Part shown: positions 1-64,000 of the stretch, piece after piece
Layout of the letters: each line of letters starts with the position of its first letter
Numbering within the stretch: the first letter of the stretch is position 1
DNA from: Anthoceros angustus
Taxonomy: Eukaryota > Plantae > Anthocerotophyta
Assembly: GCA_010909165.1 (NCBI GenBank)
Contig: MU008164.1
Location: 806,001 to 870,000 of the forward strand
Length of the DNA stretch: 64,000 nt
Direction of reading: 5' to 3'
Notes under the pieces: generated by a model
Databases searched by the model: none
What the model was told of the DNA's origin: nothing
Seen by the model: the letters and a program-made list of their open reading frames with translations, nothing else
Made by a program: the position numbers and the translations under genes

Positions 1-1113
1 TTCCTTATTAGTACATGTTTATTGCTCACGGTTCAAACTGGTGTTCAAGATGTGAATTATGCTTTATGTCACCATGTTGTGGAGTCTTGGGCGCAACGAG
101 AGCATCTAAAGATGACTGAAGTTTTCGAACAGCCTCAAGAGTCTTTCAAGATGAAGGACTTGCTATTCTTCCTGCATATTCCTCGTACTGGCGGTCGTAC
201 TTATGCACAATGTGCACTGCGATATTTTTTCACAAGAAAAGAGATATGTCCAAATTCCTACGACACGTGGCGTTTTGATGTTGATAAACCCAGTTGCAAG
301 GTGATATCTACGCATGATGATTACAGTATCACTACAAGATTACCTCAAGGACGGACTTCGGTTATTGTGAATATGCGGGATCCGCTTCAGAGAGTGCTCA
401 GTGCATATGAATTTGCTATTGAAGTTGGTGGACGGAATGCTGATTTGCCATTGCAAACAGGACGGGAACAACAAAGTGGAATTGCATCGACAAATGTGCA
501 CAAGGATAATTCTACCACGAAGCACCTATAATGTGTGGCCTTGGAAGTATTTGGCTCCTTTTTCGTGAAGATATACGCAATGTGAAGCATCTCTCATGAC
601 GCTGAAAAAGGTTTGGATGTAAATGAGCTTGTTGAGAGATCTATTCTAGAAAGTGTATCAAATGATGAGCATGCAAAACCTATTGGTAGTCCTTATGATA
701 TGCCAGACATTGTTATGCCTCTTGATGAGTTTTTAAGGCACCCAATAGCTATGGAGCTTATACACAATGGTGCTACGTTTCAAGTAGCAGGGTTGTCCAA
801 TAATTCCATTACGGTAGTGGAAATCGCCATCAGCGTGCGAATTCACTTGGAAGCTGACGTTCTCTACGTGGCTAAGAGGAAGCTGGATCAAATGTTATTT
901 GTAGGCTTGACCGATCAACATGAAGATTCTTAAGGATGATTATGAAAATTATATCTCAAAACATGTTATCAAGTCAAGAACTGGGGAAAATGATCAAAAC
1001 TTGTTAAAGAATGATTCTGCCTACAAACAATTATGTTGGAGTGCACGTCGAGGAATCAATGGAAAAGTATAAGAAGTGTTTGAAGAATTTGAGATCTACA
1101 CATGATCAACGTG
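1..1113 (+). pseudogene. Truncated tandem duplicate of the tyrosylprotein sulfotransferase gene (5' end outside window, 3' truncated)
   Basis: Positions 1-~1113 are a near-identical copy of ~1385-2516. The copy diverges after 'gatcaacgtg' and carries its own indels (ORF fragments 22..531, 613..933, 1011..1199). Confidence 0.8.
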
Positions 1114-1347
1114 TCATATTATTAGTTCATCGAGATCCAAGGTGTTTTCTCCTATATATGTATGTAATCACTGAATTAAATAGGAAGTGCAAAGAGTAAT
1201 TAGAGAGCAAAGGATATTTTATGTTAGATATTGGCAATTTTTCTATTACTAATTCCTCGAGATCCAAGGTGTTTTTCTTTTATGTATGTGATCACTTTGG
1301 ATGGACACTAGTCATAGAGTTCTTGTGTTATATGAAGTGGTGACATT

Positions 1348-2881
1348 ATGAAGTATAGAAATTGGTTTCTCCTTCATGTATTCTTCCTTATTAGTACATG
1401 TTTATTGCTCACGGTTCAAACTGGTGTTCAAGATGTGAATTATGCTTTATGTCACCATGTTGTGGAGTCTTGGGCGCAACGAGAGCATCTAAAGATGACT
1501 GAAGTTTTCGAACAGCCTCAAGAGTCTTTCAAGATGAAGGACTTGCTATTCTTCCTGCATATTCCTCGTACTGGCGGTCGTACTTATGCACAATGTGCCT
1601 TTGCGATATTTTTCACAAGAAAGAGATATGTCCAAATTCCTACGACACGTGGCGTTTGATGTTGATAAACCCGGTTGCAAGGTGATATCTACGCATGATG
1701 ATTACAGTATCACTACAAGATTACCTCAAGGACGGACTTCGGTTATTGTGAATATGCGGGATCCGCTTCAGAGAGTGCTCAGTGCATATGAATTTGCTAT
1801 TGAAGTTGGTGGACGGAATGCTGATTTGCCATTGCAAACAGGACGGGAACAACAAAGTGGAATTGCATCAGCAAATGTGCACAAGGATAATTCTACTACA
1901 GTAAGCACCTATAATGTGTGGCCTTGGAAGTATTTGGCTCCTTTTTTTCAGGAAGATATACGCAACAGGAAAGCTGTCTCTCATGACGCTGAAAAAGGTT
2001 TGGATGTAAATGAGCTTGTTGAGAGATCTATTCTAGAAAGTGTATCAAATGATGAGCATGCAAAACCTATTGGTAGTCCTTATGATATGCCAGACATTGT
2101 TATGCCTCTTGATGAGTTTTTAAGGCACCCAATAGCTATGGAGCTTATACACAATGGTGCTACGTTTCAAGTAGCAGGGTTGTCCAATAATTCCATTACG
2201 GGTAGTGCTGGAAATCTTCGCCATTGTGTGCAGCAATACAGTTCACTTGGAAACAGCGTTCTCTCTGTGGCTAAGAGGAAGCTGGATCAAATGTTATTTG
2301 TAGGCTTGACTGATCAACATGAAGATTCTGCAAGGATGATTATGAAAATTATATCTCAAAACATGTTATCAAGTCAAGAACTGGGGGAAAATGATCAAAA
2401 CTTGTTAAAGAATGATTCTGCGCCTACAAACAATTATGTTGGAGTGCACGTCGAGGAATCAATGGAAAAGTATAAGAAGTGTTTGAAGAATTTGAGATCT
2501 ACACATGATCAACGTGTTCAATATGATCTTGAAAAGGTCTCCTTGAACTTTTCAAAAGAGCATAGGAGTGAGTTATCACCCTCTATAGTCCAAGATATTT
2601 TGAAGCTGAATGCATTGGATGTTGAATTGTATAACCATGCCAAAGTGATATTCGAGAGACAACAAATGTTGTTGTTTCCAAAAATGGACATTGAACAGGA
2701 GTCTGAGCAAGTACACGGGTGGTCATCCAAGTTATCAACAAGTGTTTTGACACTTTGTTTACCTATCATCTTGCCACTTATATGTGTTGTCTATATGCTC
2801 ATAGTACAAGTGAAACGGACATACTTTAGGCAGCAAAATCATATTATGATTTTACCAAACTATCACACTAGAAAAACTTAG
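1348..2881 (+). CDS. TPST: Plant tyrosylprotein sulfotransferase, intronless, with one apparent frameshift near 1600-1660
   Basis: N-terminal hydrophobic signal (MKYRNWFLLHVFFLISTCLLL), 5'-PSB-type motif FFLHIPRTGGRTY, THDDYS, 3'-PB-type motif MRDPLQRVLSAYEF, HNGATFQVAGL and a C-terminal TM helix (VLTLCLPIILPLICVVYMLIV). ORFs 1348..1659 and 1586..2881 join, and the upstream copy reads in frame across the break. Confidence 0.85.
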
Positions 2882-3670
2882 TACTAAATAATTTGTGCGT
2901 TCAATCTCATGTTTTTATTTGATCTCACGTACCTTTCTTTGAGTTCAATTCAATATCCATCTTTGTATGCGTTGATCACTGTGCCTAAGGATGGACCCAA
3001 TTGATGTATCCATAGATAGGTCTAATTAATGTCGTCATGAGATGGAACATTCCAAAACTCTTTGTTGAACGATTGAAGAGTCCAAGTATCTTAGATGTCT
3101 GTCTACTGGTTGGGCTCTCCCTATCATCTCCTCCTCTCAATAAAGAACATCCTTTGTGATGAGTCTTTGAAGATGTATATCTTTAATAAAATAATTAATT
3201 TTAATCTCTTAACTTTTTATGAAAAGAAAACCGTCCCTATAGCATACGGCCTAAGTAATGTGTGACAGTGTAAGGGGCAAACTCATCACTGCCCAATTGT
3301 ACATATTGCAGGCCGCGTCCATCTCGAAGAAAGGGAGGTTGGTAACCGTGAATCTTTGAACACATCGTTCATCGTTCATCTTTATCTTTCATCGGATGCT
3401 GAAGCTCCCATAATTGCTGAAGCTGCGGTGAACGTGATAACCGTGGTTAACACTATGTAGCGGGCACGGGCAAAGCCATCTCGTGCGAGCTTTTGAGCTG
3501 ACCACAAGCTGTGAAGGCGACTAGTCTACCAAGGCAGGCCGGCCGGCCGCAGAAGCCTTTCTGTTCCTCAGCTGGAAGGCCGCATTTGGGCGCTCCTGCA
3601 GGCAGGATGGTGCGTCTTGGCAAGAAGCAGGCGATGGCGCCAGGCGTGTGAAGAAGGCGGGCGGCTGGGG

Positions 3671-5110
3671 ATGGCGCGGCGGCAGCAGCACGATGGCCGC
3701 AGGTGTCGCCCAATTCTGCTGGGCCTCCTGCTCGCCTTGGCCATGGCAGCCGCTGTGCAAGCTCATGGCTCCTTGTTCGATTCTCCTGCGCAAGGCCAAG
3801 GCTCGGGAGCCAGGGACCGGGCTGGTGCCGGGGCCGACGCCGATGCCGATGCCGATGCCGAGGCCGAATCCTGCTGCCGCGGTATCGCCCACCAGGAGCT
3901 CTGGGGCGAGGTGGTGCGGTCTGGCAGCGAATTGAAGCTCAATTCCAGCCTCGAGTGCTGCGCGGCTTGCAAGGCTCTGTGCCCGGAGACTGGGCTTTGT
4001 TCGTGCAATTCCTGGGTGCATTGCGGGGACCCCATCGGATGCGGGGACAAGTTTGGAGAGGCAATCCTCGCTTTGAACACCAGTGTTTGAAGGATTGGAG
4101 ATGGTGTTGTCTTGGTGCTGAGGTGGCGTGGCGTGGCGTGGCGTGTTCTGCAGTGCTGGCTGAAGAAGCAGCCTGATGTGATGGCACCCGAGGTGCATGC
4201 TGCTGGGAGGGAGAGCGTGTGGACGTCTGGGCTGGTGTATGGGCCCAAGAAGGTGCTTTTTCCTGTTGCAAGTCTTGGCAAGGCCTGGCCTGCGTCAGGC
4301 TGTGGAGGTGGGGTGGTTTTGGTGCTGATGTGGGCTTTGGTGCGGGTATTGGATGAAGGGGATCGTTGCACTGGAAACGACTCAAGGTGTGATACGCATC
4401 AAGGTGCGAAGTGTGATGTGTGATGGATTCTGTCATGTTCTTTTCCTCTTCTTGTGTGTGTAGCTAAATGTCTATCTCGCCTGGCTGACCGGGTCCTTGT
4501 TACAGCTCCGTCCAGACTGTTCACCCCGTTCTGTTCAGTACTTCCTGGAGCTTGTCACACTACGTCACTGCGCAGGCTGCCAGTTCTATCGTGCCGAGGG
4601 TCGTGGGGATGTCTGGGACCAAGCTGGAGACGTCACTACCAATGTATGGCCCTTGCTGGATGTTGTAACTATGTGTCACGCTATGCACATGGGCGTGGAC
4701 AGGACTTGGTACACCTCATCTCGTCCCTGTCTGGATACATGTTGGGACAGGGTTCGTCGACAGGAGGACCGCCGTATGCTCTGGTTCAAGGCACGTTGGC
4801 ACCTCAAGGTGTGAAGTTCAAGGAGATTCCCAAGGAGGGACGGCTGGTTGTGAAGAGGGGTATGGTGGGTTGGGTGGATGGTGGTCCGGATTTCTTCGTT
4901 AGTTTGGCTAACCACGATGAATGGGAGCCGAAGCACACCATTTTTGGCCATGTCCTGCCACAGGATATGAAACTTGTCGAAGGTTTGGCTAACTTGCCCA
5001 CTGTTGCGTCTTCCTGGAGCGGAGTCACAGTGGCTGTGCTACAAGAGCGCGTCAGAATTGTAAGGGTCGTAAGACCAAAGCACGGAGCTTTTTCTCATCA
5101 ATCGTTCTAG
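3671..5110 (+). CDS. Signal peptide + Cys-rich (PAN/apple-like) + cyclophilin-like domain protein, copy 1 (intact-looking)
   Basis: Manually spliced exons 3671-4060 (GC donor at 4061), 4154-4252, 4359-4403, 4506-~4640 and a last exon ending at TAG 5110. Translation: ...SCCRGIAHQELWGEVV...ECCAACK...CSCNSWVHC...GE|CWLKKQ...WTSGL...GIVALET...LRPDCSPRSV...FYRAE...GPPYALVQG...GGPDFFVSLANHDEW...TIFGHV. It resembles the plant family annotated as PPIase (At4g17070-like). Confidence 0.8.
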
Positions 5111-5192
5111 TTGATAACTCGTGCAACAATGTTCCTCTTCCATTCTATCAAAATTGGGGTGAAAAACCACCCTGTTGCACGAAAATCCAGAA

Positions 5193-5386
5193 CTACTTTG
5201 AGCCTCGGCCTCGGCCACGGCCGCGACTCCCTCGACCCCTGCTGCCTCCTCTCCCTCCGCCTCTCCCTCCGCCTCTGCCTCTGCCTCTGCCTCCACCTGG
5301 ACCACCGCCCCTTCTGTCCTCTTTCAGTCCCAGTGATTGAATCCCCTCTTCTTCCTACTTCCACTTTCAGTCACCAGCAAAGTGGC
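5193..5386 (-). pseudogene. Isolated copy of the NOL10 terminal RGG-tail exon fragment
   Basis: Matches 9754-~9950 (GRGRGRGGGRGGGRGGSRGRG...SK*). It ends at a junction with the promoter region of cyclophilin-like copy 2. Confidence 0.75.
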
Positions 5387-5465
5387 GCTCCTGCAGGCAG
5401 GATGGTGCGTCTTGGCAAGAAGCAGGCGATGGCGCCAGGCGTGTGAAGAAGGCGGGCGGCTGGGG

Positions 5466-6902
5466 ATGGCGCGGCGGCAGCAGCACGATGGCCGCAGGTG
5501 TCGCCCAATTCTGCTGGGCCTCCTGCTCGCCTTGGCCATGGCAGCCGCTGTACAAGCTCATGGCTCCTTGTTCGATTCTCCTGCGCAAGGCCAAGGCTCG
5601 GGAGCCAGGGACCGGGCTGGTGCCGGGGCCGACGCCGATGCCGATGCCGATGCCGAGGCCGAATCCTGCTGCCGCGGTATCGCCCACCAGGAGCTCTGGG
5701 GCGAGGTGGTGCGGTCTGGCAGCGAATTGAAGCTCAATTCCAGCCTCGAGTGCTGCGCGGCTTGCAAGGCTCTGTGCCCGGAGACTGGGCTTTGTTCGTG
5801 CAATTCCTGGGTGCATTGCGGGGACCCCATCGGATGCGGGGACAAGTTTGGAGAGGCAATCCTCGCTTTGAACACCAGTGTTTGAAGGATTGGAGATGGT
5901 GTTGTCTTGGTGCTGAGGTGGCGTGGCGTGGCGTGGCGTGTTCTGCAGTGCTGGCTGAAGAAGCAGCCTGATGTGATGGCACCTGAGGTGCATGCTGCTG
6001 GGAGGAGAGCGTGTGGACGTCTGGGCTGGTGTATGGGCCCAAGAAGGTGCTTTTCCTGTTGCAAGTCTTGGCAAGGCCTGGCCTGCGTCAGGCTGTGGAG
6101 GTGGGGTGGTTTTGGTGCTGATGTGGGCTTTGGTGCGGGTATTGGATGAAGGGATCGTTGCACTGGAAACGACTCAAGGTGTGATACGCATCAAGGTGCG
6201 AAGTGTGATGTGTGATGGATTCTGTCATGTTCTTTTCCTCTTCTTGTGTGTGTAGCTAAATGTCTATCTCGCCTGGCTGACCGGGTCCTTGTTACAGCTC
6301 CGTCCAGACTGTTCACCCCGTTCTGTTCAGTACTTCCTGGAGCTTGTCACACTACGTCACTGCGCAGGCTGCCAGTTCTATCGTGCCGAGGGTCGTGGGG
6401 ATGTCTGGGACCAAGCTGGAGACGTCACTACCAATGTATGGCCCTTGCTGGATGTTGTAACTATGTGTCACGCTATGCACATGGGCGTGGACAGGACTTG
6501 GTACTTACACCTCATCTCGTCCCTGTCTGGATACATGTTGGGACAGGGTTCGTCGACAGGAGGACCGCCGTATGCTCTGGTTCAAGGCACGTTGGCACCT
6601 CAAGGTGTGAAGTTCAAGGAGATTCCCAAGGAGGGACGGCTGGTTGTGAAGAGGTATGGTGGGTTGGGTGGATGGTGGTCCGGATTTCTTCGTTAGTTTG
6701 GCTAACCACGATGAATGGGAGCCGAAGCACACCATTTTTGGCCATGTCCTGCCACAGGATATGAAACTTGTCGAAGGTTTGGCTAACTTGCCCACTGTTG
6801 CGTCTTCCTGGAGCAGGTCACAGTGGCTGTGCTACAAGAGCGCGTCAGAATTGTAAGGGTCGTAAGACCAAAGCACGGAGCTTTTCTCATCAATCGTTCT
6901 AG
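5466..6902 (+). pseudogene. Cyclophilin-like gene, copy 2 (frameshifted)
   Basis: Near-identical to 3671-5110, with 1-nt indels in exon 2 (gggaggagagc) and in the last exon (aagaggtatgg; gagcaggtcac). Confidence 0.7.
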
Positions 6903-6983
6903 TTGATAACTCGTGCAACAATGTTCCTCTTCCATTCTATCAAAATTGGGGTGAAAACCACCCTGTTGCACGAAAATCCAGAA

Positions 6984-8208
6984 CTACTTTGAGCCTCGGC
7001 CTCGGCCACGGCCGCGACTCCCTCGACCCCTGCTGCCTCCTCTCCCTCCGCCTCTCCCTCCGCCTCTGCCTCTGCCTCTGCCTCCACCTGGACCACCGCC
7101 CTTCTGTCCTCTTTCAGTCCCAGTGATTGAATCCCCTCTTCTTCCTACTTCCACTTTCAGGTCACCAGCAAAGTGGCCATTCCTTGGTACAAAGGACACC
7201 TCTCGACTACCGCCATACCTGCCTGCATAAACTTTATCTCTGTGCTCCTTAGATGTCTCCCCACACCAGCTAACTGCTCACCAAGAGGTACATCTTGCAG
7301 TTGTACCAGGGATTGCTTGTTTCTGAAAGCCTGTGCGTGCACCTCATCCTTAGCCTCGTAGAATCTGTTACAGGCACTTGAATATCAGAACCAGCACAAT
7401 ACCTTCAGCTTGAAAAAGAATAATGGCAAGCTTATGGATTCAGACAAGGTCCAGGCTGGCACCTGGGCCCGCGGTCTTTGCTGATTTTCCCTTGCCGTGG
7501 GCTCTTCTGCATCGTCCTCAGATGAGCTCAAGCTGCTGCTGTTGGCTTCTTCACTTTCGTCTGTATCACTCTCATCGACAAGCTTCAAATGCTCATCCTC
7601 CAGAGACACCTTGTTACGTGGTGCATTTGGATGCAACACCTTGTACTCAGGAGCTTCCATGTCAACCTCAAAGTCCTGCAGAATAACGTACAATTTCCAT
7701 GTCTCAGATAGTCAGATAGGAGGATACCAGAAAATGAATAGCTGCTCCCTTTCGAGCAAGCTACACACCTCATCCTGGAACATCTGCAAAACGCTCATCC
7801 TCCAACAAGTCAGTTCCAGCTTTTCTTCTGAGACCCTCGTTTTTGTCATGGTCTTCCTCAGCACCACCCTCCTCGGCAAATTCTGCAGCCATGATGCGTG
7901 ATGCCCAAGCCTTGTTAACCTTCGGCAACCTCCTCTTAACCTGACCAAAGGTAACAGAAAGCCAATTAATGGTTGTTGCTCGAAAAGTCCAAAAGACCAA
8001 CAGGAAAACTCAGTAACCAAAAGCAAATGTGCCCCACCGTGATTCGCGCTGCACGCTCCGATTCCAACCTTGCCTGAATGAGCTGCTGTCTGTTGCGATC
8101 ATAAGCAAAAGGGTCTGCCATGGCTTTAACCTGTGACACAAACATAACTTTCCAAGATCATAAACAGTTGCAGGAGATCAAACTCAAAAGCACACACCAG
8201 TGCAACCA
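6984..8208 (-). pseudogene. Duplicated 3' portion of NOL10
   Basis: Near-identical to 9754-10995 (EDERF..MFQD, DFEVDMEAPEYKVLHPNAP, RGG tail) with small deletions. No 5' part of the gene is present. Confidence 0.75.
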
Positions 8209-8233
8209 GGCGTGTGAAGGCGGGCGGCTGGGG

Positions 8234-9671
8234 ATGGCGCGGCGGCAGCAGCACGATGGCCGCAGGTGTCGCCCAATTCTGCTGGGCCTCCTGCTCGCCT
8301 TGGCCATGGCAGCCGCTGTGTACAAGCTCATGGCTCCCTTGTTCGATTCTCCTGCGCAAGGCCAAGGCTCGGGAGCCAGGGACCGGGCTGGTGCCGGGGC
8401 CGACGCCGATGCCGATGCCGATGCCGAGGCCGAATCCTGCTGCCGCGGTATCGCCCACCAGGAGCTCTGGGGCGAGGTGGTGCGGTCTGGCAGCGAATTG
8501 AAGCTCAATTCCAGCCTCGAGTGCTGCGCGGCTTGCAAGGCTCTGTGCCCGGAGACTGGGCTTTGTTCGTGCAATTCCTGGGTGCATTGCAGGGACCCCA
8601 TCGGATGCGGGGACAAGTTTGGAGAGGCAATCCTCGCTTTGAACACCAGTGTTTGAAGGATTGGAGATGGTGTTGTCTTGGTGCTGAGGTGGCGTGGCGT
8701 GGCGTGGCGTGTTCTGCAGTGCTGGCTGAAGAAGCAGCCTGATGTGATGGCACCTGAGGTGCATGCTGCTGGGAGGAGAGCGTGTGGACGTCTGGGCTGG
8801 TGTATGGGCCCAAGAAGGTGCTTTTCCTGTTGCAAGTCTTGGCAAGGCCTGGCCTGCGTCAGGCTGTGGAGGTGGGGTGGTTTTGGTGCTGATGTGGGCT
8901 TTGGTGCGGGTATTGGATGAAGGATCGTTGCACTGGAAACGACTCAAGGTGTGATACGCATCAAGGTGCGAAGTGTGATGTGTGATGGATTCTGTCATGT
9001 TCTTTTCCTCTTCTTGTGTGTAGCTAAATGTCTATCTCGCCTGGCTGACCGGGTCCTTGTTACAGCTCCGTCCAGACTGTTCACCCCGTTCTGTTCAGTA
9101 CTTCCTGGAGCTTGTCACACTACGTCACTGCGCAGGCTGCCAGTTCTATCGTGCCGAGGGTCGTGGGGATGTCTGGGACCAAGCTGGAGACGTCACTACC
9201 AATGTATGGCCCTTGCTGGATGTTGTAACTATGTGTCACGCTATGCACATGGGCGTGGACAGGACTTGGTACTTACACCTCATCTCGTCCCTGTCTGGAT
9301 ACATGTTGGGACAGGGTTCGTCGACAGGAGGACCGCCGTATGCTCTGGTTCAAGGCACGTTGGCACCTCAAGGTGTGAAGTTCAAGGAGATTCCCAAGGA
9401 GGGACGGCTGGTTGTGAAGAGGGTATGGTGGGTTGGGTGGATGGTGGTCCGGATTTCTTCGTTAGTTTGGCTAACCACGATGAATGGGAGCCGAAGCACA
9501 CCATTTTTGGCCATGTCCTGCCACAGGATATGAAACTTGTCGAAGGTTTGGCTAACTTGCCCACTGTTGCGTCTTCCTGGAGCAGGTCACAGTGGCTGTG
9601 CTACAAGAGCGCGTCAGAATTGTAAGGGTCGTAAGACCAAAGCACGGAGCTTTTCTCATCAATCGTTCTAG
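8234..9671 (+). pseudogene. Cyclophilin-like gene, copy 3 (frameshifted)
   Basis: Near-identical to copies 1 and 2. It has compensating indels near 8320-8340 and shares the exon-2 and last-exon indels of copy 2. Confidence 0.7.
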
Positions 9672-9753
9672 TTGATAACTCGTGCAACAATGTTCCTCTT
9701 CCATTCTATCAAAATTGGGGTGAAAAACCACCCTGTTGCACGAAAATCCAGAA

Positions 9754-12700
9754 CTACTTTGAGCCTCGGCCTCGGCCACGGCCGCGACTCCCTCGACCCC
9801 TGCTGCCTCCTCTCCCTCCGCCTCTCCCTCCGCCTCTGCCTCTGCCTCTGCCTCCACCTGGACCACCGCCCCTTCTGTCCTCTTTCAGTCCCAGTGATTG
9901 AATCCCCCTCTTCTTCCTACTTCCACTTTCGGAGTCACCAGCAAAGTGGCCATTCCTTGGTACAAAGGACACCTCTCGACTACCGCCATACCTGCCTGCA
10001 TAAACTTTATCTCTGTGCTCCTTAGATGTCTCCCCCACACCAGCTAACCGCTCACCAAGAGGTACATCTTGCAGTTGTACCAGGGATTGCTTGTTTCTGA
10101 AAGCCTGTGCGTGCACCTCATCCTTAGCCTCGTAGAATCTGTTACAGGCACTTGAATATCAGAACCAGCACAATACCTTCAGCTTGAAAAAGAATAATGG
10201 CAAGCTTATGGATTCAGACAAGGTCCAGGCTGGCACCTGGGCCCGCGGTCTTTTTTTGCTGATTTTCCCCTTGCCGTGGGCTCTTCTGCATCGTCCTCAG
10301 ATGAGCTCAAGCTGCTGCTGTTGGCTTCTTCACTTTCGTCTGTATCACTCTCATCGACAAGCTTCAAATGCTCATCCTCCAGAGACACCTTGTTACGTGG
10401 TGCATTTGGATGCAACACCTTGTACTCAGGAGCTTCCATGTCAACCTCAAAGTCCTGCAGAATAACGTACAATTTCCATGTCTCAGATAGTCAGATAGGA
10501 GGATACCAGAAAATGAATAGCTGCTCCCTTTCGAGCAAGCTACACACCTCATCCTGGAACATCTGCGCAAAACGCTCATCCTCCAACAAGTCAGTTCCAG
10601 CTTTTCTCTTCTTCTGAGACCCCTCGTTTTTGTCATGGTCTTCCTCAGCACCACCCTCCTCGGCAAATTCTGCAGCCATGATGCGTGATGCCCAAGCCTT
10701 GTTAACCTTCGGCAACCTCCTCTTAACCTGACCAAAGGTAACAGAAAGCCAATTAATGGTTGTTGCTCGAAAAGTCCAAAAGACCAACAGGAAAACTCAG
10801 TAACCAAAAGCAAATGTGCCCCACCGTGATTCGCGCTGCACGCTCCGATTCCAACCTTGCCTGAATGAGCTGCTGTCTGTTGCGATCATAAGCAAAAGGG
10901 TCTGCCATGGCTTTAACCTGTGACACAAACATAACTTTCCAAGATCATAAACAGTTGCAGGAGATCAAACTCAAAAGCACACACCAGTGCAACCAACCAA
11001 ATTTCACAGTGTGCTAAAAGAACCACTTAGACCTTCTCATATAGGCGATAGTTCATGAAATACCCATGCATGTAGGCATGGAGATCAGGCGTGCCAATCA
11101 GGTTTGACACATTATGGCGCTCTAGCCATTCTTTTGTTACAAACTTGAAGTCTTCATAAATACTTGTTTGTCCAGTCTCATCAAGCTCCTCCTGTTTACA
11201 AAAAGGCATAGCCATTGTAAAATAAGCTTTACTGGTTCCAGAACATGAGAATGCTTGACACTGAAGAATCACACTCTGCTCTGCACCCCAAAGAATTGAG
11301 GCACATATATACCGTAAGGTTTTCCAAAAACGAGCACCATTTAGGAGCAGGACCAAGAGCTGGCATGAAGTATGTTGCTACTTGTGGGGAATCCAGAGCC
11401 ATAAAGAGAAGCCCAGTCTCTGGTAGCAAGCACACATCATTGATATCTCCAGTTGGTGGTTCAATGCTGGTAATGCCATAGCCCTGCCAAATAAACCTAA
11501 TCACAATCACTCTCATTTTCAATGTCAGAAAAAAAAGTGCAGAAAAAGGAGATACTAACAGTTTTAGAGTCCCAAATTCTGACAACTCTGCTATCAGTTG
11601 TGACCAGAAGTCGTGACGTCGTGTTCACGCTCTCATGCCACTTTATATCTGTAATGGGACTACCATACCTACAAAGGTACACAATCGATCAGAAACAGGT
11701 ATGACAATTGAACTTCAAAGGATCTCCCTGCTTAGAGAGAATGAGCACCAAACTCAAGCCTGCACATGATCCCCGGATACCCAGCCAGGAAGGAACGTGA
11801 ACTGATCTGAGTGTGCTCAACTATGAGAAAGCAAAGGAATGAGTGCAGGACAAACATGTGGTCTTTGGTCAGAAGTGGCTTCGATGATCGCAAATCGTAC
11901 AACAGAACCTGCCAAGACAGTGATCCAGCAGACTTGTTACCACAACTTTACATACCCAGCAATGTCACAAGTTACTGAGCAAATTACAAGGCATACATGA
12001 CAATTACCCACCCAGCAATATTACAAGTTACAGAGCAAATTGCAAAGTCACAGATGACAACTGGCCTTATAAAAAGTCACCAAACACCTACCTGACTGTT
12101 GCTCGTTCCCACAGCAACAAGCATTCCCTCAGCTTCATCAAAACTTAGAGCTGTTACTGCCTGACAAGAAGAAAACGAACACGTCATGACTCAAACAGCG
12201 GCAAAAAAAAATACTCAAGGAGAACTCCTGGTAGAAACTAACATGCTTCATACATGTGCGCTCCCAAACATGCACTGACCTGATCAGCATGACCGGTTGG
12301 TCCGATAGCGTCTAGGCGACCAACAGAAGCTTTCTGCCTCAGATCAAAGCATTCAAGAGCTCCATCATCCCCACCACAGCCAATGAGCCCATGAACTGAG
12401 CTGCCCATCAAATAACGGCACAAAAATTTCAGACCTTTAGACAAATGCCCGCTACACAGCGCTGAATCAAGGTAACAGCCATGGGATGAAGCCTACCTCC
12501 GAGTGATAACATTAAGGCCAGGGGAACGAGTCACGAGAGGAGCCAAAAACCGACCCTGCACATGCGAGGGCCAACTACGTCCTCAAGCGGTTCTCATGGG
12601 TGGAACGCTACTTCGACTCAACAACACCCATAACACATACCTGCTCAAGATTCAGACGGTACACCTCTGGAGACGAAGCTGCCACCAGAAGGTCACAAGA

Positions 12701-13486
12701 CCACTTGTCGTAAACCAAATCTCTACCCATTCTGCATCCATCAACGGGCCATGGTTTTCTTGGTTAAACAAGCAGACAACCGCATCCAACAACCCCAACC
12801 CAAGCCAAAGGGTACTGTACCACACCTCGGGATCCGAGTGCTGAAGTAGCTTCCGAATTTTGCGTGCAAACACACTGAGCGATCAGCACACAGAAAGGCT
12901 AACTTTGAGTAATCCTCTGACAGAATCTGCAACCAGGAGGCACTCCCCTCTAAGACATTTCACAATGCTGAACCACCTAAAAGGACGACACTCTGCCAAC
13001 ACAAACCTTGAAGTTCACGATCTCCGAGGTCAAATGACGCTCGAACTTCATGGACAATTCGCTCAGCTCATATACTTTTACTTGTGGAGGATAAATGCCT
13101 GCATCCACACAAACCTCCAGGGTCAGCAGAACCCTGATCCAAACTCCGTGACATCGAGGTCCCAAACAGAATACGAACCTGATGCCACAAGAAACTGGCC
13201 ATCTGGAGTGGCCTTGATCCTAGTGGTTGCTGTGGTAAACTCCAGGTCCTGGACCAACTCAACTTTCTGGGTGCTGCCTGCCACACCAACGCGAAACACA
13301 TGAAGACTCGGGAGCTGAACCGTGGCAGCACCATAAGACAGGAGGAGAACATAACTGACCAGCAGCATTTCTGGACCGCGGATTTAGGGAGGGCAGAATG
13401 GACTTTTGCCCAGACACGGAGTATACTTTCACTCCATTGATCGCTGTCATCTTCATTCCCCCCGTTGGCTCCACAACAGCCGCCAT
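9754..13486 (-). CDS. NOL10: Nucleolar protein 10 / Enp2 (WD40 + NUC153 + RGG tail), multi-exon
   Basis: MAAVVEPTGGMKMTAINGVKVYSVSG..., VELVQDLEFTTATTRIKATPDGQFLVASG|IYPPQVKVYELSELSMKFERH, ILSEDYSKLAFLCADRSVCLHAKFG, LGPAPKWCSFLENLT, YEDFKFVTKEWLE, LHAYMHGYFMNYRLY, EDERF..MFQD and a C-terminal RG-rich tail, with GT-AG introns. Confidence 0.93.
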
Positions 13487-16134
13487 TTTGGCAGACCGCC
13501 AGGACGACTGCAACCTTCCTGGACTATTGCCTTCTCGCCCACAAACAATCCGAAGGAAGGTATGGCGTACCGATCGTATATTTTCGGTGGAATGTGTTTC
13601 GTTTCGTCGCAAAGTTTAGAAGTTCCCTTAACGGCGAGACGGTCACGGGACAAGTCTGCACATATATAGACGAGAGAAGAAGCAAAAGTATGTGAAGTCC
13701 ACTAAGGACGGAATTTCCGTCATAGGTTTGATAAACTCCGAGATACATAAAAAGCTTTCATGGTACTTAGTATTGTTAAAAAGATAATTTAAAAGGTGTT
13801 TGTGTAGGGTTCCGAAATTAAAGCTTAAATGCACATCTAGAGAAGTACCTATGTAATATTCTTTTTATAGTCTATTGAGGATTATAATAGAAGGAAAAAA
13901 AAAGTGTATATTCTATCTTGTTGGACTAGAGATAGGCATCATGAAGTCTTTAGCAAACATGCTTCTTGGGGCCTTTGAAGTAGCATCTTTGTTGTTGTGT
14001 CGCTCTTAGTATGAAGAGCGGCCAAGACAATGAATGTAATATGACTTTACAATAGCCTTGTTCCTTGGCACGCTGCCTTGTTACTATGTGTCATGTGTGC
14101 TAGAATCCTGCACAATATTTTTACCGTAATGTTGGTTGATTGCTGGGTGTTTCACTTGCCACGATCCTGATGTGTGTGTATGGTGTTTTGATGTCTCTCG
14201 AGACATCTGCCTGAACGGCTAACTAGCATATCCTTGTGAAGTGCAATGGTATTCCCTTGTGGTCAATCTAATTGTGCTATCTGTAATCGTAACCTGTCAT
14301 CAGTACAAGGAGTCTGGTCATTAACCAGCTGCAAAACAGCAAATAGGCAAAGCCTCGATAGTATTCACTTTTGTTCCTGGTCATGGGCATAGTCTGTAGA
14401 AGGACAGATGAGTGTGTATGCTCAACACTTTTGTTTCAGGGCATGCCATTGGGCATAGTTTGTAGCAAGACGGATGAGTGTGTATGTTTGCCCCATCTTA
14501 TGCCCCTATCTAGATATTTATTCATCTGTACCATATGTGATAGCAGTAACTATCGTTTGCTACAGGTGGCTCAAATAGTTGGCCACCGTTATAGAACGAG
14601 GAGTTTTCTAGTTGGGCCAATGTTGATCACCATTCATGAACACCAGAAAAAAAGGAAAAGGCGTGCAAATTCAAAATGTAAATGGCAAAGGAGATGGTAT
14701 CTGGAACTTGCACAAAAAACTTATCTTATACGAGGGATTATAGAACCTGAATTTCAAAAGACTCTAAAGCAAGGTACTGTATATTTCTAATCACATCTCC
14801 TTCACGCTTATTCGTTTGGAATTTTCGTAATAATGTATAGGCTCCGACGTTTGGTGAAAGGAGCTCAATCGCCTCTTGGGCATTTGCTTGGACTTCAATA
14901 AAGCTAGTGAGGCTTGCGACTTGCGAAAGAAAAGAAATGAGATTCACAACGAATACAAAAGAGATAAACAAAGGTGGAGATCTCGTGCGCATTGAATTAT
15001 CAAAGAATTGAGTTCCCTGGCAATAATTTGTGGTGGATAATGGTGGGCCCCATTTTTGTGTGCCTTACAGGTTCACAATCCCACCCATGCACAACGTACG
15101 ACAGTTCACGCTTGCTAGCATTGTATAGCTTGTTTGGTAGCATTAAGTTGTCGTTTAATGAGCAAAGGATTAAGTTGGTGCTTTTTGGGCCGCTGAGCAA
15201 AGGATTGAAAGCTTATATTGTTTATTTCAGAAGCCTCTTATGATTCAAAGAAATTGGAGTGAGAAATTGGAAAGCAAAATTGGAGTGAAGTCTTAACTCA
15301 GATTAAGATTAATGTAGTGATACACTTGAGGATGAGGATTTGTGTGTTGCATTATAAATGACGTTGTTGAGGATGATCCATTCTCACCACGATGTACTAG
15401 CCCTGCGCTAGATAAGCTCAACATATGCGACAAGATTGTCGAAGATTATTGTCGGTTCTATATGCGTCCTACGACATGTCTAATGGGCAGACCTTCCAAA
15501 AATATACTAGAGTAGAACTCCTCTAATTGCACCCCTCTCAATGAGAAACCCTCTAATTGAAACTCATGAGCTTACTCCTTTCAATGTACAATGGTATAAA
15601 TCGGAAACCCCTCTAATTTATAATTAAATATTTTGTCGCAAGCATTCATCACAGTTTACCCTTCTCTTATGAATTTTTTATTTTTTAATAAAAATATAAA
15701 AATGCCTGGGAACCCCTCTAAATGGGAGTTTTTTAAAGCTACTCCCAATTGTTCCCAATTAGAAGGCGTGGACGTGGACTCAATATGCCTCTTGTTCGCA
15801 AATTCTACTCCCTTAAATTAATCAAAAAATTAATACCTTATATCTAGAATGAAACATCCTTTGCTCTAAAATTACCCAGACTTGTGTGGAAACCATGTCC
15901 GACATCTGGGCATCTTAGATAAATGTGATGATGGAAAGAGCAGTGGGTGCTAGGATGGCTCCTCCTCCCACACTCCGCATACATGGATACAGCTGCCATT
16001 CTTCTCTCATCAATTTCTGAAAGAGGCAGCTGTCCTTGATGGCGTCTTATCGGCCTCCATGTATCACAAAGCTTTACGTACAGAGAGCCATGGCGGCGTG
16101 GCAGTAGAACTTGCAGTCATCAGACCCTAGGCTA

Positions 16135-19017
16135 TCAGTGCCGATCCCTACATGAGCAGCAGCCATCTTGAAATCGATGCACCCGATGTGCATCTCGCAC
16201 TATGATCTCTCGCTTCTCAAGACGGGACATGATCTTGGTGCTACTGTGACAGTCATTGCACATGCGCAGATTTTTGGTAACTAACAAAGTTGTGCCATCT
16301 GGTGTGTTCAACAGACCGTAGGCCAGGGCCAATTTCTCCGCATGCCCACACAAGGCATCCTCCTTTTCTTGCTCCGACATGGCCCTCAAAACCAACTCGG
16401 TTTGTGGCAAGTGCCCACCTTCTTTCAATCTCGTATTCACGCTCTGGAGTTTTGAGGAAATATCAGACCTCTTCTGCCCGACTGTGAACTCGTGCACCTC
16501 GTTCTTCACTTCAATGCAAGCCTTTGCAGGCTTCTTCACAGCACCTGCTGATTTCCTCATGCTTTCTATCCTGCTCACCTCGTCCCACCTGCTTGCGTTC
16601 GCATATATGTTCCCCAATAGCACATACCAACTTGCATCCTCTGCTTCCATGGCTACAAGATTGTCAAAGCATCGTCTTCCGCGTTCCACATCACTGTAGC
16701 TTCTACAAGCACTCAGCAAAGCTGTCCAGCCCACGACGTCATTCCCAAGCGCGGTGGTTCGCAGAACATCTTCAGCCGCATCCAGTTGGCCTGACCGGCT
16801 CAGGAGATCAACCAAGCAACTGTAGTGACGATCAGTTGGCACAATCCCATGGTCCTCCACCATGCTCCTGAAATACTCCTGGCCCTCATGGACCAGGCCT
16901 GCATGACTGCATGCCACAAAGAGACAAATGAAAGTCGTCTCATCTGGCTGGATACCTTGCTGAAGCATCTGCTCGAAACATGTGATTGCCATGGGGCCGT
17001 CACCATGTTCAGCGTACCCATTGAGCAGGGAGGTCCAAGTCACAAAATCTCTCGTAGGCAAACTGTCAAACACGTTGCGAGCATCCTCCAACCTCCCACA
17101 TTTTGCATACATGTCCACCAGGCAGTTACCAACTCTTGCATCAGCTTCAAGATCTCTTTCGCGAAGCTGGGCATGAATCTGCTTCCCCAGCTGCAGTGCT
17201 CCCACACTGGCGCAAGCCTGAAGTAGGCAGATGAATGTCACACGATCCACTGGAGTGTTGCCTTCAACCTGCATACTTGAAAAAAGAGACAACGCTTCTC
17301 TGCCCAGCCCCTGCTGAGTATATCCAGCAATCATGGCAGTACATGTCACCAAATTCTTCACCGGTAATCTGTCAAACACGTCCCGAGCATCCTCCAAGCT
17401 CCCACATTTTGAATACATGTCCACCAGGCAGCTGCCAATATAAGCGTCAGCTTCAAGGTTTCTTTCTCGAATCTGTGAGTGCAGCTGTTTTCCCTGCTGT
17501 AGTGCTCCCAAACTGGCACAGGCTTGAAGAAGGCATACGAATGTAACATGACCTGCGGGAGTCATGCCATCATCCTGCATACTTGCATACAGAGCCAGGG
17601 CTTCTTGCCCCAGCCCCTGCTGAGAATACCCTGCGATCATAGCATTCCAGGTCACCAAATCTCTCCTGGGCAACCGATCAAAAACATTGCGAGCAGCCTT
17701 CAGGTTCCCGCATTTCGCATACATGTTCACCAAGCAGTTACCGATGACTGCGTCAGCTTCAAATCCTCGCTCACGAATCTGCGAGTGAAGCTGTTTCCCC
17801 TGCTGAAGGTCCCCTAGGCTGGCACATGCTTGGAGAAGGCACACAAACGTAACATTATTCGGCGATATTAATCCATCATGCTGCATACGTTCATACAGGT
17901 TGAGAGCTTCTCTTGCAAGGCCTTGCTGACTGTATCCTCCTATGATGGCATTCCATGTCTCCACATTCCTGCTGGGCAAACCATCAAACACCTTTCTAGC
18001 ATCCTCCAAGCTACCGCATTTAGCATACATGTTCACCAGGCTGGTGGCAACAAAAGTGTCTGGCTTCCCAGCACTCGCCTGAATGTCAGCATGCACCTGC
18101 TTGCCAGAATCCAGGTCCTCAGCCGAGGCACACGCTGTCAGGGCTGCCACGAAGATATGGTTATCAGCCTTCACGCTTCCTTCTCGCATCTGTAGATAGA
18201 GCTTGACAGCCCTCTCAGGCTCTCCATGTCTGGCATGCGCAAAGATGATGGAGGACCACATGTACACATCGGGGATACTCACTTTGTTGAACACCTGCAC
18301 TGCATCCTCCAATTTGCCATGACCAGCATACATCCCAATAATCTGGCTGGCCAAGAATGCATTGGACTCGTACCCACACCTGACTGTCAGAGTATGAATT
18401 CTCCTACCACAAAAAATATCCTTCTGCACTATGCACCTCTTTAGGACCCGGTAGAAGAGACCAGCGGTCACATGGCATCCCCCGTGCACCAGGAAATCCA
18501 GCTTCTCAACAGCCTCACTCAGATCACTCTCCTCGCATGTCTGAAGTATTGCATTCTGTTCTTCGTCATTTCCCAGACTGCAAACCCGAGGGCCCCCCAT
18601 TCGAACATCCCAACTGGCCAGCTCCGAATCCACCCAAGCAGGCTTGTGGGAGCTGTTGAGCCACAGGGGCTCCTTGGAGGATTTGTGCCTGAAGTCAGGA
18701 TGCCGGGGGCTTCTTTTGTCAGCCCTGTTGTCCCACCAATCAGAGGGGTCGGAGAAGAAGTGTTCCCACAGTAGCTCCTGCCGCTCTTTCTGCCCCAATC
18801 CTTCACTGCCACAGGTACCAACAGCAACAGCAGGAGCAGCAGAACCAGAAGCAGAAGCTGGACAGAGGCCTAAGCTAGTTGCTTGTTTGCCTGGAAGGCC
18901 ATTGCTAGAACCACACCCGACATTCACCCAAGCAGGACTCTGCTGAGTAGAGGTCATGCTGGACGTCCAGTAGAGAGCAGAGGATGGCTGGGAAACGAGC
19001 TCCCTTTGCAATGCCAT
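16135..19017 (-). CDS. PLS-class PPR RNA-editing factor with N-terminal PDF motif and DYW:KP (DRH-ending) deaminase domain, 960 aa, intronless
   Basis: Architecture L-S-(P-L-S)x4-P2-L2-S2-E1-E2, then KKPAKACIEV..., CGHAEKLALAYG, KNLRMCNDCH and CSCRDRH*. The N-terminus contains WWDNR..K.SPRHPDFRHK...LWL. Confidence 0.95.
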   Translation of the reverse strand: MALQRELVSQPSSALYWTSSMTSTQQSPAWVNVGCGSSNGLPGKQATSLGLCPASASGSAAPAVAVGTCGSEGLGQKERQELLWEHFFSDPSDWWDNRADKRSPRHPDFRHKSSKEPLWLNSSHKPAWVDSELASWDVRMGGPRVCSLGNDEEQNAILQTCEESDLSEAVEKLDFLVHGGCHVTAGLFYRVLKRCIVQKDIFCGRRIHTLTVRCGYESNAFLASQIIGMYAGHGKLEDAVQVFNKVSIPDVYMWSSIIFAHARHGEPERAVKLYLQMREGSVKADNHIFVAALTACASAEDLDSGKQVHADIQASAGKPDTFVATSLVNMYAKCGSLEDARKVFDGLPSRNVETWNAIIGGYSQQGLAREALNLYERMQHDGLISPNNVTFVCLLQACASLGDLQQGKQLHSQIRERGFEADAVIGNCLVNMYAKCGNLKAARNVFDRLPRRDLVTWNAMIAGYSQQGLGQEALALYASMQDDGMTPAGHVTFVCLLQACASLGALQQGKQLHSQIRERNLEADAYIGSCLVDMYSKCGSLEDARDVFDRLPVKNLVTCTAMIAGYTQQGLGREALSLFSSMQVEGNTPVDRVTFICLLQACASVGALQLGKQIHAQLRERDLEADARVGNCLVDMYAKCGRLEDARNVFDSLPTRDFVTWTSLLNGYAEHGDGPMAITCFEQMLQQGIQPDETTFICLFVACSHAGLVHEGQEYFRSMVEDHGIVPTDRHYSCLVDLLSRSGQLDAAEDVLRTTALGNDVVGWTALLSACRSYSDVERGRRCFDNLVAMEAEDASWYVLLGNIYANASRWDEVSRIESMRKSAGAVKKPAKACIEVKNEVHEFTVGQKRSDISSKLQSVNTRLKEGGHLPQTELVLRAMSEQEKEDALCGHAEKLALAYGLLNTPDGTTLLVTKNLRMCNDCHSSTKIMSRLEKREIIVRDAHRVHRFQDGCCSCRDRH

Positions 19018-19105
19018 CGTGTGTTTTCACTTTCTTCAGTATTCTGGCTTCGACAGATTTTCTCGCTACTGACACACCGCATTCGCCAGAATTCTCGACG
19101 GTTTC

Positions 19106-22028
19106 ATGGCAATGCAGCTGGAGCTGCCATTGCTGCCACCAGCGCAGGATTTCTCATTTCCGGTTTCCGGCGCAGGAGTGATTCAGGCACGGTCTGCGTT
19201 CTTCCACACGCCCACCACTTTGAGGTCGGGGAAGCTGGGCCAGGTTTGGGCGAATTCCGGATGTGAGTTCCGCAATGGCCTACCAGGCAACAGGCCAGGA
19301 GGTTCAGGAGACTGCAATCAGCGGCCAGGGGGGGCAGCAGGCAACTGCAAAGGTGAAGGCATCAGTCAGAAAGAACGGCAGGAGCTCCTGTGGCAACATC
19401 TGTTTTCGGACCCTTCGGTATGGTGGGACAACAGGGTGGACAAGAAGAGCCCCCGGCATCCCGACTTCAGGCACAAGACCTCCAGGGAGCCGCTGTGGCT
19501 CGACAACACCCTTAAGCCAGCTTGGGTGGACTCGCAGCTGGCCAGGTGGGGTGTTGCGGTGACAGGGGGTGAGGAAGGAGAGGGAGGAGAGGCTTCGAAA
19601 TCGGAAGTGGAAGCCTTGAGGAAACGGTGCGAGGATGCGGTGCTGAGTGAGGCTGTTGAAGCCTTGGAGCTGCTGGTACAGCGGGGGTGTCATGTTACTG
19701 TTGCTGTATTGTACAGAGTCCTCAGGAGGTGCTTGGCGGATAAGGATCTTGGATGTGGTAGGCGTGTTCATGCTCTGGCTGTGGAATGTGGGTTCCAGTC
19801 CAATGCATATTTGGCCACACAGATCATCGGGATGTATGCTGCTCATGGCAAGTTGGAGGACGCAGTGCAGGTGTTCACCAAGGTGAGCAGGCCCGACCTC
19901 TACGTGTGGTCGTCCATTATCCTGGCGCATGCTCGGCTTGGACAGCCCTCGCAGGCTGTCAGCCTTTACAAGCAGATGCGAGCAGGGAGTGTGAAGCCGG
20001 ATAATAGGATTTTCGTGGCAGCCCTGAAGGCTTGTGCCGAGGCCGAGGACCTGGATTCTGGGAAACAGGTGCATGCTGATATCCCGGCAAGTGCTGTGAA
20101 GGGGGATGTGTTTGTTGCCACCAGCCTGGTGAACATGTATGCTAAATGTGGGAGCTTGGAGGAGGCTCGGAAAGTGTTTGACAGCCTACCCACGAGGAAC
20201 GTGGTGACATGGAATGCGATCATAGCAGGATATAGTCAGCAGGGTCTGGGAGGAGAAGCACTGGCATTGTATGAGAGTATGCGACGGGAAGGCATGGTGG
20301 TAGCAGATCATGTGACATTCGTTTCCCTTCTTCAAGCTTGTGCCAGTGTGCCATCGCTGAATCAGGGGAGGGCGATTCACTTACAGGTTCGTGGGAGAGG
20401 GTTGGAAGGCGATGCAGTCATTGGTAACTCCTTGGTGAATATGTATGCGAAATGTGGGAGCTTGGTGGATGCTCGGGAAGTCTTTGATCGGTTGCCCAGG
20501 AGAGATGTGGTGACATGGAATTCCATGATAGCAGGGTATACCCAGCAGGGACTCGGTAGAGAAGCCCTGGCTTTGTATGAAAGTATGCAGCTCGAGGGTG
20601 TAACCCCGGGTGACCATGTTACATTTTTGTGTCTCGTTCAAGCATGCACGAGTGTGGGAGCTCTGCAGCAGGGGAAGGAGATCCACTTACAGATTCGGGA
20701 AAGAGGTCTCGAACCTGATGTTCTCATTGGCAACTGCCTGGTCAGTATGTATGCTAAATGTGGGAGCTTGAAGGAGGCTCGGGAAGTCTTTGACAGTTTG
20801 ACCAGAAAAGATGTTGTGACGTGGAATTCCATGATCTCAGGATACTCTCAGCAGGGGCTTGGGCACGAAGCTCTGGCTTTGTATGCGTCTATGCAACATG
20901 AGGGCATTACACCTGCGAATCGTGTCACGTTTCTGTCCCTGCTTCAGGCATGTGCCTCAGCAGGAGCAGTGCAGCTTGGGAAGCAGCTTCACTTCCAGAT
21001 TCGGGATGGAGGACTTGAAGATGATGGGCAAGTTGGAAACGGCCTCGTGGACATGTATGCTAAGTGTGGGAGCTTGGAGGATGCTGTCGGAGTGTTTCAC
21101 AGTTTACCCAGAAGAGATGTGGTGACATGGACTGCCATGCTCAATGGGTATGCTGTACATAGCGACGGCCCGATGGCAATACAGTGCTTTGAAAAGATGC
21201 TGCAGCAAGGAATCATCCCAGATGAGACGACTTTTCTATGTCTCTTAGTGGCATGCAGTCATGCGGGCCTGGTGCAGGAGGGCCAGAGGTATTTCAGGAT
21301 GATGGAGAAATACGGGACTGTGCCCAATAACTATCACTACAGTTGCATGGTTGATCTCCTTGGCCGGTCAGGCCAACTAGACGAGGCTGAGAATATGTTG
21401 GAAAACGAGTCTGTTGTGAAGGACAGTGTGGCCTGGACAGCTCTACTGAGTGCCTGCAAGGGCTATGGCGATCTTGAGCGAGGAAGGCGATGCTTCGACC
21501 GACTTGTAGCATTGGATCCTAAAGATGCAAGCCCCTACGTCCTTTTGGGAACCATCTATGCAAGTGCGGGCAGGTGGGATGATGTGGACAGGGTTGAGAG
21601 TTTAAGGAAGGCAGCAGGTGCGCTGAAGAAGCCTGCAAAAGCATGCATTGAAGTAGATAGAGAAGTCCACGAGTTCACAGTAGGAGAAGATAGGACCGAC
21701 ATTTCGGCAACGCTGAGGAGCGTGAACATTAGGTTGAAGGAGGAAGGGGCCATGTGCCTCAAACAGAGCTTGTGTTGAAGCCTGTCTCTGAGCAGGAGAA
21801 GGAGGATGCTCTGTGCGGACATGCAGAAAGTTGGCTTTGGCATATGGTCTGCTGAACACACCGGACGGCACAACGTTGTTAGTCACCAAGAATCTGCAGA
21901 TGTGCAATGACTGCCATAGCAGCACAAAGGTCATGTCCCGTCTTGAGAGGCGAGAGATCGTTGTGAGAGACGGACATCGAGTTCATCGTTTTGTGGATGG
22001 CTCTTGCTCGTGCGGAGATCGGCATTAA
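19106..22028 (+). CDS. Paralogous PLS-PPR editing factor with PDF motif and DYW:KP (DRH) domain; two apparent 1-nt frameshifts in the DYW domain
   Basis: ORF 19106..21778 has the same motif architecture. The DYW domain continues (HAEKLA, CNDCH, CSCGDRH* at 22028) after indels at ~21750 (GGGG versus GGGGG in the copy at 27107) and ~21828 (cagaaag versus cagagaag). Confidence 0.9.
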
Positions 22029-22889
22029 CCCGGCGTGGTGTCTGGTGTCCTCGGATTTCCTTCAGAAAAGTCGTTGAAATGCTTGCATCGTGATGATGCT
22101 ATCCATGTCCTTGATGGAATTATTCTGAGAACTTGACCAACGGAAGATGCTCGCCTCGCGCTTCAATGAAGCCATTCCATACGGCAATCGGAGAAGGATG
22201 GAGACTGTGAGGGACCTGAACGGGGAGCAATAGGGCGCGACAAGGCCTTCGAGCAGGCAGTTTGCGCTCATGCCTGCACCGTCAGGGCGTCTAGGGCCTC
22301 ATCACGACCGCACAGGCTTACTCTTTCTTACTAAGAAACAAATGTGAAGTGACACAAATTTTAGTGATCTAAAACTCACTCAGGTTATGGCGGTGAGAAG
22401 CGGCATTAACCTATCAAACCAAAACCAGGCACAGCCGACCAACACGCTCGTGTGCGGGTGAGGACTTGGAAGCGCAAATGAGCTTGCACGGTAAGTAGAA
22501 TTTATTAGAACCGCTTTAATAATCGGATATTAAGAACACTTACCCGTCATGAAATTACACTCCCGGTGGTGTGCTTCTTCTCGGCCGACATCCTGATGGC
22601 TGATCGTGAAAGCTACAATCTCTTCTATAGAACATACCGCATCGCAGGTACATCCACATGCGGTCTTGTTGTGCCGTGCATGCACATGCTGAAAACTCGG
22701 CTTTGACATCCACCACAATCTGCGAATTTGCGATGACTAACTACCACAGAGCACATAGTTTTGGGAGGGGTTCATCGATGTCTGGATGGCTCTTGCTCTT
22801 GCGGAGATAGGCTTTAGACAGCATGCACAGGACATTCGAAGCTCAAATGCTACAACGGTGACAAGGTAAGCACAAGAATCAATATTGTA

Positions 22890-25800
22890 CAGAGTCCTCA
22901 GGAGGTGCTTGGCGGATAAGGATCTGCATGAGGCTAGTGCACAAAGAGAATGCCAGCCATGCGCTCCTTTGTCTTCCTGTCTTCCTGCATAACCGTTGCT
23001 GCAGAGCCTTTCCCAACTATAGTATCTTGCCACAGCGAACAGGGTGGACAAGAAGAGCCCCGGCATCCCGACTTCAGGCACAAGACCTCCAGGGAGCCGC
23101 TGTGGCTCGACAACACCCTTAAGCCAGCTTGGGTGGACTGCAGCTGGCCAGGTGGGGTGTTGCGGTGACAGGGGTGAGGAAGGAGAGGGAGGAGGCTTCG
23201 AAATCGGAAGTGGAAGCCTTGAAACGGTGCGAGGATGCGGTGCTGAGTGAGGCTGTTGAAGCCTTGGAGCTGCTGGTACAGCAGGGTGTCATGTTACTGT
23301 TGCTGTATTGTACAGAGTCCTCAGGAGGTGCTTGGCGGATAAGGATCTTGGATGTGGTAGGCGTGTTCATGCTCTGGCTGTGGAATGTGGGTTCCAGTCC
23401 AATGCATATTTGGCCACACAGATCATCAGGATGTATGCTGCTCATGGCAAGTTGGAGGACGCAGTGCAGGTGTTCACCAAGGTGAGCAGGCCCGACCTCT
23501 ACGTGTGGTCGTCCATTATCCTGGCGCATGCTCGGCTTGGACAGCCCTCGCAGGCTGTCAGCCTTTACAAGCAGATGCGAGCAGGAGTGTGAAGCCGGAT
23601 AATAGGATTTTCGTGGCAGCCCTGAAGGCTTGTGCCGAGGCCGAGGACCTGGATTCTGGGAAACAGGTGCATGCTGATATCCCGGCAAGTGCTGTGAAGG
23701 GGATGTGTTTGTTGCCACCAGCCTGGTGAACATGTATGCTAAATGTGGGAGCTTGGAGGCTCGAAAGTGTTTGACAGCCTACCCACGAGGAACGTGGTGA
23801 CATGGAATGCGATCATAGCAGGATATAGTCAGCAGGGTCTGGGAGGAGAAGCACTGGCATTGTATGAGGTATGCGACAGGAAGGCATGGTGGTAGCAGAT
23901 CATGTGACATTTCCCTTCTTCAAGCTTGTGCCAGTGTGCCATCGCTGAATCAGGGAGGGCGATTCACTTACAGGTTCGTGGGAGAGGGTTGGAAGGCGAT
24001 GCAGTCATTGGTAACTCCTTGGTGAATATGTATGCGAAATGTGGGAGCTTGGTGGATGCTCGAAGTCTTTGATCAGTTTGCCCAGGAGATGTGGTGACAT
24101 GGAATTCCATGAGTATACCCAGCAGGGACTCGGTAGAGAAGCCCTGGCTTTGTATGAAAGTATGCAGCTCGAGGTGTAACCCGGGTGACCATGTTACATT
24201 TTTGTGTCTCGTTCAAGCATGCACGAGTGTGGGAGCTTGGAGGAGGCTTCGAAATCGGAAGTGGAAGCCTTGGAGCTGCCATTGCTGCCACCAGCCTGGT
24301 GAACATGTATGCTAAATGTGGGAGCTCTGCAGCAGGGAAGGAGATCCACTTACAGATTCAGGCACAAGACCTCCAGGGAGCCGCTGTGGCTCGACAACAC
24401 CCTTAAGCCAGCTTGGGTGACAAATCTTGCCCGCCAGCAAGGGAACGCCCTTGCTCCTGACCAACATTCCTCGCAGCCTGATAAGGGGTTGAGAAGATAG
24501 TACTCAAAGCACTCCTTGTTGCATTGGGAATGTGTGGTTATTGCTTTAACAATATGTCAATTGCTTGTGTACTCAGAGCCGGATTAATAGTCTTCATCCT
24601 CCTCATATTCGTCGTTCTTATCATAGTGCAAGCGATACTTGTATGGCTCATTAGCCCCAACATCTTCCACACGCCCACCACTTTGAGGTCAGGAAGCTGG
24701 GCCAGGTTTGGGCGAATTCCGGATGTGAGTTCCGGCCTACCAGGCAACAGGCCAGGAGGTTCAGGAGACTGCAATCAGCGGCCAGGGGGCAGCAGGGGCT
24801 GCAAAGGTGAAGGCATCAGTCAGTCAGAAAGAACGGCAGGAGCTCCTGTGGCAACATCTGTTTTCGGACCCTTCGGTATGGTGGGACAACAGGGTGGACA
24901 AGAAGAGCCCCAGCATCCCGACTTCAGGCACAAGACCTCCAGGGAGCCGCTGTGGCTCGACAACACCCTTAAGCCAGCTTGGGTGGACTCCAGCTGGCCA
25001 GGTGGGGTGTTGCGGTGACAGGGGTGAGGAAGGAGAGGGAGGAGGCTTCGAAATCGGAAGTGGAAGCCTTGAGGGACAGTGCGAGGATGCGGTGCTGAGT
25101 GAGGCTGTTGAAGCCTTGGAGCTGCTGGTACAGCAGGGTGTCATGTTACTGTTGCTGTATTGTACAGAGTCCTCAGGAGGCGGATAAGGATCTTGGATGT
25201 GGTAGGCGTGTTCATGCTCTGGCTGTGGAATGTGGGTTCCAGTCCAATGCATATTTGGCCACACAGATCATCAGGATGTATGCTGCTCATGGCAAGTTGG
25301 AGGACGCAGTGCAGGTGTTCACCAAGGTGAGCAGGCCCGACCTCTACGTGTGGTCGTCCATTATCCTGGCACATGCTCGGCTTGGACAGCCCTCGCAGGC
25401 TGTCAGCCTTTACAAGCAGATGCGAGCAGGAGTGTGAGCCGGATAATAGGATTTTCGTGGCAGCCCTGAAGGTCTGCCGAGGACCTGGATTCTGGGAAAC
25501 AGGTGCATGCTGATATCCCGGCAAGTGCTGTGAAGGGGATGTGTTTGTTGCCACCAGCCTGGTGAACATGTATGCTAAATGTGGGAGCTTGGAGGCTCGA
25601 AAGTGTTTGACAGCCTACCCACGAGGAACGTGGTGACATGGAATGCGATCATAGCAGGATATAGTCAGCAGGGTCTGGGAGGAGAAGCACTGGCATTGTA
25701 TGCGACGGGAAGGCATGGTGGTAGCAGATCATCGCATTCGTTTCCCTTCTTCAAGCTTGTGCCAGTGTGCCATCGCTGAATCAGGGAGGGCGATTCACTT

Positions 25801-26400
25801 ACAGGTTCGTGGGAGAGGGTTGGAAGGCGATGCAGTCATTGGTAACTCCTTGGTGAATATGTATGCGAAATGTGGGAGCTTGGATGCTCGAAGTCTTTGA
25901 TCAGTTTGCCCAGGAGATGTGGTGACATGGAATTCCATGATAGCAGGGTATACCCAGCAGGGACTCGGAGAAGCCCTGGCTTTGTATAAGTATGCAGCTC
26001 GAGGGTGTAACCCGGGTGACCATGTTACATTTTTGTGTCTCGTTCAAGCATGCACGAGTGTGGGAGCTCTGCAGCAGGGAAGGAGATCCACTTACAGATT
26101 CAGGAAAGAGGTCTCGAACCTGATGTTCTCATTGGCAACTGCCTGGTCAGTATGTATGCTAAATGTGGGAGCTTGAAGGAGGCTCAGGAGTCTTTGACAG
26201 TTTGACCAGAAAAGATGTTGTGACGTGGAACTTGGAACAGGCTCACCACTCATGCTCCGCATCCGTTTACAGCAGGACCATCCCCAGGACTCTCTTTGGC
26301 GTTACCGGCTCATCAACCACGTTATCTGACTCCTGCAAGACAGTGAAAGCAAGCATTGAGGCCAGGCTGGGTGTCATTTGAACATGATGGGCAAGTTGGA
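22890..26400 (+). repeat. Scrambled, indel-rich patchwork of PPR gene 19106-22028 fragments and BRF1 3' fragments
   Basis: Two degraded PPR copies (~23040-24250 and ~24660-26230), short shuffled PPR pieces (24240-24420), and inserts matching 28640-28900 (at 24420-24665) and 28995-29150 (at 26221-26378). The joins are 8-10 bp microhomologies. Confidence 0.8.
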
Positions 26401-27391
26401 AACGGCCTCGTGGACATGTATGCTAAGTGTGGAGCTTGGAGGATGCTGTCAGGTGTTTCACAGTTTACCCAGAAGAGATGTGGTGACATGGACTGCCATG
26501 CTCAATGGGTATGCTGTACATAGCGACGGCCCGATGGCAATACAGTGCTTTGAAAAGATGCTGCAGCAAGGAATCATCCCAGATGAGACGACTTTTCTAT
26601 GTCTCTTAGTGGCATGCAGTCATGCGGGCCTGGTGCAGGAGGGCCAGAGGTATTTCAGGATGATGGAGAAATACGGGACTGTGCCCAATAACTATCACTA
26701 CAGTTGCATGGTTGATCTCCTTGGCCGGTCAGGCCAACTAGACGAGGCTGAGAATATGTTGGAAAACGAGTCTGTTGTGAAGGACAGTGTGGCCTGGACA
26801 GCTCTACTGAGTGCCTGCAAGGGCTATGGCGATCTTGAGCGAGGAAGGCGATGCTTCGACCGACTTGTAGCATTGGATCCTAAAGATGCAAGCCCCTACG
26901 TCCTTTTGGGAACCATCTATGCAAGTGCGGGCAGGTGGGATGATGTGGACAGGGTTGAGAGTTTAAGGAAGGCAGCAGGTGCGCTGAAGAAGCCTGCAAA
27001 AGCATGCATTGAAGTAGATAGAGAAGTCCACGAGTTCACAGTAGGAGAAGATAGGACCGACATTTCGGCAACGCTGAGGAGCGTGAACATTAGGTTGAAG
27101 GAGGAAGGGGGCCATGTGCCTCAAACAGAGCTTGTGTTGAAGCCTGTCTCTGAGCAGGAGAAGGAGGATGCTCTGTGCGGACATGCAGAGAAGTTGGCTT
27201 TGGCATATGGTCTGCTGAACACACCGGACGGCACAACGTTGTTAGTCACCAAGAATCTGCGAATGTGCAATGACTGCCATAGCAGCACAAAGGTCATGTC
27301 CCGTCTTGAGAGGCGAGAGATCGTTGTGAGAGACGGACATCGAGTTCATCGTTTTGTGGATGGCTCTTGCTCGTGCGGAGATCGGCATTAA
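26378..27391 (+). pseudogene. C-terminal duplicate of the PPR-DYW:KP gene (P2-L2-S2-E1-E2-DYW:KP in frame)
   Basis: ORF 26378..27391 reads continuously ...KKPAKACIEV...EGGHVPQTELVLK...CGHAEKLA...MCNDCH...CSCGDRH*. It is near-identical to 21010-22028. Confidence 0.8.
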
Positions 27392-28260
27392 CCCCGGCGT
27401 GGTGTCTGGTGTCCTCGGATTTCCTTCAGAAAAAGTCGTTGAAATGCTTGCATCGTGATGATGCTATCCATGTCCTTGATGGAATTATTCTGAGAACTTG
27501 ACCAACGGAAGATGCTCGCCTCGCGCTTCAATGAAGCCATTCCATACGGCAATCGGAGAAGGATGGAGACTGTGAGGGACCTGAACGGGGAGCAATAGGG
27601 CGCGACAAGGCCTTCGAGCAGGCAGTTTGCGCTCATGCCTGCACCGTCGGGGCGTCTAGGGCCTCATCACGACCGCACAGGCTTACTCTTTCTTACTAAG
27701 AAACAAATGTGAAGTGACACAAATTTTAGTGATCTAAAAACTCACTCAGGTTATGGCGGTGAGAAGCGGCATTAACCTATCAAACCAAAACCAGGCACAG
27801 CCGACCAACACGCTCGTGTGCGGGTGAGGACTTGGGAAGCGCAAATGAGCTTGCACGGTAAGTAGAATTTATTAGAACCGCTTTAATAATCGGATATTAA
27901 GAACACTTACCCGTCATGAAATTACACTCCCGGTGGTGTGCTTCTTCTCGGCCGACATCCTGATGGCTGATCGTGAAAGCTACAATCTCTTCTATAGAAC
28001 ATACCGCATCGCAGGTACATCCACATGCGGTCTTGTTGTGCCGTGCATGCACATGCTGAAAACTCGGCTTTGACATCCACCACAATCTGCGAATTTGCGA
28101 TGACTAACTACCACAGAGCACATAGTTTTGGGAGGGGTTCATCGATGTCTGGATGGCTCTTGCTCTTGCGGAGATAGGCTTTAGACAGCATGCACAGGAC
28201 ATTCGAAGCTCAAATGCTACAACGGTGACAAGGTAAGCACAAGAATCAATATTGTACAAG
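27392..28260. repeat. Direct repeat of 22029-22890 (PPR 3' flank)
   Basis: Near-identical sequence that differs mostly by homopolymer length. Confidence 0.85.
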
Positions 28261-28810
28261 CGCGACAGTATCACATTCTACACGGCAGCCATTAAGGATC
28301 TGCATGAGGCTAGTGCACAAAAAGAGAATGCCAGCCATGCGCTCCCTTTGTCTTCCTGTCTTCCTGCATAACCGTTGCTGCAGAGCCTTTCCCAACTATA
28401 GTATCTTGCCACAGCGAACAGGGTGGAAAGCTATCTATACTCAAGCGACTGAAGCAGGGAGATTAGTGCGGCAATGGGACATGGAGCTCTGGAGACAAGT
28501 CTGCTGCTGAGCACCTTCGTGCTCATAAGTGCAGCTACTGAGACTGGCTGCATTGTTTGCTTGCCGACTTGCATAGCTGAGAGTTTCAATTCCGGAGGGA
28601 CCCTCTCCACCATCTGTTGCTCAGGTCCTGGCTTGGAAGTGACAAATCTTGCCCGCCAGCAAGGGAACGCCCTTGCTCCTGACCAACATTCCTCGCAGCC
28701 TGATAAGGGGGTTGGAGAAGATAGTACTCCAAAGCACTCCCTTGTTGCATTGGGAATGTGTGGTTATTGCTTTTAACAATATGTCAATTGCTTGTGTACT
28801 CAGAGCCGGA

Positions 28811-31800
28811 TTAATAGTCTTCATCCTCCTCATATTCGTCGTTCTTATCATAGTGCAAGCGATACTTGTATGGCTCATTAGCCCCAACATCTTCCACACT
28901 TCCGTCATCATCATCTTCTCCGTCGCTGGGCTGATTCACTGGTTCATCTAAGCTGACCACTGAATGTTCCTGCTCCTTGTCCACTGTGACCCCGGACGTG
29001 GAACTTGGAACAGGCTCACCACTCATGCTCCGCATCCGTTTTACAGCAGGACCATCCCCAGGACTCTCTTTGACGTTACCGGGCTCATCAACCACGTTAT
29101 CTGACTCCTGCAAGACAGTGAAAGCAAGCATTGAGGCCAGGCTGGAGGTGTCATTTGAACATATGCAGAACCAACTGCAAGTAACATTGTAATCCAAGTG
29201 GAGTAAGGTAATGTTACCGGATCAAACAGCTTTGCTAATACATTGTAGTTCACCTTTGAGCTCAATTTCTGCAACCAGAACCAGGACACTTCAGTTGAGC
29301 AACTACACGGGGAAGCTGTCCAGTGCAATTTCCAAAATCCATGATCACCAAATGTCCCGACCTTCCTTTCTAGCATCTGACGTGTGGCTTCAACAGCACT
29401 CTCAGCTGGGACCCTTTTACTCGCATTTTCGGCTCTTTTTTGCTTCCGTTCCTGTTATCAGCGACGGCACAACAGTTGGTGTGACTTTTATTAGCAGAAG
29501 TTGACCGCACAAAATTTAATTCCATGAAAAACGCCCAGAGATTACTTTGGCGTAAGAAGCCAAAGTTGTTAACAGCCTAGGCTAGTAACATGAAACTAGA
29601 AGCTGCAGCAAACGAGGAACAAAGGGCTAACTAGACATCATGCACAAGGCAATTCCATGTAAGCAGAGCCGAGGACAAATTGCACAGAACTCTTTACTGA
29701 CCTTCTTCTGCTTATCAAGTGCTGCAGCCACTGCAGCGGCAAGTTCAGCAGCACTTGCATCATTTGACGCAGCAGCAGCCAAGGCAGCTGCCTGTGCAGC
29801 TTCAGTTTTAGCAAGGGCTGCTGACTTTGCTTCCTGTGCCTGAAGCACACAAAGCACCAAAGCCATTTAGAGAAAGCGCAAACATGCATGACATTAGAAG
29901 AAAAGACACATGGCTGCTCCTCAGCTCTACCCTACTCATGCCTCGAAGCTGCAAAACTATATTTACCTCAAGGTAATCCTTATTCATATGCATCCAAAGC
30001 ACAGTTTTCAGTTTCACCTCTTCCTCGTTAAAGAGATACCCAGTCACCTGTTCATTCGAAACTCAAGTCTGTCAAGAACTAATCGATGTGACATACATAA
30101 CATCCGAACAATACTAGACAGAGAAATTCCGAAGCTTATTCCCAACAGGATTCAACTACTTGGGCTGGTACAAGTACCTCATCGTCGTCAATGTCAGAGA
30201 GAGTTTCATCTGTACCGTTCACAGTCTCATCACCTTCTGCAATTTTGGTCTGATGGACATCACAAGGGCCAAAACTACCCAACTCTCCAGCCTCATTTCT
30301 CCTCTCACAATTACAAGTATGTTCTCTAGAATCTGGAGCGCAAGCGCCCTTTGCTTCATGCCCAGGTGCTAGACCTTCTGGAGTATCTCTGAGTTCCAGG
30401 GGAAGCTCTCGATTTCCAACTACCTTCAAGTCCTGTCAGAATACACAAGAGAGGTCTTAGGTTACACACAACAATAAGCCTCTACAGTTACTCTTAAGCG
30501 TGGGACATGCTGGCAGCAGTTGGCATTCCAATTCGAGGTGTTCAAGATTGATACACACACATACTATTAAAATTGGCTTCAAGACGCCCCTCCTAGACCA
30601 TTTACCTTCCCATTCTATCAGGACGAGACACAGGCAAGTATCAAAATGAATCTATAAGTTGCCGCCGTTGGGCAGTCACAGTAATCCCACGTACTCCACA
30701 GTGTTGAACATATTGACAGAAAAGTCCTGAAGTCCGCAACTAGATTCTTACCCGGCAAACATCTCGACCAGCGGTTGTTTCTGGGGTTGAATCTTTGATT
30801 CTCATGATCTGCTTAGGCATATTAACAGCATTGTCCTCATCATGAACTTCTGCCACGGTAATGTTCTTACACTGCCCCCTCCGGCTGGTGGCACCAGACC
30901 GGATTTCTGCCTGTTGTTGTGACGTAGATGGTTCTCCTGTCGTGTCAGTGGAAATAGTTGCAAGTTTCAGTCTTTGGGCCTCCTCGGCTTCCTCAGCTTT
31001 TAGACGAAGCTTCTCAGCTCGTTGGAAAGCAGGTGGAGCTGAACCTCCTTGCATACCACCAGAGACACGAACAAACTGCGGCATTGAAAATCACATGCTA
31101 CTACATCAGAAACGTCAATTGTCAAGCACATCCTGCTTTATTAGATTAAATATGTCCAAATCCAGGGCCAGATGACTGCCGGCTTGCAAAGCCGATTGAG
31201 GCAATATATTAGGAAACTGGCGAAACCAGCAAGACCAGTTTCAAACTGTGCCTGTTTGCAGGCATCACAATTTCGGACCACTCCACTTTGAAGCTGAACA
31301 ATATTGGACACAATGACCCACCAGCACAATGGCAAATACAACCAGCACAAGAAGTTACCTCATCATAGCAGGCTCTGCAAAGGCCGTGGGCAAAATGAGC
31401 TGCACCAATCTCCTTGTGTTCACAAAGAATCTCAGTGATGCCACCTGCATTCACAACAGGGATCCCCAGTGTCCTCATCTGGAGCTCAATCTCCTTAGCT
31501 TTAACTTCAAACTCCTCTGCCTGGCATGAGACCGCCCACACAGAATCCAACTCAATCATAGAAAAAATCCACAGCCCTTGTTGCACAAAGTAGACCATGA
31601 ATACTTGACCAAATAATTATTTCATGATAAGAAAACTCACTGTAAGCTGGCCAGATTCTGTGGTCTCAAATTCATCGAGTCGCTTTTTAAGCGTCGCCTC
31701 ACAAATATGGACAACGCTTACCTGCACTCAGAAACACTCAAGTTTCTAAGAAAAGCCCCAACCAATACAGCACAACCCTGCTGATTTAAAAACGTAAGTC

Positions 31801-33537
31801 CTTCTACAATGACACCTTACACCAGCTGGTCATCAAGTATAGAGTGCAAATAGTACCACATCACTCTTGGTGTGCTCAAATCCATGAATATGTGATGATA
31901 TGAATAAAGCTGCTCCACATATTCCACTTGGCCTTCTACCAGTCTGCATATGAGACCCAAACAGTGCAATGCAGCAAACCTTGCTGTTCAGTGTATCTGT
32001 AAGCCAGTTGCCAAGAACTTGACGTCTACTACTCCTTTTTCCCTTCCTATCCTTGAAAAGCATGTCTGGCACCAGACCACTTCAACAACTAAAACACAAA
32101 CCTGCATCCAGTCTCTCTTCATGCTAGCAACAAGTCGTAGAGCTGTGTTTGCAACTGTATGGGTTTTCTTCCCAAAATGCAGTCCTGTGCCCTTGCAATC
32201 AAGTACCACTCCTACTACATCAGATCATTGACTTGTTTAACCTCATGCCTGAGCAGAGAGGGCTGAAACCAGAAGCAACTGCACTTCCTGGGGAGTAATC
32301 TTACGGTCAGCAAATCGATGGATGAACAAGCTTGGATCAACTGGCTTTTGCATGATTGGGTGCTGCTCCAGCCTTAATAATCGACAGAGCTGCAAAAAGA
32401 CAGCCCCTAGCACATACCTGAGATCCCCTTTGCAACACCACACAAACACCACATGGACTCAGAAATTAAGCAGAGCAAATATTTGGAACTTCCAAAAAGG
32501 TGACTCTCCAACAGCATTTTGAGTACAGAAACGTTGCGTGGAACATACACATTGGTTTGTAGACTATCTGAGAAGTCGATGAGCATGTAAGGTTTACTGT
32601 CCTGCCTGCAACATCTAAGCCTCAGAAAAAAGCCTTGACCTTCCACAAGATCAAATTCATCACTTCTCCAAATGCAAACTGTAAGCTCCACAAATCGGGA
32701 AGCCAAGTTTACCGGCATACAATGTATAAACATGCGCCTGCCACTTGATTTGTTCGGCGACCTCTGGTGAAGTTCCTCTCCACTGCTATCTGTAAAGCAC
32801 AACCAAGTGCAAGATGAAAATCAATACAACACCCGAGCAAACAAGATCCACACTGCAAGCAGCCCAAAAGAAAACAGTAGAGAACATGAAATAGCTTACT
32901 GTATACAGCCTGTGTGCTGCATTAATAGCATCCTCTTTTGGTTTTATCTGAAGCCGATCCACAATCTCCACAATTTCCATCCTCCCTGAAATTTGGAGGT
33001 TCAGTAGACAAGTGGAACAAAACAGTTTCTCCAGAATCACAACAACGCAAGCAACAAATCCAGAGCAGCAAATCCACGCAGATTTTCACCTTTCCCCAAA
33101 GTCTTCTCATGTGAATCTGAATGGGATCCAAAGGTGCGTCCTCCCAGTCGTCCAATGCTGCCTTGCTGCGAATCTCTCACAAAATTCCCGTCCGCTTGGC
33201 TCTACCAGAACAAGAGAAAGGAATCACACCAACGAATTCCGAACAAAAAGATGACTCCACCTCAACCCAGAGCTCCCAAAGGTCCAAACCTGCCCGGCAG
33301 CAGTCTTCGAAAAAGTGACATCCGAGGAGTAAACATTATCATCCAGAACCCGCCCGCAGCCAGTGCAGCATCTGGTACCCGAAATGAAACAGCAAGGTCA
33401 CCACGAACCCCAAGACAGAAAAACAAAACAATAGCCACAAAAAGAGGCTGCAGCACTGAAGGAAGAGCTCACGTGAAGCCATTAATCTCGTCCCGCTCGG
33501 TGACGACCACTTTGCCGCACGAGCTGCACCAGCCCAT
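28811..33537 (-). CDS. BRF1: TFIIIB subunit BRF1 (TFIIB-related factor), multi-exon
   Basis: Zn ribbon MGWCSSCGK...|CCTGCGRVLDDNVYSSDVTFSK, SQADGNFV, cyclin folds (LIDFSDSLQTNVYVLGAVFLQLCRLL, VDPSLFIHRFA, SMKRDWMQ|TGRRPSGICGAALFIS), HFAHGLCRACY, GGSAPPAFQRAE, ETLSDIDDDEV, LWMHMNKDYLE, SSKVNYNVL and an acidic C-terminus. Confidence 0.93.
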
Positions 33538-34089
33538 GGGAACCGAGGACCCGGCCCAGCTGAAAACGCGACTCGAGCAGCTACACGTCTTTCAGCTCCA
33601 ACCTCGGGCCGTCAGGATCCCGAACACCCGCCCCCCATTTGCTGACCACCAAAAACGCAATCTCAACATCATCTGTGACAGAGTGTTGCACCATCTCCAC
33701 ACATCGCCCAGGAAGCGTCCTGGAGGTCACCGTGAGAGCAAACAGCAGGGCCCCGAGACCATCGTGGCGACATGCAGCACGGTGAGCGAATTCGAGCTCG
33801 GAGGGAAGGATTCTAGCAGGGCTCGCCTGGTAGGATGCGCATCCGAGATTTATTTACCTATTTTCTGATTCAGAGTAAATAAAACAAAAAAGCAAGTAGC
33901 TCTTCAGCTGAGAGAGAAGTTGTATGCACAGGTATATATAGGGATGCACGTGAGAGATATGTTGCTTCACGACGGAGAAGGGTGGTGGAGAATCGAAGCA
34001 GCAGTGTAGGAAACAAATTAGGTCAGCTGAGCCAGCGGTGCGATTGCCGGCAGCTTCGTCTCCAGCTGCAGGAACACTGACTGGAGGCG

Positions 34090-37000
34090 ATGGGGGGCGA
34101 CAAGGCTCAATCCAATGCTGCTGCTCCAGGGAAGAAGAAGGGAGCGTCGAAGGGATCCAAGGGAGCGCGGGACGAGGCTGATGAGATCGGGGACGACGGA
34201 GTTGTTGCTGACAAGGTTGTGCCCGGAGGAAAGAAGAAGGGGAAAGGGAAGAAGGGATCCAGGCAGGCTTTCGACGATGATGATTATTTTATCGAGCCGG
34301 AGGCCGGATCTGGTAATTCCAAGGCGACCATGGGAGAAAAGCAGGTGCCTGTTAATGAAATTTTGGTAGGTAATGAGGTTGGGATTGACAGGACGCGGGA
34401 GCAGTTGAATGGTGAGGAGACGGGGAAGGATGTGACGGATGAGGTCGCATTCACGGGTAAGAAGAAGGCCAAGGGGAAGGGGAAGAAGACTGCTTCCTAC
34501 AAGCAACTGCAAGACTTTGATGAGGACTTTGCGCCGGATGAGGAGGTTGGACGATTCGGCGTTGTGGAGGAGTTGCCAGTGGTAGAGGAGGCTGAAATTT
34601 TGCCGGAGGTAGTAGATGAGGTAGTGTTTTCGGGGAAGAAGAAGAGTAAAGGGAAGAAGAGCTCGGTGCAGGTGCCGGATTCCGAGTTCTTGGTAGACAC
34701 TTCAGTTTATGCTTACGGTTTGGAGTATGAAGCAGCCGTTTTGTCGGATGCGGAAGAGCCAATTCTCTTTACGGGAAAGAAGAAGGCGAAAAAGGGGAAG
34801 AAGGAAAAGGTGGTGGTGAATGATGATGAGTACGCTGTGCCTGCCGATTCTGACGCTGTTTTGGACTCTGAAGCCCCGGAGGAGCCTGCGGTCTCTCCGG
34901 TGGCTGATAGTAAAACTGTTCCTCCCCCGGAGATGGGGGAGGATGACATTCTGCAAGCTGATGGGAAGAAGAGCAAAAAAGGGAAAAAGGGAGGCAAGGC
35001 GCAAGCTTATGAGGAGATTAATGCTGTTCTGGCTAAGCTGGAGGCTCCCAAGGTTCAAGCCCCAAAGGCTAGTGTGGATCCTGTCGTCCAGTCTGAGGCT
35101 GAGCCTCCACAGGTCTCAAGTTCATCAGCCTCTTCAAAGAAGAAGCAAAAGAAGGCCACGAAAAAGAGTGGGAGAACTGCGCAGGAGGAGAAGGATCTGT
35201 TTTCCATACTTATAGAATTGGATGGACCGGTAGTGGATAGAACCCCGGAAGCACCGGCTCCTGTTTCTGAGGCTGCATCTGCCGAGGATGCCAAACAGGA
35301 GTCAGTTGATGTCACTGCATCAGCACCCGTTGAGAGCACCACGGAAGTAGAAGAGGCTGTGCAGTCAGCAGCTGCCAAGAAGAAAAAGAAGAAAAAGGAA
35401 AAGGAGAAAGCAAAAGCAGCTGGGACTGACAAACAAGCTGAAGCAGCAGAAGAAACCAAAGTAGTCAAAGAAGAGTCAAAGGCTAAGGTACCTGATAAGA
35501 AATTGCCAAAACATGTGCGTGAAATGCAAGAGCGCCTGGCGCGAATGAAGGAGCTTGAAGAAAAGAGAAGGCAAGAAGAAGAAGAGAGACGTCGAAAAGA
35601 AGAAGAGGAACAAGCAAGGCTGGAAGAATTGGAGAGGCAGAAGGAGGAGGCCAAACGAAGGCGCAAGGAGCGAGAAAAAGAGAAGCTCTTGCAGAAGAAG
35701 AAAGAGGGGAAGCTGCTGAATGAGAAGCAGAAACAGGAGCAGAGACGGTTAGCAGCCATGAGAGAGCAGTTTATTGCTCAGACTGGGGGTCCTTTAGGTG
35801 ACGATTTAGCTTCTGAGGAAGTGAAGGCGAGACCCAAACCCAAATACGAGACAAAAAAGAAAAAACGCCCTAGTGCAGCTCAGACTGACAGCTCACTAGA
35901 TGTTGACACACCTGCAGTACCTGAGGTTCAAGAGGTTGAGGTAGATGCTACTTTGGAGCTGCCACAAGTGCCAGAGGAAGTGGTTGAGCCAGAAGAGCCT
36001 TTGAAGGAGGAGGAGCAGGAGGAGGAAGAGGAACAGGAGCAGGAGCACGAGGAGGAGGAGGAGGAGGATGAGGAGGAGGAGGAGGACTGGGATGCTAAGA
36101 GCTGGGAGCAAGAAGTTGCTCTTCCTGTTATAAAATCAGCGTTTGCAGAAGAAGAAGAAGAAGACTCTAGCTCTACCACAAGTGGAAAGCTGTCGAGGGC
36201 CCTTTCTAGGCAAGATTCTAGCAGGTCTTCTGTTTCACGGCAGGACTCAGTGAGCAGTGTCCCTTCCAAGCCACCAGCAGGGCCGCCCAAGGCCTCACCA
36301 GTGAAAGTGAAGCCTGGACTGCAACAGCAGAAAGAGAGTGAAAATGAAGGTGAAACCGACAGTGAAGATGAAACTGAGAGCGAGGAAGAAGATGCAGACG
36401 TGAAGAGGAGACAAGATGCCAAAGCAAAACGAGAGGCTAGGAAAGCAGAAGCTCTGACTAAGCGGAGTGCAGAAGATCTGAGGTCACCAATCTGCTGTAT
36501 TCTTGGCCACGTCGATACAGGGAAGACAAAATTGCTCGATTGTATCCGAAGGACAAATGTTCAAGAAGGAGAGGCTGGTGGGATCACTCAGCAGATTGGA
36601 GCCACTTATTTCCCCATGGAAAACATCCGAGAGAGAACAAAAGAAATACAGTCTCAGGCTAAACTTCGAGTACCAGGCTTGCTTGTGATTGACACACCAG
36701 GCCATGAGTCCTTCACGAATCTACGGGCGAGAGGTTCTAGCTTATGTGACATAGCCATTCTGGTGATTGACATTATGCATGGTCTGGAACCACAGACAAT
36801 AGAATCCTTGAATTTGCTGAAATCCCGGAAGACACCATTTGTGGTCGCCTTAAATAAGGTGACAATGCCATTGCCTCTCTGCCCGCATGTTGCACCACAA
36901 GTTCCTTGACAAGACAAGATGGGTGTTACTTCTGGCTTTGCTTTATGCTATTTGTCTCTCATGGTGTGCGACTAGGTTTCTGACCAGTCAAGCTGATGGG

Positions 37001-39497
37001 TGTTCCTCCTGAGTGAGAACAGGTGGATAGGTTATATGGGTGGAAAGCCTGTCCAAATAAGCCAATCAAAGATGCTTTCAATCAACAGACACAAGATGTG
37101 AAGAAAGAATTTGAGACTCGACTGACCCAAGTATGTTGCATCACCTCCTATCTAGGATTTTGGTGTGTTGGAGTTGCTATTATTTGGGAGGTGCTTGCTC
37201 TGTTGAGTGACCTCTAGTTCAGGAATAATTGCAGCCGCTTTGACTTGTTGATGAAATCTTTTAGTGTCGTCAATGTCACGGAATTCCACTCTTTTGCAGA
37301 TTGTCACACAGCTGAAAGAGCAGGGGCTGAACTCCGAGTTGTACTACAGGAACAAAGAAATTCGGAAGTTTATAAGCATTGTTCCTACAAGCGCAATCAG
37401 GTTGGCCACAGAACTTTGGGAAAGTGTTGGGCAAATATTCTCATCTCTCAGTTGATGCCCCACCCGTTCTTTAACTGGAATTCTCCTTCCATGGTTGGCA
37501 GTGGAGAAGGTGTCCCCGATATTCTCATGTTGTTGATACAGTTAACACAGAAGATGATGGAGGACAAGCTCATGTACATCAGTGAAGTGCAGGTGGGTTC
37601 TGGTTTTCCAACATGAGCTTGCCTGTTCTCTGAGATTTCTCTGCGTTGTGAAGAAAACCACTGGAAATTTAATGTGCTTTTACATGTGTATATTGCAGTG
37701 TACCGTTTTGGAGGTGAAGGTGGTAGAGGGATTGGGCACAACTATTGATGTCATTCTGGTGAACGGTGTCCTCCATGAAGGAGATCAGATTGTTGTGTGT
37801 GGAATGCAGGTGAGAGTTTGACCAAGTTTTGCTCCTTCGTGGGTAGACAAGTTATTACCCCAGGTATTCCGAACATCTTCTGGTGGTGCTGACTTTAGTC
37901 TGTATAATCCTCAGGAGCCCATCGTCACGACAATTAGAGCTTTGTTAACCCCACACCCGATGAAGGAGCTCCGAGTGAAGGTGAGTGACGTCAGCCCGGT
38001 GGATTGTAATCAGAGGAGTTACATCAACTGTGTATGGTCATAATGACCTCATGGTGCAGAGAAGAGTTGTCTTCTCACTCTCTCAGGGTGACTCTCTTGT
38101 TCTGTGTGGCAGGGATCATACCAGCATCACAAGGAGTTGAAAGCAGCTCAAGGAATCAAATTAACAGCTCAGGTGCGTGAATCCTATATTTTTACTGGAG
38201 GGGTGGTGTTATGTATCATGTTTGGTTCGTTGTTTCTTGCTAGGTTCTCTTCTCTGTACGTTGTCCAGTGTGCAAGATTTCATCTCGTCTGAGTTTTTTT
38301 TTTAACTTGCAATGTAGGGCCTTGAGCATGCAATAGCTGGCACTCAATTATATGTTGTTGGACCGGAGGATGACCTTGAAGATGTAAAGGAGGAAGCTAT
38401 GCAGGATATGAAGAGTGTCATGAGTCGCATTGACAAAAGTGGGGAGGGCGTGTGTGTACAAGCATCTACCCTTGGGTCATTGGAAGCCCTGTTGGAGTTT
38501 TTGAAGAGTCCTAGTGTGAAGATTCCTGTCAGTGGCATTGGCATTGGACCTGTCCATAAGAAAGATGTCATGCGGGCCAGTGTCATGCTTGAGAGAAAAC
38601 GGAAGGAGTATGCAACCATTCTGGCGTTTGATGTGAAGGTTACTCCTGAAGCAAAGGAGCTGGCAGAGGAATATGGTGTGAAGATCTTTATGGCAGATAT
38701 CATATACCACTTGTTTGATCAGTTTACAGCTTATATGAACAGTGTGAAGGAAGAGAAGCGGAAGGAGTCAGCTGAAGAAGCAGTGTTCCCATGTATTCTT
38801 GAAATTCTCCCACAGTGTGTTTTCAACAAGAAGGACCCTATTGTGGTTGGCGTGAACGTGGTGGAAGGCATTGCAAAAGTGAGTGGTCTTCGTGCTTCAC
38901 CTCACATTCTCTTGGCTGTCATTTGAGATGAACTCTGCCGAAGTTCGACCATTTGACATTCTGTGTATGTTTGTGTGGCAGGTTGGGACACCATTATGTG
39001 TGCCTTCCAAAGAATACATTGCCATAGGGAAGATAGCCTCAATTGAAGTTAATCACAAAGATGTGGACACAGCCAAGAAGGGTCAAAGTGTGGCCATGAA
39101 GGTTAGGAACCTTCCCTTGTTGAAGCGGTTTGGTTTTGTTGCTCTTTTGGTATTTGTAGTGTACTGAATCTTCGACCTGTCTTGTTGTCTGTCAGATTGT
39201 AGGAACCAATGCAGAGGAGACGCAAAAAATGGTGGGAAGGCATTTCTTTGTTGAAGACAATCTTGTCAGCACCTTGACAAGGAATTCAATCGACCTACTT
39301 AAGGAAAACTACAGGGTAAGAGGAGACTCATGGTATCTTGTAGGCTTATTACAGTACCTATTGGGTTGCGGTATACAGTGCCGTTAATGGTGTTGCCGCT
39401 GATGAGACATATCACACTGGATGCGTTTCAGGATGATTTGTCTAATGAAGACTGGAGGCTGGTGGTAAAGCTTAAAAAGCTTTTCGAGATTCCTTGA
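34090..39497 (+). CDS. eIF5B: Eukaryotic translation initiation factor 5B
   Basis: Long charged N-terminus, G-domain [65 protein letters not shown]|[52 protein letters not shown], and a last exon [21 protein letters not shown]. Confidence 0.96.
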
Positions 39498-39890
39498 CGA
39501 CATGACATGAAGTTGCAATTGTGGTGATCAAACTTAGGGGATGTCAGCAAGCTGACTACATGAGTGCTTTGATAAACGTGTGCTAATGCGCACAGCAAGC
39601 CAACCTTATCGCTTGTCACGTAATACCTGATCAGGTAATCCGTTTTTCCGTGATGGTTTTATGGTGATCATTCTCCCACGAGTCAGTAACTAACGTAGTT
39701 ATTTCTTGCCAGGTTCAACACGAGTATCCGCGTTTTGTGATCATGAGTTTTATTGAAATAAACCCAATTGTCTCGGCTCAATTTGAGGTTGGCTGTATCT
39801 GAAGAGGCTATACTAACCTTGTCCGACACTTTGCCGCTCGAGGAAGGGCAAGATCACAAGGTGGGATGGATGCTCTTCAGAGATGCTGGT

Positions 39891-42800
39891 CTATGTCCAG
39901 GCTTTTGAAGGCTCCTCATGTGTAGAAGCGTTGTGACGTTGCCTTATGGCAGGGAATCGGGAGCATCTAAATACCTCCGCCACAGCTCTACGCTGCAATG
40001 TCAGACATAACGGATTTAATTATAATTTATTTTTTGTCAACTCAAGTTTTGATAGCAGCGCATCGGTGCTGCGACTTACCTTGTAAAGCTCCCATCCGCA
40101 GGCCTTCTTGTACTTCTTGTACATATTATCACCTTTATCGAATTCCTGGGCATAACCAACGTCGTGAGGCGGGTTCGGTCGTGCTGTGTTTGCCCGCAAG
40201 CTTCTATTATGGTTTAACAGCTGCAAATGGACGTACAAATGAAGTGAAAGCTATAAAGTTACATGAGAAGAAAAGCAATCCATGAGGTCCTTGTCCAGAT
40301 GCCTGTGAAAGTCCCACTTGTTCAAGACCAACACATCTACTGGTGTCACGGAAACAATACTTGCGGCCCTCGTCGTTTTGTAGTAAAGGCTCATCTGCAT
40401 TCGTATCATGGCGTTCTTAGAGCAAAAACTGAACAGATTAGCCCACAACTGGACCTGACCAGTTTCTCACCTCACCAAAGTACTGGCCGGCATGTAACTG
40501 CCCGATGTCCAACACTGAGGTTCCCTGCAGACAGGCTTGATCAGTAGTCTATAAGCTCAGGCACATTTCACCAAGAAAACTAAAAGCTCAGACGGCAGAG
40601 TTAGAAGAAGCTTCCTTCACAGTCGGAAAAAAAGGAGTACCTCGGCAAATGCGCTGGCCCGATGATCATGGAGGTTAAACTTTCCAGATGATGCACTGAT
40701 GGCCCGCGCCGCTCCCAGAATCCTTTGCACCTGACGTGCTTCGAGTAGCATCTTCTCAGCCATCACGCTCCGTTCCCTGGATATCACTCTCTTCACCCAT
40801 TTCTCAAACTTCGCACTTGTTGTGCTGTGCCAAAATTGTTGCTGCCTGTCGGAAAAGTCAAGGTCATGGCAAAAATGCATATACTGCCTTTTTCTAAGCT
40901 CTCGCACAAATGCTGTCAGTGAGGTTTTCTTGAAGTCCAGACTTTTCTTCTTGGACCTCCTCTGTGTTGACAGCCTCCACTCCGATGCCGACACGATTTT
41001 GTCCTCGAATAGCAGAGAGTTGGGTTCAGGTTGCTTAAGGACTGCTCCCACCTGACTCTTGAATTTCGGGACCCCGGATAGTGGTGGTATCGGTATGACA
41101 GCAGCTGCTTCAGTGGAGAAAGAGACTTTGCGCGGCTGAAGAGATGGGCGTCGTTGCTGTATCTCAGAAGCCGTATCCGAGACCTCGCTTGGTGCTGGGC
41201 CAATACTAGACTCCGGGCGATCAACTAGCTCTTTCGGAATACCCTCTGGTTTCACAGTGGAATCCTTCCTTAGGTCCACATTGAACGCGCTGCACAAACA
41301 TGCAAAGGATCACTCAGAGGTGCCATGTGACCACCTGAGGCTGCAATATGCACCACTCTTCCGTATTGCAGACGAAGAACGGTCGCACTGGAGACTACTA
41401 GCAGAGGGAACACTCCTCCGGCTAATGCCTACCTGATGGCATAAAACTGAAAAGTATAGGAGGAGGTCAGACATGGCTTTAGAGGGTAATGTGGATGCCC
41501 GTGATAGTCGCTGGGAAGCTCTGGCTGCAATTTGCACTTTGAGTGGGGCATGGTGACTCGAGAGTCTCTGCTGGCGAGGATGCCACCACGTCTTCAGTTG
41601 TATGTTGTCCTGGTGGACTGTTGGCCTGTCCAGACATTAGCAGACGAAGGTCCGATTGGTGAGGTCACAGAAAGAGGGATGGACAAACATGAGAACGTTG
41701 CACATCTTAGAGATGTTGCACCTTACTGGGGAGATAAGCTGGCAACACGAGGGATCATGATTGCATTTTTGTGTGCGTTGAAAATTTCCATGACCACCTG
41801 CACAAGTGCAATTCGAAGTCCTCAACTCTACCGAAACCTATTGAAATCCATGCACGTAATTTTTAACCGTATATTGCAAGGAAAGAAAGCGCAAGGATGC
41901 TGACCCGACACTCTCCATACTTCACGAAATACATCTCATCAGCATCTTCTCCTTGTAGAGTAATCACTGCAATGGCCGAATACCTAGCTGAAGTTCAGAT
42001 ATCATCTCGGTAGAAGAGCATCCCTTGCAGATAAAGCCACTCACCTCTATTTTTAGGGAAAGAGCGAGGAGTGAGAACTTGAGCAAGTCTCTGCAAGCTC
42101 ACCAATGGCAGCTTTCGGAGTTCAGGAATGCTCTGCACATAGAAAGGAGTTCATACAGTAAGCTAGGAAACAACAGGTAACTAGGAGCGCTAAGAAAGGA
42201 GAACAGAAAGATGCATTGGCTACTTACTTGCAAAAACTTGACCCTCTCCGTAATTTCTTCAGATTCAGTGAACTTGAGTATCGCGTCGAAGTCAGCCTTC
42301 GTCAATATTAACAGCTCACACTGTAATTCAAAGCACAATCAAGCCCAGGATAATGATCACTTAGCGACTTCAAAGAGCTTAACAAGTAGAATTCAATCTC
42401 TTTGCATACGCATTTCTTGCCATTGACAGATGGAGCATGTACCTTCTCTTTGGTTGTTACAGTAGCGGTCCTGCAACCCAACGCCCACATAACATTACGT
42501 TGACGACAGATGCTTTAAGCTGAACTGGAATGCATCGTCGGGCAGCTCATGATTACCTGAGGTTATTGTCATTGAGGAGTGCAAGCTCACCAAAACTATC
42601 ACCCGAATATAGCACCGCCACAACCTGCGGAGGAGTGCCCTCCTTGGCATCTTCCTTGGCGATAGTCACCTGGTCAGGTAATTGACCACACTACTCAGAT
42701 GCTGCTTCCCCAATCAGACTGAGGAAGACAAGACCACAACAGATCCCGTGAAGAAAAGTATAGCTTATAGATGTCAATCCGTGGAATCTCTTGTAGCATC

Positions 42801-43330
42801 ATCTTCCTTAGCGATACAGACAGCTAGCACCAGAAGGATGCTACAGTTTCACTCCAAGAGCTTCATGCATAAAAAGGAGTTGACGCTTGGTACCACGACA
42901 GATCCCGTGAATATGATATAAAAGGTTTTGCCAATCTCTTTCTCCCTGAAAACTGCCAGCACCAGTCAGGAACGAAATATGAGAAAAATGCCGAATGGAA
43001 GATCCATAGTGGCAACAAGCGGAACAGAACTTAAAAACTGTCTCAGCCGGCATTATGCCAATCCTGGCTCTACCTACCAACTGTGTCTTCTGGTACCTCC
43101 TGATAAGTCAGGTGCTTGCAAACCTGCGTACAACAGGTCACAAAGAGGCCTTATACCCAAATCCCGCCTGGAGTTCATCTTGTGATTTCCTGACAGTAGG
43201 CAAGAAGCTATCCGGAGGCGTCACAATTAATCTTGCCTCAAGACGCTTGATCAGCGGAAGATCGCTGATCAGCTTGCTGTGCGAAACTGTTTCCTCCAAG
43301 ATATAAAGCTCGCTGTTTGTTCTATCCTCT
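39891..43330 (-). CDS. Protein with two cyclic-nucleotide-binding domains (CNBD2-like architecture); 5' start uncertain
   Basis: Spliced exons read (R)PEDRTNSELYILEE...KRLE|VCKHLTYQEVPEDTV|VFREKEIGKTFYIIFTGSVV|VTIAKE...LYSGDSFGELALLNDNNLR|TATVTTKEK|CELLILTKADFDAIL. A second domain reads VITLQGEDADEMYFVKYGECR ... AE|MSLYYKTTRAASIVSVTPVDVLVLNKWDFHRHL. The terminal exon is tentative. Confidence 0.72.
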
Positions 43331-44149
43331 GGCCTTCAATCCGAAATGTCCAATCCACAATGCGTCAGTGTCCAGACATGCCGGAGATACCACGATTGGA
43401 CAGCATATTGCTGGTTGTACCAACTTTTTGATGAACACTTTCCGCCGGTTCTCAGTGCGGTAATGTGCCACACCCCGCCATCCTTGCAGGATCGGATTTT
43501 CCTATCAAGGTCGAAAATCCGGGACACCAAGCAGACTATCATGCCCTATCCCGGCCAGTCTGCAAACCACCTGAATTCAAGAATGCAAGAGCTACAAATG
43601 CCGTACCATGCCACAGCGTTGGCAGCAATCTCACAGCACCCTGGCAACGCAGCTCTACAAGGACCCACACAAGCTTGCTGCAACCTCCCGGCTGGCGCAT
43701 CCGCTCCAAAACGTCTGGAACCTTTTCCAACAAAACTTCCGCCAACACTCCCTGGGTTTCAAAGATCAAACGACCCCTCACGTCGATGCAAACCGCAACA
43801 AGAGCCTTGCCATACTCTCTGCATTGCCTCGCCGCAAGAGGGATCAAAAAGAGTGTTCAGTCGATGCGGGAATCTCTGCGACTTTTGCCCTTCCCATGAA
43901 GCGTCAGCTGCAGCTCCAACGGTCCAACCGGCGAATTTCCCTGTCGGTTATGATCCTACGAATTCACACTTGAACATTTTCCAGCACCTCCATTCCCTAC
44001 TGTCCAAATGGCTTAGGCCAAATGGACACACATTTAAGAACGCCGTGATTAAGCATCCTGAGCTTAGTCGGTACTTAGATGGGGTGCCTGAAGGGAGTGG
44101 ATGCCCTTGGTGTAAGTAGCTTAGGCACACCATGGTAACACAACGTCAG

Positions 44150-44395
44150 GGGCGGGGTTGGCCTCCCCTTTCTAGTGTCATGGCATATTTCAGGCAACGG
44201 GTTTCTATCGCCCTGCAAAGGGCATTGGCCAATACCATCTTTAAGTCGATCACTCAACATCTTGGGACGGTTGGGGATTATAGAATAGGTGGGGATTATA
44301 TAGAATAGGTTTCTATCGCCCTGCAAAGGGCATTGGCCAATACCATGTTTAGGTCGATCACTCAACATCTTGGGAGGTTGGGGATTATAGAATAG
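44150..44395 (+). mobile_element. Possible 3'-end remnant of a non-LTR retrotransposon, with an internal ~90 bp direct repeat
   Basis: Reads GVGLPFSSVMAYFRQRVSIALQRALANTIF, resembling the FxQRxSxALQR C-terminal motif of CRE-like REL-endonuclease non-LTR elements. 44200-44288 is repeated at 44308-44394. Confidence 0.4.
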
Positions 44396-44896
44396 ATTAG
44401 TGTGGGGGCACGTCCACCCGGCACGTCCCCCGACCTGTGCCCCGTCGTGGGTTGTCCCCTTTCGGGGTATATGGGATTTCCCATCTCGTTCTTTTTTATT
44501 AAGTCTCCACATCTACCTAAAAAACCAGAAACTTAGACAGTGTCGCGGGAACCTAAGTGTCAGAAACGGCATACCATAGGCATCCCTTCCCAGTTCGGAA
44601 ACGCAGAATCCACGTGGTGAATGCCTTGGTCTCCAAATAGACAAAATGTCATGAGTCCAAAGCGCCGTCTTTGAGAGCAGCTGGGTCATGAGCATTGATG
44701 CCTGGCGAGCTGCTGATGTGTATGTAGATTGGCGCGTGAGGCGCAATCAGCAGCGGAAGTGGAATGCACTGCTGAAAAGCGAAGAGCTCGGGCTGGTAGA
44801 GATCGGTGCTCGTGTGTTTGTGCTTGGAACCGGGCGTGTCCATGATTTGTCTTCAGGTGTATTGCAATCGTAGGAGGAGAGGAGACGGCTGTGCTC

Positions 44897-47108
44897 ATGG
44901 GGAAGCCGGTGGACAGCCACAGTGGCGTCTCCCGGCAGAAGATTAGCTTCAAGCTGGGATCGCTGTTTTTCGTGATTGTGCTGGCGCTGTTCCTCTTCAT
45001 GTCCGTGTTCTCGTCCAGTTTCTCCTTGTCGGAGCGGTACATTGGGAGCGGATCCGGGTCTGACCTAAAGTTTGAGGGATTGCACCGGGGGGATGCTGTG
45101 GATGGAGATGAGGGCGAGGAGACGGAATCCAGCGGGGAGGAGGGCACCGGTTTGGACCTTCTGGCGAGCGTGGCAGGCTGTGCAGACAACAGAGGGGAAC
45201 GGCACGGTTGTCTGGTAAGAATGCGGGGGTTTGGTGCAGCGTGTGAAGAGGTTTTGTGACTCCATGTTTCCAGCTGGAGTTGATGTTCATGTGTGGATAG
45301 GTGATGCTTGTGGGGAGCAGATGGATGGACGTGTCTACTCCTACAGTCGAGGGGGCCCCTGGGCAGCCCTGATGAAGCAAGCCCGAGTGCAGGATCCTAC
45401 TCATGCTCACGGCTCTAATCTCCTCATTCTTCCATCAGGGGACCTGCTCTGTACGTGGTTCAGTGGTGTGGAAGGGGAAAATAATGTGGCCATTGTGAGT
45501 AGCTAAGGTTTGCAAGTATCTTTGGTGTTTGCAAGCTTTGGATACCGGTGCCTGCGTTCGCTTACTGATGGTGAAACATGGAGGTTTGCAGGTACTGGCT
45601 CGCCTGTCTCCAGAGTCGACAGAATGGACTGATCCGACAGTTGTCTCCGTAACCGAGGGACAGGCTGCTCAGAATCCGGTTCTGTTTTATGATGCTGAGG
45701 ATGATGTGCTCTTTCTGTACCATACCTCTCAGGTCCTAACCTACTCCTGCTTCTGAGGTTGTGTGACGGATGTTAGCTCAGTTCAGTACAATCCCTAAGA
45801 TGTTGATCACAACCATGCTGGTATGCAGGTAGCATCTCGCGGACAGGGAACCTCGCAAGTGTTGGAGTTGAGGTCTGCTGATAGAGGCTTTACGTGGAAG
45901 AGTCCAAGAATCGTATTCAAACAAAAGGTAGCTTCATGTTCGATAGATGTTGTTTCACATTGGGCTGCTGAGTAGACTGACTGACTGACGCAAGCAAGGT
46001 CTGACTGTAGGGTGTATATATCAGGAATCAGGTTGTGGTCCTGCCATCCAAGCGCTGGTTGATGCCCATGTACTACACACCTGGTAAGGTGGTAAGGCGA
46101 TTGGAAGTCCTCAGTTCTCTATTTTTATTCAGGTTATCCCAATCTGGCACTGTAATCTCAAGGTTGGGCATGTATGTTGCAGACGGTTATGGCCATTTTG
46201 AGACACATTATTCTGCCACTAAGCTCTCAAAGGATCGTGGAAAGACATGGAGAGAATACGGCATGACATATAAAGGTGAGGTCACAGGCATGAAGCTGTG
46301 AGATCTCCACATGTAATGAACGTGGGCCTTGTTCTGACTTGTGATTTCTGTAATGGCAGGTCAATGGCTTGTCCAGCCAAGTGTGGTTTTGGGAAAGAGG
46401 GGCTTGATAGCCTTTTTCAGTAACAGACATGCAGATTGGGTGTTCACCAGTGTGTCAGCAGATGAGGTTTGTTTTCACGTCTTGCATTTTCCGCTGGTTT
46501 TTCTTCTGTAGAAACTGGCGTTCTGAAATGACCCCTTGGAATGGCAGGGGCGGACATGGTCGCCAGCCCGGAAAACAGCTCTGCCCAGCAACAACAGCGG
46601 GTTGCAGGTCTGCCTTGTCAAGCCTGAACTGTTGAAATTCTATGCTGTAGGGATCGGCGTGTTGAAATTCTGTGTGTATCAGGGGCTCATAATCAGCAGC
46701 TGAATATGACAGGCCTTGATGCTGAGGAGTGGATCGCTGGTACTCGTTTTCAACAACCGGAGTGGAGCCAGGCGTTATCCGCTTTCCATTGCTCTCAGCG
46801 AAGATGAGGGCGTCACCTGGAGAGTCGTGAGAGATATCGAACCTGGCGACCCTGCAGAGGTAACGGTGAAAGTAGTTTTTGTCGACGCTGCAATTGCAGC
46901 TTCTGCTCCATTTTGACCCACTTGAATGATTTGTCGCTTGCAGCTCCCTCCCGACGGGGAGTATAGCTATCCCTCTGTCGTGCAGTCGCCTGATGAATTT
47001 ATCCATGTCAGCTACACTTACCTGCGGCAGACTATCAAATACATCCGAGTGAATGAAGATTGGATTTGCAAAGGTGGAACAGTTGGCGAATTTCTGGGAG
47101 GTCAATAG
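44897..47108 (+). CDS. Type II membrane-anchored BNR/Asp-box sialidase-fold (BNR_2-like) protein, multi-exon
   Basis: N-terminal TM (LGSLFFVIVLALFLFMSVF), HAHGSNLLILPSGDLLCTWFSG, AQNPVLF, four Asp-boxes (SADRGFTW, SKDRGKTW, SADE|GRTW, SEDEGVTW), LVQPSVV, LPSNNSGL, RYPLSIALS and GEYSYPSVVQ...IHVSYTYLRQTIKY. Confidence 0.85.
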
Positions 47109-47264
47109 TGGTGGACTGTTTATTACTGTGCACTGCCACTTTTAGATTAACATCAATGTGAGATGATAGTATCTGAACTGAATTCGTTTCAGCAAAAAGA
47201 ATGGGGGATAGTGTACAATGCACATTGCTTCCGGAAGGGCCCTGCACGTCTTCCAAGTTGTATG

Positions 47265-49113
47265 TCAGCCGTTATGCGCACGATGATCAATGACAAACTT
47301 TCGTAACCGATGCAAGGCAACATGCATTGTTTGATCATCTACCATGGCAAAGCATAGTCTGAACCAGCCAGGTTCCTTGCACCGGCAGGCACTTCCCGGA
47401 GTGACGTTCAGGCCCACATTATAGAGTAACTCCCTGAACAGACTCAGCTCGCCGTCTCTGTTCTTGATCCTTGGTAAGGGCCTTATCCAGCAAAAGAAGC
47501 CGGCATCACATTCTACAAATTCAATGCCAGCTTGCTGCAATCCGTGACGCACCACTCTCCAACGTTCCCTCAGTCTCCTCTGATTCTCCGGGATATAAGA
47601 TTTCACAAATTCCTTGTCCGAAAGGACAGAATGAAGAACCTGTTGTGTCTCGGTGGAGACCGAGCTGAACCGAGTCAACCTGCCTGCAGCATCAAGAACC
47701 TGTTGATTCCACGAATAAATGAGCCCCACCCGGAAACCTGGGATGCCAAGAACCTTCGACAGTCCATAAATTAGGTGAACTCTGCTCGCACACTGTGGCC
47801 GCTGGGTCACAAGCTTCGCAAAGCTGACAAACTTCGCACTCCCGTGTACGCAACCGGCGTAAATTTCATCACAGATGAGATGAATATCTTTCTCCCTCAC
47901 AAAATCCAGCAGCTGCAGAAGGTACTCCTCATCATACACTGTGCCGACAGGATTGCAAGGCGAAGTCATCAGCAAGGCCCTCACAGTCCTCCCCTGTTTC
48001 TTGGCCTCTTCGTACGCCTTCTCCAGCGAACCTTTGGTCAACAAAAAGTTGTTCTTGCTACTTGACTGGACTGGAATGAGTTCCACCTGACTTCGCCATT
48101 TGACATCCCTCTCAAACCTGAAACCGGCGACACAAAATAAGCACAGAGAAGTTGACAAAACACACACAAACAAAACCTTCTCAACAACTTTTCCAGCTAA
48201 GAAACCACTGCCGCGCACCCGCTGTACACTGGAGCAGGAACAAGGACCGCATTCCCAGCCTCTGCCAAGCAGAAAGCCAACAACTCGATGGCCGCGGTTG
48301 CCCCGGTGGTGACAACCATCCTATCCGCGTCAAAATGCAAGTTGCCGCCAAAAGCCTCGTCCATGAAGCTGGCCAGGGCCTGCAAGAGGGCATCGCCCGC
48401 AGGCAGTCAGCCACCAAAGCATGCGGCTTAACCAAACCTCGACCTTTACTCGCAATGCAGCTTACCGATCGGAAGATCGGAAGTCCATGGTACACATCGG
48501 GGTAGCCGGCTATGGCCGTAAAGCCGAGAATGCTCAGAACCTCCTCCGCGGGACCAGTACCATGGGAGGCGAACCACTGGTCCAGCAGACTCAGTGACAG
48601 CTGCCATCACACACAAAAACACACCATACTACATCAAAATCGCACCACATTCTCGTCCACCTTTGCAAGCACCGCACGAACGCAGGAACGCAGGCACGCA
48701 AACCCTAGCATCTACCCAGGCGCGCTTCCCGACGCCGGCCCGCTCACCGTGTTCTCAGACAAGCCAAGCTGGATGCAGCCGGCCGGGTTGCGCTGAGGGT
48801 GGAACGCGTTGCGGTTGGACTCCTCCCAGCCCTGGTAGTAGGCCGCCACCTCGGAGTCGGGCTGGAGGACGGCCACAGCCCGCGCCGCCACAGCCACGGA
48901 CGCATGCGAGTGCGCGTCCGAGCCCGGTCCTGCGTCGCGCGCTTCCTGCTCGTGATCCGGCGTCTGCTCCGGCTCCGCCGCCTGGACGTGGGACTGGCGG
49001 GATCGCCGCAGCCGCAGCTGCATGAAGTAAAAGAGCGCGCAGGGGATGATGGAGCCGAACACGATGCCCAGGCGGCCCTGGAGCACGCCTTGCAGCGGCA
49101 CGATCACGCGCAT
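47265..49113 (-). CDS. ACC-synthase-like PLP-dependent aminotransferase of the ACS10/ACS12 type
   Basis: N-terminal MRVIVPLQGVLQGRLGIVFGSIIPCALFYFMQL, then YYQGW...NPAGCIQLGLSEN, VVTTGATAAIELLAFCLAEAG...VPAPVY, SPCNPVG, ICDEIYAG, YGLSKVLGIPGFRVG, TRFSSVS, LNVTPGSAC and GWFRLCFA. Confidence 0.92.
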
Positions 49114-49623
49114 CCTGCTTCCTCCTGCTGTGCTCTTCCCTGCTGTGGCGCGGCCCTCTACTGTCACAGCATCACCATCTCATCCCGCTTCCTCCCCGGC
49201 CTGCCGCCTTGGCTGCCATGACGACTCCGCCGCCCCTCCAACGTTACATAGACAGCGTTGTGCGTCCACGGCAACTTCTCAAATCGGCCTCCATTCGAAG
49301 CCTACATATGCTCCCTTCCTTCGTTCTTTGTGTGTACGGTGTTAAATGACGGCCTTCTTAGAAATCCTAATTCCATCCCACATTCAAATAGGTAGGTACC
49401 TGTTCCTGCTCATGCGCAACAAGAAAACAAGATAGTTTGCTTCCTAATGCACTAGGTAACATATGGACAATGATATGCCTACTAGTTAGATCACTCAATA
49501 ATTAATGAACGGGGAGACTATATAAAAACGCACATATGGGAAGTCCATGTACATTGGGGCGATGGGGAACAACCTTCTAAAGGCCCCAGGCCAAGGGGAC
49601 TAGGCCCCCCCAACATCTACTTT

Positions 49624-49644
49624 GAAGAAGAAGAAGAAGAAGAA
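49624..49644. repeat. (GAA)7 microsatellite
   Basis: Directly visible. Confidence 0.9.
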
Positions 49645-50053
49645 TTTTATTTGAAGCTACCTACCGTTCCCAAGATGTCATAGTATGGAATAAGGAAGGG
49701 CCTTCTAACTACCAGAGCTAAAGATGCTACGTTTCCTGCGTTCGAAGCTGTCTAGAAAATTGCGTTTGCCAACGCCTTTTGCAAAACAATGGATACTCGT
49801 TGCCGGAAGAAGCCACCACACAAGAAAGAGGGAGACCTATCCTGTTCTTGCGGATATAGTATGCTTTAACACAAGCATAGATAAACCTCTAGAAGTCATT
49901 GTGAGTTTCAATAGCAAGGGGAATGAAAGCATGGCCTTCCTACAAGGGGGTGTACTTGCGAACCTTGCTTTAGTGCATCCCTCTGCCACCCAACCCGGAG
50001 GGTTGCTGATGACATGCTCGCTGACGGTATCCCGAGGTAGAGTCTGTTACAAC

Positions 50054-50147
50054 CATATCTGCAACAGAGACCTGGTCGTCCTGGGTCTAGAATAGGTCAA
50101 CATATCTACAACAGAGACCTGGTCCTCCTGGGTCTAGAATAGGTCAA
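50054..50147. repeat. Two tandem 47-bp units
   Basis: catatct(g/a)caacagagacctggtc(g/c)tcctgggtctagaataggtcaa occurs twice. Confidence 0.85.
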
Positions 50148-50440
50148 CCGTGAGAGAAACATCGTTAGATAAAGTATGTAGAAAGGAAAGAATCCGCTCT
50201 CCCTGACAATGGAGAACATGATATCTCGGACAACGTCATGTGTAGCAATGCGCTGCCCACCTATTCGACAGCAAGCTAAGTGGGTCCTATAGTTGTCGAG
50301 ACGGGCACCACAATTGTAGGTCGTGAGAGAACAGGCCAGAGGTTGATGGAGTATAGCTACTCATGTGTTGATCATTACGAGTTTAGGGTATATGTGATCC
50401 TAGGGGTAGCTTGTTATTAAATTGGTGTACCCCTTCATTA

Positions 50441-53400
50441 GAGTTATGTCCTTAGGTGAATAGACATACCTTTTCATTTTAAGTTACATTGATTTTTCAT
50501 GCATAAGCAAGTTACTTCTTTCTTGATCTAACATAATATAATTATTCTTAAGTGATTAATTGACGTACATTATCCCTATAAATCGTCATGGTATCATGAT
50601 AATATAGGTTGCATCTAGAAGGATACACATTCTTTTGTGTATAAGAAGATTTGCACAAAAATAAATATTTGGTTGTTTCTTGATTAAAAAAGAAGTCTAA
50701 TTTTAAGAAAATAAAATTGTAATCAAGAAATGAATTTGGTGTTACTTTGTTTTTAGAAAATTCATACAAATTTGTAAATCTAGGTAAAATCCAAGTGTAT
50801 CTTAATTGGATTGTTCCATTGAGCAATCCAATGGAGACACACTAGGACAACTGCCTGATTGGCAGAATTGCACATACAAACGTACAAAGAAAAGAGATAT
50901 CCAGTGTTTCTGCATGTTAAGAACACAAATTCAGGCCAAATGAGATGGCCAGGTATGGAGGCCAGTAGTGGCAGCCTCGCCCTGTTGAGCTAATCCCAAA
51001 TAGGCAAAATAGACATAGAGTTCCTCATAGGCTCACTCTAGTTGATAATCTGCATAGTAGGGTTTACCAATGGAGCCATAGAAATCAAAACTTGCCTGTA
51101 TAGATCGTAGATCTAAAAGAAGCATTCAATACAATTGTGGAAACCCTATTTTCAGATGAAGCTCGTAATCTGATATTTGCTCTCCCACAAAGGAATCCAC
51201 AAAATCTGTCTCAAGTGAGGGTCACACGTGCTTTTGACAGAACCATGTACCAACAGGGGCAAGCAAAAACGGGAAAGGGAAACAAAAGGTGACTAAAGAG
51301 CCGAAGCAAAACATAAGATGGGTCATTGATCAAAGTCAAAGGGCAACGAACAAGACTATCGATTCACGAATTTCGGTGCTTACAGTTTGCTGTCGCATGG
51401 AGTCACGGAACTCCTCAATAAGGTAACAAGGTGCATATTTCTTCCAGTGAAACCCTTTCAGACTAAGAACATACGACCTGTACGTATCAGGATCCTGAAT
51501 TACTACCTCGAACTCATATGGCTTGACGGTGCAAAACAGGTTAAACTTTGGCTCTCCCTCATTGATGTCCATAGTGGCTCTTACAACCCAACCAGCCATA
51601 GCTAGCTCTTTGATTGGGTAGAGCCCCCCTGTACCCCATGATCTACAGTTTCAACAAGGGTGTCCATGACACACACTTCTCATCTGGATGTGGATCCTGC
51701 ACGAGCATCCAATCCTTGTCCATAACAACAATAGGATCAAGCTAACCACCAAGTCGCCTGAGGAGCACTATCTGCTCGTATCGGAACGAAGAAGAAATTG
51801 GGGCTGGCACAGTTTGCTTCGCTCTTTTCACAACCTTCTCCATGCCTTGTCCGCCACCACCCTTTGATGTGCTATTCTTCGCTGACGACATGCTCCGGTT
51901 TTTACGCGGCAATGTGCCCTCCCATACCTACATCGACTACATGTTGCATTGGCAAGGTGCCCCATGTGCGACTTGGTAGGTTGCGCCTCCGCAATTCGGT
52001 TCCCGAGGGAGCTGTCTTTGCCTTGCTTGCACCCCTAGTTTTCTTTGGCTTCCGGGGAGCCACTAGCGGGTCGTCGACTGGGTCTACCTGATCCTTCTTG
52101 CTCCTCCTCCCGCTTGCCATCTTCCTGCGAACAAACCCTAAAATATTTAGTAGAGAACGCAATGGCATAGTTGTTCAAATTCTCTGCAAGGATGAACAAT
52201 GGACCTTTCTCCGGCCTACTATCTAGCTCACAAGAAGGCTGTCTCGCGTTTGCCTCCCAACTCCGAAGCATTTGATGAAGGTTGCTCTTCAGCTCTGTTG
52301 CTTTAGAGCGCGTTGCCCCCCGCAGCTTGGAAGCCCTAGATCGCACCTGAATTGTGCCTAAATTCTGCAAGCAAATAGAGTTTCAAGCAAGCCCACACAT
52401 TACTTCCGCTGGTAAGGACTTATGTGCAAGCGAGCCATACCATAATGCAAACCGCCATAAAAACAAGTTTGGTTATTAGGGTTTCCTTGCCCCTCCTGTA
52501 AATATATCCCAAAACGCGGCTAAATTGGCGGACACCATATTTAAGCAGGCCCTAGTTTAAACCCCAATTGTCCAATAATCATATTCTCTTTAGTAGCAGT
52601 TTGCTGCTATTGTTGTAATCTGATCAATGTAAAATAGCGGGCGATTTATCGAGACATCTCTTGAGGATACGCAATCATGTTCAACTAATTAGGCAAGAAA
52701 CTAAGGCATTTCCCTCTTCGCTCTAGGCTAAGAGGTGTCTTCCTTTGAGTTATGTCCTTAGGTGAATAGACATACCTTTTCATTTTAAGTTACATTGATT
52801 TTTCATGCATAAGCAAGTTACTTCTTTCTTGATCTAACATAATATAATTATTCTTAAGTGATTAATTGACGTACATTATCCCTATAAATCGTCATGGTAT
52901 CATGATAATATAGGTTGCATCTAGAAGGATACACATTCTTTTGTGTATAAGAAGATTTGCACAAAAATAAATATTTGGTTGTTTCTTGATTAAAAAAGAA
53001 GTCTAATTTTAAGAAAATAAAATTGTAATCAAGAAATGAATTTGGTGTTACTTTGTTTTTAGAAAATTCATACAAATTTGTAAATCTAGGTAAAATCCAA
53101 GTGTATCTTAATTGGATTGTTCCATTGAGCAATCCAATGGAGACACACTAGGACAACTGCCTGATTGGCAGAATTGCACATACAAACGTACAAAGAAAAG
53201 AGATATCCAGTGTTTCTGCATGTTAAGAACACAAATTCAGCCAAATGAGATGGCGGTATGGAGGCCGATGAGTGACCTGCTGAGCTAATCCCAAATAGGC
53301 AAATAGACATAGAGTTCCTCATAGGCTCACTCTAGTTGATAATGCATAGTAGGGTTTACCAATGGAGCCATAGAAATCAAAACTTTTGTATAGATCGTAG

Positions 53401-56315
53401 ATCTAAAAGAAGCATTCAATACAATTGTGGAAACCCTATTTTCGATGAAGCTCGTAATCGATATTTGCTCTCCCACAAAGGAATCCACAAAATCATCTCA
53501 AGTGAGGGTCACACGTGCTTTTGATGTAACCATGTACCAAAAAGCAAAAACGGAAAGGAAACAAAAGGTGACTAAAGAAGCAAAACATAAGATGGGTCAT
53601 TGATCAAAGTCAAAGGCAACGAACAAGACTATCGATTCACGAATTTGGTGCTACAGATTTGCATGGAGTCACGAACTCCTCAATAAGGTAACAAGGTGCA
53701 TATTTCTTCCAAAGGAAACCCTTTGGACTAAGAACATACGACACATGCGTGTCGGATCTGAATTACTACCTCGAACTCATATGGCTTGACTGCAAAACAG
53801 TTAAACTTTGGCTCTCCTCATTGCTCAAGGTTTGTTAAGGCGGGCCTCCGCTGACGACTTCCTTTCACACCACCAGGACCCCTTAAAGCTGAGGTTCTCC
53901 ACTACGCCCAGGGTATGCGATCTTGCACCTAACCCACATGCAGGAAGGAGGTTGGAGTTCCTTTCTTTTGCAAGGCTCACATGCTATTCTTGGTCTATGT
54001 TGTTCGTTGCGTATGAGTGAAGCCAATGGCACTTATCACACAAGGCTCGGCGGCGTTTAGATGGGCTTCTCTTGAGCAGTAAAGATGCAAATTTCTAGGT
54101 GTCAAGAAACACCCGCGCAATAGTTGGCGGCGTCAGCACGCGCGTCGTCGTTGCCTACATAAACAACGTTGAAACATTCTAAATGGATCACATCATATTA
54201 TCTCTCACAACATAGACAAACAGTGGAAAAAATTTTGCAAGTTGAAGGTTACAACTTGCGTTAGAATCGATCATGTGCCAAGGATAGCAAAAGATCAATG
54301 CTAAGCGACCTCAACACAAACCTCTTCAATGCTTTTTTTTGGTTTTTTGAACATTGTGCATTTGCTCTAATAGAAGTAGAAGCGTTCGAAGGTGCGACAT
54401 TTTTGATTAAAGTCATACAATCTGTATTTATTAGCTTCACCGTGCACTTGATTAAGTGTCTTCATTAGCTTCTATATGGTGTGTGCTAGTAGAAAGGTGT
54501 CCATGACACACACTTCTCATCTGGATGTGGATCCTGCACGAGCATCCAATCCTTGTCCATAACAACAATAGGATCAAGCTAACCACCAAGTCGCCTGAGG
54601 AGCACTATCTTGCTCGTGCAGACGGAAAGAAGAATTAGAACGCACGTTTGCCGCTCTTTTCACAACCTTCTCCATGCCTTGTCCGCCACCACCCTTTGAT
54701 GTGCTATTCTTCGCTGACGACATGCTCCCGGATTTTGCCTGCCCCACAGAGGCAATGTGCCCTCCCATACCTACATCGACTACATGTTGCATTGGCAAGG
54801 TGCCCCCATGTGCAGACTTGGTAGGTTGCGCCTCCGGCAATTCGGTTCCCGAGGGAGCTGTTGTCTTTGCCTTGCTTGCACCCCTAGTTTTCTTTGGCTT
54901 CCGGGGAGCCACTAGCGGGTCGTCGACTGGGTCTACCTGATCCTTCTTGCTCCTCCTCCCGCTTGCCATCTTCCTGCGAACAAACCCTAAAATATTTAGT
55001 AGAGAACGCAATGGCATAGTTGTTCAAATTCTCTGCAAGGATGAACAATGGACCTTTCTCCGGCCTACTATCTAGCTCACAAGAAGGCTGTCTCGCGTTT
55101 GCCTCCCAACTCCGAAGCATTTGATGAAGGTTGCTCTTCAGCTCTGTTGCTTTAGAGCGCGTTGCCCCAGCGACTTGGAAGCCCTAGATCGCTTTGGTGT
55201 GCCTAAATTCTGCAAGCAAATAGAGTTTCAAGCAAGCCCACACATTACTTCCGCTGGTAAGGACTTATGTGCAAGCGAGCCATACCATAATGCAAACCGC
55301 CATAAAAACAAGTTTGGTTATTAGGGTTTCCTTGCCCTCCAGAATATATCCCAAAACGCTAAATTGGCGGACACCATATTTAAGCAGGCCCTAGTTTAAA
55401 CCCCAATTGTCCAATAATCATATTCTCTTTATTACAGCTACTGTTATATCAGTCTACAATGTAAAAATAACGATGATTTATCGAGACATCTCTTGAGGAT
55501 ACGCAATCATGTTCAACTAATTAGGCAAGAAACTAAGGCATTTCCCTCTTCGCTCTAGGCCGGCTAAGAGAGGTGTCTTCCTTTTGCATGTGTCTTCCTT
55601 TTCAAACATCCTCATTGCTCAAGGTTTGTTAAGGCAGGCCTCTTCCGCCTGTCGACGACTTCCTTTCACACCACCAGGACCCCTTAAAGCTGAGGTTCTC
55701 CACTACGCCCAGGGTATGCGATCTTGCACCTAACCCACATGCAGGAAGGAGGTTGGAGTTCCTTTCTTTTGCAAGGCTCACATGCTATTCTTGGTCTATG
55801 TTGTTCGTTGCGTATGAGTGAAGCCAATGGCACTTATCACACAAGGCTCCTGACGGCGTTTAGATGGGCTTCTCTTCAGAGCACGGTAAAGATGCAAATT
55901 TCTAGGTGTCGAAGAAACACCCCGCGCAATAGTTGGCGACGTCAACTGCCGACGTCTGCGTCCGTTGCCTACATAAGCAACGTTGAAACATTCTAAATGG
56001 ATCACATCATATTATCTCTCACAACATAGACAAACAGTGGAAAAAATTTTGCAAGTTGAAGGTTACAACTTGCGTTAGAATCGATCATGTGCCAAGGATA
56101 GCAAAAGATCAATGCTAAGCGACCTCAACACAAACCTCTTCAATGCTTTTTTTTGTTTTTTTGAACATTGTGCATTTGCTCTAATAGAAGTAGAAGCGTT
56201 CGAAGGTGCGACATTTTTGATTAAAGTCATACAATCTGTATTTATTAGCTTCACCGTGCACTTGATTAAGTGTCTTCATTAGCTTCTATATGGTGTGTGC
56301 TAGTAGAAAGGTGTC
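50441..56315. repeat. Shuffled segmental duplication A-B-A'-C-B'-C' of AT-rich, probably TE-derived or degenerate sequence
   Basis: A 50441-~51600 matches 52747-~53820, B ~51655-52746 matches ~54496-55590, and C ~53815-54495 matches ~55610-56315. The copies differ by many small deletions. No recognisable transposase, RT or integrase motif was found. Confidence 0.8.
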
Positions 56316-57153
56316 CGCAAATAGAAAAGTGTACATACTATGTTAGAGAAACAAGATTATCCACTTATTTCTGCTATATAAATATAGGTACCATGATTTG
56401 TAAGACATCATAATTTATGAAAAAAATCATGATGCCTCCATATGTTCCAAACAAGTACAAAGAATATAAGATATAATCTTCATCCACTCCATGATAAATA
56501 TTACATTCATGATTGACCGTCTTGAGTGGAGTTCTACAATTTTCTTTCCATCATTTTTCGAGATGCCGAGAGACTCAAGTATAGGAGATGGAAGGCCTTC
56601 CATTTGTCGCTGGATTGATATGCCGAGCAAATAAAAAGAGTAATTTAAGATTTGTTTTAAAACTACGGTTTAGTTTTGTATTCGGCGAAAATGAGTTTAG
56701 CCTGACAAGCGGATGATACATGGGAGATACGCCCACGGCCAGCGGTAAGCATGCCGCCTCGTCCTCACCTTGGCTTCTGGTTCTACTTCTCCTTCTCCCT
56801 CCCCGCTGAAGGCCTGGCTGGTTATCTGTTACTGGTGGACGCAGAAAGGCAACGGTGAGCAGCCGAGCAGAAGGAGGAAGCAGGAAGCAGGAAGGCAGGA
56901 GGTGGCAGAAGCGAAGGCATTGCCAGCCAAGTCCGAGACGCTCGAGCGCGGTCATGGCGGAGTCCGTGGCGCACGGCTGATTACCGCGCTGTCGAATTCC
57001 GCATGTGGAGACCGGTGCTGCAGCAGCTGGACCGGCAGGGGACTGCGGCCAGCCGGAGGCGCGCTGCGGGTCATGAGCGCAACGCAATTGCAGAGCTCTG
57101 CGAGTAGTCATCCCGTGTAGAGTCGGCGTGTAGGGACTAGGGGGGAGGGTTCC

Positions 57154-59217
57154 ATGGGGGCTCCCAAGCAGAAGTGGACGCCGGAGGAGGAGGCTGCGCT
57201 CCGAGCCGGCGTGGAGAAGTACGGGCCTGGGAAGTGGCGCCACATCCAAAAAGACGCCAAATTCGGCCCCTCCCTCACCTCCCGCTCCAATGTTGATCTT
57301 AAGGTCAAATACCTTCACCCTGCTCCTGCCCTGTTTCCGGCTTCCTGCACAATTCCAATCTTAGGGTTAGATGTACAGCACGGGCCCAGATTGCGAGCCA
57401 GCTTCATACAAGCTCAATTAGGTTGGAAGATTGGCGTACTTAGGGCTGCTGTTGCACCACTTCGAACCAGAGATGTCCACTCCTGCCACGGGAATGTGTG
57501 GGGTCTGCCCTCCCTAGGAGTTAGAGTGACAGTTAGGTCGTGTATACCAAATCTTTAATATTCCTCACGCACCATCGCCATGACAATCCCTAACTTCTGG
57601 CTTCTTGATATTTGTAGTCGCTCCTTAGCCTTAGGTTTGTGCTCTCGATTCCATGTCACCGGGATGGGACTTGGCCTAGGTTTGGGTGTATGGAGGATCT
57701 AGGGTTTCCTTCCTTGGAAATTTGTGTATCATGTTGTCTAGGTTGGACGATCTGTGGATGAGGCTAGCAGTTGCCGGTCAGCAGGCAATGTTCTGAGTGA
57801 GCTGGACTTGAACCTGAGTACGTCAGGCAGTGGGGAGGTTCTGGGATATGGGTTAACATGGCTGCCACTTTGTTCTGTTTTCGCAGGACAAATGGAGGAA
57901 TATGAGCGTGAGCTCCAATGGTCATGCATCCAGAGACAGGTCATCGAAACCGCTTGCTTTAACAGCAGCAACAGACTTGCTGAGCCTTGGTCTTGAGGAT
58001 CCTAATCCTCTGGGCCTTCCCAGTCCTGATGGATTAGCTGATGGGAAATCTATGATATTGGCAGACCCTGAGTTCATGTCCGGGAAACTTCTAGGACCAA
58101 GGTATGGATGTTGCTCGTTTTTTATTATTTTTTTTGCTCTCAGGATGGCGTAGTGGTTGTTGTATTAGTAGCTGTAGCAGTAGTAACAGCTTATTTGCTG
58201 ACTTGGAGAATTCATCTTGAATGAACGTGTCTCAATTGTTCCAGATTTGATGAGTTTGTGATGGAGGCCATCAGAGTTGCCAACGATCGGAATGGGTCAA
58301 ACTCTGGTGCGATTGCAACTTACATTGAGGTGAGCAGAACCATCTCCAACGCTCATCCAGAGCTTAGAGCTCAACAATTTTCAGCATCAACCGTGCCCGT
58401 GATTCTAACCCGGTTACTGTTAAGATGTTCAGGATGTGCCGTTATGTCTCTTTTTCCCGTGGTGAATTGATCTTCATATGTCTCAAACTTGTTTTCACAA
58501 ATGGAATTTTATTTCTTCATGTGCAGGAGCATCATCCTGTCCCCACCAACTTCCGAAGACTTTTAACAGCAAAGTTGAAGCAGCTGAGCATGGAAGGCAA
58601 GCTGGTGAAGGTAGGTTTCGTACGAGCTTGTGCCGTCTGGTTTTTAGTAGAGGGCGTTTGAAGCACATGTTGATCCTGTGAACTCCCTCGTGTTTGTGGC
58701 AGTTGCGCCAAAATTACAAAATCAGCAACAGTGAGACTTCACCGCCCTCAATAAATGGGGCGAAACCTGCCAAGCTACGGCCAATGCGAGGGCACGATAC
58801 GGACGCAGAGTTAAAACACAGCCCCAGATTTCCGCGAGAAGCCACGAAGAAAGTGCGAGGGAATTTCGGCGTGAAAAAAGCCCAAAAGAATGTTGATCTC
58901 GCCCGAGCCAGGATGAAAAATGCGCAGGAAGCAGCCCGGGCAGCTGCCCAGGCCGTTGCGGAGGCAGAGGCTGCAGCGACCGCCGCGGAGCTGGCCGCCA
59001 GAGAGGCCGAGGCTGCAGAGCAGGAGGCAGAAGCTGCCGAAGCTGCCGCAGAAGCCGCCCAAGCGGCCGTCAGACCACCGAAGAAAGGTGCCCACTCTTC
59101 TCCCTTCTTCCTCTTTTTGTCGGCCTTCGTGTGTTCTCCTTCCCCCACTTACCCTGCCGACATGCTGCAGCGAAACTGGTGTACAATTTTCCAGAGGCAA
59201 ATGCCGTGGAAGCCTAA
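57154..59217 (+). CDS. TRB: Telomere repeat-binding factor (single-Myb histone; Myb + GH1 + coiled coil)
   Basis: [31 protein letters not shown]...RSNVDLK|DKWRNM, a GH1-like region VMEAI...IATYIE|[23 protein letters not shown]|LRQNYKI, the Ala-rich coil [16 protein letters not shown]...[11 protein letters not shown], and a last exon EANAVEA*. Confidence 0.92.
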
Positions 59218-59540
59218 TCCGAGGGTCTTCGAATCACGGATGCTTGTTCTACTTCGGGCCTTCCTAATGTGGGGATTGTATTGTAAAACATGTATCAAAA
59301 ACGTCTTGTTGAAGATTTGCTCTGTTGGACTCATTGGTCTGCAAAATTCTTCCCATGCCTTGGCCACCCCCATCCGTCCCGGGATCCTCTAGCTCCTAGA
59401 CCCTCCTAGAACATAGATTTTGCCATTCAGACGACGAGACTTTCAGGTCTCCTATCTTTCTGTTCCCAGTTCCGAGCTGACAAGAGCTGGATGTCTGACA
59501 TATGGTGATTGTTAATATTATCCTGCGCTGTCCGCTGTTG

Positions 59541-59632
59541 TGGATGGAAGTTAACACTTCGTGAGGATGGAAGTTAACACTTCATGTGGATGGAAGTTAG
59601 CATTTCATGTGGATCGAAGTTAACACTTCATG
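59541..59632. repeat. Four tandem 23-bp units with a quasi-palindromic core
   Basis: (t/a)ggatggaagttaacacttc(g/a)tg occurs four times with 1-3 mismatches. Confidence 0.9.
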
Positions 59633-59773
59633 ACTTGAGGGTCAGTTATATGCTCTATGCTAACTGTTTAGGGTGCGGCCCGGTTTGAAATCCATGTTTG
59701 GCGCGTCGTCCTGTGTAAAGGTGGCCGACGGCTTGCTAGCAGAGCTGGCTTCCGCCGAGCAAGCCTGTCGGCC

Positions 59774-62242
59774 ATGGAAGCCACAGTGCTGGCCTGGCAA
59801 GCCCCCGGCGCGGGCTGCATGAAGGCGGCCCGGAACGGGCCGTCTTCCTCGCTCGTCAAGGTGGTGGCTGCGAGACGGGTCCCAGTCGCGCCGGGAGGCG
59901 AGCCGGCCTTGCTGGTGGTCAGAAGGATCAAGAAATGGCAGCAGGAAAAGGAAAAGGAACAGGAAAAGGCGGCGCCGGAGAAGGAACGGGAAAAGGCGGC
60001 GCCGGAGAAGGGACGGGCAAAGGCGGCGCCGGAGAAGGAACGGGCAAAGGCGGCGCCAGAGAAGGAGACGCAGCAGTACCGGCTGAAGGAAGGCGAGTGG
60101 GTTGCGGAGCTGGCGGACAGGCTTGGAGTCCGGGTGCAGGATCTGCAGGCGCTCAACCCGAGCGTGAACCTGGACCGGGTGTTCCCCCGGCAGGTGATCC
60201 TCATCCCCAAGCCGAAAGGAAGTTTTGCGGAAGGCGCACGGGAAGCGCTCGCTCTCCGGCCTTCTGTGCAGATTGTGGACTCCCTGGAAGCGGAATCGGA
60301 GCCCCAAGGGGAGGCGGAGCAGGATTTGGCAAAGCGGGGCCAGGACGGCGGAGCCGCGTTTCGTGCTGCTGAGTCGTCGGGAAAGAGCCAGGATGGGAGC
60401 ACCAAGGACAGCGGAGTCCGGTCTGGCGAATCGCGAGGCGCGGAACCTTCGGAGGAGGCGATGGAGGAGTATATGGTCCAGCCCGGGGATTATCTTGCGG
60501 ACATCGCTGCCAGGCACGGAGTGAAGCTCAAGGCGTTGATTGCCCTAAACAAGCTGAATTACGAGGATCGGATTCGAGTCGGCCAGATTCTTTTGCTGCC
60601 TCCGGATGAGCCATCTCATGTACTTGCCTGATGCCCCTGTCGCCAGTTTTGCTCACCATGTGAAGTTGAGGCTATAGTAGCTGAATTGTCCCGTCCCTTG
60701 TGGTGCTACAGAATGAAGGATCCTGTCTTTGCTCTGACCGTTTGCTCAGGCCTCTTTCTTGCCAGTCGTTGTCCATTTCAAGGTAGAAAACAGCCCCCAG
60801 TGTTGCTTGATAGCACAGATCCGTTCTGTTGCAGTGAGGGGAGGGGCAGAGTGGCTGATGTTCGTGTGTGCTGGTGGTGTTTGTCTTCAGTTTGAGATTC
60901 AGAGAACGTCGCAGGTGTCGTCTGTGTGGACGGTTGCGAGAGGGCTTCCGTATGATCCCATCTTCCAGGCGGCAGCTCTGCTGTCCGGCATTATTGTTGC
61001 TTGTGGGATGGTGGCTGCAAAGGGGAGGCAGCAGCCGGTGCAGGAGGGAGGGAGGAAGGTGCGGGTCCTGGGATCTGAGTTCTCGGGGAGATCGGGTCTG
61101 GGGTTTTGGTTTGGCCGGAGCAGGTATTCGCGCCAGTTGGAAGCTGCTGCCCAGTCGGTTGCATCCACTATCCTGTCTACCGTCCAGGGGGCAGATGGGG
61201 CGATGGTTGGGCATGGGTTTGCCACTGGGAAGTCTCAGCAGGAGGCCATCGAAGTAGCTTTCCGAGCAGCGTTGAGCTCGCTGAAACAGCCCTTGGCAAC
61301 CGTGGCTGTCTTTTCGCTGAGCAGGCTTCCTCAGAGCCGCATCCCAGCTGGTAAGAATGCTTCCACTGAGATGAGTGCATGTGGCATTTCGTTGTCCTGA
61401 GGCGACATTCGTCGGGCATTTGAAGCTTAGCAAAGCTGCTGCCGTGTTGATGCAGGTGTGAAAGCAGCAGATGCTGCAGCCTTGCTGACCAAGCTCATAC
61501 CGGAAGAGCTTCCTTCGTTCTCGGGAGTCATGACCTTGGGTGGAGGCGGGTTTCTCAGCCTGGCCAACTTGGAGAGCAAGGAGGGATCGCTTGAGGAGTG
61601 GGCTGCAGTGCTGCTATTCGCTGCCCCCGAGAACTCTATCAAGGTGGGCTGGGCTGCGCAAGGTGAGGGCGTCCAGCAGGCTGTCCAAACTGCTGCGGAA
61701 GAGCTAAAGCGGAAAGTAAGCCATGCTGCTTGAGTTTTCTTTCTCCACAGCCAAGTGTATATTTTTGAGATGCATTCTCGTTAATGACTGTCATCTCTGG
61801 ACGAAAATGTCTCTCTTCGTCCCTGTCAGCTTGTGCGCAGTGCAAAACTCAAAGCTGTGGTTGCCAATGTCTCGGGGAACAACGGGAAGGCCGTTCTGGA
61901 TGAGGTGAGTAGTGCAACTGTCGGCTTACTAGCTTCAACCTGGTTTTCGCTCCTGGGCTGACTCTGATGCATCTGTTGTGGTTGCAACAGCTTGCATCCA
62001 GTTTCCCCCAGGCGTCACTCTACGAAGTAAGTGCAGCAGGAGCCAAGCTTACAACAGCCTCGGATTGGCAGTTGACGGTGGGAGACGCCCCATCATCAGT
62101 CATTGCATCTGAAGGTGTCATCCTGTTTGGATTGACCACTGACGCAGACTTCGGTGGTGCCTTCTTCGCTAGTGTTTTAGGTCAGTGGTTGTATGGAAGG
62201 CACGTCCATGTGACCGCAAGACCACCATTATCACCAAAATAA
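59774..62242 (+). CDS. Putative organelle-targeted LysM-LysM-TM-FIST-like protein (3' end uncertain)
   Basis: Exon 1 (59774-60619) encodes two LysM motifs (YRLKEGEWVAELADRLGVRVQDLQALNP...RQVILIP and YMVQPGDYLADIAARHGVKLKALIALNKL...GQILLLP). A phase-consistent GT-AG intron 60620-60890 leads to a hydrophobic helix (PIFQAAALLSGIIVACGMVAA). Further exons 61456-61715, ~61830-61904 and ~61991-62180 splice in frame. Confidence 0.7.
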
Positions 62243-62444
62243 CTGATTCAGTACACATTCTTCGTTTGCGCCAGTTTCATCAAATTGATATTCCTAAACA
62301 ACAGAGGGACATGCAGGGGCTAGAATTTCCTACTGCCTGACCACGTAGAATATCATGGCAAACAGCGTAGCAACTTTGGCTTGGTTTCCGCTAACAAAAT
62401 AGGTCACGGCGGCAGCAGCGTGTCCTCGTGAAAACCACTTCCTG

Positions 62445-63005
62445 CTACTCCGGTCCGCTCCCAGGAACAAGCTACATGGAACAAAACAACCGGGTTCGGT
62501 CAGGTCAGCCTGTAGATGATAACATTCGGTGAAGAACCCCCGCTCTTGTCAGGCATAGAAAATACAGGAATGGGGAACTCACAATGGCAATGTTGTTCCC
62601 GTTGAGAAGGATCTGATCGAGCTTGGTTATCCGACGTCCCTCCGGTGTGATCTCACTGTAACCAAAATACGAAAGAGTCAGCTGCAGCTCCCAAATTCCT
62701 CCAACCAGGGACGCAGCAGAAAGTGCGGGGAGCTCACATACTATTCCGTTACGTCCTCCAGCACCATGTTGACGTAGACATCAAACCCTCGCAGTGTGCC
62801 CACCAGCTCCTTGTCGCCCTTCATTATCACCCATATCTTGGATCCTATGCATCTGTCGATCAACTCTGCAACGTCCAACAAACACACACGCAACCCTTAC
62901 ACTCAGATACAAAGCAACAGACATGAGCATCCAATGGAAGATAGCAGTTCAGATATCAACACCATCCCCACCGGAGGGCATCAGATGTGAAGGATTGTGC
63001 GACAT
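62445..63005 (-). CDS. LSM5: U6 snRNA-associated Sm-like protein LSm5, 4 exons
   Basis: [11 protein letters not shown]|[41 protein letters not shown]|[25 protein letters not shown]|LVPGSGPE*, with GT-AG introns. Not visible in the ORF track. Confidence 0.95.
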
Positions 63006-63646
63006 CGTGAAGCGAAGAGAGCACAACGGGAAGAATGGAGTCTTGAGTGTAGAACCCTAACTCTTCAGGTTGCTTTGGGATCCTTAGTTTCTTGATTAAG
63101 CGACACTAGATATTAATTGTTATCGTCATTACTCAGTGCAGAGTCGTCGGGCAAAACTCTCGCACGCGGCTCCCGCCAAGTCCATGGAATGAAGCGGCGG
63201 TGACGTCCACCTCCGAGGGGGGCGATCGTCCGAACTCGTATAGATGACTTCGGAGTATGTAATCTACTTAACGGACGCCTACTAGCATGGACTTTGGACA
63301 ACGCAGACAATGATAGGTAACGCTGAAAAAATGCCAAATGCCCTACCCATCCAGAATACCTCATAAAATCCATTGTTCCGTTCAACAAGACACAGAGCAG
63401 TGTCGACACTAGAAGGTGAGGATAAACTCCGTAAATAAGATGTACAGTCAAGTGACTCTAACGACTCAAATCGACAGGAGATATTTATTAAAAAGTCTTC
63501 AAGGAGGGCCTCTATCCTGCGCACAAGACTCATGCCTGCGAGAAGACGACAGGAAGTATCAACAATCAGCTCCGGTCCAGTGCCAACGATTCAGGCATGC
63601 AGCAGGGAAAAGGTCGAGGTCAGAAGAGACAAAAAAGAAAGATCAC

Positions 63647-63923
<277 letters not shown>

Positions 63924-64000
63924 CTACACAAACATCCCAAGACAAACACACGCTGTCAGAGTATGACAAAGCGACATCGCTCAAAACCCTGCTGCTCAAA

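Follow-up and report, generated by a model that had tools for sequence, protein, structure and literature searches.

In the usual description, a PPR editing factor combines a targeting peptide with a PPR array and E/DYW domains. In hornworts, PLS-class PPR-DYW:KP proteins of the DRH and GRP subtypes have been discussed as candidate and designer U-to-C factors (Gerke 2020 and Gutmann 2020, as cited in PMC9478123), and U-to-C editing has been demonstrated for designer KP proteins only (PMC9478123). The PDF motif, a stretch of ~50 aa with a conserved Pro-Asp-Phe signature, has been described in the organellar ssDNA-binding (OSB) proteins of plants (PMC4166229, PMC6963530). In AtOSB1 it was reported to be both responsible and sufficient for ssDNA binding (PMC6963530; PMC4166229; PMC6451138), and according to reviews AtOSB1 and AtOSB2 prefer ssDNA over RNA (PMC4166229).

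The window analyzed here, a 64,000-nucleotide stretch of the hornwort Anthoceros angustus, contains two PPR genes in head-to-head orientation with 88 bp between their start codons. Gene A (16135-19017, minus strand) consists of one intact ORF without interruptions and encodes a 960-aa PPR-E-DYW:KP protein of the DRH subtype, in which a presequence, a PDF module, a PLS-type PPR array, an E motif and the DYW:KP domain follow each other. The full-length AlphaFold2 model (mean pLDDT 87.2) is disordered over residues 1-72, folded from 76 to 139, of low confidence between 141 and 149 and enters the PPR array at residue 150. The presequence (residues 1-72; 18802..19017, minus) is Ser/Thr/Ala-rich with a pLDDT of ~25; residues 1-76 comprise 25% S/T and 13% A together with two acidic and two basic residues. 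Based on this disorder and composition, we regard it as a putative organelle-targeting peptide. It is followed by the PDF module (residues 76-139; 18601..18792, minus), a short linker variable in sequence, and a stretch made up of PPR-like helical hairpins and the E motif (residues 150-830; 16528..18570, minus), for which the model shows ~20 helix pairs from H150 to H824. Pfam matches to PPR (4.3e-82), E_motif (8.9e-16, residues 774-835) and DYW_deaminase (6.7e-35) agree with this layout.

The C-terminal deaminase-like domain (residues 831-960; 16138..16527, minus) was assigned by alignment with canonical DYW:PG proteins. In this alignment KKPAKACIEV replaces the PG box, a 4-residue gap lies at the position of the canonical xHP, and the HAE active site (CGHAEKLA), CNDCH and a terminal DRH are present. 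KP in place of PG, HAE, a missing xHP and a DRH terminus define the DRH subtype of DYW:KP (PMC9478123), and identity of the domain to Logan DYW:KP domains reaches 86%. Judged by its sequence, gene A is a candidate for U-to-C editing activity.

A preliminary description of this DNA had placed a common module between presequence and PPR array of both genes, and the translations of 18628-18771 (minus) and 19388-19531 (plus) bear this out, with both peptides falling within long PPR ORFs. HMM matches extend these cores to 18610-18789 in gene A (109.7 bits) and to 19370..19549 on the plus strand in gene B (108.1 bits). The PDF triplet and its flanks, WWDNR...K and LWL...P.WV, are present in both. 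The module was also said to be better conserved than its surroundings, and indeed identity between A and B amounts to 77-80% in the module and to ~41% in both the presequence and the linker. Between the two genes dN/dS was lowest in the module (0.105), higher in the PPR array (0.225) and highest in the N-terminus (0.43) and the linker (0.67), at a dS of ~0.9. The module is under strong purifying selection while both flanks drift, and a ratio this low at such a dS indicates long-term constraint.

Gene B (19106..22028, plus) is a diverged paralog of gene A with 66% identity (tblastn) and the same order of parts. The PDF-PPR-DYW:KP architecture proposed earlier applies fully to gene A, where a PLS-type array leads into DYW:KP, but in gene B the DYW domain is broken: the ORF covers 19106-21778, and the remaining DYW:KP, from the active site onward, lies in another frame (21813-22028). 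Compared with a further copy downstream, copy C, gene B has two 1-bp deletions at ~21746 and ~21828, which create the stop at 21776-21778 and disrupt the HAE codons; these deletions may be sequencing errors. Copy C (24663..27665, plus) is a recent duplicate of gene B, with blastn blocks of 94.8% and 99.1% identity. It carries a frameshift within the PDF module (24828-24991; split HMM matches) and an internal gap, and the ORF of its DYW:KP tail is intact (26378-27391). Between the two lies a partial, decayed copy of gene B (23038..24246, plus; blastn, 96.6% identical to 19430-20672), in which the PDF module survives as its 3' half (23049-23141; HMM positions 25-55), and an additional decayed module match was found at 24357-24422 (HMM). 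The locus thus presents itself as a nest of decaying duplicates.

A Pfam scan assigned the module to no family, and since Pfam contains no PDF model, membership had to be established by profile searches. A word-indexed search with the module region returned one protein, P0001, so that an exhaustive search of representatives was needed. A profile built from five modules matched 1123 proteins at E <= 1e-3. Among the best 150 of these, most are 250-520 aa long and carry 1-5 modules, mostly near the C-terminus, and the number of copies per protein ranges from 1 to 13, arranged in arrays. Of 100 PDF-bearing proteins in the 250-520 aa range, 39 have a Pfam SSB domain. The named matches include OSB3 from Anthurium, OSB1-like from Populus and Drosera and OSB4 from Tarenaya, with E-values of the profile against proteins so named between 1.8e-33 and 1.6e-25; the module had been proposed to be an OSB-type PDF motif, and the HMM search supports this identification. 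In hhalign, PPR-linked modules aligned with modules of named OSB proteins at 99.9% probability (E 1.7e-31), and in BLASTP the module showed 52% identity over 60 aa to a Drosera protein annotated as 'OSB1, mitochondrial-like' (E 5e-23). Both results rule out chance similarity to OSB modules. Taken together, the module is almost certainly a genuine homolog of the PDF motif that has become part of a PPR editing factor.

Gene A and the OSB proteins share the same unit of ~50-60 aa, W..(L/F)F..P..WWDNR..K..P..PDF(K/R)HK.....LWL....P.WV, with 40-52% identity to the modules of named OSB proteins and a variable copy number in both groups (1-3 in PDF-PPR proteins, 1-4 in OSB proteins). In contrast to OSB proteins, gene A lacks an SSB-like OB fold according to Pfam, and the Pfam scan gave no SSB match in gene B either. 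Furthermore, the PDF motif is C-terminal in OSB proteins, whereas in gene A it is N-terminal with only the presequence ahead of it (residues 76-139 of 960), and its partners are an RNA-binding PPR array and a DYW:KP domain. The OSB proteins act in recombination surveillance of mtDNA and ptDNA, while the expected context of gene A is RNA editing. Gene A is not an OSB protein and shares only the PDF domain with this family.

Predicted by AlphaFold2 from an alignment of 150 modules, the module reaches a pLDDT of 94.6 and a pTM of 0.81 and adopts a helix-strand-strand-(strand)-helix fold. It is thus confidently predicted to be a compact, independent domain. A sequence search of the PDB with the module gave chance-level matches to CP29 only, and a Foldseek search against the PDB returned nothing below E = 4.8; there is no solved relative of the fold in the PDB that would suggest a binding mode. 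Across 20 PPR-linked modules D and F are invariant and P is nearly so. Positions that hardly vary in the domain mostly hold aromatic and basic residues (W, F, R, K).

The taxonomic picture of the fusion is drawn from the best 150 of the 1123 profile matches and is incomplete to that extent. PDF-PPR-DYW:KP proteins were recovered as P0181 (DRH), as P0187 and P0192 (GRP) and as a second gene on L004, all from the samples SRR33208241/2, which represent a second organism with hornwort-type DYW:KP proteins. PDF-PPR proteins ending in E motifs were found at three loci of the lycophyte Diphasiastrum complanatum and, among the ferns, in Ceratopteris richardii, in three genes of Adiantum capillus-veneris and in Pteridium aquilinum. 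Counting independent assemblies as well as annotated genomes, at least six other taxa share the arrangement. All PDF-PPR proteins among these best 150 matches carry their 1-3 PDF copies N-terminal to the PPR array. Separately, one Coptis gene model pairs PDF with a kinesin and may be a gene-model artefact. On the module tree the PPR-linked modules cluster, with 6-7 label changes compared to 16.4 after shuffling, and an AU test did not reject a single clade (p-AU 0.348); since the tree comprises 60 columns and is too short to separate one origin from several, these values speak for clustering only.

The preliminary description had further stated that standard PLS-DYW factors do not carry the module, in line with its occurrence in 0 of ~35 canonical DYW:PG proteins sampled. 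It had also tied the fusion to DYW:KP, and this part has to be given up, as no DYW domain follows the E motifs at the end of the PDF-PPR proteins from Diphasiastrum, Ceratopteris, Adiantum and Pteridium. Conversely, only 3 of ~40 KP-type relatives sampled contain the module. E-type PDF-PPR proteins without DYW and KP relatives without PDF together rule out an exclusive link between PDF and DYW:KP. P0185 and P0270 are close homologs that lack PDF; a search of their upstream regions for a concealed module yielded none in L002 and only a doubtful remnant in L003 (score 5.8).

Like other hornwort PPR-DYW:KP proteins, gene A has a PLS array, E motifs, KP for PG, HAE, no xHP and a terminal DRH; it differs by its extra folded N-terminal PDF domain, which most sampled relatives lack. 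The published designer DYW:KP editors also have no such N-terminal domain, yet they are active (PMC9478123). As both most KP relatives and these active editors do without the module, the PDF domain is not needed for catalysis. A comparable principle is seen in PPR fusions with RRM, MORF and RanBP2 zinc-finger domains (PMC13386178), where a nucleic-acid-binding or helper domain is fused to, or partners with, a PPR factor. However, that survey lists no fusion with the PDF domain, and neither 'OSB' nor 'PDF' occurs in its text. Because of the missing PDF model, fusion surveys based on Pfam are blind to this domain. Our literature searches, with Zaegel 2006, Gerke 2020 and Gutmann 2020 outside their scope, found no report of a PDF-PPR fusion.

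On balance, and with moderate confidence, we favor the idea that the PDF domain on PPR factors is an accessory domain for binding single-stranded nucleic acid or for tethering, an idea supported by its homology to the motif of AtOSB1. Joined to the N-terminus of a PLS-class editing factor, it would remain on the mature organellar protein and would bind single-stranded nucleic acid independently of sequence. In the parallel binding mode of PPR arrays on RNA, the N-terminal repeats face the 5' side, which would place the PDF domain 5' of the footprint. From this position it could strengthen binding to the transcript, or it could keep the factor on nucleoid ssDNA and allow early contact with nascent RNA; given the preference of AtOSB1 and AtOSB2 for ssDNA, RNA binding by the PDF domain is an extrapolation. 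Its association would be with the PLS class of editing factors as a whole, E-type as well as DYW:KP, rather than with the U-to-C reaction itself. A more specific scenario, which we consider speculative and fairly unlikely, sees the domain as a lineage-specific helper of PLS-class factors in seed-free plants: a nucleoid tether to non-template ssDNA or nascent RNA that supports co-transcriptional editing including U-to-C, and a MORF-like enhancer where MORF is absent.

Alternatively, the PDF domain could be a protein-protein or oligomerisation module that recruits the PPR factor to OSB/nucleoid complexes or other editing factors; an E-type PDF-PPR protein could in this way be paired with a DYW domain provided in trans. 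MORF helper proteins are not known from outside the seed plants, and the carriers of the fusion (hornworts, lycophytes and ferns) lie outside this group; the E-type PDF-PPR proteins without DYW would need a catalytic partner, which also suits this explanation, as do the PDF arrays described above and the tetramer reported for AtOSB2 (PMC6963530). On the other hand, ssDNA binding is the sole reported function of the motif, and the conserved W, F, R and K positions are what a surface for nucleic acids would show, but a hydrophobic core could be built from them just as well. We regard such a role in protein interaction or oligomerisation as a minor possibility. A role in import or sorting, in which the module belongs to an extended targeting region as a conserved part of it, or directs the protein to the nucleoid within the organelle, and takes no part in editing chemistry or RNA binding, appears improbable. 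The module does follow directly after the disordered presequence, and it starts after only 16-28 residues in some homologs, which makes the cleavage point of the presequence uncertain. However, a cleavable targeting function is difficult to reconcile with the C-terminal and repeated occurrence of the same domain in OSB proteins, and typical transit peptides show neither such a compact fold nor such strong purifying selection.

The nest of decaying duplicates, the broken gene B and the odd Coptis gene model could finally suggest that domain shuffling left the module behind as an inert relic, or that a fused gene model or a faulty assembly produced it. This explanation is largely refuted and has hardly any probability left: the dN/dS of the module does not fit an inert relic, and the arrangement is repeated across taxa and assemblies. 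For gene A, the single ORF of 960 codons, in which module and PPR-DYW are joined without interruption, rules out a fusion created by the gene model or the assembly.

As a conserved, folded domain that stems from the maintenance machinery of organellar DNA, the PDF domain at the N-terminus of PPR proteins would be a new accessory part of editing factors, and its presence there extends the known range of the PDF motif beyond the OSB proteins. The fusion was found in hornwort-type, lycophyte and fern proteins, i.e., in lineages with very heavy editing including U-to-C. This raises the question of whether the PDF domain binds RNA as well as ssDNA, and whether it increases editing efficiency or couples editing to the nucleoid. 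The domain may also be of use in programmable U-to-C and C-to-U editors, which are now built without it: if it indeed acts as a helper, an added PDF domain could improve designer PPR editors.

Translating 18628-18771 (minus strand) and 19388-19531 (plus strand) reproduced both module peptides of the preliminary description. They lie within two head-to-head open reading frames, gene A (16135-19017, minus strand; intact ORF, 960 aa) and its diverged paralog gene B (19106-22028, plus strand; main ORF 19106-21778, 890 aa). In Pfam searches, both genes matched PPR repeats and the E motif, but DYW_deaminase was recognised only in gene A (6.7e-35), not in the gene B ORF. The remainder of the gene B DYW domain, from the active site onward, is found at 21813-22028 (plus strand) in a different frame. 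Compared with copy C, a near-identical gene B duplicate at 24663-27665 (plus strand), gene B carries two 1-bp deletions within 21740-21835, one in a run of G near 21746, the other within the HAE active-site codons near 21828 (both plus strand). These deletions produce the stop at 21776-21778 and put the DYW domain out of frame; they reflect either real decay in a young pseudogene or a sequencing or assembly error. Of the two PPR-DYW:KP genes with the module that had been described, gene A is intact, whereas the DYW frame of gene B is broken, and gene A is the only intact PDF-PPR-DYW:KP gene here.

Alignment of gene A with canonical proteins revealed KKPAKACIEV at the position of the PG box, a four-residue gap at the xHP position, HAE instead of HSE, CNDCH and a terminal DRH. 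This set of features matches the published description of DYW:KP domains, in which DRH and GRP mark the two hornwort subgroups (PMC9478123). The window is accordingly most likely nuclear DNA of a hornwort.

Six-frame motif and HMM scans detected three decayed module copies (23049-23141, 24357-24422 and 24828-24991) in partial gene B duplicates, which are 95-99% identical and occupy 22.9-27.7 kb (22880-27665). The duplicate pieces (23038-24246, scraps at 24282-24419, and 24663-26230 plus 26378-27665) carry frameshifts and an internal gap, and the nest suggests that this PPR locus was recently duplicated in tandem and is decaying. The start codons of genes A and B are only 88 bp apart (19017-19106), and their promoters, if any, must be tiny, shared or within the partner gene. 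The nearby genes are ordinary plant nuclear genes, among them an exon-like ORF for a class I/II aminotransferase (47265-48218, minus strand; 1.6e-57) and a gene for a protein with two LysM domains (59774-60631, plus strand; 3.6e-19). In a 939-aa ORF at 34090-36909 (plus strand), the last 140 residues match GTP_EFTU (1.1e-28), and Pfam recognised nothing in the roughly 800 residues before them; the ORF probably represents the initial exon of a translation GTPase of the IF2 type that has a long N-terminal extension.

No Pfam family matched the module; Pfam has no PDF model. We therefore searched 1.84 billion representative proteins with a profile of five module copies, two from the window and three from P0001, a database protein. 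At E <= 1e-3 it matched 1123 proteins, 57 of which also passed E <= 1e-30. Most matches are 250-520 aa long and contain one to five modules, usually close to the C-terminus. The Pfam SSB domain was detectable in 39 of 100 such proteins, and in their consensus an OB-like region at the N-terminus precedes repeats of the form W..L..NP..WWDNR..K.NP..PDFKHK.TGE.LWL....P.WV. Named members include 'Protein OSB3, chloroplastic/mitochondrial' from Anthurium, 'protein OSB1, mitochondrial-like' from Populus and Drosera and 'protein OSB4, chloroplastic' from Tarenaya. Profile-profile comparison of 20 PPR-linked modules with six modules of named OSBs gave 99.9% probability (E 1.7e-31, 57 columns), and the gene A module is 52% identical to the Drosera OSB1-like protein over 60 residues (E 5e-23). 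These matches confirm the proposed identity of the module as the PDF motif of OSB proteins. Reviews describe this motif as 50 aa long and repeated up to four times behind the OB-like domain; they attribute ssDNA binding to it and report that in AtOSB1 it is sufficient on its own (PMC6963530; PMC4166229; PMC6451138). The search also returned poly-PDF proteins with 9-13 tandem modules (P0002, Kingdonia uniflora KAF6142360.1, with a weak SSB-like match near its C-terminus; P0003-P0005; P0010), far exceeding the copy number described for OSBs. In the annotated gene model P0037 (Coptis chinensis KAF9616283.1), three PDF modules precede a kinesin motor domain; this is either one more unexpected fusion involving PDF or a model that merges separate genes.

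Among the best 150 of the 1123 matches, nine PPR proteins carry one to three PDF modules, always N-terminal of the PPR array. PDF-PPR proteins were found in Diphasiastrum complanatum (O6H91_01G119900, its homeolog 12G041000, and 01G051500), Ceratopteris richardii (KP509_14G038700), Adiantum capillus-veneris (GOP47_0009037, GOP47_0026042, GOP47_0023879) and Pteridium aquilinum (two transcripts). Each terminates in E motifs and lacks a DYW domain, and the public fern and lycophyte entries are annotated only as hypothetical or PPR-containing. Searching with the DYW:KP domain of gene A yielded KP-type proteins (about 40) and canonical DYW proteins (about 35). Among these, the module is present in just three, all KP-type and from Logan samples SRR33208241/2: P0181 (DRH), P0187 and P0192 (GRP). 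The fusion is thus neither exclusive to nor universal among KP-type proteins, and it was absent from the limited sample of about 35 DYW:PG proteins. Judged by sequence, the PDF fusion is common to hornwort-type, lycophyte and fern PLS-class PPR proteins. P0181, on Logan contig L004 (SRR33208241), is accompanied by another PDF-PPR gene 1.5 kb further downstream (6666-7418, plus strand; truncated by the contig end), whose post-module region is much like that of genes A and B, indicating tandem PDF-PPR pairs in this related organism too. In a module tree, PPR-linked modules cluster (6-7 label changes versus 16.4 with shuffled labels) and a single clade was not rejected (p-AU 0.348); a tree built on just 60 columns is no proof that they arose once.

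As paralogs, genes A and B diverged long ago (dS about 0.9), and the module had been described as better conserved between them than its flanks. Nei-Gojobori estimates bear this out, with a dN/dS of 0.105 for the module (55 codons; 80% amino acid identity) versus 0.43 for the presequence and 0.67 for the linker (41% each); the PPR array gave 0.225 (71%).

AlphaFold2, using an alignment of 150 diverse modules, predicted a compact helix-strand-strand-(strand)-helix domain (pLDDT 94.6, pTM 0.81), for which neither sequence search nor Foldseek returned a solved relative. Modelled at full length (mean pLDDT 87.2), gene A begins with disordered residues 1-72 (about 25), followed by the module (76-139; about 90 or more), a low-confidence stretch (141-149), PPR-like helix pairs (150-824) and then the DYW domain. 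Across PDF-PPR proteins, about 20 to 39 weakly conserved residues separate the module from the first conserved PPR-like helix. The module thus behaves as an independent, flexibly tethered domain right behind a presequence that is rich in Ser, Thr and Ala. The presequences of the fern PDF-PPR proteins P0148 and P0174 (Pteridium, Ceratopteris) are His/Gln-rich with H runs, unlike typical transit peptides.

On RNA, PPR arrays orient their N-terminal repeats towards the 5' end, with the DYW domain acting immediately 3' of the bound stretch. We infer that the PDF domain remains part of the mature protein and associates with single-stranded nucleic acid irrespective of sequence; tethered flexibly at the N-terminus, it would then reach RNA lying 5' of the target sequence or nearby single-stranded DNA of the nucleoid. 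Alternatively, it may be a protein-interaction or oligomerisation unit or have a sorting role. That it is an inert relic is contradicted by both the low dN/dS and the recurrence of the fusion. Against a catalytic role we weigh that designer KP proteins are active without such a domain (PMC9478123) and that natural KP relatives mostly lack it.

Our literature search found no report of a PDF/OSB-PPR fusion, which does not settle priority. A 2026 kingdom-wide survey of editing-factor domain fusions mentions neither OSB nor PDF (PMC13386178), and Pfam-based surveys would miss the fusion because of the missing model. The fusion combines a known domain and a known family into a new architecture.

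Follow-up and report, generated by a model that had tools for sequence, protein, structure and literature searches.

A predicted hornwort gene for a single-pass membrane protein with two LysM modules and an orphan C-terminal region

Gene model and coding signal

The window analysed here is a stretch of 64,000 nucleotides from the hornwort Anthoceros angustus (contig MU008164.1, positions 806,001 to 870,000 of the forward strand; all positions below are counted from its first letter). A gene of five exons and four introns, running on the + strand from ATG 59774 to TAA 62242, is predicted in it as one in-frame model: all four introns are bounded by GT..AG, and the exons join into a single unbroken frame of 631 codons, including the stop. 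The start at 59774 and the stop codons TGA 60629–60631 and TAA 62240–62242, which an earlier note on this DNA had named, were found in the sequence at those positions. The intron that it had placed at 60620–60890 has GT..AG borders, and the junction of exon 1 with exon 2 is in phase 0. The features of the locus are as follows.

59542..59633, + strand: 23-bp tandem repeat, four copies, in the promoter/5′-UTR region (TRF, 88% matches)
59774..60619, + strand: exon 1, 282 codons, comprising leader, KE-rich repeat, LysM1, acidic linker and LysM2
59774..59938, + strand: N-terminal leader of 55 residues, organellar-presequence-like by composition and hydropathy
59950..60066, + strand: 27-bp in-frame repeat, 4.3 copies, encoding EKEREKAAP-type nonapeptides (TRF, 93% matches)
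60077..60208, + strand: LysM1 (aa 102–145); PF01476 alone 29.3 bits, E=8.3e-7, profile 1–43/43
60209..60469, + strand: acidic linker between LysM1 and LysM2, rich in Glu, Ala, Ser and Gly, net charge −8
60470..60601, + strand: LysM2 (aa 233–276); PF01476 alone 48.2 bits, E=1e-12, profile 1–43/43
60620..60890, + strand: intron 1, 271 nt; CAT/GTACTT ... TCTTCAG/TTT
60891..61350, + strand: exon 2, comprising a juxtamembrane stretch, the transmembrane (TM) helix, a basic linker and the beginning of the orphan C-terminal region
60960..61019, + strand: TM helix IFQAAALLSGIIVACGMVAA, Kyte-Doolittle (KD) value 2.14, exon 2 residues 24–43
61456..61715, + strand: exon 3, orphan C-terminal region; GT..AG borders, phase 1; coding score 0.27 bits per codon
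61830..61904, + strand: exon 4, 25 codons; GT..AG borders, phase 0; coding score 0.50 bits per codon
61991..62242, + strand: exon 5, 83 codons plus TAA; the least secure piece of the model

The ATG of exon 1 stands in the context GCCATGG and is the first start codon 3′ of an in-frame stop lying 35 codons upstream; no coding signal was found in any frame of the 300 nt that precede the gene. In the proposed frame, exons 1–4 score between 0.22 and 0.50 bits per codon (exon 1, 0.41; exon 2, 0.22), compared with 0.17 to 0.47 for real genes in the window; when read in the continuing frame, the introns reach at most 0.005 (one off-frame value is 0.12). Exon 5 differs: its score is −0.013 bits per codon, though this is still its best frame. 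Among windows of 83 codons, 1.5% of truly coding ones score as low as this, and 3.4% of off-frame ones as high. The GC content at third codon positions is 0.46 in exon 5 compared with 0.60–0.74 in exons 1–4, and a perfect GTAAGT is found inside exon 5 at 62027. The last 83 residues are thus uncertain, given both the low score and this internal GTAAGT. Neither a match in an Rfam search nor a paralogue of the gene elsewhere in the window was found. The locus is predicted to be a real, lineage-restricted nuclear gene of five exons, encoding a single-pass membrane protein of ∼630 residues.

Leader, LysM modules and membrane helix

The leader was described earlier as rich in Ala, Arg and Ser. Its first 55 residues contain 10 Ala, 8 Val, 5 Pro, 5 Gly and 5 Arg, with two acidic residues and a net charge of +7, so the richness in Ala and Arg holds, but that in Ser does not (3 Ser in 55 residues; Ser and Thr together account for 4 of the first 50). 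By composition, the leader is presequence-like, resembling those of organellar proteins. A signal-peptide-like hydrophobic core is absent from exon 1 (maximum KD, 0.93), as are CxC disulfide motifs; the exon encodes only one Cys. The acidic linker between the LysM modules, which has a coding score of 0.44 bits per codon and matched no Pfam family, is probably disordered.

That exon 1 contains two LysM motifs, as the earlier note had it, is borne out by Pfam PF01476 (E=3.5e-19 over the exon, in two stretches). When scanned separately, each copy matches the 43-residue profile from end to end and above its gathering score of 20.9 bits, LysM1 being the more divergent of the pair. A word search with exon 1 returned generic LysM matches only, the similarity being limited to LysM and covering 15–23% of the query. 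The best sequence relatives of LysM2 are bacterial, with 50–52% identity over ∼45 residues. The LysM of one of these proteins, P0003, is 52% identical and is encoded in a MurE-MurF-MraY-MurD-LysM-FtsW cluster; P0004 and P0008 are further bacterial relatives, combining LysM with M23. A raw-DNA scan with LysM2 yielded LysM from Chloroflexota and similar sources only (41–53% identity), with no cyanobacteria among them. The profile of plant receptor LysM, PF23473, gave 20.8 bits, which is under its cut-off of 29.3. Among PDB chains, the nearest to LysM2 is 4uz2 (P60 endopeptidase; E=6.5e-10), followed by Ecp6 and LytE; the match to the human SB145 LysM (2djp) is weak (E=4e-4). By sequence similarity, the nearest relatives of the LysM modules are thus bacterial cell-wall proteins. 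The origin of the modules cannot be inferred from this, because a module is only 45 residues long. Sequence is no guide to the ligand specificity of LysM, and only the bacterial cell-wall affinity of the modules suggests that the ligand may be peptidoglycan rather than chitin.

Single-pass proteins are taken here as those with one hydrophobic segment of ∼20 residues and a KD value above 1.6. The protein has one such segment, in agreement with the single helix proposed earlier: its value of 2.14 over 19 residues is followed by 1.23 for the next best piece anywhere. An AlphaFold2 (AF2) model of exon 2, itself of low confidence, places a helix at residues 23–45. The flanks of the helix carry charges of 0 on the N-terminal and +4 on the C-terminal side, which predicts that the N-terminus is out and the C-terminus in.

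The region 3′ of the TM helix comprises ∼300 residues with no detectable relative. Pfam and NCBIfam, run on every exon (Pfam to E≤10) and on sub-pieces, returned nothing above threshold but LysM; the N-terminal domain of Ribosomal_S5, aligned to GHGFATGKSQQEA..AL, stayed under threshold (E=0.056; 13.9 bits, cut-off 27.1). Exon 3 had no match in Pfam, NCBIfam, PDB or plasmids, nor in a raw-DNA scan of prokaryote genomes; raw-DNA scans of metagenome contigs with exons 2 and 3, and a word search with exon 2, were likewise without match. When 1.84 billion proteins were scanned exhaustively by HMMER with exon 2, only P0001 and P0002 were returned, and these were rejected as spurious: both are translations of tandem repeats (10 and 5 matched stretches, respectively) with incidental Pfam noise only. 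Designed SAKe proteins, which appeared when exons 2, 3 and 5 were searched against PDB sequences, had no significant stretch and were rejected. The searches were run exon by exon, so that a very remote match spread across exons could be missed. A control indicated that the source lineage is barely represented in the databases searched, so orthologues may exist in other hornworts.

Two alpha/beta repeats, resembling the FIST_N sensory fold, had also been read into the C-terminal region, but the repeats proved not significantly similar and the fold gained no support. The two halves align with a Smith-Waterman score of 29, compared with a mean of 21.1 (sd 4.1) for shuffled sequences, and 111 of 2000 shuffles equal or exceed it. 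PF08495 and PF10442 matched no exon piece, even at E≤10; no FIST entry was found in NCBIfam or by PDB sequence search, no FIST gene by tblastn against 72,556 plasmids (E≤10), and no FIST protein among the HMMER matches to exon 2. AF2 models of single exons alone had pLDDT values of 51.5 (exon 3) and 42.9 (exon 2). In a Foldseek search against the PDB, the best match had E=1.6, with no FIST among the matches listed; at such model confidence, the matches are meaningless. What likeness there is to FIST (PF08495 plus PF10442) is an impression of strand-helix alternation in two halves only, and at ∼245 residues, the region is too short to hold FIST_N and FIST_C together.

Comparison with known LysM proteins

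The layout LysM-LysM-TM matches neither any published class of plant LysM proteins (PMC2728734), as had been claimed for this gene, nor DipM (PMC4015805). LYK and LYP/CEBiP proteins carry a signal peptide and three LysM that CxC disulfides pack together, plus either a kinase or a GPI/short tail (PMC2728734). LYK and some LYP, which are also plant nuclear genes, share with the present protein a single TM helix after the LysM region; LYK, however, carry a kinase and three LysM, whereas no exon here has a kinase match and exon 1 holds two LysM and one Cys. LysMe are intronless and have a single LysM in 100–120 residues (PMC2728734). From both LYP and LysMe, the gene is set apart by its five exons, ∼630 residues, two LysM, lack of a signal peptide and ∼300 residues after the TM helix. 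LysMn have one non-secretory LysM, with or without an F-box, and no TM helix (PMC2728734), in contrast to the two LysM, the strong TM helix and the absence of an F-box match here.

DipM is a nucleus-encoded plastid peptidoglycan hydrolase of Cyanophora and Physcomitrium (PMC4015805). Like the gene described here, it is a nuclear gene whose N-terminal LysM repeats are of bacterial type, and it occurs in a lineage that has kept its plastid peptidoglycan genes. It differs in that DipM/NlpD has a C-terminal LytM/M23 domain (PF01551 matches no exon here at E≤10) and no TM helix in mid-protein, whereas here a TM helix and the orphan region follow the LysM pair. The NCBIfam DipM models match LysM only, with 20–27 bits compared with cut-offs of 740–900. 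Bacterial multi-LysM wall proteins, such as P0003 and P0004 (TM-LysM-LysM-M23), have one TM anchor and no Cys pairs, as here, and Ala/Pro-rich linkers between their LysM modules. Their anchor is N-terminal and their LysM periplasmic; in the hornwort protein, the anchor lies C-terminal to both LysM modules, with a large C-terminal region in addition. The LysM modules of T. thermophilus P60 (4uz2/4uz3), Cladosporium Ecp6 (4b8v) and B. subtilis LytE (8i2e) align with LysM2 over its full length (E=6.5e-10 to 1.2e-6). These solved modules bind GlcNAc polymers, but the proteins are soluble secreted proteins or hydrolases without TM helix or tail. A literature search for LysM-TM proteins of hornworts, or for LysM genes induced by symbiosis, led only to mention of a LysM receptor kinase.

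Possible function and competing readings

That the locus is one gene, encoding a glycan-binding LysM protein that is anchored in a membrane and has a novel tail, has in our judgement about an even chance of being correct. On one side of a membrane, the LysM pair would bind a glycan strand that contains GlcNAc, either peptidoglycan or a polymer of the chitin type; the orphan tail would lie on the other side, facing a cytosol- or stroma-like compartment, as the positive-inside rule implies from the charge of +4 on the C-terminal flank. The protein might thereby serve as a membrane tether or as a transmembrane reporter for the glycan. The lack of a signal peptide and the length of the part before the only TM helix (∼300 residues) make an organellar route seem likelier than a secretory one.

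The plastid envelope would be the most attractive site, the peptidoglycan layer being there. In bryophytes, this layer is known chiefly via its synthesis genes and one hydrolase, DipM, and we know of no protein that ties plastid peptidoglycan to the envelope or signals the state of the layer. As a rule, hornworts have one plastid per cell; they have lost some plastid division genes and keep the peptidoglycan pathway, and for these reasons, a hornwort-specific, membrane-anchored LysM protein would be a reasonable candidate. The plastid-peptidoglycan version of the single-gene reading, to which we would give roughly one chance in three, fits the lineage in that the full set of enzymes for plastid peptidoglycan synthesis is reported to be retained in hornworts (PMC8964177). 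DipM provides a precedent for a LysM protein that is encoded in the nucleus and acts on plastid peptidoglycan, and moss DipM1 is found at the chloroplast surface, yet has no predicted transit peptide (PMC4015805). Targeting to the plastid is plausible from the composition of the first 55 residues alone, in a leader that is poor in Ser and Thr. A point against the plastid version is the topology: for the protein to reach the intermembrane space, ∼250 residues would have to be moved out of the stroma through the inner envelope, with no export signal evident. Its most specific form, a hornwort-specific envelope protein whose LysM pair would grip peptidoglycan in the intermembrane space and whose stromal domain, of a kind not seen before and on the far side of the inner envelope, would couple the wall to machinery of the stroma (for example that of division, the pyrenoid or plastid shape), appears quite unlikely.

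Other readings were weighed against these. The fusion of LysM pair and TM helix could be an artefact of splice-phase reading, with a soluble LysM-only protein of 285 residues ending at TGA 60631 and a separate TM/orphan gene starting at an ATG near 60858. Translation would end at TGA 60629–60631 if intron 1 were retained. This intron has the weakest donor of the four (CAT/GTACTT) and is the longest, two to three times the length of the other three; an in-frame Met stands 11 codons 5′ of exon 2, and the fusion is seen in no related protein. However, the 226 nt between TGA 60631 and the in-frame ATG would have to accommodate a 3′-UTR, poly(A) site, promoter and 5′-UTR, and they contain AATGAA but none of the canonical poly(A) motifs. 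The pyrimidine tract at the acceptor is good, exons 1 and 2 join in phase 0, and the interval is without coding signal in the frame of exon 2. Two separate genes are, on balance, rather improbable. As a single gene without any tie to the plastid, the locus could encode an endomembrane or plasma-membrane LysM protein, either a receptor-like sensor of external microbial glycans (fungal chitin, or bacterial or cyanobiont walls) or a type II protein with cytosolic LysM similar to LysMD3/4. The layout of the animal LysMD3/4 proteins, with LysM N-terminal to one TM helix and no signal peptide, resembles that found here, and there is the weak match to 2djp; cytosolic regions typically have low-complexity stretches like the KE-rich and acidic ones of this protein, the flank charges would put the N-terminus out for a surface sensor, and plant LysM proteins are for the most part surface receptors (PMC2728734). 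On the other hand, crossing of the ER by ∼300 residues with two folded domains and no signal peptide would be unusual, kinase, GPI signal and F-box are absent along with the CxC motifs, and LysM2 is nearer to bacterial than to plant receptor profiles. We regard this reading as unlikely.

Two further readings concern the tail. The proposal that it is a FIST_N-like sensory fold, which would signal across the membrane when LysM binds plastid peptidoglycan, has in its favour, as a lead rather than a test, an order of elements (short strand with Gly, Ala-rich helix, hydrophobic strand, helix, Gly-rich strand) that occurs twice in the C-terminal region and that we take to be that of FIST_N. The AF2 model of exon 3 does alternate helix and strand, if at low confidence, but the lack of any profile, sequence or listed fold match, the insignificant internal repeat and the short length make a FIST-type sensor very improbable. 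Alternatively, the gene may be young, fast evolving or decaying, with only LysM conserved and functional and with everything after the TM helix added recently, perhaps de novo, and lacking a defined fold or function. Exons 2 and 3 have no relatives in any collection searched, AF2 confidence is very low, and codon-usage score and third-position GC fall toward the 3′ end, where exon 5 resembles non-coding sequence. However, the coding signal of exons 2–4 matches that of the PPR genes in the window, four clean introns preserve the frame, "orphan" may mean only "hornwort-specific" for a lineage lacking in databases, and poor AF2 results from single sequences of fragments are expected for any sequence. 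A gene of this kind is unlikely, in our view.

If the envelope reading of the membrane-anchored glycan binder were true, the protein would be the first tether or sensor of plastid peptidoglycan to span a membrane. At present, what is predicted is an orphan gene whose glycan-binding module is generic, and its value is that of a cheap hypothesis rather than a discovery, useful to groups able to transform Anthoceros.

Elsewhere in the window, the PPR genes point to a hornwort: they encode proteins that end in ..CSC(R/G)DRH and carry a KPAKA box; this ending together with KPAKA characterizes the hornwort DRH subgroup of DYW:KP (PMC9478123).

The predicted spliced LysM gene

The gene that the earlier note had placed at 59774-62242 is a credible spliced model: its five exons are separated by four GT..AG introns (271, 105, 114, and 86 nt), the reading frame is unbroken for 631 codons (stop included), and exons 1-4 carry a coding signal. 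The codon model was trained on six unambiguous genes or exons from this window (among them 34090-36909, 38399-38926, 47265-48218, and a 431-aa ORF), which scored 0.17-0.47 bits per codon.

Exons of the LysM gene, with codon-model scores (bits per codon) for the frame of the gene model
59774-60619 (+), exon 1, 0.41
60891-61350 (+), exon 2, 0.22
61456-61715 (+), exon 3, 0.27
61830-61904 (+), exon 4, 0.50
61991-62242 (+), exon 5, -0.013

In every other frame, exons 1-4, taken whole, yielded ≤0.06 bits per codon; the introns gave ≤0.005 when the frame was carried on through them. ATG 59774 lies in a GCCATGG context, with an in-frame stop 35 codons upstream and no start codon between; the 300 nt upstream of it were devoid of coding signal in the codon model. 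Among genuine coding windows of equal length, just 1.5% scored as low as exon 5; among off-frame windows, 3.4% scored as high. Because of this ambiguity, and of a consensus GTAAGT inside the exon (at 62027), the model is least secure over its final 83 residues. Room for a further 3′ exon is limited by a convergent LSm-like gene, an exon of which (62741-62893, -) lies about 500 nt beyond the stop codon.

The predicted intron between exons 1 and 2 (60620-60890, 271 nt) is bounded by GT..AG and leaves the frame continuous. Its donor (CAT/GTACTT) is the weakest of the four, and its retention would lead to a stop after four codons (TGA 60629-60631), as in a reading with two separate genes instead of one spliced LysM-TM gene. 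That reading has to accommodate a 3′ end, a promoter, and a 5′-UTR within 226 nt and is, therefore, rather improbable. In the small space that separates this gene from its Myb/coiled-coil (TRB-like) neighbour, 140 nt before the ATG, is a 23-bp tandem repeat (GGATGGAAGTTAACACTTCATGA, four copies, 59542-59633), possibly a promoter element.

LysM pair, membrane helix, and tail

Both LysM motifs noticed earlier were recovered in exon 1 when scanned separately against the Pfam profile (PF01476; gathering score 20.9), which each covers entirely: LysM1 (60077-60208) with 29.3 bits and LysM2 (60470-60601) with 48.2 bits. They are joined by an acidic linker of 87 residues (Glu/Ala/Ser/Gly) and preceded by an in-frame 27-bp repeat encoding EKEREKAAP-like units. 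The leader preceding the pair (55 residues; A10 V8 P5 G5 R5) had been described as rich in Ala, Arg, and Ser; Ala, Arg, and a basic character (net +7) were indeed found, but with only three Ser it is not Ser-rich. Exon 1 contains a single Cys and thus no CxC bridges of the plant LysM receptor type, and since KD never exceeds 0.93 anywhere in this exon, a signal-peptide core is absent. The one TM helix proposed is present in exon 2 and strong (60960-61019, KD 2.14). Because its flanks carry charges of 0 (N side) and +4 (C side), the tail would, by the positive-inside rule, face a cytosol- or stroma-like compartment, with the LysM pair across the membrane.

The tail comprises roughly 300 residues after the helix, and family, sequence, and fold searches were conducted exon by exon. 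No match to the tail was obtained with single exons in Pfam and NCBIfam (down to E≤10), among PDB sequences, in plasmids (tblastn), in a word search with exon 2, in metagenome contigs scanned with exons 3 and 2, or in prokaryote genomes scanned with exon 3 (both tblastn-confirmed). Exon 2 was also run exhaustively through HMMER against 1.84 billion representative proteins, with no genuine relative among the results; the only two matches were dismissed as translated tandem repeats. AlphaFold gave poor models of single exons (pLDDT 51.5 and 42.9), and the best Foldseek E was 1.6. Thus, the FIST-like C-terminus that had been claimed is without support from Pfam, NCBIfam, PDB, HMMER, tblastn, or Foldseek in these exon-by-exon tests, and the similarity between its two supposed alpha/beta repeats is not significant (score 29 versus 21.1 ± 4.1; 111 of 2000 shuffles as high). 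The tail is too short to hold FIST_N plus FIST_C; the order of its elements presumably resembles FIST_N, which we take as a lead, not as a test.

An intronless PPR gene of the window supplied the control query, a protein of 960 aa. Its best matches, only 50-57% identical, were short Logan contigs, several of them marked as hornwort-type by a DRH or GRP ending; named matches included Diphasiastrum, Adiantum, Cryptomeria, and others, and the protein itself was not among the matches listed. The searched collections, therefore, contain neither the source genome nor its near relatives. As judged from these comparisons, the blank searches exclude that the tail is a conserved family of well-sampled plants, algae, or bacteria; orthologues in other hornworts are possible.

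Relatives of the LysM part and possible function

The best matches to exon 1 span only 15-23% of it, and all look bacterial. The closest LysM relative, P0003, is a membrane-anchored protein with three LysM; its gene (L001 4001-5032, also in loci L002 and L003) is flanked by murD and ftsW, in the order MurE-MurF-MraY-MurD-LysM-FtsW, inside a dcw cell-wall/division cluster, where a LysM gene is an unusual occupant. Two other bacterial matches (P0004 and P0008) are LysM+M23 proteins. Among solved structures, the LysM of Thermus P60 endopeptidase, Ecp6, and LytE come nearest. A pattern scan of prokaryote genomes retrieved Chloroflexota LysM (about 50% identity) and no cyanobacterial LysM, which indicates nothing firm about LysM origin. 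Plant-receptor LysM profiles scored under their cut-offs.

None of the plant LysM classes compared (LYK, LYP/CEBiP, LysMe, LysMn/F-box-LysM; PMC2728734) has the layout LysM-LysM-TM-X; the architecture is, as had been stated, unusual. The one plastid LysM protein known, DipM, combines LysM with LytM/M23, acts in the intermembrane space, and is required for moss chloroplast division (PMC4015805); the protein described here, in contrast, is without an M23 domain. Because hornworts reportedly keep every peptidoglycan synthesis enzyme (PMC8964177), a role in plastid peptidoglycan would be consistent with the lineage. The earlier observation thus holds in large part, with both LysM domains, the TM helix, and a credible spliced gene, and its interpretation is partly supported; plastid location and peptidoglycan binding are conjectural. 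Most likely, judging from its sequence, the protein is restricted to hornworts, binds a glycan through its LysM pair, is anchored in a membrane (possibly of an organelle), and has an orphan tail.

The rest of the window

The window is land-plant nuclear DNA, neither human nor animal, with dense genes and short introns.

Other genes of the window
16135-19017 (-), intronless PPR editing-factor gene, KPAKA box and DRH-ending C-terminus
19106-21778 (+), intronless PPR editing-factor gene, KPAKA box and DRH-ending C-terminus
26378-27391 (+), intronless PPR editing-factor gene, listed with the KPAKA/DRH PPR genes
34090-36909 and 38399-38926 (+), eIF5B-like gene, by eye only
47265-48218 (-), ACC-synthase-like aminotransferase exon, by eye only
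1586-2881 (+), 431-aa ORF, sulfotransferase-looking, with C-terminal TM helix, by eye only
57154-57558 (+), single-Myb TRB/SMH-like gene, by eye only

Two of the intronless PPR products contain a KPAKA box and terminate in ..CSCRDRH and ..CSCGDRH; two PPR genes lie head to head with 88 nt between them. DYW:KP proteins, candidate U-to-C editing factors limited to hornworts, lycophytes, and ferns, form two hornwort subgroups with "DRH" and "GRP" endings (PMC9478123), and the PPR proteins of the window are assigned, by their predicted sequences, to the "DRH" subgroup. Because of the KPAKA box and the DRH endings, the window is very probably hornwort DNA.

Blocks of the PPR region (families D4, D8, D9, D11; 19685-22767 versus 23284-28134) recur 3.6 and 5.4 kb downstream with 100% identity, which reflects a segmental duplication of very recent date, with a partial PPR copy left behind, or else an artefact of the assembly. 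At 3589-10920, a segment of ∼1.8-2.8 kb is present in three copies (89-100% identity; spacings of about 1795 and 2770 nt), with ORFs containing a cyclophilin-like stretch (4454-5110, 6246-6764, and 8951-9625) and a Cys-rich, secreted-looking ORF (5337-5885 and 8120-8656).
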